From Eledone cirrhosa (lineage: Eukaryota): 64,000 nt of DNA. The first letter of the stretch is position 1. Each line of letters opens with the position of its first letter. A model generated the notes under the pieces. That model saw only the letters and a list, made by a program, of their open reading frames with translations, ran no database searches and was not told the origin of the DNA. The position numbers and the translations under genes are program-made. The stretch lies in contig OZ024743.1 in assembly GCA_964016885.1 (NCBI GenBank), positions 169,012,001 through 169,076,000 on the forward strand, written 5' to 3'. Shown here piece after piece: positions 1 to 64,000 of this stretch.

Positions 1-1466
1 GCAGCCATTAGCATTCCTTCTGTAGCCTTTTTGAGGTCTCCTCTTCTCAACCAGTTCCATGTCTGTGGATCTCTAAATTCAGTTTTCTCAAAGAAGGTAC
101 TATGAAGGGATTTTCCCTTAAGGCTGCTCTTCCTCCTTGATGTTATTTCCTCCTTGGACATCCCCTGGCCTACTGTCCCCTCCTTCAGTACAGTTCTGAG
201 CATTGGCTCCTTACTATAGGTCACGTATTTGTATAGGTTGTTTTTCTCCATCTGAACACAGTCCTCTATGCTGATAAGACCTCTTCCACCCTCAGATCTC
301 CTTAGGTAGAGTCTATCGACATCACTCCTCTTGTGGAACATGTTGTAGATAGTCAATAGCTTCCTAGTCTTCCTATCCATTTCTTTTTGTTCAGCAACAT
401 TCCATCTCAGAATTCCCGCACTGTACCTAATAATAGACACAGCTCGGGAATTTACTCCGCTTATGGCATTTCTGCTGTTCAGATGTGACTTCAATACGCT
501 CCTTACTCTCCGAATGTATTCAGTTCTTAACAATTCCTTCATTTTTTTGTTCTTTATGCCATCAGCCTCCAGAACGCCCAAATACTTGTATCCTTCCTCA
601 GAGTCAATTTCCTTTATCATCTCACCTGTTGGTATCTGGATCCCGTTACTTCTGCTCAACCTACCCCTCTTCATCACAATGACTCCACATTTACCAATAC
701 CAAACTGCATACATATATCACTGCTGAAAATACGGACAGTGTCAACAAGCACATCCAACTCCTTCTCACTTTTCCCGAAGAGCTTAAGATCGTCCATGAA
801 GAGGAGGTGATTGATGGTAAGCTCTCCCCTTCCCAACTTGTATCCTGCTCTCACTTTTCGCAGCATAATGGTCAAGGGCATCAGGGCAAGGACAAACAAC
901 AGAGGGGACAGGCTATCTCCCTGGAAGATACCTCTCTTGATCTTCACGCTTCCCAAGGATACTCCAGTTGATGTCAACTCTGTCTCCCAGGACCCCATAC
1001 TCCTGCCCAGCAACTGTCTGATGTTATCTGCCACCCTGAAGACCTCCAGGCTTTTGGTGATCCAGGAATGAGGCACCATGTCAAATGCCTTTCTGTAGTC
1101 TATCCATCCCATGGCAAGATCAGTGTGTCTCCTCCTGCAATTCCCCATTACCATCTTATCAATAAGCAACTGGTCCTTTGTACCACGTGACTTCTTTCGG
1201 CATCCTTTCTGTTCGTCCGGTAACAAGTTGTTTGTGTGGAGGTGATGGTAGATTTCCTCAGACACAATGCTCGTCAACAGTTTCCACATTACGGGCAGAC
1301 ATGTGATAGGTCTATAGTTGGTAACATCATTACCCTTGATTCGGTCTTTCATTATCAGAACTGTGGTACCTTTTGTCAACCACTCTGGCACCTCACCCGA
1401 CACCAAGCAGTCATTGAACATGGTCGTCAGCTTCGGGTGGAGGGATGTTAAATGTTTAATCCAATA
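1..1466 (-). mobile_element. R4/Dong-like non-LTR retrotransposon family A, 5'-truncated copy (RT region), runs off window start
   Basis: Reverse complement is near-identical to about 60462-61927 of the intact element (antisense ORFs 463-810 and 61118-61465 differ at about one residue); 5' end abuts the (ATT)n at 1471. Confidence 0.92.
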
Positions 1467-1469
1467 ATC

Positions 1470-1470
<1 letters not shown>

Positions 1471-1509
<39 letters not shown>
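1471..1509. repeat. (ATT)13 microsatellite between the Dong-A 5' end and a Tx1 5' end
   Basis: Directly visible. Confidence 0.97.
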
Positions 1510-3724
1510 GCGGACCTACGTAGGAAATTGTATTATCGTGAGCTCCACAGAGGTTTGTTGTTTACAGTTGTTTGAAATAGCCAGTTCATATATATTGCTT
1601 TCTGAAAAGGACACTCAATAATATTGAGCCCAAAATTTAAACTTTATTTTATCAAACAAACATTTCTTTGGAAAGAAAAAAGATGGACGGCTTTCGGCTA
1701 CCCAAATCAGGCTGACGGCAGTTCTAACAGACCCCCATCTCCCACCACCACCATTGTAAACCTTGCATTGTAAACCTTTGTAAACCTTGCATTGTAAACC
1801 TTGCTATTTTCGCTAAAAGCTGTGGCAATTATTTAGATTTGTCAAGTACAGACGTGCCTAAAGTAGAAACAATTATCTCGTGATATCGAAATCGATTCTT
1901 CCTAAATCGACTCTTCCACGCCGAACGCCACTGACACCACCAACACCACAACACCACAACAACAACAACTAAAAATAACAGCAAAAATAACAATAAGAAC
2001 AACAACAACAGCAACAATAAGAATAACAACAGCATCAACACCAGCGCAAAATCAAATGTGTCGTTTGCTAAAGCGACAAACAAAAACGAAACGGTTGATG
2101 TAAGCCAGGAAGAATTGAATGAAGCCAAGCGAATCGTAAAAAAATATGATTACAGGGTCAGTCTCCCCCTCCCCCTCCCATCTAATACCGTGGAGCATAG
2201 GCGCCTATGCACAGTTTCATTTCGCACAATAAATATAAAAACACGCCGAGTGGAACGGGCATCCTAATCCCACAAACAAAAAGCTTTGGGACATGTGTGG
2301 GCTCAAAAAATCCACATCATACGCGGGAAAAAATATGGAACTGTGGACGTGTTCTTTGGACGGACAAAAACTGGGACGAGGTGACGAGCATGGTAGCTCG
2401 TCTCGCCTAGAAATTGGCAGAGAGGAAGCTATCCCTGAAAGGTTGAGCAAAGGTGGCGAATGCGTATATCGCGTCCGTCATCTACTAACGTTTGACCGCC
2501 GTGCCTTGTCCTAAGCCTCGCCTGACTGTGCTTGAACGTTTGCTCTTTCACGTTTTTTCTTTTTGTAGAAGGGATGCGCTCCGATGGTCAGACAGTCCAT
2601 CTGCTGTCAACACCCACTACATGGAGGGCTGGGCATGCCGTGGCTTATGATGCGCAGACACACGCTCACGCTACGACATCTCCACCTCTTCCTCGACGGT
2701 GATCAGGTGTGGTCGCCGTTTGCTAGACGCGTGTTTCGCCAGCTCGTCGGCTGGACGGAGCTTCACTCCTGGATCAAGCAAAGACCGAGAGGGGGCTCTT
2801 GGAGATTGGAATATCTTCAGGCGCTTACAGCCCTCGACCAGTCGGGCAATGCGATAGGTGGAAACTCCACCTTGTCGTTCTATAGAGGATTAGTGGAGGG
2901 AAAGAGCGTCGACGTACTTGGGAAAATCGACGAAAATCAACCAGCCAATCTCTTCGGGAGAACTTTCGGGCCTGGCCTGGCAGTGCTACCGAGGAGCTTT
3001 GTGAGTTCGCGATAAACTCTACAGGTATGGAAGTGCCGTCAACCGGGCATGTCCGAGATGTACGCAGAGCGACGAAACCGTCCTGCACGCACTCGTCCAG
3101 TGACCGAGCATTGCTGATTTGTGGGTCTATGTCAAACACCTGCTATTGCGTGTTCGACGGATCCGGCTACCGTCTGAGTCCATCGTGAGAATTTCCCCAC
3201 TCCTTTCCTTTAGACGGAAAGGGCAGGCAGTTTTTATCTGTCTGGTGGCCATGGCGAAATAGATAGTGTGGTGGACGCGTTTGAAAGGGATGAAGATGAG
3301 CACTTACCTCTTCGGTAATGCCCTGATTAACTTCTTCAAATTTCATTTGAAAAGGAAAATCAGGGTAGAGATAGAAGTACTCTCTTCCCAGCATTTTGTT
3401 GAAAGATTTTGAGAGAGGCAAGCATGGCCCGAGTGAATGGGCCTACTCTGAGTATGCGCCTGTACATTGAAGGTGGAAAACTGGGAGAGGACACTTGCCC
3501 TGGTGGTCAGGATCACCGTGGCTGCTTTTTTATAGGGCTTTTTCCACGAATGTCCCTCGGAAGTCTCCCCCCTATTGGGGGAATTTTTCATTGTTTCTTT
3601 TTTTTGTTACATCCTCTGTGTTTGTTTTATTACACGCAGAAATACCCATTTGTACCGTCCTGTATTGTCCTGTATTGTCCTTAATGTTTTACTTTGTGTC
3701 AACCCTTGTGGTTAATAAAGAAAG

Positions 3725-3725
<1 letters not shown>
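1510..3725 (+). mobile_element. Tx1/L1-like element, internally deleted (5' UTR + ORF1 start joined near 2355 to ORF2 C-terminus + 3' UTR)
   Basis: Asn-rich ORF1 start; 2060-2350 homologous to 40960-41240 (minus); ORF2 C-terminal motifs ICCQHPLHGGLGMP and FFKFHLKRKIRVE; 3' UTR CCCCCTATTGGGGG hairpin, AATAAA, then (ATT)n. Confidence 0.85.

Positions 3726-3758
<33 letters not shown>
3726..3758. repeat. (ATT)11 between two head-to-tail Tx1 elements
   Basis: Directly visible. Confidence 0.97.
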
Positions 3759-4494
3759 GAAGGTGAAGCCACGCTTCTTATCGGCTCCAGTTTTTTTCAA
3801 CAGTTTACCTCGTTTTCAACCATTCTTAACCTCTTATTCAAGTTTTAAACTTTATAAAAGTTTAGAAGAAGTGACCCACCTAATACAGAGGTTCACTCGT
3901 AAGTATTACGACACCCCTTTATGGGGTACACCTCTTTATGGGGTGTCGTATTATGTAAAACAATTATTTGAAAAAATATTTCTTTCAACATGTATAACAC
4001 AAGAAAGAGAGAGAGAGAGAGCGCCGTCAGACAACACAGAGAGAGGGCGACTTTGTCAACATGTCAACAAGACAGCGTTCTAGCGAAAGTGAATATAAAA
4101 GAAAATATTACGAAGGAAAAGAAGAACAATATCATTTTTAATGATATTTTTTCAGATTTAAAGTTACCAAATATTACTAACACAAACAACACCAACAACA
4201 ACACCATCAATAACAACAGCAACAACAAAAATAACAGCGGTAAGGTCGAGAAAGACAATAACAACAGCCACAATAACAGTAACAGCAACAACAGTACCAA
4301 CGAAAACAACAACGATGACATCAATACCAGTAACAGCGATCTCAGCACCACCAGCAAGACCAGTAGCGGCAGCAGTAATTTTTTCAAGGACCAACAGCTA
4401 CGTAAGCAAAATCTCACATCGGGTGGAGAGAGCCACGGAGGCTCAAATCCAAAAGGCCTTGGGGTACATCTGGGCGCGCAAAAGCCACATCACC

Positions 4495-5377
4495 CGAAGC
4501 AGCCGCCCCCGATCCTGGATGGCTGGGAGATGCGTATACATTATAGCCGCCGAAGATCTATGTTTAGTGACCTGAGGTCGTTGAGCAGGTGGCCCTGCTT
4601 CTATGACGACCCCAGGGCACGCGCAATTATGCTGCCTATTCTGTGTAAGGCCATGTTGAAAAGGAGTGGAAAAAGATGGGAAACACCACTTACCTTACTT
4701 CTTGTGGGGGGAGGATGGTTTTTCCGTCCTTCTCACTTTTTGTGGCCCCCTCCTGGAAAGTATTTGTGGGAAGTCTCTGATGTGCTTGGGGAATTTTAAT
4801 TTTAGTGTTGTGTATGTTTTCTGTGTGATGCGAGTGATTTGTATGTGTGTGGGTGGTGTGAATTTTTGGGGTGTTGTATAGTCTTTTTCTGAGATGCTGG
4901 TGTTGTGTTGGATGTAATGTAATAAATGGTTGTTGTTCAAATTTAATGCTATGTAGTGTGTATCGTTTTGGTTGCTTTGTATTGTTTGCGTTTGTTGTGG
5001 GTTTGTTTCTGTTTCGCTTGTTGGGGATTTTTGTGGTGTTGGTGATGGTGTTGGTGGGGTTAATGATGGTGATGGTGTTGGTGTTTGTGGTGATGGGACC
5101 GCTGATGCTGGTGTAGGTGGTGGCATAGCTGTCTTAACTTTTTTGTTAGTTTGTTTGTTTCGCCCTGCATTTTGTTTTTGGAGGGCGAATAGAGGATTTC
5201 TTTCTTTTCTGTTTTCCAGATACAGTTTCCCACTCCTCTTCGTCTGTCTCCAGTTGTGAGAGGTCGGAGAGTAGAAAATCCTCCACAGGAGTTGGTTTTG
5301 GTTGTGGCGTGATGGATAGTGGAGGCGCTGGTGCGGTGGGTGGTGGTGCTGGTGGTTATGCTACTGTTGCTGCTACA

Positions 5378-5410
<33 letters not shown>

Positions 5411-5492
5411 ACAGTTGCTTCTGTTGTTGCTGGCATTTCTGCTGCTGGTTTTGATGGTTGAGTCACTGGCGTGGGCAGGAGCGGTGGCCTCA
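4495..5492 (-). mobile_element. Inverted Tx1 segment (ORF1 C-terminus to ORF2 start) inside ORF1 of the 3759-10107 element
   Basis: Plus-strand text is collinear with about 39510-40557, a minus-strand Tx1; peptide QNDTHYIALNLNNNHLLHYIQHNTSISEKDYTTPQ matches ORF 39913-40218. Confidence 0.85.
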
Positions 5493-6701
5493 AATTTTCG
5501 CTACCCCGCAAGAGGTGAAGTCTCACTCTTTGGAGATAATCTTGGAGCCCTCCTACTGCGGGCAGGAAATTGCGACGTGCCCATACTTTGGCTGGCCACG
5601 TCTGTCGTTGCTGGAATCGAGGACAGGACGACCATGCTGCAAGTAGAGAAAATAGGGAAAGAGAACTGGTGAGCTATAGGCATGCAAATGCTTATACAAA
5701 CCGACCAGGAATGTATCGAGGCTATCCCCGATATCATAGACCTCGAGGAAGGACTCCAATTCCCTATAAGCGTGGAAGTAAGACGGCCAAAATGTTATCA
5801 CTGTGGGTCAAAGGCTCACTTCAAGGCCTTTTACCCGCAGAAGACTGCGAAGAAGAAGCCTCCCCCTCCTTCCAATGCCTGGTCCGCTGCTACCAAGAGC
5901 AGGGCAGGCAACAAACGCTGAAGACCCTTCCACGGTGAGTAGGAGGACAACATCCGTGACACCCGTACCAATGCCACAGACAACTAAAGCAGCAGCAGCA
6001 GTGACGGCAACACCAGTAGAAACATTTGCAGTAGCTGCACCAGCAACAAAATCGCCGGAGAGGGCTCCACTACCACCACCAACAGCCGTGGAAGAAAATA
6101 CCCCTCCCAGACGCCACGGAATCCGATATGGAGTCTGGGACGGGTTGAAGTGGCAAACGGTCTGCCACAAAAAACAAAGAGAAAACCCTTAGATTCACCC
6201 TCCAAAAGCGAAGGCAAACAAAGAGGGGTAAAGGCTGCAAGGCGACTCGCAGCAAGCCACCACCATCACCACCATCAACCACCATACCACCACCACCGGC
6301 ATCACCACAAACACCAACATCGCAAACACAACAAGACAAACATACCTAACAGCAGCAACAAAAAAACAGCAACAAAACCAAACCCCTCAAAAACATTACA
6401 CAGCCATAAACATGGCAAATAAAGAACTCTTAGAACATATAAAGCAGCACACAGACAAAAATTACTACACCCCACCAACACTAAGAACTCTCCCGAAAAA
6501 TATAAACATTATTCAAATTAAAATAGAACATTATAAACTTTTAAAAGAAAAATTCTCCCAACGCAGTTGGATACTTCGGAGGGTCAGTTACGACATCATA
6601 TTGGAGACACCACTGACCAGCCAAAGGGACGGTTCAACTGTCCCTTTCCCACATGATCAGGGTAGGTGATCCTTTCTCACTTACTCAGTTCCTCACCCAA
6701 C

Positions 6702-9700
6702 ATGGCCTTACTTAGAATAGACAGTATAAATGTACGTGGCCTGGCGTCATCTTAGAATCAGGGCCACTTGCTTAACGATCTCAGGTCACTAAACATAGAT
6801 GTGGCCATCAGCGAGATCAGAATTTCCGAAGCACGAGACTTCGCACCGATCCTCGGCGGCTACGATGTATACGCATCTCCCAGCCGTCCGGGAGTGGGGG
6901 CGGAGTTGCTGTGCTTTTTCGAAGAGGCTTGGATCTCGCCATACGGGCCATCTTCCTGGACCCAGAAGGTAAGTCGGTGGTACTGGACGTGACAGGAAGC
7001 GTAGGCAATGCTTTCAGGCTAGTAGCCGTCTACACCCCAACAGGGGCAGGACGGCCAGATTTCTTCAGACGTCTAGAGTCCTTTCTTGGAACGTCCTGCT
7101 CTTTAGTGTTAGTGAGTGTCTGGAACGATATCTTAGATGCACGCTGGGATTATGTGAGGCTAGTAAACAAGGATCCGATTACTGGAAGGTGAACGCGTCT
7201 TTCCCGGCGTACAAAGCTTACAGAGACGGGATAAGCGAATTAGTTAAGTGTGCGTTGACGGGTGCGATCGTCAACAACAGCTGGCGGTTTACCCTGAAAA
7301 GGGCAATTAGAGTAGAATCAATAAGGTTTAGCAAACGAGTAAAGATAGAGGAAAATAGAGTAGAAGGAGAGCTAGTTATAAAGCTAGAAGAGGCATTTAG
7401 AACAGGCATCGCAACCGATGTGCTTGCGGCAAGATTAGCACTCGACCAATTCTTCAATGCAAAGTACGAAGGCTGCGTTGTCAGAGCTAGAGCGCGTGCT
7501 CTGAGACAAGAGGGGACAAAAGCTGTCCAATGGGCCCGGATGTTGGAGGCGCGACGTGGTAACAAAGCCACAATTCAATCCTTGCCTCACCAAAACGGAC
7601 ATATGTTAGTCGAACCCGAGCAGATGTGTGAAGCTTTTCAGCAGCACTTTGCTCAACTGTTTGGGAGCGACGGTGGGACAGATCAGATTATGAACTTCAG
7701 TGCATACCTTGAGGTATTGCCGCAGCTCTCAACGACCGCAGTGCAGTATTGCGAAAAGCCGATAACAGCCGTTGAAATACGGGAAGCGTTGTACGACTGC
7801 CTGAGGGTTAAATAGCCAGGTTTGGATGGTTAGCCCTACGAGCTTCATGCGTACATGTCAGACTTTTTCGGCGACCTCTTGGCAGCCGTCTACTGCAATT
7901 GGCAGCAAAACGGGAGCATTCCCAGTTTTGAGAACCTGGGAGCGGTGTCGCTGTTGAAAAAAGACCCAAACAATGGGGACGTTATAGACAACTACAGGCC
8001 CATAACTCTGTTAAACACAGACTTCAAGATTTTGGCCAAGGTGTTAGCAACGCGATTGACGCTTGTCGTCGGTAATCTGGTAGGAGAGGCGCAGACATGC
8101 GCCATTCTAGACAGATCCATCCACGATAACCTCCACCTCATGTGATTCATCATAGAGAGGGTGGTTAAGGAACCTGGTATGGGTGGGGCCCTGATCAACT
8201 TAGATCAATCTAAGGCATTTGATAGGCTCGACCATCAGTACCTGGCGGCGGTCCTCGAGGCGACTAGTTTCAAGCTCATTTTCAGGGGCTGGATCGCTGC
8301 GATGCACAGCAACATCTGCTCAGCAGTGAATGTGAACGGTCATCTGTCAGCCGTTCAGCATCATACACTCGGTCCGTCAGCGGTGTCCCCTCTCGTCACT
8401 CTTGTACGTCTTGGCCATAGAGCCGTTACTGCACAAACTGGAGGCGATGTGAGACATCCCACGTGAACTGGGATGTGGGAGATCGGTATCGGCTTACGCC
8501 GACGACGACGAAACCGTGGCGGTGTCAAGCGCCGGAAATGTCCAGATGTTCGGCACCGTTCCCAAGGAATATGAAGCAGTGACGGGAGCAAAGTTAAACC
8601 AGGAAAAGTCGTCGGGCTTACAGCTCGGCACCTGGAGAGGCAAGTCCGTGTCGCCCGACAGCGTCGTGGGGGGCTGGACGGTAGGACTGGTTAAATTGCT
8701 CGGAGTCTGGTTAGGTCCGGACCTTCAGATGGAGAAAAACTGGAGCGAGGTGACGAACAGGGTGGCCTCTCTCACCCAGAAATGGGCCAAGAGGAAGCTG
8801 TCCCTGAAAGGTCGGGCAGATGTGACGAATGCGTTCATCACATCCGTCATCTGCTACCGCCTAACCGTTGTGCCTTGCCCCAGCCCAAGTCTGACAAAAA
8901 TGGAACGCCTCCTTCTCCGCATTTTATGGAAGGTGCGTGTTCCCATGGTCAGACGACCCATTTGCTCTCAACACCTGTTGCGTGGAGGGCTGGGCGTGCC
9001 GTGGCTGATGATGCGCAAACACGCGCTGAGGCTGCAACATCTCTGGTGCTTCATTGACGGTGATTAGGAGTGGTCACCGTTTGCCAGACTCCGTTTGCGG
9101 AGCTGCAGTCCTGGAAATTTCTGGTGCTTCCTTGAGGTGTTTTTCCCCAGCTCGTCTCATTAACGGAGCTGCAGTCCAGGATCAGCAAAAGACCGAGGGA
9201 TAGCGCTTGAAAGATGGAATGTTTCCTAGCGCTCACAGCCATCTACGATCTGGGCACTAGTATCGGTGGAACATCCACCTCGGATAGAGGGCTATTGGAG
9301 GGGAAGAGTGATGACGTTCTCGGGGAGACCCTGGGCGTCGAAGACAATCAGCTGTTCGCTCTCTTCAAGAGAACTTTCAACCGGGGCCTATGGACAACTT
9401 CCAGAAATCCCTGGCCTGGTAGTGCTACCGGGGAGAGTTGCCGGTTCGAGATAAGCTCTACAGGCACGGAAGTGCCGTCAGCCGAGATGCGCACACAGCG
9501 ACGAAACCGTTGTGCACGCACTCGTTCAGTGTCCGAGCATTGCTGACTGATGGAGCTATGTCGAACATTTCTGTCACGTGTAGGGCGGATCCGATTAACG
9601 ACTGTGTGCATTATGCCGATAGCCCCGCCGTCCTCCTTTTAGGAGGAAGAAGGGCAGGCAGTTTTCATCTGCCTGGTGGCTATGGCGAAAGAGATTGTAT

Positions 9701-9897
9701 GGTGGACAAGGTTGAAAGGATTCAAGACGGACACTTTCCTCTTCGGCGAAATCCTGATTAACTTTTTCAAATTTCAGTTGAAGAGTAAAGTCAGGGTGGA
9801 GAGACTAGTGCCGTCATCAAATACGTTTCTTGAAAGGTGGGTGAAAGTGGCGAGACTGGTCCGAGTGAACGGACCCGCTCTGTGTATGCGCCAGTAG
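6702..9897 (+). pseudogene. Disrupted Tx1 ORF2 (APE endonuclease + reverse transcriptase + C-terminal domain)
   Basis: Fragments carry RLVAVYTP and WNDILD (APE); YRPITLLNTDFKILAKVLA, LDQSKAFDR and SAYADD (RT); GGLGVP. Multiple stops, frameshifts and deletions. Confidence 0.9.
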
Positions 9898-10107
9898 ACT
9901 GAGGAGTAGAAAACTGAGAGAGGGCGCTTGCCCTGGTGGTCTGGGTGGCCATGATCTTTTGTGTGGTTTTCGCCACGAGTGACCCTCGGAAGGTTCCCCC
10001 CTATTGGGGTATTTTGATATTTGATTTTTTAAAATATTTCTGTCTTTTTGTTATAACCGTTCTGTGCCGTCTGCAATGTTTTTCTTCATGTTAGCCCTAA
10101 AGAAACC

Positions 10108-10132
10108 ATTATTATTATTATGATTATTATTA
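10108..10132. repeat. Imperfect (ATT)n shared by a Tx1 3' end and a Dong-B 3' end (tail-to-tail)
   Basis: Directly visible. Confidence 0.85.
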
Positions 10133-11928
10133 CTTGCATTTATCTTGCTTTATGTTCATACGAGTTATCACCAAGTCACAACCAGTGACCTCAAGAGACA
10201 ACAAGGTCCGCCATGTTCAAGAAAGAACATACATATTCACACATGCATCCTTAGTGTTTAGACTTGTGATGTACTTATATTGACAGGATCTTCCTTAGTA
10301 TATGGGCAGTTCCCATTAGTACTATCTTTTGTATTTCTCCTATACGCGGGTTTCCTGGGATTTGCGATAAGTAGTCGTTAGACCCCTTAGGTATCATTCC
10401 CAGAGCGCCTACAACCACTGGTATTGTTTTAGTTCTCAATTTCCACATTTTTCCAATTTCTATCCCCAGGTCCTTATACTTGCTCAATTTTTCAAATGTT
10501 TTTATAGATACATTCTTGTCTATTGGAACAGACATATCAATTAGCAGGCATACCCTCCTTTGAAAGTCCTTCAATATTATATCAGGTCTATTTGCATCTA
10601 TTTTTCGGTCTGTTTGGATGCTAAAGTTCCACAAGATTGAGATGTGATCTTTTTCAAGTATGGGAGGTGGTTGATGCTCCCACCAATTCTTTTGATGGGG
10701 CAGGTCAAAATGCTTACACATTATCCAATGTATGTATTGTGCAGCTCTGTCATGCCTGTTTAGGTATTCGGTTGGAGCTATAGGACTGCACATTGAAATT
10801 ATATGGTCAATGGTCTCTGGTTGTTTTTTGCATACACGGCATAATGGGCTGCACCCATTTTTTATTATGTTGGCTTGGTAATTTTTTGTTGGCAGACACT
10901 GATCTTGTGCCGATATAATCAGTCCTTCAGTCTCCGATTTCAGTCCAGAGGATGCCAACCACTGATGCGTTAAAGTTTTGTCAACATCAGGATTGTTAGC
11001 TCGCTCTGGGTATTTTCCATACAGAGGCTTTTCTTGCCATTTCTTAGCCAGTTTCTGTAGCAGTTCTTTCTTTGCAGTTACTTTTACCTGCTTTGCTTTT
11101 TCTGTGTTTTCCATTTCAGCAGCAAATGGGACTTCTGAAATGTGTAGTCTATTACTGTATCTTTGTGCATCTTTTGTAATGGAATATGATCTTTTGGTGA
11201 GGAAGGGGTGAGCCAGCAGTCCCATAATTGTTGATGTAGACGTTTGGCCGGTGGCAAGGTCACCAAGTCAATCTATTTATATCTTTTGCTAGCCTCTCTC
11301 TTGTCTAGTGATACCGCCACCTTCCCTTTTCTCTCTCAAGTTAACAGGGGAATAGTGTCAGTAGCATTGAATGAGTGGTGGCGGCGATGATGGATGTGGT
11401 GGGGTGGTGGCAGCGGTGGTGTTGTGGTTACTGATATAGTATCTATGAGTTTGTGTTCGTATGTTTAATATACATTTTTATTATATTTTGTGTTGACATA
11501 TTCCCGTAAAATTTGAATTAAACATTTTTTAAAATTTGAGACAATAATAATAGTAATTATTATTATGATGCTGGTGAAATTGCCGTTATCTGGTTGTTAT
11601 ATTTAGTGTGATGGGATAGGTAGTGTATCAAGTTTCTGGTGTTGGTGAAATTGAAATTGCTGCTGTTCTATATAGTGTAGACAGAGGGTGTTTTGTTCCA
11701 TTTATAACCATTTTCTTTTTTTTAATACAAAATATATAATACAAAATTGAATATTTGAGCGATACAACAATATAATATGGATCCGAAGCTTTATGGGACC
11801 TCATTCGGTGCCTTTATGCAACATTTGTGCTAAGAATTGTTCTTTCACAATTGATTTAAATATGTTAAAAATCAAAAAACTTACGGGAGCAATTTCGTGA
11901 CGTTCTACCACCTCGTGCGTCTTCTTCC

Positions 11929-11931
<3 letters not shown>
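10133..11931 (-). mobile_element. R4/Dong-like family B element with large internal deletion (5' UTR joined to C-terminal nuclease region)
   Basis: 10133-11200 is the near-identical reverse complement of about 53220-54298; 11600-11910 is homologous to the Dong-A leader at 58132-58445; bounded by (AAT)n on both sides. Confidence 0.82.
10275..11225 (-). CDS. 316-aa ORF: CCHC zinc knuckle + restriction-like (PD-D/ExK) endonuclease of Dong-B, no RT
   Basis: CRVCKKQPETIDHIISMC, RHD, RPDIILKD...IDMSVP...EKLSKYKDL; uninterrupted. Confidence 0.7.
   Translation of the reverse strand: MGLLAHPFLTKRSYSITKDAQRYSNRLHISEVPFAAEMENTEKAKQVKVTAKKELLQKLAKKWQEKPLYGKYPERANNPDVDKTLTHQWLASSGLKSETEGLIISAQDQCLPTKNYQANIIKNGCSPLCRVCKKQPETIDHIISMCSPIAPTEYLNRHDRAAQYIHWIMCKHFDLPHQKNWWEHQPPPILEKDHISILWNFSIQTDRKIDANRPDIILKDFQRRVCLLIDMSVPIDKNVSIKTFEKLSKYKDLGIEIGKMWKLRTKTIPVVVGALGMIPKGSNDYLSQIPGNPRIGEIQKIVLMGTAHILRKILSI

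Positions 11932-11979
<48 letters not shown>
11932..11979. repeat. (ATT)16 between two head-to-tail Dong elements
   Basis: Directly visible. Confidence 0.97.
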
Positions 11980-14900
11980 GTTCTTTGATCTCAGTCATTG
12001 ATGTTATTTAACTGGAAAGTTTGTTGAAATGAGTTTTGATGCTGTTTCCATCAAACATGCCATTTAAAGTGTTCCAAAAAACAGGGATTTAACCACCCTT
12101 GAAAACATTTTGAGATAGTACCTAGTGCTTAAAAGGCATGCTTGCTGTTCCCAGCAAGCATGCCTTTTGCAATGTTCCAAAAAGCGGGGCTAGACTAATC
12201 TTTTTAACCATCCTTGGAAACTCTCTGAGATAGTATCAAGTACGCCTATGACAATCGGGACGACCTAGATTTCATGGCAGTTCCAAATCCTTTTTAACTC
12301 CCACTTTAAATCCTGGTATCGGTTAATTTTCTCCCTATCCTTTTCTTGCACTCTCGTGTCAAATGGGCAGGCTACATCTACAATCAGGCACGATCTTTTT
12401 TCATTGACCATAACCACCATGTCAGGTCTATTGTGTACTAATTTCTTCTCCGTCTGTATCCTAAAATCCCATAGCACCTTCACCTGATCGGTTTCCATCA
12501 CCGACTCTGGCTTATGCTCATACCACTTCTCAGAATGTGGTAAATTGTTTCCTTTTCATAGATGCCAGTGGGTCACCCTGCCTATCACATCATCTCTACA
12601 GCCTTTATAGTGAGTCTGGGCCTGGTATTTACACTCGGATGCAATGTGAGCCACAGTCTCCTCTCTCTCTCCACAGATCCTACACAGTGGGCTAGCCTCC
12701 TTCTTGTCAATATGGTGTTTCAGCCACTTCGTGTTGAGGGCCTGTTCTTGCGCTGCCATTAACATTCCTTCTGTAGCTTTTTAAGGTCTCCTTTTTTTAA
12801 CCAGTTCCATGTCTGTGGATCTCTAGGTTCAGTTTTCTTAAAGAAGATTCATGAAGGTTGCTCTTCCTCCTTGTTGAAGGTTGCTCTTTCTCGCTGGACA
12901 TCCCCTGGTCAATTGTCCCCTCCTTCAGTACAATTTTGAGCATTGGCTTCCTACTATCAGTCACGTATTTGTGTAGGTTGTTTTTCTCCACCTGAACACA
13001 GTCCCCTATGCTGATAAGACCTCTTCCACCTTCAGATCTCCTTAAGTAGAGTCTATCGATATCACTCATTTTGTGGAACATGATGTAGATAATCAATAGC
13101 TTCCTAGTCTTCCTATCCATTTCTTTTTGTGCAGCAACATTCCATCTCAGAATTCCCGCACTGTACCTAATAATAGACACAGCTCGGGAATTTACTTCAC
13201 TTATGACATTCCTACTGTTCAGAGGTGACTTTAGTACGCTCCTTACTCTCCGAATGTATTCAGATCTTATCAATTCCTTCATTTTTTTTTGTTCTTGATG
13301 TCATCTGCCTCCAGAACACCTAAATATTTGTATCCCTCTTCAGTGTCAATTTCATTTATCATCTCACCTGTTGGTACCTGGATTCCGTTGCTTCTACTCA
13401 ATTTACCCCTCTTCATCACTAGCACTCCACACTTATTAATACCAAATTGCATACATATATCATTGCTGAATATACGGACAGTGTCAACAAGTACATCCAA
13501 CTCCTTTTCACTCTTCCCAAAGAGTTTAATATTGTCCATGAAGAGGAGGTGGTTGATGGTAAGCTCTCCTTTTCCCAACTTGTATCCTGCTCTCACTTAT
13601 ATAACGGTCAGGGGTATCAAGGCAAGGACAAACAACAGAGGTGACAAACTATTTCCCTTGAAGATACCACTCTTGATCTTCACGCCTCCCAAGGATTCTC
13701 CACCTGATGTTTACTCTGTTTCCCAGGACTTCATACTTTTGCTCAACAACTGTCTGATGTTATCTGCTACCTTGAAGATCTCTAGGCTTTTGGTTATTCA
13801 AGAATGATGTACCATGTCGAATGCCTTTTTGTAATCTATCCATCCCATGGCAAGACCAGTGTGCCTCCTCTTGCAATTCCTCATTACCATCTTATCAATA
13901 AGTAACTGGTCCTTTGTACCACGGGACTTCTTTCGGCATCCTTTCTGTTCGTCCGGTAACAAGTTGTTTATGTGGAGGTGATGGTTGATTTCCTCAGACA
14001 CACTGCTTGTTAACAGTTTCCACACTACGGACAGACATGTGGTAGGCCTATACTTGGTAACATCATTACCCGTGATTCGGTCTTTTATTACCAGAACTCT
14101 GGTATTTTTTGTCAACCCACTCTGGTACTTCACTCGACATCAAGCAGTCATTGAGTCATTGAACATGGTTGTCAATTTCGGGTGAAGGGATGTTATATTT
14201 TTAATCCAATACACTTGCACACCATCTGGGCCTGGTGATTTCCAGTTGGTAAGTTTTTTGGCCTGCCCTTTAAGGGTTTCAACTGTGATACTCAAATCAG
14301 TTTGTTGGTGTGCTTGTTCACAAATCTCCTTTTGAACTGTCTCAATCCACACTGCCTGACTATTATGTTCAACATCCTGCTCCCATATTCCTCTCCAGAA
14401 AGTCTTAGTCTGTTCCGCCTCAGGGATCACGTCGTTGCCTCTTTCTTTCCCTTCAAGCTGTCTATACTGACTGACTCTGTTCTCATAGCGCCTAATCTTT
14501 GCACTTTTTGCTACAATGCGTTACTTCAGTTCCTCTATGATAATATTTAGCTTTTCCCCCCTAGTTTTGTATTTTATTTCCAATCTATCTTTAGTGCCTA
14601 TGTTTTGTAATGTTCCATTCAGTAAGGACTCAAGCTTTCCAATGTCTTTTCTCATTTCCTTGATTTGACCATTCAGTCGTTTCTTCCACCAAAGTTCTGA
14701 TCTTTCTTGTTTGTTTTTTCCTCTCGTTTTTATGCTAAGTAATTTCCTCACCGCATTTGCGGTTGCTTTGAGGATATTGTTGCATCGGTGAAGGTTCCTC
14801 GCCTCAAGGTATGGGATGACTTTGTTTAACTTAGCTGTTGCTTCTTTTAACTTTTTCTTGTCTACAAATCTTAGGTTCATAGGTTTTCCACTATCATTTT

Positions 14901-15005
14901 TCAGGATATCAACCAAATCTGCCCTAGCCCATCAGCATTCATTTCCCCAATGGCCGTATCTTTGTTCCAGATGTTATTTATTTCAGCATTCAGATCATTG
15001 TCTGC
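11980..15005 (-). mobile_element. R4/Dong-like family A, older degenerate 5'-truncated copy
   Basis: ORF fragments 14521-14916, 14140-14430, 13798-14133, 13279-13596, 12797-13282, 12556-12765 and 12265-12501 are collinear with the 1130-aa protein; local duplication near the 3' end (about 12050-12250). Confidence 0.92.
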
Positions 15006-15006
15006 T

Positions 15007-15825
15007 TCTAATTTTTGTATCGAGCCTACGGACCTCTGTGCTTGACCAGTTGATGACATTGAAACTGTAAGTTACTACTGGTATGGCAAGCGTGTTTATG
15101 GCATCGATCCTATTCCTTGCATTCAATTCCGTTCTTAAGATTGCTCTTACTCTGCGGTAACATTCCTTCCTTATCCTTTCCCTCATTGTCGAGTGCTTGA
15201 TTCCGTCTCCTTCACAAACACCTATATATTTGTAAGTTTCCTCTTGATCAAGTCACTTATCACATTCCCCCCGATCAAGATTAATGTCTGAACTTCTCAG
15301 CAGCTTTCCTCTGGTGAACGTGGCTTTGGCGCATTTATCTAGTCCAAACTCCATTTTAATATCACCTTTTATCTGCTTCACAGTGGATAATAGCCCTTGC
15401 AATTGCCCACCATTTTTTGCAAACAGTTTCAGGTCATCCATGTAGAACAAGTGATTAATGGTTTTGTCATAGACTATGTTTTGTTTCATTGAGCATTCTA
15501 TTTAATGGTATAAGCGCGTTGCAGAATAAAGCGGTGATAAAGAGTCACCCTGAAAAATTCCACAATTAATATTAACTTATCCAGCTTACAGTGATTTTTT
15601 TTCACTATTCAAAAGGAGTGTTGTTTTCCATGTTTTCCTGACAACGGGAGATATTTTGAAAATCTCTAAACACTTTTCAAGCCAACTGTGTGGCAAACTA
15701 TCGAATGCTTTTTTGTGTATCCAAGCAATTAATAGATTTCTGTGTCTATTATCTTCCAATATTTTGTTAACCAAAAGCTGATCCTTTACAGCCATATGAG
15801 CCTCGTTTACACCCTTTCTGCTCAT
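15007..15825 (-). mobile_element. R4/Dong-like family B internal RT fragment
   Basis: HLFYMDDLKLFAKN and RERIRKECYRRVRAIL; matches about 52300-53030 in reverse. Confidence 0.88.
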
Positions 15826-15859
15826 TGGGAATTATATCATTTGTTATCAGGTGATCATA

Positions 15860-16560
15860 TGTATATTCAGTTAGGACTGATGTTAAAATTTGTTGAGTTT
15901 CGGTGGATCAGGTACTTGGAGGTCATGGGTTTGGCAAAATGCGATTCGTTTGACAAACGATCGTCTTTACCGTCACAAGCTGATGACCAAATTGAGGCAC
16001 AATTTACAATAGCCAGAACTAAACTTAAAAAGATTCTAGAACAACATAACAGAAAACAGAATAGAATTGTGACCCAGCAACTGGGGGACAGCGTAAATGG
16101 CTTGTTTAAGCTCATGCAGCGCTCGCGAAATGGAGAGATTGGATGCTTTCCAACAGACAAGTCTGACAGAATATCAGTCCACAGCCTGCCCCGCTACATC
16201 CAGGCAATTCAAACCTACATCATCGACACAAGAGAGGTAACACCATAAGAGTATGGGGAAAGGGAAAAAACCCTCAACACTCATATGATGATGTGAACTA
16301 GCATAATACAGCCTAATAAACGGACTACCAGCAACTTTATATATGGGCTTCACAATGACCACAAGGCAAATACTGACACAGTCACAGGACCACCATCACG
16401 GCCAGTCTGTGGAACTAACATTGCTAGCAACTACAGAGTCTCTTGATTCCTCTCCCTGATCATAAGCCCTAAAATCGAAATGTCCCCAGCTATACGCGAC
16501 AGCACGGAGGACCTCCTGAGCAGAATCAGCGAATGCAACCTGTCTAGGGACCTAACAGGC
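15860..16560 (+). mobile_element. Penelope-like element RT N-terminal fragment (degenerate, distinct family)
   Basis: Manual translation gives FPTDKSD..., LY(G)LH.DHK...GPPSRPVCG and DSTEDLL, resembling PLE DKS/KDHK/RP motifs; stops and frameshifts. Confidence 0.55.
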
Positions 16561-16887
16561 TGTACATATGTTATTTTTTGTAGTGCTTCCATAAATCAGA
16601 TAAAGAACCTAAAATTTAATGAGAGGCTAGCAGGCACACATATACACACGGAACTATTTCATTCACTTTTTCATTCTCTCTATTTTTCAGCATATTCCAT
16701 CGTAATTAAGAAGATAACTCACGACGGCCATATATTTACATACTTATAAGCGAATGAATATAGGTCCGAGTGTCGGGTACACCCATTCCTGAATCAAAAG
16801 AACTCATATGCCAAGTTTGAACATGATTGGCTCATTTGTTTTTTAAGTGCAGTGAAGATAAAGAGACAAACGAGCTATTATATGTAC

Positions 16888-16934
<47 letters not shown>

Positions 16935-16964
16935 AAAATTACAGATGTAAGGAAAGAATAGACA

Positions 16965-17540
16965 AAGAATTACCTATTTTTTCTTCAAAGTCCCGACTTC
17001 AGTTTCTTCGACTGGTTTGCAGCAATGTTACACCAGGAAAGTGTACCAGTGCTGTGATGGTGTCGATTCTTCAGGAGAACCCCTCATTTTGTATACTTTT
17101 CCTGAGTGAATAATTCACTTTTCAAAAGTGAATAATTCTCTGTAGGGAGGCAAAGGCCGGACGTTCGGCAAGTACCATATTTGCTAGAAAAAGCAGTCAG
17201 CGCCCGCCTATTTAACTCTACCTCAAGGGAGTTGGGAAAATATAGTAATAAGATACACACACAGATACATAAAAATATGTGTGTGTAGTATCCCGCCTTG
17301 ACCGGTTTTGAGCAATGACCGACCGAATCAAAATAATCATTTAAGCTGAGCTATTTATCAAATAATAAATGCGAGGAAAGAATTACCTATTTTTGCTTCA
17401 AAGTCTCGACTGCAGATTCATCGACTGATTTGCAGAAATGATGCACCAAAAAAGTGCACCAGTGCTGAGAGGCTGTCGATTCTTCAGCAGGAGAACCCCT
17501 CATTGTTTGAACAAAGTGAATAATTCTCTGGAGGGAGGAA
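16965..17540. repeat. Two diverged direct copies of a 160-185 bp unit (about 16965-17150 and 17378-17540)
   Basis: Both run from AAGAATTACCTATTTT to AAAGTGAATAATTCTCTG.AGGGAGG. Confidence 0.85.
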
Positions 17541-17699
17541 GCATAGCTCTGATTAAATGATTATTTTAACTAGCAGAAAGACCGCCCGAGGGAGGTTTCT
17601 GCTAGCATATTTAGTGTGCATATTGGTATTATAAGCAAATATATATGCATATAGATATATGTAAATTGAAAAGTAAATGACAATATCTTCTTCTTTGCC

Positions 17700-17945
17700 C
17701 ATTTATATCTGAGCGGGTCGTGTGAGCAGAGTCCTTCTCAAACACTCCTTCCAGCGAGTTTGTCAGAAGCAAACATATCTAACTCATCCAGCTGGATCCT
17801 AAAGCGTGGCCAGCCAAACTCATGGATGTTATCCAACTATCTTGCTCAGTGTCTACCCCTGGGTCGCTTGCCGGTTGGTTTTGACTGTAAAATTTGTCCA
17901 GCTTTACTTATACATTCTAACCACATGCTCATAATATCGGAGATA
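17700..17945 (-). mobile_element. RTE-clade LINE 3' fragment
   Basis: Minus-strand translation ILQSKPTGKRPRGRH..(W)LDNI matches the RTE C-terminal G.RPRGRP..RW.D motif. Confidence 0.65.
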
Positions 17946-17986
17946 TGATCTCTCAATTGAATGGATGTTAGACGGTGATGATGATG

Positions 17987-18046
<60 letters not shown>

Positions 18047-18205
18047 GTGATAACACAACAGTTAGTTCACCATACCGAGAACAATTGTTCACCATTGTAC
18101 CACTTCTACCTAACTCGTCCCATGGACTGAGCGCTCTACCACTACGGATATTACTTTCCAGTGTTCTACTTCTCTCTCTCTCTATCTCTATCTCTCTCTC
18201 TCTCT

Positions 18206-18263
<58 letters not shown>

Positions 18264-18385
18264 CGTTTATATATATATATGCATAAATGAATGAAGTAAT
18301 TCCGTCGGAAAAGTCCAGGAAAAAAGAGTGCTCTATGTAGATAACAGGGCTTAATAGTTATGTAATAAACAACATAAGGCAATTA

Positions 18386-18447
18386 TTTCATTTACCAGTG
18401 GTTTCTTAAAAGCAAAAAAACTTTCGCTTTCAATCATCAGAATGAAA
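18386..18447 (-). ncRNA. Type I hammerhead ribozyme (family M)
   Basis: Minus strand: tttcatt CTGATGA ttgaaagc..gcttttaa GAA ACCA-c-TGGT A aatgaaa. Confidence 0.8.
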
Positions 18448-18585
18448 AAATCCTGGCGTATTTATTGACGTTGGATTTTAAAAACAAAAATGCAATCTAT
18501 ATGAAAGTGAGGCTGGAACAGGAAGAAGGAAAGGAAAAATAAAATAAAAACACACATGCAAATAGGCACACACACACACAATTAT

Positions 18586-18621
<36 letters not shown>

Positions 18622-18627
<6 letters not shown>

Positions 18628-19443
18628 GTTTGTATATGTATAATAAAGCCAAAACAATGCAGGTATGGACATAGAATAAAGAATGCAAATGCAAAAGATA
18701 TTGTTGACAATTAGTCTTTTACCTTAGATTTATTTAAATGTCCTTAATTTTCGAGATAATATCTCTTCTTCAGAGGGAAGTAAAGCTCTCAAACCAGTGT
18801 TCTAAATAGCTTGCCAAGTCATACTGACAGGAAATGGTATAGAGTATCTGTTCTATCTCTAATGTCAAAGAGTTAAAATTAGGTGGATAAAGAGTAGTCT
18901 CCCTTTAAAAGGGGTTTGTTTTTGTGTTTTTTTTGTTTTTTTTATACATGCCCGTTTAAGTGTGTGGGAGAATGCATGAAGGTGTAAGTATGTGAGTGTG
19001 TGTGTGTGAGTGTGAGAAGATATGTCTATTCGTAAATGTGGGGGAATAGGTGTTGTCTGGTGTTAGAACTGGTTTTGTGTGTGTATGTGTGAGAGAGAAT
19101 AAGTGGAGGTGTAAGCTTGTGTGTGTGTGTGCGTGTGTGTGTGGGGTGTGTGTAAATATGGGGCTAGAAGCTCTATCAGGTTATAAATTGGGTGTTGAGT
19201 TCTAGTCTATTATTGATTGGTGGTTGTGTTTATCTATAATTAGTGCTTCCTTAATTCTAAGATTGCCGAGGTTTCTTTCCTTAGTTTCTATCCTAACTGT
19301 TATGGTTTTGACGGTGTTTTTGCATTTAACTAGGTGAAACACCTAAAAGACTGATTGTCAACAATATCTTTTGCATTTACATTCTTTATTCTATGTCCAT
19401 ACCTGCATTGTTTTGGCTTTATTATACATATACAAACGTTTAT
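18622..19443 (-). mobile_element. Penelope/Poseidon-like PLE 3' fragment with an inverted copy of its 3' end at the 5' junction
   Basis: Minus-strand translation HLVKC...IETKERNLGNLRIKEALIIDKH/PPINNRLE (GIY-YIG C-terminus); about 100-bp inverted repeats at 18622-18721 and 19344-19443; begins at a (TA)n tract. Confidence 0.8.
18742..18776 (-). ncRNA. Minimal type I hammerhead ribozyme
   Basis: cct CTGAAGA a gagat-att-atctc GAA AATT A agg; palindromic stem III; AATAAA just downstream. Confidence 0.7.
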
Positions 19444-20030
19444 ACCTCATTACACAATGCTTCAAGTGAACTATAACCTCCTCCATATATATATATATAT
19501 ATATATATACATACACACATAAATACACACACACATATATACACACACACACACACATATATATGTGTATATATATACATACACATACATATACACATAC
19601 ATACATACACACATAAATATCAACATATCCATACATACACATCCATATATACAACCACACACATATATATATATATATATATACACATACACATGCATAT
19701 ACATACATACATACACACAATCATACGTATATACACACACCTCTACTTACTCACACACACAAATAAATATAAGAAAAAATACATAATAATAAAAAAACAT
19801 AAAAATGAATATAAAGACTATTATAATGTTGACAGCGATACAGGCAACAAATAAATGAACAAACACGTGGTAAGCAATACACACAAATGCACGTACACAT
19901 ACATACGTAAAAATAAATACATACACACACTCTCACACATAAATATACATATACAAATACATAAACACATACATACGCATACACAAATACATACACACAC
20001 ACACACACACATATACATATATACACACAC

Positions 20031-20094
<64 letters not shown>

Positions 20095-20098
<4 letters not shown>

Positions 20099-20755
20099 GA
20101 AAAGTATAGAAATTGTTGTAGCGAGAAGCTAACAGTATTCCATAACATATATGCGACTATAGCGTCAAAATGGGAAAATAGTTAACATAAGATATTGGAA
20201 AAATAATTCAGACTCAATTCAAAAGGAACAGGATATAGATTTATCCAACAGAATTTAGAGAAATCCAGGGAAAAATCAATAGACCCTTAACTCATGATAA
20301 AACAAAGTCTAAAGTACTCAGCCTTCAATTTGGGACAACTTCAAATGCTCTGAGCAGAGCTCTACATGGTAACCAAGGTCTCACTGGTAATATGCCAAAA
20401 AGGGAATTTAAAAGCAGGCTAGTTTAACATCATGCGTGGTTATTAAAATAAACGCACATGTGTAAAAACAGGGCTGGTGACGTCAGAATGAGACAAATGT
20501 TTGTTTACATGAAACAACAGTCAAAAACATTCCGAAAGAAAACTCTACAAAAAGAGTTCAGCAAAAAGCAATATCATCGCGGTTTTTTTCCAAAAAAAAT
20601 ACTGGGATTAGTCACAAATAATTTAAGCACTCTAAGAAATAAATCCGAGTATATATATATAAATGAAAAGTATAGAAATTGTTGTAGTGAGAAGCTAACA
20701 GTATTCCTTAACATATATGCGACTATAGCGTCAAAATGGGAAAATAGTTAACATA

Positions 20756-20760
<5 letters not shown>
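20095..20760. mobile_element. About 670-bp insertion in (TA)n with about 100-bp terminal direct repeats (20095-20194, 20661-20760); probable PLE-type pLTR remnant
   Basis: AAATGAAAAGTATAGAAATTG...GTTAACATAAGATA occurs twice with about 2 mismatches; (TA)n on both sides. Confidence 0.55.
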
Positions 20761-20834
<74 letters not shown>

Positions 20835-20964
20835 CATACTTAACCATACAAAAATACACATACATATACATACATATCACAAACACGTACATACAAATAC
20901 GAACACGCACATATATATGTGTGTAAAACTCATTCTTAGATAATTCATATGAACCTTATTAAAC

Positions 20965-20994
<30 letters not shown>

Positions 20995-20995
<1 letters not shown>

Positions 20996-21934
20996 CGATA
21001 TTAATAAATGGAAACTATATTTATAAAACCATATTTATTTCATTATACATATTTCAAGGATACCAAGTTAAATTATGGTATGCCTTCATCAGACAAAATA
21101 CAATATATATCAGTTTTACAAATAAGCATTGACGTACCTTTTCAAAATGCGACCATTACTTTTGGAGGACATCAGGATAGTGGTTTGTTTATATTATTTT
21201 AGTAAGTCTTAGTGTTAGGGACAATTACAAAAAACGGAGAGGGAGAAAAGCGTGGAGAAAAAACGGAGAGAGAGAAAAGCGTGGAGAAAAAAAGGAAGAG
21301 ATAAATAAAGAAAAAGAGGAAAGAAAAGAAGAAAAAAGGAAAAAATAAGAAAACAGAGGAAAGCAACAGAGAGATATCAAACCATCAGACAGAGAGAAAA
21401 AACTCAAGAGAGAGAAATAAGAGATAGAGAGAGGGGGAGAGAACGAAAGCCTTAAGTCATGACATATTTCTAATTTTATTTAAATAAATAAAATTAGAAA
21501 TATTAATATTCATGAATGGAATATACGTATATAATATGAGAAATTAATCATTGTTTAATTATGATTAGATATTTAGTTTAAAAATTGAGATCAATATACT
21601 ACAAATTGGAATTTAAACATCACAAAATGTATATTGCTATAGAGATTATCTATTGTACAGCACGTATATATAGGCAAAGATACATAAATATATATATACA
21701 CATACATTCAGAAAATAGTCATTATATCTACTCCCGCATATAATATATACATACAGAGCATAAGTGATTTTTTTTATTACTGCTATACATTACTTGTGTT
21801 ATTAAATAAAAAATTCACCGTATATATATATAAATATATAGGATTAACTTTCATGCATTTATGGCTGTTAAAATTATGCATATCTGCAATCAAAACTGCA
21901 TGGGTAAGCATGCACACACATAACTCCTAGCTAT

Positions 21935-22019
<85 letters not shown>

Positions 22020-22895
22020 TGTGCGTGCATCTTCACCCGATTGGTATACACGCGTCACTCATGCATATATACAGGCATATATATATAATCACAAAAAAGC
22101 ATATAACACATGTATATGTATGTTAATACACACATATATATATACATATTCGTATAGAGATAAGTATACATCAATATATTACATAGTACAATTGAGTATA
22201 TAAAATACAAAAGGATTATATTTTGGAAATATAATTATATCAATATAAATTTAAAATACAAAAGCATTATATTTTGGAAATATACTTATATCAGTATAAC
22301 TTAAAAGACAAACGAATTCTACAAATATCAAAATATTAAATATTTTAAAATATTATAGAATATCTTAAGTTAAAATAATATGTTTAATAGATTTAGTATA
22401 GAAATTTATCTTACGTATATTTTAATCAAGATATTGAAAGGATAAACTTTTGAAAATTATGAGAAGCTATCAGAATAAAAACAAACCTAATAAAAAATAA
22501 ATAAAATATTATATCAATATAATTTAAAAAAAAAGGATTCTACAGATATCAAAATATTAAAATATTTTAAAATTATAGAATATTTTAAGCTAAAATAATA
22601 TGTTTAATATATTTAGTATAGAAATTTATCTTACGTATATTTTATTTAAGATATTGGAAGGATAAACATTTTAGAGTAGTTTAGTATATCTATATTTATA
22701 TTTAGGAAGAAATATTTATACTTGAGTATTTAACCAAAGAAAATGAAAAAGAAAAAGGTGAAGAATTCTAATGATCTATCGACAGGTTTCATATATTAAC
22801 CAAATTACTTAATTAATTATACTACATTTTAAATTTATATTTATATTTAAACGTTGAGTTCAATCTATGTCTGCAGCAACTAAATAAATAAATTA
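20995..22895 (-). mobile_element. Naiad-like PLE 3' part: last codons of GIY-YIG ORF + long AT-rich 3' UTR
   Basis: Minus-strand translation near 22820-22890 gives [21 protein letters not shown]; homologous to 31495-33114; hammerhead near the 3' end; internal duplication (22316-22447 and 22537-22667). Confidence 0.7.
21036..21100 (-). ncRNA. Type I hammerhead ribozyme
   Basis: tattttgt CTGATGA aggcatacca..tggtatcctt GAA ATATGTAT A atgaaata; stem I pairs with G-U wobbles. Confidence 0.72.
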
Positions 22896-22913
22896 TTCCA
22901 TGCATACGTACAT

Positions 22914-22944
<31 letters not shown>

Positions 22945-23217
22945 TATATAACTCAGTATATATATATATATATGAGAAAGAACATAATTATTATATATAT
23001 ATATAAAAATTAAATATTGTATATATACAATATTTTTTTATATATACAATATTTATTTTTTATATATATATATATAATAATTATGTTCTTTCTCATATAT
23101 ATATATTGAGTTATATATGTATATATATATATGTGTGTGTGTATTTACGTATGCATACGTATGTGTATGTATATATGTGTGTGTAGGTATATATGTGTAA
23201 GTGAGTATGTATGTGTA

Positions 23218-23271
<54 letters not shown>

Positions 23272-23275
<4 letters not shown>

Positions 23276-23495
23276 GACAAACATAGAATATTCGAAAATA
23301 TTCTGTATGTTTATAATAAACATTTTGAAGACCTAATCGCTATAGAATAGAATACGTCACGTATTACAATTTGAGATTCTCGATAAAAGCAAGGGAAGTA
23401 ACCTACGCGTTTCATTCTTATTTGAAATCATCAGGTCTTCAAAATGTTTATTATAAACATACAGAATATTTTCGAATATTCTATGTTTGTCTTCA
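23272..23495 (-). mobile_element. 224-bp PLE-like mini-insertion with 63-bp terminal inverted repeats and a hammerhead core
   Basis: Arms at 23272-23334 and 23433-23495; minus strand carries cCTGATGA tttc-aaataa-gaat GAA ACGCGT A gg. Confidence 0.75.
23399..23440 (-). ncRNA. Minimal hammerhead ribozyme core (stem I imperfect)
   Basis: CTGATGA...GAAACGCGTAGG with palindromic ACGCGT stem III; first pair of stem II is mismatched. Confidence 0.6.
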
Positions 23496-23529
23496 CATAT
23501 ATATCGCTATTTCAGAGCATTAAATCCAA

Positions 23530-27465
<3,936 letters not shown>

Positions 27466-27528
27466 CATCATTCGTCGACTACTGTCATATAAGGCTTGAG
27501 CTCTGCCGTAGGGTCAGGTTTCATCCTA

Positions 27529-27658
<130 letters not shown>

Positions 27659-27661
27659 TAC

Positions 27662-29718
27662 AGACACACATAGGAAGAAGCCTGACCCTACGGCAGAGCT
27701 CAAGCCTTGTATGAGGCTATTATATAAAAACACACAAAACCAATATATAAAAAAATTAATATCTAAAAATAAAAAAGAAATTTGGTATGTGAAGGGTAAG
27801 GCAAAAAAATAGGGGGGAAAAGGAGGGGGAAATGACATAGGAAAAGGTTTAAATATAAGGGGAGATAAGTTAGAAGGAGAATACAAGAGTACAGAACGTG
27901 GATTCAGCAGCTAAAAAAACCGTAGTAGAAGTAAAGAGCAGAGAGGGAGTTCAAGGCGATTGAGTTATCATAGGAATGTCAATCCAGTTACAGATCAGAT
28001 GTGATTTCAGATGAGGACAACATCTGAAGATCTCGGTCTTTGAGTTCAGGCAAGCAGAAGTGGCTTTCAAGTTTAGCAAAATTCTATATTTTTCTGTGGT
28101 GCACAAAGAACAATTCTTTGTGCCCCTTTGTTACTCCCTCAAATGGTCTAAAATAGACCAATCGATAGAGTACGGGATGTTTTTATTCTTGAATTCCCAC
28201 ACCTTACTTGCGAGGGCCGTTGTTGTTCGTTTATCGGCGTGCTTAAAAGAAGCGACATGTGAGTAAAACCTGGTTTTAAACCTGTCCTGAGTCATTCCGA
28301 CATATCGCTCACTCCTGGCTGGCTGGTTGTTGATTAAAGGTGTTATTTTAGCCTCATAAACAACAGATTTGGTGTTATATTTGCCCTGCAATGGGCATTC
28401 ATCCGGCTTCCTGCAACTGCATCCTGGATTTGTTCTCGTATGATTTGAATTAGTGATCTTGGACTTCATAGATGGGCAACAAGAGTAACTGATCTTAACT
28501 ACATTCCTATTAAATATCTTATAATATCTATGATTAGGAGGACAATGTTTATCTAAGAGTTCAAGGAATTTCCTTCCTACATTAGTTTTGACAGTTAGAG
28601 AGAAGGGGGTGTAAACCAAATAATTTTCCTTTTCCTGTTATTGTGGTTAGTTTTAGGGGTTGGGCGGAGTAGGTAAATAATAAATTTGTTCAGTAAAACC
28701 GCTGTTCTTAAGGGCTTTATTATAATAAGGGGCGGCTTTATTAAAAATGTCTATAGCCGAAGATAAGGTAGAAATCCTACGGCTAATGTTGGGAATAAGA
28801 TTATTAAAAACTATAGGGGGTGGCAGACTCTTTGTGTATATACCTAAGATTTTCATTAGGTTTATGATAAGGTTTAAAAGAGGCGGTAAGTAGATCAAGA
28901 TTAATATCAAGAAAGTTAGCATTGGTAAGGTTCGTATCTATAGTGATTTTAAGGTTAAGATTAGCAAAGGTATTGATTAAATCTTTACGGAATTTATCAA
29001 GGTTATGGCCGTTGGTGGTATGAGAAACTGCCAATCCGTCATCACGGTATAAACCGATATTAGGGGAAGGAAATTTCTCTTTGAGGGTGTGGAAAAGGAA
29101 TAATCCTACTAAGTCACACACATCCGCACTGTCATATGAACCCACTGCAACATCAAAAGAGTTTTCAGGGTTTGACTTTTTAACCCAAATATTTTCATTA
29201 GTAAAGAGTAAAGTTTTTCTAGCATGAAAGATAATGTCTTCATCTAATTTAGAAATATTAATGAAGGGTCTTGCAAACTCTAAGGCATTATTTAATAAGG
29301 AAACAGTAATAGAGGGGTAAAAATCAACAATATCAAATTGGGTAAATCTACACTTATTTTTACCTTGTATATTATTAAACCAAGAAATAACAGAGGAAGT
29401 ATTTAGCCACTGTGATAGATCAGTCTTAGGTCTAATTTGGAGAATTATTTTCCTTAAGATTTTTTTACTTGCAAGGCCAACTTCGGTAGGTCGATTAGTA
29501 AAGTCTAATTTATGGTCTTTAAGGGTAATATATTCTTTAGGCTTAGCTAGTCTTTCAATCCGGTTGTCTATTTTTAAAGAACTAGCTAGTTCTTTAGCTT
29601 CTTTATTAATAGTATTGTAGGTATTATTATTAGTTAATTGATATTTGTTGGTGATACTATTAGTTAAAAGTTGGTTATACAAAGTAATATTAACTTCAAA
29701 GAGGTCTGCTATGGGCAT
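27662..29718 (-). mobile_element. Naiad-like PLE, 5'-truncated and frameshifted RT + GIY-YIG, with 3' UTR
   Basis: LKDHK, QFDIVDFYPSI, LYRDDGL; CSCRKPDECPLQG, VVYEA...YVGMT..FKTRFYSH; next frame NCSLCTTEKYRI..LNSKTEIFRCCPH ending near 27950; the last 53 bp are mirrored at 27485-27537 across a (TA)n. Confidence 0.9.
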
Positions 29719-29779
29719 TTATACCCTTTTCTAAATATATATATATATTTTTTTATTTATTGCTTGTCAAATTTTTATA

Positions 29780-29813
29780 TATAAAATATTTATTTCATAT
29801 TATTTTTGTTCTT

Positions 29814-29865
<52 letters not shown>

Positions 29866-29885
29866 AGTTATATATGTATATGTAT

Positions 29886-29922
<37 letters not shown>

Positions 29923-30021
29923 TATGCATACGTATGTGTATGTATATATGTGTGTGTAGGTATATATGTGTATGTTAGTAAGTATGTATGTGTATGTATG
30001 TGTATGTGTGTGTATGTGTAT

Positions 30022-30053
<32 letters not shown>

Positions 30054-30293
30054 TTTAGAGTTAAATAAGGTTCATATGAATTATCTAAGAATGAGTTTTA
30101 CACACATCTATATATATATATATATGTGTGTGTTTGTATGTATTTGGTTGTGCGTGTTTGTGATATGTACGTATTTGTATGTGTATAATTGTATGCCTAT
30201 GTATGTATGTGTGTGTATATATATATATGTATATATATATATGTATGTATTTGTATATGTATGTATATATTTGTATATGTATGTATATATTTG

Positions 30294-30327
<34 letters not shown>

Positions 30328-30713
30328 TATGTATGTATTTGTATATGTATATTTATGTGTGAATGTGTGTGTATGTATTTATTTTTACGTATGTATGTGT
30401 ACGTGCATTTGTGTATATTGCTTACCACGTGTGTTTTTTAATTTATGTGTTGCCTGTATCGCTGTCAACTTTTGTCTTTATTATTTTTATATATATTTTT
30501 TCTTAGATTTATTTGCGTGTGTGAATATGTAGAGGTGTGTGTATATTTTTCTAATATTGTGCATGCATATGTATGCATGTATATATGTGTGTATGTATTT
30601 GTTTGTACGTACGCGTGTATATACGTATGATTGTGTGTATGTATGTATGTATGTATGTATGTATGTATGTATATGTATGTGTGTATGGCTATGTATGTGA
30701 ATGTGTATGCATA

Positions 30714-30760
<47 letters not shown>

Positions 30761-30897
30761 ATATATGTGTGTGGCTGTATATGTATGTATGGATATGTTG
30801 ATATTTATGCGTGTATGTATGTGTGTGTATGTGTATGTGTATGTATATATATACACATATATATGTGTATATGTGTGTGTGTATGTATGTGTGTATG

Positions 30898-30932
<35 letters not shown>

Positions 30933-31166
30933 GTGTATGTATATAATCGTGTGTGTGTGTGTGTGTGTTTGCATGTGTGTTTTTATTTTATTTTTCCTTT
31001 CCTTCTTCCTTCTCCCGCCTAACTTTCATATAGATTGCATTTTTGTTTTTTAAATTCCAATTCAATAAATAGACCAGGATTTTTTCATTCTGATGATTGA
31101 AAGCAACGTTTTTTGCTTTTAAGAAACCACTGGTAAATGGAATAATTGCCTTATGTTGTTTATTAC
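29780..31166 (+). mobile_element. Family M microsatellite-rich hammerhead repeat, longest contiguous copy
   Basis: (TA)/(TG)/(TATG)-rich body with unique anchors shared with three other copies; 3' hammerhead. Confidence 0.78.
31084..31142 (+). ncRNA. Type I hammerhead ribozyme (family M), predicted cleavage after GUA at 31135
   Basis: ttcatt CTGATGA ttgaaagcaa-cgtttt-ttgcttttaa GAA ACCA-c-TGGT A aatgga. Confidence 0.82.
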
Positions 31167-31290
31167 CTCCTTAGTGATTTTTATTATATATTTTTACCCA
31201 TAATCTTCCAATACTTTAGTGTATGTACACTCCATATTCTTCGGAGTTTTCGGCTTGTATTGGCCGATAGTGCTTCTTCTAGTTTTAATT

Positions 31291-31328
31291 GCCCTGATGA
31301 GTCCTTAATAGGACGAAACATTGTTGGC
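31291..31328 (+). ncRNA. Minimal type I hammerhead ribozyme in a separate pLTR-like fragment (about 31167-31375)
   Basis: gcc CTGATGA gtcc-ttaata-ggac GAA ACA-t-TGT T ggc, then AATAAA at 31330. Confidence 0.85.
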
Positions 31329-31373
31329 TAATAAAGACTTTTGATGTATTGAAGGCTTCTTTGTTTTATTTTC

Positions 31374-34170
<2,797 letters not shown>

Positions 34171-34521
34171 TATATATATATATATATTACGCTTATTTAT
34201 TTGTTCTGCAAGATTCTTCGTGTGGAATCGTTTGTTGAAACCACTATACTTATATTTGGGGATGGTCCTGTTGCCAATGCTGCTAATAGAAAGAAACACA
34301 CACACCGCATAACTTTCACTCCATCTTTATCTTTATTGTTATTCATTTGTCAAAGTTCTTTCGTCACACAATATGTGACCTCCTCAATTACTATTTACTT
34401 GTGCCTCTTGTTTTTTCTGGTCTTAAACTTCTACTCCATCTTGTCTTTGGATTGTGGTGATTTTCTCGTGTTTCGTGTTTACGCATGTGTTTGCACCAGC
34501 GTCTCTCTGTGTTTGTATGTT

Positions 34522-36122
34522 TTTGCAGTAGACATCTGCCAAGAGGTCGCCGAACAAGTCTGGCATGTACGCATAAAGCTCGTAGGGCAGACCATCCAAA
34601 CCTGGCTATTTACCCCTCGTAGACATCGCTTCTCTTATTTCACCGGCTGTTATCGGCTTTTCGCAGCATTGCGCTGCGTTTGTCGAGAGCCGCGGCAGTC
34701 GGTCGAGGTATGCACCGAAGTCCATACTCCCGTCCGGCCCGCCGCCTCTCCCGAACAATTGAGCAAAGAGCTGTTGAAAAGCCACACACATCCGCTCTTG
34801 TTCGAGCAACATGCGCCCGTTTTGATCAGCCAAAGACCGATTTGTGGATTTGTTACCATGTTGCGCCTCCACCGTCCGGGCCTATTGAACGGCTTTCGAC
34901 CCCTCGTGTTCAAAATGTGTGAGCAGGTTGTTGAGGCTTTTACACCCTCCCCCCTGTCTACTAGCCCCACATAATCCCAAAGATACCGTTCCAGTCGCAC
35001 TAAAGAGCGGGACGTTCCAAGAAAGGTCTCTAGACGTCTAAAGAAATCTGGCCGTCGTGTACGCTGCCGGCCACGTCCAACACCACCGACTTACCTTCTG
35101 GGTTCAAGCCTCTCCGATAAAGCACAGCAACTCCTCCCCCCGATCCCGGACGGCTGGGAAGTGGGTATACATCGTAGCCGCCGAAGATTGGTGGTGGTGT
35201 GGTTGTTGTTGGTGGTGGTGATGCTTGAGGTGGTATTGCTGCAAGTCTCATTGTAGCCTTTACCCCTCTTTCTTTGCCTTCGCTTTTGGAGTGAGAAGCT
35301 GTGGTGTTTTTGTGTTTGTTTTTTTGTTTTTTTGACAACCGGTTTCCCCTCCTCAGCCGACTCATACTCCATGTCCAACTGTGAGATGTCGGGGATGGGT
35401 ATGAGTTCTCATTTGTCTTTGCTGTTGTTGGTGGTGGTGGAACCTGGTCTGCCGTTCTTGGCACAGGTGCAGCTAGTGCAACTGTTTCTGTTCCTGCAGT
35501 TGCCGCCGCTGTTTCTGTTGTCCATTGCATTGGTGTGGGTGCCACCGACATTGTCCTCCTACTCTCTGAAGAAGCTCCCGACTCTTTCGCTGACTGCTCT
35601 GTTTCTGATGGCAGCGGTTCCGGCGTTGGAAGGTGTTATTTTTAATACTGCCGCTGCTGCTGCTACCTCTTTTGTTGTCAAATGCATCAGCAGCAGCTGA
35701 TACTCGGCCGCCGCCTGATGGAGAAGAGAATGAAATGCCTGACTTTCACTATGAAGAAGACGAAAAGGAAAGCGAGACTCCACGCTGACAGCTTAGCGAA
35801 GAAAGAAATTGTTGTGAGGGAAGAAAAGGTAGAGAACGATAGCTTGGTGAAGGAGTAATTTGTGTGTTGAGACATGGTAGAGAAACAGATTTTTTTAATG
35901 TCGCCATTTTTCTTTTTTTTTGTGGGCGTATTAGCTAAATGCAAAGTTCAAATTAGAATTTAGCCCCGAAGGGCTAAATACCGATTAATTTCGACCACCT
36001 CAAAAGAAGCCGGGTGTGTTTAAATACAAAACAATATCAATTTTTACAATAAGTTCGCAATAAAAACTTCAAAAATTACAAACATATGGAGCAAAATTTT
36101 CCTGTGACGTGTATACTTCCAC
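34522..36122 (-). mobile_element. Tx1-like element, 5' end intact, with multiple internal deletions and 3' truncation
   Basis: Starts right after (ATT)4 on the minus strand; mosaic of ORF1, APE (GYDVYPLPSRPGSGGGVAVL) and pre-RT (CEKPITAGEIREA) pieces. Confidence 0.8.
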
Positions 36123-36134
36123 AATAATAATAAT

Positions 36135-39100
36135 AAAGCTTTCTTTATTAACCACAAGAGTTGACATAAAGTGTAACATTAAGGACAGCACAGGATGGTA
36201 CAAATGGGCGTTTCTGCTTGTATAAAAAACAAAGACAGAGGAGGTAACAAAAAAAGAAACAATGAAAGATTCTCCCAATAGGGGGGAGATTCCGAGGAAC
36301 ATTCGTGGAGAAAGTCCATTAAAAAAGCCACGGCAACCCTGACCACCAGGGCAAGTGCCCTCTCCCAGTTTTCTACCATCAATTCACAGGTTCACACTCA
36401 GAGTAGGCCCATTCACTCGGGCCATGCTTGCCTCTCTCACCCATCTTTCAAGAAAATGCTGGGAAGAGAGTACTTCCCTCTCTATCCTGATTTTTCTTTT
36501 CAAATGAAATTTGAAAAAGTTACTCAGGCATCACCGAAGAGCTCGTCTTCAGGCAATCTACAAACTCGTCCACCACACTATCTCTTTCGCCATGGCCACC
36601 AGACAGATAAAAACTTCCTGCCCTTCCCGGCAAAAGGAAGGGGGAGGGGCAATCCTCACGATGGACTCAGCTAATAGCCGGATCCGTCGAACACGCAACA
36701 GCAGGTGTTCGACATAAACCCACAAGTCAGCAATGCTCGGACACTGGACGAGTTCGTTCAGGAAGGTTTCGTCGCTCTGCGCGCATCTCGGACATGCCCG
36801 GCTTACGGCACTTCCATGCCTGCGTTTATCCCGAACTGGCAAAGCTCCTCGGTAGCACTGCCAGGCCAGGGATTTCTGGAAGTTGTCCATAGGCCCCGGC
36901 CCGAAAATTCTCCCGAAGTGATTGACTAGTTGATTTTCGTCGATGCCCAGAGTTTCCCCAAGTACGTCACCGCTCTTCCCCTCCACTAATCCTCTATAGA
37001 ATGACAAGGAGGAGTTTCGACCTATCGCATTGCCCGACTGGTCGAGGGCTGTAAGCGCCTGAAGACATTTCACTCTCCAAGCGCTCACTCTCGGTCTTCG
37101 CTTGATCCAGAACAGCAGCTCAGTCAAGGAGGCGAGCTGGGGAAATACGCGTCTAACAAACGGCGACCACGCCTGATCACCGCCGAGGAAGAGGTGGAGA
37201 TGCTGTAGCCTGAACGCAAGTCTGTGCATCATCAGCCACGGCATGCCAGGCCTCAACGTAATGGGTGTTGACAGCAGATGGACCGCCTGACCATTGAGGC
37301 GCGTCCCTTCCACAAAAAGCCAAAGAGCAAACGCTCCAACGTAGTCAGGCGAGGGGTAGGACAAGGCACGATGGTAAGGCGTTAATAGATGACGGACGCG
37401 ATGTACGCATTCGCCACCTCCGCTCGACCTTTCAGGGATAGCTTCCTCTCGGCCTATTTCAGGGTGAGAGAAGCCACCTGGTTCGTCACCTCGTCCCAGC
37501 TTTTGTCAGTCTGGAAGTCCGGACCGAACCAGACCCCTAGCAAATTAACCGGTCCGTCTGTCCAGTGCATGACGATGCTGTTGGACGGTATGGACCTGCC
37601 TCTCCAGGTGCCGACTTTTCCTGGTTGATCATTTCTCCCTTCATCGCCTCGTATTCTCTTAGTGTAGTGCCGATCGACTCGGTGTGTTTGGCGTTCGACA
37701 CCACTACGTTTTCATCGTCTGCATATGCTGACACGGGTCTTCCGCATCCCAGTTCGCGCGGGACCCCTGCAACATCTCCGTTTGTGCGTTAATGGTTCTA
37801 GAGTCAATACGTACAACAGGGACGAGAGGGGACATCATTGGCGGACCGAGCGCATGATGTAGAATGGTTCCGAAAGGTGACCGTTCACTCTCACCACAGA
37901 GCAGATGTCGCTGTGCATGGCAACGATCCAGCCTCTGAAGACGAACCCAAAGCCAGCCACCCTAAGGACTGCCAGATAACCCTATCGAAAGCTTTCGCCT
38001 GATCTAAATTGCCAGGTTACCTAGCTACCCTCTCCTCGATGTATCGCATGAGGTGGAGTTGTCATAGATGGATCTCTCTGGAATGGCGCACGTTTACACC
38101 TCTCCTACCAGACCACCAACGACAAGCGCCAACCTCTTTGCTAGGACCCTGGGTCTGAAAAAGATATGGGTCTGAAATTATCCCCCTTGTTCGGATCCTT
38201 TCTCAGCAGTGTCACCGATCCTCGGCTCACAGAGCTGGGAATTCTCCCGTTTTGCTGCCAGTTGCAGTAGACGTGGGCCAAGAGATCACCGAACAAGTCT
38301 GGCATGTGTACATAAAGTTCGTAGGACAGACCATCCAAACCAGGCGATTTACCCCATATGCAGCCAGTCATTGCTATGCGTACTTCAGCGGTTGTTATCG
38401 GCTTTTCGCAACACTCCGCTTCAGAGGCCGAGAGCCGCGGCAGTCCGTCGAGGTAGGCACTAAAGTCCATCCCGCAAACCGGCCCACCACTGCCCCCGAA
38501 CAGCTGAGTGAAGTGTCGTTGAAAAGTTTCACACATTTGCACGGGATAGAATAGCATGCCCCTGTCGTGGTCCGCAAAAGACCGGATCGTGGATTTGTTG
38601 CCACGACGCGCCGCCGCTATTCGGGCCCATCGAACGGCTTTCGTCCCCTCGTGTCTGAGAGCAAGCACCGTCGTGTCTCAGAGCAACGCATCCTTCGTAC
38701 TTTGCATTGAAGAATTGGTCGAGGGCCAATTTCGCCGCAAGCACATCGGTCGCGATGCCTTACTAGCGCCTCCTCTAATTTTCTAACACGTTCTCCCTCT
38801 GCTATATTTTTTCTCCATTGCTAACGCCTTACTAAACCTAAAGGACTCTATTCTAATCGCTCTTTTCAGAGCAAACCACAATTTGTTCTGACGATGGCCT
38901 CCGTCATCGCCTCCTTAACTGCTAATCCGGCCTCTGTAGGCCTGGTTAGCTGTTAACTATGCGTTTAGCTACCAGTAGCCGGATCGATGTCTATGAAGCC
39001 CATCTAAGTCAACCACACAGATCACGAATTTGTGGTCCGTGTAGTCGACTATTTTGACTTGTGGACAGCCTATGCTAGACCTATCTATTTCCCTACAAAA

Positions 39101-41260
39101 TACCCTATCTAGATATGATCTGGATGACCCGATGCGGTTTGTCCATGTCCACATTGGCACATTCGGGAAATCCAGACGGTACCTGTCAGACAGTTGAAAA
39201 TGTCTGACCAGTTTTGCGAGACTTTTACACCTTCCTCCCCTATCCGCTAATCCCACACAGTCCCAGCGTGCATCTAAGATCTCGTTCCTGTCGCCCACTA
39301 ACACTAAAGAGTGGGACGTTCCAAGAAAGGTCTCCAGACGCCGAAAGAAATCAGGCAGCCCTGCTCCTGTCATGGCATAACGGCCAGTAGCTTTAAAGCT
39401 TGCCCTTCTCCGCTCGTCACGTCCAGCACCATCAACTTACCTTCTGGGTCCAGGAAGATGATCCGTATTACGATATCCAGGCCTCTCCGAAACAACACAG
39501 CGACTCCGCCTCCCGATCCCGGCCGGCTTGGAGATGCATACACATCGTAACCATCGTAGATGGGTGTGAAAGCATGTGCTTCGGAGATTCTGGTCTCGCT
39601 CATGGCCACCACATCTATGTTCATTGACCTGAGGTCGTTGAGAAGGTGGCCCTACTTCCATAACGACCCCAGGCCACGCGCATTTATGTTGCCTATTCTG
39701 AGTAAGGTCATGTTGAAAAGGAGTGGAAAAAGATGGGAAAGACCACTTACCTCACTTCTTGTGGAGGAAGGATAGTTTTTCCGTCCTTCTCATCGTTTGT
39801 GCCCCCCTCCGGAAGGATGTCTTTATATATCCTCCTGGAAAGTGTGTCGGAAATCTCCGATGTCCTTGAGGAATTTTAAGTTTAATGTGTTGTATGTTTT
39901 CTGTGATACGAGTTATTTGTATGTGTGTGGGTGGTGTGAATTTTGGGGTGTTGTGTAGTCTTTTTCTGAGATGCTGGTGTTGTGTTGGATGTAGTGTAAT
40001 ATTTGGTTGTTGTTCAAATTTAATGCTGTGCAATGTGTATCGGTTTGGCTGCTTTGTCTTGTTTGCGTTTGTTGTGGGTTTAGTTTCTGTTTCGACTGTT
40101 GGTGATTTTTGTGTTGTTGGTGACGGTGGTGTTGGGGCTGATGATGGTGATGGTGTTGGTGTGGATGGTGGCATAGTTGTCTTAACATTTTTGTTAGTTT
40201 GTTTGTTTCGCCCTGCATTTTTTATGTGTGTGTGTGTGGGGGGGGGGGGGGGGGGCGAAGGAAGAAGATTTGTTTTCTTTTCTGGTTTCTCTTTTTCCAG
40301 ATACAGTTTCCCACTCCTCCTCGTCGTCACAGTCTGTCTCCAGTTGTGAGAGGTCGGAGAGTGGAAGGTCCGCCACAGGCGTTGGTTTGGTTGTGGTGTG
40401 GTGGATGGTGGAGGCGCTGGTGCTAATTCTGGCCTGCTGGGTGCTAGTGGTGTTGGTCTTGCTACTGTTGCTGCTACAGTTGCGGTTGTCGTTACTGCCA
40501 TTACTGCTGATGGTTTTGATGGTTGAGTCTCTGGGTGGGCAGGAGAGGTGGCCTCAACGTTATAGCCTGAGGGCAGAAGGTCTTTAGGTGTGATTCTTCG
40601 CCACAAACGACACACCTAGGCCTTTTATCCTCAACGATCAACGATTACGGTGAGGTGGCTGCCGTCATTGAGGTCTATCACCTCTGGAATTTCCTGTGTT
40701 TTTTTGGTCCACTTGGATTAGGGGCTCCATCCCAGACCCGGACCAGTTCTCCTGTTTTACTTTGATCACCTCGATTACTTTTGTGTCAGCCTCGATGTCG
40801 GTGAAGACGGCAGCCATTAGACAGGGAATTTCAATGGCCGGCAGAACTTGGGTCACCCTGATCCTTACCAACCTCTGACCACAATAGCTAGGGACGAGTG
40901 TGAACTCGTCACTTTTTAATGGGGCATGGAGTGCTCTCTGGCTTCCTGTGGGGTTCCAAAGAAAACGTCCACCGTTCCATATTTTTGTCCACGTCTGATG
41001 TGGGTTTTTTGAGCCTACACATATCCCAAAGCTTTTGGATCTGGGATTGGAATTCCCGTTCCACTCGGAACGTGTTTTAATATTTATTGCGCGAAATGAT
41101 ACACTGCATAGGCACCGATGCTCCATGGTATTTCATATGTGTGTGTGTGTGGGTGTGGGGGGGGAGGCTGACCCTGTAACCATATTTGTTTACCATTCGC
41201 TTGGCTTCATTCAATTCTTCCTGCCTTACCACAATCTTTTCTTTTTTGTTTGCCAAGATG
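36135..41260 (-). mobile_element. Tx1-like element, degenerate ORF1 + ORF2 + 3' UTR
   Basis: ORF2 ATG near 39711; APE (SETRI, SYLDRVF, YTDHK), SPGLDGL, SAYADD, C-terminal CPRC; 3' hairpin, AATAAA and (ATT)4 at 36123-36134. Confidence 0.9.
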
Positions 41261-41261
41261 G

Positions 41262-44200
41262 CGAGGCACGAACGGGGGCAAGGGACGACTGTCAGACGTC
41301 CCTAGATGACAAACGCGATGTACGCGTTCAGCACCTCCGCCCGACCTTTCACTGATAGCTTCATCCCAGCCCATTTCTGGGTGAGACTGGCTACCCTGCC
41401 CTTCACCTTGTCCCAATTCTTATCCACCTGGAGTGTTGGCCCGAACCAAATCCCTAGCAACTTTACCGGTCCCTCCGTCCAGTGCCTAACGACGCTGTTG
41501 GACGGCATGGACTTGCCTCTCCAGGTGCCGAGTTGCAATCTCACCGACTTTTCCGGGTTAAGATTTACTCCCATCAACCTTTCTTATTCCTCCAATACGT
41601 TGCCGACCACCTCGATTTCTGAGGTGTCCGATACCATCACGGTGATGTCGTCCGCATAAGCCGATACAGCCTTTCCGCATCCCGGTTCGAGCGGGATGCC
41701 CTGCAACAGCTCCAGCTTCCGCAATAAAGGCTCGAGAGTCAATACGTACAGAAGGGAGGAGAGAGGGCACCCTTGACGGACCGATCGGAAGACCTGAAAC
41801 GGTTACGAGAGGTGGTCACTAATTTTGACCATCGAGCAGGTGCCGCTGTGCATCGCAGCGATCCAGCTTCTGAAGACGGGGCCGAGGTCAGCCGCCTTGA
41901 GGACAGCCTCCAGGTACCGATGGTCGACCCTATCGAATGCTTTCGATTGATCTAAATTGATCAGATCCCCACCGAAGCCAGGTTTACCTCCTACCCTCTC
42001 TATGATGTATCGCATTAGGTGGAGGTTGTCGTGTATGGACCTGGTTGGGATTGCGCAAGTTTGCGCCTCCCCAACCAAATCCCCGACGACAAGCGCCAAC
42101 CTCTTCGCTAACACCCTGGCCAAAATCTTAAACTCTTTGTTGACCAGAGTTATGGGCCTTAATTTGTCTAATGCGTCCCTTTTGTTCTCGTCTTTCCTTA
42201 TCAGCGTCACTACGCCACGGCTCACAGAACTGGGAATAGTCCCGTTTTGCTGCCAGTTGCAGTAGAGGGCTTCGAGGAGATTGGAGAACAAGTCTGGCAT
42301 ATTTACCGAAAGCTCGTAGAACAGACCATCCAAACCGGGTGACTTGCGCCTCATGCAGCCGACAAGGGCATCCTGAATCTCGGCTGAAGTAATTGGCCTT
42401 TCGCAGCGCCCAGTGTCAGCCGTCGAGAGTTGCGGCAAGCCTTCGAGGTAGGGACTGAAGTCCGCCACCATCTCTGACCCGACACTTCCCCCAACAACCG
42501 AGCAAAATGTTGGCGAAAGGCCTCACACATCCGCTTGGAATCGCTCAGCTCATGTTCGTCTCGGTCCATCAAAGATCGAATCGTGGTTTTATTACCACGC
42601 TGCGCCTCTGACACGTGGGCCCATCGAACAGCTTTGGTTCCCTCGTTTCTCAGAGCACGCGCCTTAGCTCTGACAATGCAACCTTCGTGTTTCGCATTGA
42701 AGAAATGGCCTAATGCCGTTCTAGCCTTTCAGCTTTTTCTTATCTAAATTGTTGACCTGGTCCCTGTAAGCCTTACGTGCCGGAAATGACATGTTTAGCT
42801 TCCAGTAACCAGGTCCTAACCTACGCGTCTTATCTAGGTCGACCATACAGATCACAAATTGTGATCTGAATAGGCGACCGTTTCAAAACGTGGACAGCTT
42901 ACACTATTTCTGTCTATTTTCCTAATGAATATTCTGTCTATATACGATCTACATGACCCTATGCGGTTAGCCCAGGTCCACACTGGCGCATTAGGGAAAT
43001 CTAGTCGGTACCTGTCAGACAGTTGGAACTGGCTGATCAGGTTCTTGAGGCTTTTGCACCCCCGCTCCTATCAGATACTCCCACACAGTCCCAGCGTGCG
43101 TCTAAGATGCCGTTCCAGTCCCCCGATAACAGTAAATGGCGAGACGTACCCAGAAAGGCTTCCAAGCGTCTAAAGAAGTCCGGCCGTCCTGCCCCAGTCG
43201 GAGCATAGACGGCCACCAGTCTAAAGGCACCACCTTCGTTGTTGTTCACGTCCAGGTCCAACAACTTCCCGTCCGGGTCCCGGAAGATCGACCTTACCTC
43301 GAGATCCAGGCCTTTCCTAAACAGCATTGCCACTCCGCCTCCCATTCCCGGCCGGCTAACAGATGCAAAGATCTGATAGTCGTCGAAACTGGGGGATACT
43401 GCGCGCGTGTCAGAAATCCTGGTCTCGCTGACAGCAATTACATCCATTTCTGGAGACCTGAGGTCATTGAGCAGGTGACCCTGCTTCCAGGACGATTCCA
43501 GGCCTCATTTAAACATCCTACTCTTAATACGGCCATGTTGGCAGGTTAAACAGAGAAAGAGGAAAGGTTTACTTACCTTCCGGGCTCTTGTGAAGGTCGG
43601 GTTGTTCGACCGCCATAGTTGGTGGGGTTTCTTTTGGGAACCCCTTTAAAAGTCTTGAAGTTGGTTTTACGTTCGCGGTTCCCACGTCCCGAGGAAAGCT
43701 GTCTCGTATTTCTTTGTATAATTCGATTTACATTCGCACCAGAACCAAATCTTCCGGCACGCGAAATGTGCTCGATTTAAAAATTCCCCCTCTTTTTGTA
43801 TATTTTGTGTGCGGTGTCTGTGGTTTCAGATGTTTGTGTGTATATTTGTTCTTGCGTCTGTTTCGGTTGTTTGCGTTTGGGGGATTCTGGTGATGGTAAT
43901 GTTTGCATGGTTCGTGTCTGCGTTTTTTATTGTGGGTGATTTTGTTCTTTGTTGAGTTTTTTTTTCTTTTTATGTTTCCTTTTTTGTATTTTGGGGGATG
44001 TTGGTTTTCCCTCATCTTCACTACTGGTAGATGAGGGGTCTGTGTCTGTAAGTGTGTCTGTATGTATGTTTATGGTTTTATTGGTGTGTGTATTTTGGGG
44101 GGGAGCTAGAATTTGACAGCTTTCCTCGTTTCCCCCCTGGGTTGTCATAGTTGTTGGTGGTCTTTCTATTGGTGATGTTGTTGGTGGTTTTGCCGGTGCT

Positions 44201-45561
44201 GGTGTTGGTTGTGGTCCTCGCCCCGACGTCGACAGCAGTAGAGCCTTTCGACCCCTTGCCTCTTTCAGCAGTTGAGGCCAGAAGGCTCGCAAATGGGTTT
44301 TTTCCCCACAAACAAAACACTGCGGCCTTTTGCCTTCGGTCATAATGTGAATGACCGACCCATTCTGAAGGCAGATGTGGTCCGGGATTGTCTTCACATT
44401 CTCGGGCCTGATCTGGAGAAGGATCTCCAGGTCAACCCCGGACCAGTCCTCTCCGGCCGTTCTGGTCACTTCTATAGGGACGGTATCCGTCCCCTCCACA
44501 ATCACACATCCCAGAAGCCACCACGTCAAGTCCTGGTGGGATTCTGGGAATGCGGAGACGGGCCGTTCTTTTTCCTATGTGGGAGGGGTACATTATGACC
44601 TTGCTGGTTTTGCAAGGAGTCATAGCGTGTTTCATAGCGAGGGCTTCTGACTTGAACAACACCGAAATGGTGCCGTACTGTCTGCCGTACTGTCGGTGTC
44701 TTCTCTGATGCACCTCAGCGCGACTTCGACATCTTCTTGTGGGATTAAAGCTGCCCTTTTGTGGTTTGTGCTGAGATGCATCTATAATACACCGTTCTGC
44801 GCTCCACTGCCTGAATAGCTTCTACCGGGACAGTTAATTTGGCCCAGGTTTGCTTTTGCTTGATGAGCTTCCATGCCTGGGCCAAAATTTCATCTTTATT
44901 TGAGAGGTCCATGCTGAAGCATGGCCTTTTTTTGCTGCTGCCGCAGCGAAAGGGTTCTTCTTGTTTTCGTTGGGGGTGTTGTTGTCGTTGTCGTTGTTCT
45001 TGTTGGTGTTGTTGTTATCACTGTCGCTGTTATCATTGTTGTCTTTGTTGCTACCGTTGTTCTCGGTGCAGTTCGTATTGTTGCTGTTGGTGTTGTCGCT
45101 ATTTGTTTTCATGTTAGTGGTGTTGATATTGTTGTTGCATTTGTTATTTTTTTTTGTTATCTGTATTTTCGTTGTCGCTGTTACTGTAATTCTTTTCAAA
45201 ATTAGAGTTCCCATTGGTATCATTGGTTTCTTTGTTTACATTGTTTGTGGTGGTGTTTGTGTTATCAATGTGTGTTAATTTCGCTGTAGCGCTCCTCTCA
45301 ACTTCTACGTCGTTGTCGCACGACAGCAGACATATCGCTGGGGGCCGTGGCTCAGCCATGTTTTCTCCGTAAATTTTTTAACATGTAAAAAAAGTTCAAA
45401 TATTTGGGCCAAAAGGCCCAAATATTATACTTTCCCCTTCACAGGGCAAAGTCTAAGGGCTTATATCCCTTACACAACAAGAAATATTTAACAACAAATA
45501 ATTTTAACAGGCAAATAAAGCGACTTACTGGGAGCGAGTCAAAAAGACGTCCGAACGGACC
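41262..45561 (-). mobile_element. Tx1-like element of a more divergent subfamily; 5' end intact, 3' end lost
   Basis: Begins after (ATT)4 at 45562-45573; Asn-rich ORF1 with CFVCGEKTHLRAF; ORF2 ATG near 43536 with LSGDWNGILD, SPGLDGL, DQSKAFDRVDH. Confidence 0.9.
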
Positions 45562-45573
45562 AATAATAATAAT

Positions 45574-48500
45574 TTCTTTATTGGCCACAAGGGCTGACAT
45601 CAAGAAAAACATTACAGACGGCACAGGACGGTACAAGATGGTACGATGTGGGTTTTGTGCGTGTAAAGATTTTTATTATTTATATAAGAAACGAAAAAGA
45701 CAGAAACATATATATATATATATAAACAATAAGAATGAAAATTGAAACAATGAAAAATTCCCCAATAGGGGGGAAACCTCCGAGGGTTACTCGTGGCGAA
45801 AACCACACAAAAGACCACGGCTACCCTGACCACCGGGGTAAGCGCCCTCTCTCAATTTTTCCATCTCTCAAACTAAAGACGTATTTTCAGAGCGGTCCCG
45901 TTCACTCGGGCCTTTCTCGCTACATTCATCCACCTTTCAACAAACTTGCTAGAAGGCAGCAATTTCCTCTCCACACTGATTTTCCTCTTCAAGTGAAACT
46001 TGAAAAAGTGAAATTAGGGATTCGCCGAAGAGGAAAGTGTGTGTCTTTAACCCTTTCAACCTTGTCCACCACACAATCTCTTTCGCCATGGCCACCAGGC
46101 AGATGAAAACCGCCTGCCCTTCCTCCTCGAAGGAAGACGGTGAGACCATCTGCACAATGGACTCAGTCGATAACCGGATCAGTCCTACACGCGACAGCAA
46201 CTGTTCGACAGAGCTCCACAAGTCAGCAATGCTCGGGCACTGAACGAGTACATCTCGGACATCTCGGACAGGCTCGGCTGACGGCACTTCCGTGCCTGTA
46301 GAGCTTATCTCGGACAGGCAGCGCTCCCCGGTAGCACTGCAAGGCTAGGGATTTTTGGAAGTTATCCATAGGCCCTGGGCTGAAAGTTCTCCGGAAGAGA
46401 GCAAACAGCTGATTTTCTTCGACGCCCAGGATCTCTCCCAGAACGTCGTCGCCCTTCCCCTCCACTAGTCCTCTATAGAACGCCGGAGTGGATGTTCCAC
46501 CGAACTGGTGCCCAGCTGGCACAAGGCAGTGAGCGCCTGGAGACATTCCAGTTTCCAAGCGCTAACCATCGGTCTTTTTCTGACCCAGGACTTCAGTTCC
46601 GTCAAGGAGACGAGCTGTGGGAAAACGTGCCTGGCGAATGGCGACCACACCTGTTCACCGTCAAGGAAGCACTAGAGATGTCACAGCCTCAGCGTATGTT
46701 TGCGCATCATAAGCCATGGCATGCCCAGTCCTCCATGCAACGGGTGTTGACAGCAGATGGATCGTCTGACAATGGGAGCGCGTCCCTTCCACAAAAAGCG
46801 GAAGAGCAGGCGCTCCATTTTGGTGAGAGTTGGGCCGGGGAAAAGGACGACGGTGAGGCGGTAGCAGATGACGGATGCGATGTACGCATTCGCCACATTC
46901 GCCCGGCCTTTCAGGGACAGTTTCCTCTCGGCCCATTTCTGGGTAAGGGAGGCCACCTTGCTCGTCACCTCGTTCCAGTTTTTCTCCATCTGGAGGTCCG
47001 GTTCGAACCAGACCCCGAGCAATTTAACCAGTCTGTCCGTCCAATGCCCCACGATGCTGTCGGACGGCATGGATTTGCCTCTCCAGGTGCCGAGCTGCAA
47101 GCCCACCGGTTTCCTGGTTTATCTTTGCTCCTGTCACCGCCTCGTCTTCCTTGAGAGCGGTGCAGAGCATCTGGACGTGTCTGGTTCGCGACACCACCAC
47201 GGTGGTGTCGTCGGCGGAAGCCGACTCAGATTTCCCGCATCTTAGTTCGCGAGGGACGCCCCTCATCGCCCCCAGTTTGTGCAGCAACGGCTCGAGAGCC
47301 AATACGTACAAGAGGCACGAGAGAGAAGAACCCTGGCGGACTGAGCGCATGATGTTGAACGGCTGTTCACCCTCACAACGGGCCTGAAAACGGGCCTGAA
47401 ACCGGCTGCCCCGAGGACCGCCGCCAGGTACCGATGGGCGACCCTATCGAATGCTTTAGATTGATCCAAGTTGATTAGGGCCCCACCCAAGCCAGGTTCC
47501 TTAACCACCCTCTCTATGATGTATCGTATGAGGTGGAGGTTGTCGTGAATGGATCTGTCCGGAATGGCGCATGTCTGCGCCTCTCCCACCAGACCCTTGA
47601 CGACAAGCGCCAACATCGTTGCTAACACCTTGGCCAAAATCTTGAACTCTGCGTTCAGCAGAATTATGGGCCTGAAGTTATCGATAATATCCCCGTTGTT
47701 CGAGTTTTTTCTCAGCAGCGCCACCGCTCCCCGGCTCACAAAACTTGGAATGCTCCCGTTCTACTGCCAGTTGCAGTAGACGTCTGCCAAGAGGTCACCG
47801 AACAAGTCTGGCATAAATGCATAAAGCTCGTAGGGCAGACCATCTAACCTGGCGATTTACCCCTCGTGCAGTTCGCCATCGCTTCCCGTATTTCACCTGC
47901 TGTTATTGGCTTTTATCAACACTGTGCTGCGTTCGTCGAGAGCTGAGGCAGTCCGTCGAGGTATGCACTGAAGTCCATACCCGATCCGGGCCGCCACCGT
48001 TCCCGAACAGTTCAGCAAAGTGCTGCTGAAAAGCCTCACACATCTGCTCGGGTTCGAGCAGCACGCACCCGTTTCGGTCAGACAAAGACCGAATTGAGGC
48101 TTTGCTGCCACGTCGCGCCTCTGCCACCCGGGCACATTGGACGGTGTTTGTCCCTTCGTGTCTCAGAGCACGCGCTCTAGCTCTGACAACGCAGCCTTCA
48201 TGTTTTGCGTTGAGGAATTGGTCGAATGCCAATCTCGCCGTAAGCACGTCGGTTGCGATACCTGCCCTAAACGCCTCTTCTAGCTTTCTGACTAACTCTC
48301 AATCTACTCTATTTTCCTCTATAGCTACTCCTTTAATTGCCCTTTTCAGGGCGATCCCCCACCTCCTGTTGACGACCGCTCCCGTCAACGCCCGCTTAAC
48401 TAATACGCTAATCCGGTCTCTATAGGCTTTGCGCGCTGGGAAAGACGCGTTCAGCTTCCAGTAACCAGGTCCTTTTCTATGAAGTCTGTCTATGTCAATC

Positions 48501-48680
48501 TCGCAGATCACGAATTTGTGGTCTTTGTAGTCGACTATTTTAAATTCCCTGCAGAATACCCTATCTAGATACGATCTGGATGACCCGATGCGGTTTGTCC
48601 ATATCCACATTGGCACATTCGGATGATCCAGTCGATACCTGTCAGAGAGTTCAAAACGTCTGAGCAGGTTGGTGAGGCTC
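45574..48680 (-). mobile_element. Tx1-like element, 5'-truncated ORF2 + 3' UTR
   Basis: SYLDRVF, GYWKLN, FRPIILLNAEFKILAK, VRQGS, ASADD, GGLGMP; 3' hairpin, AATAAA, (ATT)n. Confidence 0.9.
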
Positions 48681-49268
48681 ACGTCGAATGGGGTACTATT
48701 AGATTTTTAATTCAATTAGAGTCGTCGAAATTTTCACCGACTTACGGGCATTGAGGATGACATCAACTTCGAAATCCTTAACCACCGTGAGCGTTTTAGC
48801 GAAAATTGATAGCTCTAAGAAGAAGTGGTGAAGTGATGGAGGAGTAGTAATTATTGACCTCAAATTGGATAACACGGCAATGTTCCTTGTTGCATATACC
48901 ATTGAACCAATCAATCACCGCGAAAGAATTTTTTCACAGTGCGAGAGAGGCCAAGCTTTTAATTTCATGTAAAATAGTATCTAAAATCATTTTACTAAGT
49001 CTACCTAAATCGAACTTCGTTGGGTTAATAAGCCGAATAGAGGGATTGTTGGCGAAATTGGGTTTGTGATCCTTCAGGGTAAAGTGGGGAGAAATAGGGT
49101 CCAGATTTACAGTCCGGTCCTGGATGTTGAGTTCAGAGGTGATTTTAAACCCAGCATCGTTGATGTCTTTAAAAACACTCCGATTTGTTTTCCGGTAATC
49201 CTTAGTTACAGCATTATGTAGCAGTTGATGGTAAGTACTTCGCTCCAGTTGATATAGATTGCCAGTTA
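48678..49268 (-). mobile_element. Degenerate RT fragment of the 24466-26157 PLE family
   Basis: Collinear with about 25220-25810 (FAKTLTVVKDFEVDVILNARKSV is shared). Confidence 0.88.
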
Positions 49269-49310
49269 TACATATATATATATAGATATAGATATAGATA
49301 TATACACATA

Positions 49311-49810
<500 letters not shown>

Positions 49811-49852
49811 TATATAATACCTTGTGTGTTACACCTCTATTCTTTTAACTAT

Positions 49853-49915
<63 letters not shown>

Positions 49916-49957
49916 TATGTATACATATGTATACATATATATATATACATATATATA

Positions 49958-50144
49958 ATAATTGTTTCTACTTTTGGCACAACGCCAGCAATTAACCAGT
50001 GTATTACTGGTACTTTATTTTATCGACCCCATAAGGATGAAAGGCAAAGTTAACCTCGGCGAGATTTGAACTCAGAATGACAAGGGCCGTAACTCTATGC
50101 GTCAAAGCATGGTGAAGACCCTCTACCGATACTGCCAATCCACC
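49958..50144 (-). mobile_element. tRNA-derived SINE with a Nin/Deu-like domain (resembles the abundant Octopus SINE)
   Basis: Minus strand: A box TGGCAGTATCGG, B box GAGTTCAAATC, core GCCTTTCATCCTTATGGGGTCGATAAAATAAAGTACC; family match is from memory. Confidence 0.75.
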
Positions 50145-50149
50145 ATATA

Positions 50150-50285
50150 ATAATTGTTTCTACTTTTGGCACAAGGCCAGCAATTATTCCAGTGTATTAC
50201 TGGTACTTTATTTTATCGACCCCGTAAGGATGAAAGGTAAAGTTAACCTTGGCGGGATTTGAACTCAGTCCGTAAAGGGACGTAA
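50150..50285 (-). mobile_element. Second, 5'-truncated tandem copy of the same SINE
   Basis: Repeats 49958-50075 with several substitutions. Confidence 0.75.
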
Positions 50286-50311
50286 AACGAACGATAGTTA
50301 TTTTAGATCAT

Positions 50312-50386
50312 CTCTGTTTATACATATTTCGAAGATGCAAGGCTTAATTATAACATAATCCAAAATTTGTTCTCGTCAGACAAAAT
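50312..50386 (-). ncRNA. Hammerhead-like motif related to 21036-21100
   Basis: ttttgt CTGACGA gaa..(long)..ttc GAA ATATGTAT A (a)acagag; one extra A at the cleavage site and an irregular stem II. Confidence 0.5.
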
Positions 50387-50916
50387 GCATAGAAGATGCA
50401 GGATTCATATCATATTCTGGCGGTTAAACGAGATGAACAGATCGGTGACAACTAAGCATATGATTAGAAAAAAAAACAACGCAGGAGATGTTACGTGAGT
50501 CGGAGAAAAATACAGTTGAACTTTGCGTTTTTGAAATTATTTAAAATATGACATAATTAGATTGGTAAAAAAAATATATGTTACTTATATTAGCTTAAAA
50601 TAGATACTATAACAAAAAATATATATATTATACCTAAGAAAAATTAGGATTACAAAAAGGTAAATTATCTATGTGTAATTTAAATTGGTATTATATGAAT
50701 GGAAAAATATTTAACAATTGGAATGGTTTTTTTAATATAACTTATTTGGTTATAATGCTATGAGAAAAATTTATTTAGTTCAAAAGAAGAGATGCAATGG
50801 CGTAATTTATCTTTTCCACAATTACCAACAATTTATATTTTCATTTTATCTTTTCAATTTATCTTTTCAACAATTATATTTAAGTAGGTATTAACTATTT
50901 GTGTAACTATTATTAT

Positions 50917-51266
50917 GAGAAAAGATCGTGCCTGATTGTGGGTGTGGCCTGCCCATTCGACACGAGAGTGCAAGGGATGGAGGGGGAGAAAATTAACCGA
51001 TACCAGGACTTCAAGTGGGAGGTAAAAAGGATTTGGAACTGCCATGAAGTCATAGGCGCACTAGGTACTATCTCAAAGAGTTTCCAGGGATGGTTAAAGA
51101 AAATTGGCCCCGCCCCACTTTTTGGAACACTTCAAAAGGCATGCTTGCTGGGAACAGCAAGAACCCTCCGATACGTCCAGAATATCTGAGGCTGAAGGTA
51201 GTGGCTTGATATTCATTTCAACAAACTTTCCAGTTAACTAACATCAATGACTGAGACTCAAAGAAC
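50917..51266 (+). mobile_element. Dong-A 3' fragment with (AAT)4 tail
   Basis: EKRSCLIVGVACPFDTRVQ...LQKACLLGTARTLRYVQNI* plus a 3' UTR matching 62568-62640. Confidence 0.9.
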
Positions 51267-51279
51267 AATAATAATAATA

Positions 51280-54200
51280 GGATGAAATTATAACCGAATG
51301 GATGAAAATTAAAGAATCTGACATGGGGGAACGAGACACCCTCCCTAAGATCCAGAACTCCAAACAGAACCAAAAGATAATGCACAAGACTAACATAATT
51401 CTCAAAAACATTATCATCACAAACAAACTAAACATTACTGATTTAAATCATCTCTATTATGCACCGGCTAAAGTCACCACTCACTTATGTGGAGTGAAAA
51501 TGAAAAAACAAAGGAATTCCTACAAGAAATCTACTTGGCAAGAGAACATCAATCGCCAAATAAACCTTCTCCGGACTGACATAGAAATTTTAACAAACTA
51601 CAAAGTAGGTGAACATGTTAAACAAACTAAACTTAGAAAATTGAAAAGAAAATACAGTATAAAATCAACAAGTGACATAGACAAGCTGATAGAAATAATC
51701 AAGCAAAAAGTGTCGGCCAAAGCTGCTCATATAAGGCGCTTTGAAAAACGATCTAGATTCTATAAGGACAATAATATGTTCAAAACCAACCAATGAAACT
51801 TCTACAGAAAAATTGGCAGGTCAACAATAACTGTTAAATCAATACCACCCAAGGAGGAAGTGCAAGAATTCTGGGAAAAGATCTGGGCCGAAGAACAAGT
51901 TCATAATATACATGCCCCATGACAGACAAATGAAAGATACAGCTCACCTTGAGTAACAAATATGGAAAATATAACAGTTGAACAGTTGCGTTTGGCTCTT
52001 AGAAAAACCAGCAAATGGAAATCCCCAGGAAAAGAAAAAGTACCAAATTTGTGGATAAATGCTTTCACAGAATCTCATGAACTGTTAGCCCAACTTTATA
52101 ATGAAATAGGTAAGGAGCCAGAAAAGATACCATCATGGCTAGTTAACGGCATTACATTCCTGCTTCCGAAGAATGATGAGACAAACAATCCCCAAAATTA
52201 CAGACCGATAACTTGCTTGACCATAATGTATAAAATGTTAACATCAGTCCTAACTGAATATACATATGACCACCTGATAACAAATGACCTATTTCCACAT
52301 GAGCAGAAAGGGTGTAAACGAGGCTCATATGGCTGTAAGGATCAGCTTTTGGTTAACGAAATGATACTGGAAGATTGTCATAATAGACACAAAAATCTAT
52401 CAATTGCTTGGATAGATATAAAAAAAAGCATTCGATAGTTTGCCACACAGTTGGATTGAAAAATGTTTAGAGATTTTCAAAATCTCCCGTTGTCAGGAGG
52501 TTCTTGTCTCTCAGTATGAATACATGGAAAACGACACCTATTTGAATAGTGAAACAAAATCACTGGAAGCTGGAGAAGTTAATATTAATTTTGGAATTTT
52601 TCAGGGTGACTCTTTATCACCGCTTTTATTCTGCATCGCACTTATACCATTAAGTAAAATGCTCAATGAAACAAAACATGGATATAAAGGCTATGACAAA
52701 ACCATTAATCACTTGTTCTACATGGATGACCTGAAACTATTTGCAAAAAATGATTAATCTTGATCGGGGGAATGTGATAAGAGAACTTGATCAAGAAAAA
52801 ACTTACAAATATCTAGGTGTTTGTGAAGGAGACGGAATCAAGCACTCGACAATGAGGGAAAGGATAAGGAAGGAATGTTACCGCAGAGTAAGAGCAATCT
52901 TAAGAACGGAATTGAATGCAAGGAATAGGCTCGATGCCATAAACACGCTTGCCATACCAGTAGTAACCTACAGTTACAATGTCATCAACTGGTCAAGCAC
53001 AGAGATCCGTAGGCTCGATACAAAAATTAGAAATTTCTTAACCATGCACAGAATGCATCACCCTAAGGCAAATACAGATAGAATATATCTCCCTAGGAAA
53101 GAAGAAGGACGTGGGTTAATCCAGTTAGACATTGCGTTGAAAACTGCAACAATTGGATTGTCCACATATCTAAGGGAATCACATGATTGGATGATCAAAC
53201 TCGTTTTGAAACACGAAAGCACCAAAAGATCATATTCCATTACAAAAGATGCACAAAGATACAGTAATGGACTACAAATTTCAGAAGTCCCATTTACTGC
53301 TGAAATGGAAAACACAGAAAAAGCAAAGCAGGTAAAAGTAACTGCAAAGAAAGAACTGCTACAGAAACTGGCTAAGAAATGGCAAGAAAAGCCTCTGTAT
53401 GGAAAATACCCAGAGCGAGCTAACAATCCTGATGTTGACAAAACTTTAACCCATCAGTGGTTGGCATCCTCTGGACTGAAATCGGAGACTGAAGGACTGA
53501 TTATATCGGCACAAGATCAGTATCTGCCAACAAAAAAATTACCAAGCCAACATAATAAAAAATGGGTGCAGCCCATTATGCCGTGTATGCAAAAAAACAA
53601 CCAGAGACCATTGATCATATAATTTCAATGTGCAGTCCTATAGCTCCAACCGAATACCTAAACAGGCATGACAGAGCTGCACAATACATACATTGGATAA
53701 TGTGTAAGCATTTTGACCTGCCCCATCAAAAGAATTGGTGGGAGCATCAACCACCTCCCATACTTGAAAAAGATCACATCTCAATCTTGTGGAACTTTAG
53801 CATCCAAACAGACTGAAAAATAGATGCAAATAAACCTGATATAATATTGAAGGACTTTAAAAAGAGGGTATGCCTGCTAATTGATATGTCCGTTCCAATA
53901 GACAAGAATGTATCTATAAAAACATTTGAAAAATTGAGCAAGTATAAGGACCTGAAGATAGAAATTGGAAAAAGGTGGAAATTGAGAACTAAAACAATAC
54001 CAGTGGTTGTAGGCCCTCTAGGAATGATACCTAAGGGGTCTAATGATACCTAAGGGGTCTACTTATCGCAAATCCCAGGAAACCCGCGTATAGGAGAAAT
54101 ACAAAAGATAGTACTAATGGGAACTGCCCATATACTAAGGAAGATTCTGTCAATATAAGTACATCACAAGTCTAAACACTAAGGATGCATGCGTGAATAT

Positions 54201-54298
54201 GTATGTTCTTTCTTGAACATGGCGGACCTTGTTGTCTCTTGAGGTCACTGGTTGTGACTTGGTGATAACTCGTATGAACATAAAGCAAGATCAATGCA
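51280..54298 (+). mobile_element. R4/Dong-like family B, 5'-truncated, frameshifted
   Basis: WKSPG, YRPITCL, EQKGC, GIFQGDSLSPLLF, FYMDD, CCHC, RHD and RLE motifs across broken ORFs; (AAT)n on both sides (51267-51279, 54299-54334). Confidence 0.92.
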
Positions 54299-54334
54299 AA
54301 TAATAATAATAATAATAATAATAATTATAATAAT

Positions 54335-57300
54335 GTTTTCTTTATTAACCACAAGGGTTTACATAAAGTAGACATTAAGGACAGTACATGACAATACAGG
54401 ACGGTACAAATGGGCATTTCTGCGTGTAAAATAACAGAGGATGTAATAAAATAACAAATAAAAATTCCCCAATAGGGGGGAGACTTCCGAGGGACATTTG
54501 TGGAGAAAGCCCATTAAAAATTAAAAAACCACAGTGACCCTGACCACCAGGCAAGTGCCCTCTCCCAGTTTTCCACCTTTAATTTACAGACACATACTCA
54601 GAGTAGGCCCATTCATTCGGGCCATTCCTGCCTCTCTGACCCATCTTTCAACAAAAGGCTGGGAAGAGAGCACTTCCCTTTCTACCCTGATTTTCCTTTT
54701 TAAATGAAATTTGAAAAAGTTAATCAGGGCATCACCGAAGAGGTAAGTGCTCGTCTTCAGCCCTTTCAAACCTGTCCACCATACTATCTCTTTCGCCATG
54801 GCCACCAGACAGATAAAAACTGCCTGCCCTTCCCGGCTAAAGGAAGAGGGCGGGGCAATCCTCACGATGGACTCAGCTGATAGCTGGATCCGTCCTACAC
54901 GCGACAGCAGGTGTTCGACATAAACCCACAAGACAGCAATGCTCGGACACTGGACGAGTGCGTGCAGGACGGTTTCGTCGCCCTGCACGCATCTCGGACA
55001 TGCCCGGCTGACGGCACCTCCATGCCTGTAGAGTTTATCCCGAACTGGCAAAGCTCCTCGGTAGCACTGCCAGGCCAGGGATTTCTGGAAATTGTCCATA
55101 GACCCCGGCCCGAAAGTTCTTCCGAAGAGATTGGCTAGTTGATTTTCGTCGATGCCTAGAGTTTCCCCAAGTACGTCGTCGCTCTTCCCCTCCACTAATC
55201 CTCTATAGAACGCCAATGTGGAGTTTCCACCGATCTCATTGCCCGATTGGTCGAGGGCTGTGAGCGCCTGAAGACATTCCAGTCTCCAAGCGCTCCATCT
55301 CGGTCTTCGCTTGACTCAGGACTGCAGCTCCGTCAAGGAGACAAGCTGGGGAAAGACGCGTCTAGCGAATGGCGACCACAACTGATCATCGTCGAGGAAG
55401 AGGTGGAGATGACGGGAGCCTAAGCGCCTGTCTGCGCATCATCAGCCACGGCATTCCAAGCCCTCCACGTAGCGGGTGTTGACAGCAGATGGACCGTCTG
55501 ACCATCGGAGCGCGTCCCTTCCACAAAAAGCGTAAGAGCAAACGCTCCAGCGCAGTCAGGCGGGGCTTAGGACAAGGTACGACGGTCAGGCGGTAGTAGA
55601 TGACGGACGCGATATACGCGTTAACCACCTCCGCTCGACCTTTCAGGGATAGCTTCCTCTTGGCCCATTTCTGGGTGAGAGAAGCCACCCTGCTTGTCAC
55701 CTCGTCCCAGTTTTTGGGACCGAACCTGACTTTTCCTGGTTGATCATTACTCCTGTCACCGCTTCGAATTCTCTTAGTGTAGTGCCGATCGCCTCGATGT
55801 GTTTGGCGTTCGACACCACTACGGTGACATCGTCCGCATATGCTGACACGGATCTTCCGCATCCTAGTTCGCGCGGGACCCCCCTCAACGTCTCCAGTTT
55901 GTGCAGTAATGGCTCGAGAGTCAATACGTACAAGAGGGACGAGAGAGGACATCCTTGGCGGATCGAGCGCATGATGTTGACCGGTTCCAAAAGGTGACCG
56001 TTCACTCTCACCACAGAGCAGATGTCACTGTGCATGGCAGCGATCCACCTTCTGAAGACTGGCCCATAGCCAACCACCCTCAGGACTGCCGCTAGGTAAC
56101 GATGGTCGACCCTATCGAAAGCTTTCGACTGATCTAAATTGATCAAGGACCCGCCCGTGCCAGGTTCCCTAGCTACCCTCACTACGATGTATCGCATGAG
56201 GTGGAGGTTGTCGTGGATGTATCTGTCGGGAATGGCGCATGTCTGCGCATCTCCCACCAGACCACCAACGACAAGCGCCAACCTCTTTGCTAGCACCTTG
56301 GCCAAAATCTTGAACTCTGTGTTTAGCAGAGTTATGGGCCTGAAATTATCTATGTTATCCTCCTTTTTCGGATCCTTTCTCAGCAGCGCCAGAGCTCCTC
56401 GGCTCACAGAGCTGGGAATTCTCCCGTTCTTTTGCCATTTGCACTAGACGTCCGCCAAGAGGCCTCCGAACAAGTCTGGCATCTGTACGTAAAGTTCATA
56501 GGGCAGACCATCCAGACCAGGCGATTTACCCCTTGTGCAGCCAGTCATTGCCTCCCGTACTTCAGCGGCTGTTATCGGATTTTCGCAGCACTCCGCCTCA
56601 GTGGCCGAGAGCCGCGGCAGTCCGTCGAGGTAGACACTAAAGTCCATCCCTTGATCCGGTCGGCCGCTGCCCCCGAACAGCTGTGCGAAGTGTCGCTGAA
56701 AAGCTTCACACATTTTCCCGGGATCGAGAAGCATGCGCCCGTTGTGGTCCACCAAATATCGGATCGTGGCTTTGTTGCCACGACGCACTTCCGCCACTCG
56801 GGCCCATTGTACGGCTTTCGTCCCCTCGTGTCTGAGGGCACGTACCCTAGCTCAGACAACGCAGCCTTCGTGCTTTGCATTGAAGAATTGGTCAAGGGCC
56901 AATTTCGCCGCAAGTACGTCAGTTGCGATGCCTTTGCTAAGCGCCTCGTCTAATTTTCTAACTAGTTCTCCCTCTGCTCTATTTTTCTCTATAGCTAAAG
57001 CCTTACTAAACCTAATGGACTCTATTCTAATCGTTCTTTTCAGAGCAAACCACCACTTGTTGTTGACGATGGCCCCCGTCAACGCTCGCTTAACTAGTTA
57101 GCTAATCCGGTCTCTGTACGCCTTGCGCGCTGGTAAGGACGCGTTTAGCTTCCAGTAGCCGGTTCCTCGTCTATGTAGCCTATCTAAGTCAAGCACATAG
57201 ATCACGAATTTGTGGTCCGTGTAGCTGATTATCTTGAATTGTGGACAGCCTATGCTAGACCTATCTATTTCCCTACAAAATACTCTATCTAGATATGATG

Positions 57301-58061
57301 TGGATGACCCTATGAGGTTTGTCCTAGTCCACATTGGCACATTCGGGAAATCCAATCGGTAACTGTCAGTCAGTTCAAAACGCCTGAGCAGGTTGGTGAG
57401 GCTCTTGCACCCTCCTCCCCTATCCGCTAATCCCACACAGTCTCAGCGTGCATCTAAGATCCCGTTCCAGTCGCCCACTAACACTAAAGAGCGGGACGTT
57501 CCAAGAAAGTTCTCCAGACGCCGGAAGAAATCAAGCCGCCCTGCTCCTGTTGGGGAAGAGACGGCCACTAGCCTGAAAGCTTGCCCGTCTTCGCTGGTCA
57601 CATCCACACCACCAACTTACCTTCTGGGTCCAGGAAGATGTCCCGTTTGGCGAAATCCAAACCTCTCCGAAAAAGCACAGCAACTCCCCCCCCCTCCCGA
57701 TCCAGGACGGCTGGGTGATTCGTACACATCGTAGCCGCGGAAGATCGGTGCGAAAGCCCGTGCTTCGGAGATTCTTGTCTCGCTGATGGCCACTACATCT
57801 ATATTTAGTGACTTGAGGTCGTTGAGCAGGTGGCCCTGCTTCCACAACGACCCCAAGCCACGCGCATTTATGCTGCCTATTCTGAGTGAGGTCATGTTAA
57901 AATGGAGTGGAAAAAATGGGAAATACCACTTACCTTACTTCTCGTAGAGGAAGGATGGTTTCTCTATCCCTTTTCACTTGATCGTCTGGTGAAGGGACCG
58001 TTGAATCGTCCCTTCGGCTGGTCGTCGACTGTTCTGTGAGTATATCCGAATATACTCTCCG

Positions 58062-58062
<1 letters not shown>
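54335..58062 (-). mobile_element. Tx1-like element: ORF1 end + nearly complete but disrupted ORF2 + 3' UTR
   Basis: MTSLRIGSINARGL (57895), SPGLDGLPYE, IRQGCPLS, SAYADD, CPRC; (ATT)n at both ends. Confidence 0.93.

Positions 58063-58131
<69 letters not shown>
58063..58131. repeat. (AAT)23 between a Tx1 5' junction and the Dong-A 5' end (head-to-head)
   Basis: Directly visible. Confidence 0.97.
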
Positions 58132-58132
<1 letters not shown>

Positions 58133-61100
58133 GGTGACGGAGGTCATGAAATCGCTCCCGTAAGTTTTGAATTTTTAACATATTTAAATCATTTGTGAAA
58201 TAACAACTCTTAGTACAAATGCTACGTAAAGCACCCGGCTTGAGCCCCAAAAAAATTCGGACCCAAAATATATTGTTATAAGGCTCAAATATTCAAATAT
58301 TCAACTTTGTATTGTACACTGTATATCCAAAAAAAAAAAAATGGCTATAAATGGAAGAAGAAGAACCCCCCCCCCTCCTCTCCTCTGGCTACACTATATA
58401 GGACAGCGAAACTCACCAACACCAGAAACTAGATACACCACCCACCCCATCATCTGTGTACACTAAACACAACAGCATTTTCACCTTCACCGCCACCGCT
58501 CACTACGGCCATCATTACCACCACTATCCCATCACCGCCGCCACCACCCCTTGACTCCTTCACTGCTGCTGCCACCGCTACAGCACCATCACTACAGTAA
58601 TACGGTCGCATCACCGCCACCACTGCCTCGGTATCGACATCACCACCACCACTGTCTCAGTATCGCCAACGCCGCCAGTCTCTGCTGGCTACCACTTCCA
58701 CATTATAGAATTCCTACTACTAACAAAGAGGAAGGCATCAAAATATATAGATAGACTCAAAAGAAAAAAGAAAAAACAAACAACAAAAGCAGCACAGCAA
58801 CAACAGTAAAAAACGAGAAAAACAGAGAAAAACAAAAACAAAAAAAGAAACCCCCAAAACGTAAAGAAAATAAGAATGAAGAGAGAAGCAGGCGGACGGA
58901 CAGAGAAGAGGGGGGAAAAAGTAAAACTTAAAAAACAAAAACTAAGTCAGACATTCGAATACTACATTACAATGAAACTTATGCTTATTCATTTTTGGGG
59001 CCCTTTCTGCCCGTGTGTTTGTTTGTTTATGTGTGTCCGTATACAGCGTGGTGATAATGCCACACAAGGGCCAAGTGGGATGGCGGATCCACAGATGGCT
59101 ATGTAAACATACATTCGCCAATCCTCGATAAGAGTGTTTAAATATCGAACATAAACAGTTCGAATAACGGTGAAATGGAGACTAGAACGTCATGTGACAG
59201 ACTCTCACCCAACAGGTGCCCCCTGGCTCAGCAGCAGGAACCTGACTGTCAACCAAATACTGCTGATGTTGGAGGAAGAAGAAGAAGGAAAGGGGCCAGA
59301 ACCAACTGGACGAAAGAATTGAATAGAACTGTTATGCAATGCTACCTGAAAAGTAACCCCAAGGAGAGGGGCTACAGGAGACGGATGCATAACATCTGGA
59401 ACGAGATTGGTTTATTTAAATTAGATGAACAAAAATTGGCCGGGCAGGCTCGGGTAATAAGAACTAATGGGTGGATAAGCGAGCTGGAACTGGAGGAACT
59501 GAGCAGAGAGAATGGCTTGGAGATGGCGGGTGTAGTATGCCAGACAAGCGAGCCGGCGGGAAATGAAGGTGAGGAGGTCCTGAGAACGGAGGAACCACCC
59601 GAAGCAGACAATGATCTGAATACTGAGATAAATAATACCTGGAACAGAGATACGGCCACTGAGGAGATGAATGCTGACGGGCTAGGACAAGATTCGGTTG
59701 ACATCCTAAATTTAGTGGTAGATGAGTTGAACAATGATAGTGGGAGACCTATGAACCTAAGATTTGTAGACAGGAAAAAGTTAAAAGAAACAACAGCTAA
59801 GGTAAACAAAGTCATCCCATACCTTGAGGCGAGGAGTCTTCACCAGTGCAACAATATCCTCAAAGCAACAGCAAATACGGTGAGGAAACTACTTGGTATA
59901 AAAGCGAGAGGAAACAACAGACAAGAAAGAGCAGAGCCGTGGTGGAAGAAGCGACTGAGTGGGCAAATCGGGGAAATGAGAAATGACATAGGAAAGCTTG
60001 AGTCACTACTGAATGGGACACTAAAAAACATAGGCACTAAAAATAGACTGGAAATAAAATACAAAACTAGGAGTAAAAAGCTAAATATTATCATAGAGGA
60101 ATTGAAGCAACGCATTGTAGCAAAGAGTGCCAAAATCAGGCGATACGAGAACAGAGTCAGTCAGTATAAACAGAACCGCATGTTCGACAACAACCAGAAG
60201 ATGCTGTTTGGACAGCTTGAGGGGAAAGAAAGAGGCAACGACTTGATCCCTGGGGCGGAACAAGCTAAAACATTCTGGAGAGGAATATGGGAGCAGGATG
60301 TTAGACACAATGCCCAGGCAGGGTGGATTGAGACAGTACAGAGGGAGATCGGTGAGCAGGCACAGCAACAGACTGATTTGAGTATCACAGTTGAAACTCT
60401 TAAGGGGCAAGCCAAAAAACTAACCAACTGGAAATCACCAGGCCCAGATGGTGTGCAGGGGTATTGGATTAAACATTTAACATCCCTCCACCCGAAGCTG
60501 ACGGCCATATACAATGACTGCTTGGTGTCGGGTGAGGTGCCAGAGTGGTTGACAAAAGGTACCACAGTTCTGATAATGAAAGACCGAATCAAGGGTAATG
60601 ATGTTACCAACTATAGACCTATCACATGTCTGCCCGTAATGTGGAAACTGTTGACGAGCATTGTGTCTGAGGAAATCTACCATCACCTCCACACAAACAA
60701 CTTGTTGCCGGACGAACAGAAAGGATGCCGAAAGAAGTCACGTGGTACAAAGGACCAGTTGCTTATTGATAAGATGGTAATGGGGAATTGCAGGAGGAGA
60801 CACACTGATCTTGCCATGGGATGGATAGACTACAGAAAGGCATTTGACATGGTGCCTCATTCCTGGATCACCAAAAGCCTGGAGATCTTCAGGGTGGCAG
60901 ATAACATCAGACAGTTGCTGGGCAGGAGTATGGGGTCCTGGGAGACAGAGTTGACATCAACTGGAGTATCCTTGGGAAGCGTGAAGATCAAGAGAGGTAT
61001 CTTCCAGGGAGATAGCCTGTCCCCTCTGTTGTTTGTCCTTGCCCTGATGCCCTTGACCATTATGCTGCGAAAAGTGAGAGCAGGATACAAGTTGGGAAGG

Positions 61101-62642
61101 GGAGAGCTTACCATCAATCACCTCCTCTTCATGGACGATCTTAAGCTCTTCGGGAAAAGTGAGAAGGAGTTGGATGTGCTTGTTGACACTGTCCGTATTT
61201 TCAGCAGTGATATATGTATGCAGTTTGGTATTGGTAAATGTGGAGTCATTGTGATGAGGAGGGGTAGGTTGAGCAGAAGTAACGGGATCCAGATACCAAC
61301 AGGTGAGATGATAAAGGAAATTGACTCTGAGGAAGGATACAAGTATTTGGGCGTTCTGGAGGCTGATGGCATAAAGAACAAAAAAATGAAGGAATTGTTA
61401 AGAACTGAATACATTCGGAGAGTAAGGAGCGTATTGAAGTCACATCTGAACAGCAGAAATGCCATAAGCGCAGTAAATTCCCGAGCTGTGTCTATTATTA
61501 GGTACAGTGCGGGAATTCTGAGATGGAATGTTGCTGAACAAAAAGAAATGGATAGGAAGACTAGGAAGCTATTGACTATCTACAACATGTTCCACAAGAG
61601 GAGTGATGTCGATAGACTCTACCTAAGGAGATCTGAGGGTGGAAGAGGTCTTATCAGCATAGAGGACTGTGTTCAGATGGAGAAAAACAACCTATACAAA
61701 TACGTGACCTATAGTAAGGAGCCAATGCTCAGAGCTGTACTGAAGGAGGGGACAGTAGGCCAGGGGATACCCAAGGAGGAAATAACATCAAGGAGGAAGA
61801 GCAGCCTTAAGGGAAAATCCCTTCATAGTACCTTCTTTGAGAAAACTGAATTTAGAGATCCACAGACATGGAACTGGTTGAGAAGAGGAGACCTCAAAAA
61901 GGCTACAGAAGGAATGCTAATGGCTGCGCAGGAGCAGGCCCTCAAAACGAAGTGGTTGAAGCACCATATCTACAAGGAGGAGGCTAGCCCACTGTGCAGG
62001 ATCTGTGGAGAGAGAGAGGAGACTGTGGCTCACATTGTGTCCGAGTGTAAACACCTAGCCCAGACCCACTATAAGGGCTGGAGACACGATGTGATGGGCA
62101 GGGTGATCCACTGGCACCTGTGCAAAGTAAACAATTTACCACATTCTGAGAAATGGTATGAGCATAGGCCAGAGGCGGTGATGGAGAACAGTCAGGTGAA
62201 GGTGCTGTGGGATTTTAGGATACAGACGGACAAAAAACTGGAACACAATAGACCTGACCTGGTGGTTGTGGACAAAGAAAAAAGATCGTGCCTGATTGTG
62301 GATGTGGCCTGCCCGTTCGACACGAGAGTGCAAGAGAAGGAGAGGGAGAAAATTAACCGATACCAGGACCTAAAGTGGGAGGTGAAAAGGATTTGGAACT
62401 GCCATGAAGTCAAAGTGATCCCGATTGTCATAGGCGCACTGGGGACTATCTCCAAAGGTTTCCAGGGATGGTTAAAGAAAATCGGCCCCTTCACGCTTTT
62501 TGGAACGCTTCAAAAGGCATGCTTGCTTGGAACGGCAAGAACCCTCCGATACGTCCTGAATATCTGAGGCTGCAGGTAGTGGCTTGATATTCAATCCAAC
62601 GGACTTTCCAGTTAACCAACATCAATGACTGAGATTCAAGGA
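58132..62642 (+). mobile_element. Full-length R4/Dong-like element family A (about 1-kb 5' UTR, single ORF, short 3' UTR)
   Basis: Flanked by (AAT)n on both sides; the leader is homologous to 11600-11910 (minus). Confidence 0.9.
59175..62567 (+). CDS. 1130-aa R4-clade protein: RT + CCHC knuckle + restriction-like endonuclease
   Basis: WKSPGPDG, YRPITCL, DYRKAFD, GIFQGDSLSPLLF, FMDD, KYLG; CRICGEREETVAHIVSEC; RHD; RPDLVV..IVDVACP..EKINRYQDL. Confidence 0.96.
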   Translation: METRTSCDRLSPNRCPLAQQQEPDCQPNTADVGGRRRRKGARTNWTKELNRTVMQCYLKSNPKERGYRRRMHNIWNEIGLFKLDEQKLAGQARVIRTNGWISELELEELSRENGLEMAGVVCQTSEPAGNEGEEVLRTEEPPEADNDLNTEINNTWNRDTATEEMNADGLGQDSVDILNLVVDELNNDSGRPMNLRFVDRKKLKETTAKVNKVIPYLEARSLHQCNNILKATANTVRKLLGIKARGNNRQERAEPWWKKRLSGQIGEMRNDIGKLESLLNGTLKNIGTKNRLEIKYKTRSKKLNIIIEELKQRIVAKSAKIRRYENRVSQYKQNRMFDNNQKMLFGQLEGKERGNDLIPGAEQAKTFWRGIWEQDVRHNAQAGWIETVQREIGEQAQQQTDLSITVETLKGQAKKLTNWKSPGPDGVQGYWIKHLTSLHPKLTAIYNDCLVSGEVPEWLTKGTTVLIMKDRIKGNDVTNYRPITCLPVMWKLLTSIVSEEIYHHLHTNNLLPDEQKGCRKKSRGTKDQLLIDKMVMGNCRRRHTDLAMGWIDYRKAFDMVPHSWITKSLEIFRVADNIRQLLGRSMGSWETELTSTGVSLGSVKIKRGIFQGDSLSPLLFVLALMPLTIMLRKVRAGYKLGRGELTINHLLFMDDLKLFGKSEKELDVLVDTVRIFSSDICMQFGIGKCGVIVMRRGRLSRSNGIQIPTGEMIKEIDSEEGYKYLGVLEADGIKNKKMKELLRTEYIRRVRSVLKSHLNSRNAISAVNSRAVSIIRYSAGILRWNVAEQKEMDRKTRKLLTIYNMFHKRSDVDRLYLRRSEGGRGLISIEDCVQMEKNNLYKYVTYSKEPMLRAVLKEGTVGQGIPKEEITSRRKSSLKGKSLHSTFFEKTEFRDPQTWNWLRRGDLKKATEGMLMAAQEQALKTKWLKHHIYKEEASPLCRICGEREETVAHIVSECKHLAQTHYKGWRHDVMGRVIHWHLCKVNNLPHSEKWYEHRPEAVMENSQVKVLWDFRIQTDKKLEHNRPDLVVVDKEKRSCLIVDVACPFDTRVQEKEREKINRYQDLKWEVKRIWNCHEVKVIPIVIGALGTISKGFQGWLKKIGPFTLFGTLQKACLLGTARTLRYVLNI

Positions 62643-62653
62643 ATAACAATAAC

Positions 62654-62698
<45 letters not shown>
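62643..62698. repeat. (AAT)n shared by the Dong-A 3' end and a Tx1 3' end (tail-to-tail)
   Basis: Directly visible, with two AAC variants at the start. Confidence 0.95.
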
Positions 62699-62700
<2 letters not shown>

Positions 62701-64000
62701 TTTCTTTATTAACCACAAGGGTTTACATAAAGTAGACATTAAGGACAGTGCAGGACAATGCAGGACGGTACAAATGGGCATTTCTGCGTGTAAAAAACAA
62801 AAACAGAGGATGTAACAAAAATAACAATGAAAATAACAATGAAAAATTCCCCAATAGGGGGGAGACTTCGGAGGGACATTTGTGGAGAAAGTCCAGTAAA
62901 AAGCCACAATGACCCTGACCACCAAGGCAAGTGCCCTCTCCCAGTTTTCCACCTTTAATTTACAAACATATACTCAGAGTAGGCCCATTCACTCGGGCCA
63001 TTCTTGCTTCTCTCCCCCATCTTTCAACAAAATGCTGGGAAGAGAGCACTTCCCTCTCTACTCTGATTTTCCTTTTCAAATGAAATTTGAAAAAGTCAAT
63101 CAGAGCATCACCGAAGAGGTAAGTGCTCGTCTTCAGCCCTTTCAAACGTGTCCACCTTACTATCTCTTTCGCCATGGCCACCAGGCAGATAAAAACTGCC
63201 TGCCCTTCCCGGCTAAAGGAGGAGGGCGGGGCAATCCTTACGATGGACTCAGATGATAGCCGGATCCGTCCTAAACGCGACAGCAGGTGTTCGACATAAA
63301 CCCACAAGTCAGCAATTTTCGGACACTGGACGAGTGCGTGCAGGACGGTTTCGTCGCCCTGCGCGCATCTCGGACATGCCCGGCTGACGGCACCTCCATG
63401 CCTGTAGAGTTTATCCCGAACTGGCAAGGCTCCTCGGTAGCACTGCCAGGCCAGAGATTTCTGGAAGTTGTCCATAGGCCCCGGCCCGAAAGTTCTTCCG
63501 AAGAGATTGGCTAGTTGATTTTCGTCGACGCCTAGAGTTTCCCCAAGTACGTCGTCGCTCTTCCCCTCCACTAATCCTCTATAGAACGCCGAGGTGGAGT
63601 TTCCACCGATCACATTGCCCGATTGGTCGAGGGCTGTGAGCGCCTGAAGACATTCCAGTCTCCAGGCGCTCCCTCTCGGTCTTCGCTTGACCCAGGACTG
63701 CAGCTCCGTCAAGGAAACGAGCTGGGGAAACGCGCGTCTAGCAAACGGCTACCACACCTGATCACCGTCGAGGAAGAGGTGGAGATGTCGTAGCCTGAGC
63801 GCGTGCCTGCGCATCATCAGCCACGGCATGCCCAGCCCTCCACGTAGCGGGTGTTGACAACAGATGGACCGCCTGACCATCGGAGCGCGTCCCTTCCACA
63901 AAAAGCGAAAGAGCAAACGCTCCAGCGCAGTCAGGCGAGGCTTAGGACAAGGTACGACGGTCAGGCGGTAGCAGATGACGGACGCGATGTACGCGTTAGC
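62699..64000 (-). mobile_element. Tx1-like element 3' part, runs off window end
   Basis: ORF 62960-63712 with GALPVRDKL..CPRC...ETVLHALVQC; conserved 3' UTR hairpin and AATAAA. Confidence 0.92.

Follow-up and report, generated by a model that had tools for sequence, protein, structure and literature searches.

A simple-repeat-rich family with a terminal hammerhead motif and the features of a Hydra-type Penelope-like retroelement end

What kind of sequence is a repeat that reads as microsatellite over most of its length, encodes no protein and yet closes on a conserved ribozyme motif? The question is raised by a family of non-coding repeats of about 1.4 kb, here called family M, in a window of 64,000 nucleotides, which is the whole stretch of DNA analysed. 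A sequence-only reading had proposed two origins for it, a retrozyme-like non-autonomous element or the very long pLTR of a Penelope-like element (PLE) whose reading frame lay out of view. The class itself is not new, as Hydra PLEs, the hammerheads in them and PLEs of the non-autonomous kind have all been known before. Autonomous Hydra elements have a single ORF with RWK and DKT motifs, a CxCx5C linker and, at the C-terminus, a GIY-YIG domain (PMC8557442). Neither a description of family M (in literature that took in few subscription papers and left out Repbase) nor one of any non-autonomous Hydra family (in the literature searched, including passages and tables of PMC8557442, with Repbase outside the search) was found.

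Four colinear copies were placed in the 64-kb window with a map of complex 14-mer anchors (Table 1), in keeping with the ordered unique anchors reported earlier, and to these must be added a fifth, inverted piece of the 5' part that the sequence-only reading did not mention. In the unique 3' part of 200 nt, any two of the four copies (six pairs) differ by 5-12 substitutions, an agreement far beyond chance for simple repeats. Specifically, M1 and M4 differ at 5 positions and M2 and M3 at 6 (of 199 nt), while the four cross pairs differ at 10-12, and a middle block agrees with this pattern (7/233 between M1 and M4; 13/~213 in cross pairs). These counts therefore divide the copies into two subfamilies, M1 with M4 and M2 with M3. 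The copies also lie as nested tails-out pairs by subfamily, M1/M4 outside and M2/M3 inside (18357-34170), as if each event had left an inverted pair and later insertions had hit the central TA run; the pair divergences of 2.5% and 3% give no order of the two events. The 5' ends had been described as variable, which is true of the truncated M2 and M4 but not of M1 and M3, copies from different subfamilies that share a boundary at about 29768 in M3 coordinates. This boundary sits within a TA-rich palindromic stretch and could be a mere truncation hot spot. Within M3, 57% of the sequence falls in runs of at least four T-purine dinucleotides, (T[AG])4+, the long frames are simple-repeat peptides only, and 1322 nt of non-coding sequence precede the hammerhead core. 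Only about 200 bp look unique, so family M would largely be masked or miscounted as microsatellite, just as had been anticipated.

Table 1. Coordinates of family M and of the features discussed with it (positions in the 64-kb window)
Feature	Position	Strand	Remarks
M1	18357-23000	minus	full-length, split by three later insertions
M1 pieces	about 22900-23000, 20830-20995, 19484-20098, 18357-18640	minus	ordered anchors
Insertions splitting M1	about 18640-19480, 20100-20760, 20990-22890
M1 tail	18281-18356	minus	~76 nt past common 3' end
Hydra leader box in M1 tail	18350-18327	minus	59 nt after predicted cleavage site
Inverted 5' piece of M	about 23020-23230	plus	head-to-head with M1 around short palindrome; ends in (TA)n
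M2	26867-27465	minus	5'-truncated, internal deletion, weakened hammerhead
M3	about 29768-31166	plus	longest uninterrupted copy, 1399 bp
Candidate 5' splice donor GTAAGT	29978-29983	plus	also in inverted head at 23197
Candidate 3' splice acceptor	30980-31017	plus	pyrimidine tract ending CCAG; 73 nt before core
M3 hammerhead	31083-31142	plus	model of outside Hydra loci, 27.3 bits, E 8.8e-05; folding
M3 stem I	31083-31089 with 31136-31142	plus	7 bp
M3 core CTGATGA	31090-31096	plus
M3 stem II	31097-31122	plus	10 bp
M3 GAAA	31123-31126	plus
M3 stem III		plus	ACCA-C-TGGT; predicted cleavage after A31135
M4	about 33250-34170	plus	5'-truncated at (TA)n run
Element A	27954-29718	minus	5'-truncated, decayed Hydra PLE ORF: RT, CxCx5C linker, GIY-YIG
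Element B	23559-26654, ORF 24466-26157	minus	uninterrupted Hydra RT ORF without GIY-YIG
Element B pLTRs	26290-26654 and 23559-23922	minus	365 bp; 6 differences in 364
GCTC...GAGCACT boxes at element B	26195-26177 and 26291-26236	minus
Family N	31167-31376	plus	5'-truncated 3' end of another Hydra-type family
Family N hammerhead	31286-31333	plus

Every one of the four copies ends in a minimal type I hammerhead motif. All four agree exactly in the core (CTGATGA, GAAA) and in stem III and vary in loop II, as had been noted before, and M2 adds one change in stem I and one in stem II. Searched against Rfam at gathering thresholds, the 64 kb returned no family; among 150 of 167 matches listed at E ≤10 the M hammerhead is absent, and that of family N alone appears (29.1 bits, below the cut-off of 34). 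The miRNA models that flood the same list match TA/TG repeats and were rejected as artefacts. A dedicated model, R1, was built from 34 Hydra hammerheads outside the window, dereplicated from 46 loci, and has a covariation of 0.784 over three helices, reached by none of 500 shuffles. Applied to the 64 kb, it scores family N at 31.9, M4 at 30.5, M1 at 30.3 and M3 at 27.3 bits, the only matches with E <0.001 among 15 listed; the next stands at 16.4 bits, and M2 scores 15.2 bits (E 0.19). Moreover, stem III of family M parallels by eye the acca-a-tggt of Hydra-1_oBim (File S2, PMC8557442). On folding the bare motif, the hammerhead trails the most stable structure by at most 0.1 kcal/mol in M1 and in M3 and by 3.6 kcal/mol in M2. 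Folded as a dimer through stem III, it is 8-9 kcal/mol better than two monomers, and with more flanking sequence an alternative hairpin beats the hammerhead fold. The M hammerhead is predicted to cleave weakly, as a dimer or with the help of protein. Metazoan PLE hammerheads are reportedly suited to dimers and poor at cleavage in vitro (PMC4209133), and that of Poseidon needs protein and is dispensable for insertion in vitro (PMC11167929).

Beyond the ribozyme, the predicted cleavage site is followed by the common 3' end of family M after 31-36 nt, consistent with the shared end that had been claimed. M2 and M4 end there in TA runs and M1 does likewise after its tail; M3 is the exception, being joined to family N at a 3-nt microhomology. 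Insertion into (TA)n, a trait of Hydra-clade PLEs, is accordingly found in family M. Apart from TA runs, nothing else in the window matches the M1 tail; a 14-nt likeness at 49420, which lies in one arm of a palindrome that is unrelated, was set aside, with 3 of 100 shuffles scoring as high. The tail does contain CATAGAGCACTCTT, which occurs once in the window (0/100 shuffles) and which can be found by eye in the tail of Hydra-2_Ajap (14/14 nt) and, one base out of register, where Hydra-1_Ajap starts (14/14 nt; both in File S7, PMC8557442).

The identity of this tail was pursued in 77 metagenomic Hydra loci (L001-L077) from the best 80 of 406 confirmed stretches, of which 65 regions upstream of the ORF start gave 46 leaders after dereplication (200 nt upstream of the ORF). 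The heptamer GAGCACT is present in 36 of these 46 leaders, compared with a mean of 0.43 and a maximum of 3 over 100 shuffles and with a single antisense occurrence. It forms the 3' half of a GCTC...GAGC-ACT hairpin that usually stands twice per locus, about 80-120 and 19-46 nt before the ORF start. Downstream of the ORF, 46 of the 77 loci have a hammerhead (dereplicated, 34; many of the other 31 contigs end early), and in 28 of these 46 the box lies 53-86 nt past the cleavage site, a range that includes the spacing in M1, the regular expression for it having been written after M1 had been seen. Model R3 of the first leader box, made from 28 outside sequences, places the second box of element B (20.0 bits, E 0.025) and then the M1 tail (17.5 bits, E 0.088, with one unpaired position) at the top of 12 matches in the 64 kb. 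An optional tail that matches the start of the element body, another Hydra-clade trait, is therefore present in M1, and a homologous tail was seen in sequencing run X6, though the 76 nt of M1 compare with 30-40 bp quoted for Hydra tails in PMC8557442. The hammerhead model, the leader-box model and the spacing of the box together identify family M, on sequence comparison, as a Hydra pLTR-like end that in some copies passes into the start of a Hydra leader. Of the two origins first proposed, it is the pLTR of a PLE that gains support, and the clade can now be named. We found no description of the leader box in the literature searched, which took in few subscription papers, and we put the GCTC...GAGCACT box forward as a candidate RT binding or start signal.

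Is the family more than a set of local duplications, a possibility that had been named as fatal to the proposal? Of the 15 public sequencing runs listed for 30970-31376, 11 (from 7 studies) contain part of that stretch, and none is recorded as an RNA run. Four of the 15 were aligned to 30966-31376 (the end of M with family N) at 85% likeness and gave 2070 contigs from X1 and 6924 RAD reads from X13 (organism A), 34 contigs from X4 (organism B) and 4 from X6 (organism C); X1 possibly comes from the same sample as the window, and summed contig depth was not used as copy number. The variants of M are many and stand on up to 89 contigs each, so the family is dispersed rather than locally duplicated. 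Among the loose ends listed, 47 X1 contigs exit at 31166 into ATAAC(TA)n, which confirms both the common 3' end and the (TA)n target. One X6 contig extends 128 nt past the end of M, its first 30 nt resembling the 76-nt extension of M1, and these 30 nt and the M1 tail make up the leader sequence seen beyond M. Family M consequently has what is expected of a non-autonomous PLE in being dispersed and multi-copy, its 3' end constant and its 5' end cut back in some copies. An exact 27-nt M motif had no occurrence in JGI metagenome contigs or in IMG/VR. Among 40 of 98 variant rows listed, the hammerhead changes fall at N7, in loop II, in stem II (G.U to G-C) and in stem I (G.U to A-U), as expected for a motif under selection; since these are 40 of the 98 rows, changes in the core may be hidden. 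X13 read ends at 31147, 31059, 31287 and 31305, together with opposite-strand joints, lie at AATT sites and were discarded as artefacts of the RAD library. An abundant X13 read set on 30991-31050 keeps the pyrimidine tract and CCAG with both flanks different, and stems either from a related subfamily or from RAD loci, a single one or a few.

Two Hydra reading frames lie among the M copies. Both match a family of proteins of roughly 700 aa (1360 matches among 8000 candidates scored; tblastn) and carry features that are marks of the Hydra clade (PMC8557442, section 11), while Pfam returned nothing at E <0.03 on either ORF. Element A, which by eye resembles Hydra-1_Obim, a likeness that hints at a cephalopod as host, retains the linker and GIY-YIG, has lost its 5' end with RWK to truncation, and is broken by frameshifts and a stop. 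Element B has RWR and DKT but neither linker nor endonuclease. The claim that no ORF is attached to family M holds in the sense direction only, as the ORF of A starts 50 bp from the 5' end of M3, head-to-head on the opposite strand, and B lies beyond M2. Each of these elements has its own 3' end, and M is therefore the UTR of neither; A shows the kind of element that is a possible helper of M, not its parent. Some further observations concern B. Its frame ends short of the linker and GIY-YIG, roughly where the frames of its two closest relatives, P0001 (56%) and P0002 (50%), end as well; it groups with them in a quick tree (SH-aLRT 91), and a Hydra sub-lineage without endonuclease is possible on this sequence evidence. 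Both B pLTRs read CAGAAG where the hammerhead core has CTGAAG. About 830 nt separate the stop codon of B from this degenerate hammerhead, and long Hydra UTRs thus exist in the host.

Should M nevertheless be the 3' UTR of element A, with M2 the direct and M3 the inverted copy, or else a product of local duplication, one would expect what is indeed seen around A: M2 and M3 flank it tails-out and share a minority haplotype (6/199 nt against 10-12 across subfamilies), and inverted flanking copies are typical of PLEs (PMC8557442). From the A stop, however, one passes through 250 nt that are unrelated, then a foldback and then (TA)n before reaching M2. M1, M3 and M4 run on upstream of the M2 start as M sequence and not as A UTR, and the unique end of M fails to align to the A UTR (6 of 100 shuffles as high). 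The dispersal of the family, with relatives under other organism labels, weighs against both versions, which are already largely refuted and which we regard as barely tenable.

Far more weight attaches to the long-UTR alternative, in which M would be the very long 3' UTR or pLTR of an unseen ORF-bearing Hydra family, its parent perhaps of the endonuclease-less B type. All copies here would then be 5'-truncated, two of them cut at the same TA/palindrome hot spot. Heavy 5' truncation is normal for PLEs (PMC8557442), and a Hydra leader comes after M both in M1 and in the X6 contig. Because the M tail is a leader of the sort found before ORFs, at some source locus M is, or once was, followed by an element body. 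The UTR of B in the same host is long, TG/TA-flavoured, has GTAAGT at the stop codon and an acceptor-like tract before the pLTR; its length and the TA-rich nature of the 5' boundary are what keep this alternative in contention. Against it, a profile search of 2395 six-frame segments assigned Hydra coding pieces (E <0.01) to A, to B, to one B-like fragment (48700-49450) and to nothing else, leaving no Hydra coding remnant in or sense-upstream of any M copy in the window, M1 and M3 included. Published Hydra elements are generally shorter than 3 kb (PMC8557442), and 45 of 46 outside loci place the hammerhead 69-534 nt past the end of the ORF, the remaining one being L004, a tandem, with 1111 nt. 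Homology of M to the B UTR was considered and rejected: it was significant only against dinucleotide shuffles, 1-5 of 40 Markov controls reached the score, and another TA/TG-rich stretch outscored M.

Family M therefore differs from an autonomous Hydra element in having no ORF and at least 1322 nt before the hammerhead. That two subfamilies end at one 5' point without a coding remnant, and that 1322 nt is far outside the range of 69-534 nt, favour the reading of M as an ORF-less derivative, copied in trans into (TA)n by a Hydra RT/GIY-YIG protein. We lean towards this reading with a confidence slightly better than even, and consider the long-UTR alternative the less probable of the two, though still a substantial one.

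The other origin proposed at the outset, a non-LTR retrozyme, would have M transcribed from tandem arrays, cut into monomers by the hammerhead and spread via circular RNA. M is non-coding, low in GC and equipped with a type I hammerhead, features it has in common with animal non-LTR retrozymes, for which a pLTR origin and PLE-dependent mobility have also been proposed (PMC7229834; bioRxiv 10.64898/2026.07.22.740005) and in which monomeric copies are common (bioRxiv 10.64898/2026.07.22.740005). If the candidate intron discussed below were spliced, the RNA would measure about 360-440 nt, and the head of M is faintly like its tail (score 37, with 0/100 dinucleotide shuffles as high, largely driven by TA). 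On the other hand, the head-tail test on M3 alone falls below chance (99 of 100 shuffles as high), none of the four copies is head-to-tail, and tandem hammerhead units were not found in this window or in short contigs. The loose ends listed at 31166 lead to (TA)n or to a Hydra leader and not to an M head, and the M1 tail is, as described, without a counterpart in the window. Rather than a monomer of a few hundred bp, M3 is 1399 bp long, exceeding the families of 51-972 bp (bioRxiv 10.64898/2026.07.22.740005) and the circles of 170-400 nt (PMC7229834), and M shows 5' truncation as TPRT products do and carries the tail of a PLE. In its strict form, with tandem monomers of 170-400 nt and circular RNA, the retrozyme half of the original proposal is not supported, and we consider a retrozyme origin very unlikely. 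Family M nonetheless supports the idea that retrozyme-type elements come from pLTRs.

The simple-repeat body of M invites a further explanation. Three copies, M2, M4 and M1, have 28, 28 and 27 pyrimidines in the 30 nt of their acceptor sites, and when the 3298 YAG sites of the window are ranked, these occupy three of the first four places. M3 itself carries A31016C where the other three have A, and this A is kept in 4050 of 4103 X13 plus-strand reads and in 99.9% of X1 depth. Comparable sites, YAG with at least 24 pyrimidines in 30 nt, occur in only one of 45 outside Hydra UTRs, so a strong acceptor is not a general Hydra feature. The GTAAGT donor is weak alone, the chance of at least one in M3 being 0.10-0.19; GTGAGT near 33521 is an alternative candidate donor. 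So strong an acceptor suggests a retained intron of 1 kb; no intron-less copy of M was present among the rows listed from the runs aligned to 30966-31376. We predict from sequence, tentatively and with well under even confidence, that M holds a real retained spliceosomal intron of about 1 kb (29978-31017). As an observation on B, AG-GTAAGT stands there exactly at the stop codon (24465, minus; chance 0.008-0.03 with the same controls) and a pyrimidine tract with AG before the pLTR at about 23990 (minus); the two bracket a TG/TA-flavoured stretch of about 480 nt, itself a candidate intron.

Intron retention has been reported for PLEs (PMC3846280), and introns at the pLTR kept after retrotransposition are documented for the Penelope of Drosophila virilis, whose 75-bp intron ends beside the hammerhead, and for Chlamys-3_cRei, with introns of 398 and 751 bp (PMC8557442, PMC4209133). 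That of M differs in being predicted, about 1040 nt long and filled with microsatellite, and it would end 73 nt before the core. Among Hydra-clade PLEs, Hydra-1_Obim, Hydra-2_Ajap and Penelope-17_HM have a sense minimal type I hammerhead near the 3' end as M does, and the clade shares with M a loop III of 1-2 nt, insertion into (TA)n, an optional tail and inverted 5' copies (PMC8557442); the ORF-less state of M, its simple-repeat-rich stretch before the hammerhead and its candidate intron set it apart. The non-autonomous Chlamys PLEs (MRC1; PMC8557442) are likewise ORF-less, with a 3' end like that of autonomous elements and a bias towards insertion in microsatellites, but they belong to another clade and kingdom, are mostly without hammerheads and are often multicopy head-to-tail. 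Poseidon PAc of Anolis carolinensis resembles M in having its 3' end at either of two points, one giving a tail and the other none, in its AT-rich targets and in a hammerhead near the pLTR end, and differs in being autonomous and in starting its cDNA in an AC-rich stem-loop inside the ORF (PMC11167929), for which the leader box would, by analogy, be the Hydra counterpart. AT-rich DNA is nicked by its protein, which begins cDNA at two internal positions separated by the length of the genomic tail (PMC11167929).

With these systems in mind, the mobility of an ORF-less M may be pictured as follows. The RNA would begin near 29768, pass the hammerhead and enter the leader. A Hydra protein might bind the GCTC...GAGCACT stem-loop on this RNA and nick (TA)n; by analogy with anole Poseidon, a cDNA start at the pLTR end would yield the tail-less copies that form the majority, and an alternative start about 76 nt further on would yield tailed copies such as M1. 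Halting or re-priming of the cDNA at internal TA runs could produce 5'-truncated copies and head-to-head inverted ones, and the new TA runs could draw further Hydra-type insertions, building up the nest at 18-34 kb. Most of the simple-repeat body may be the putative intron. A pLTR alone can mobilise unrelated sequence in trans (PMC3846280), and PLE habits (PMC8557442, PMC3846280) are matched by the TA run at which M4 is cut short, by the palindrome at the head-to-head junction of M1 and by the M3-N microhomology. The most comprehensive form of the proposal, a high-copy gene-less Hydra-type retroelement with a retained intron for a body and a doubled leader stem-loop serving as RT binding or start signal across the clade, we judge unlikely as a whole.

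Were the gene-less, intron-retaining reading true, a sizeable part of masked TA/TG microsatellite in genomes of this kind would be retroposed sequence that spreads and seeds its own (TA)n targets. The leader box is a testable candidate for how PLE proteins choose their RNA and for the origin of tailed insertions, and the copied non-coding unit, if it does hold a 1-kb intron, would offer a handle on intron retention by PLEs. A recent octopus repeat annotation lists Penelope-like families, with ribozymes unmentioned in its main text (PMC13282606), and the repeat library behind it might contain M.

Other residents of the window deserve mention in their own right. Family P, a second long non-coding family, has copies at 20990-22890 and 31420-33090 (both minus); good alignment of the two is confined to 150 bp at either end, and their hammerhead-like end is weak (14.0 and 14.3 bits). 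At TA runs stand four structures of foldback or inverted-arm type (18621-19444, 23267-23495, 27485-27715 and 49419-49810), with arms of about 60-190 bp and 1-4 mismatches; two contain a hammerhead-like motif (at 18773 and 23434, minus), and in those two inserts the 5' part is duplicated in inverted orientation at the 3' end. The small insertion within M1 at 20084-20761 (minus) has a 112-bp direct repeat of 98% identity and resembles a pLTR-body-pLTR unit without an ORF. Finally, an open non-LTR retrotransposon frame of 1141 aa (RVT_1, zf-RVT) occupies 59142-62567 (plus), a 99%-identical partial copy of this element lies at 1-1466, and many decayed LINE-type copies are spread across much of 1-16000 and 34500-64000.
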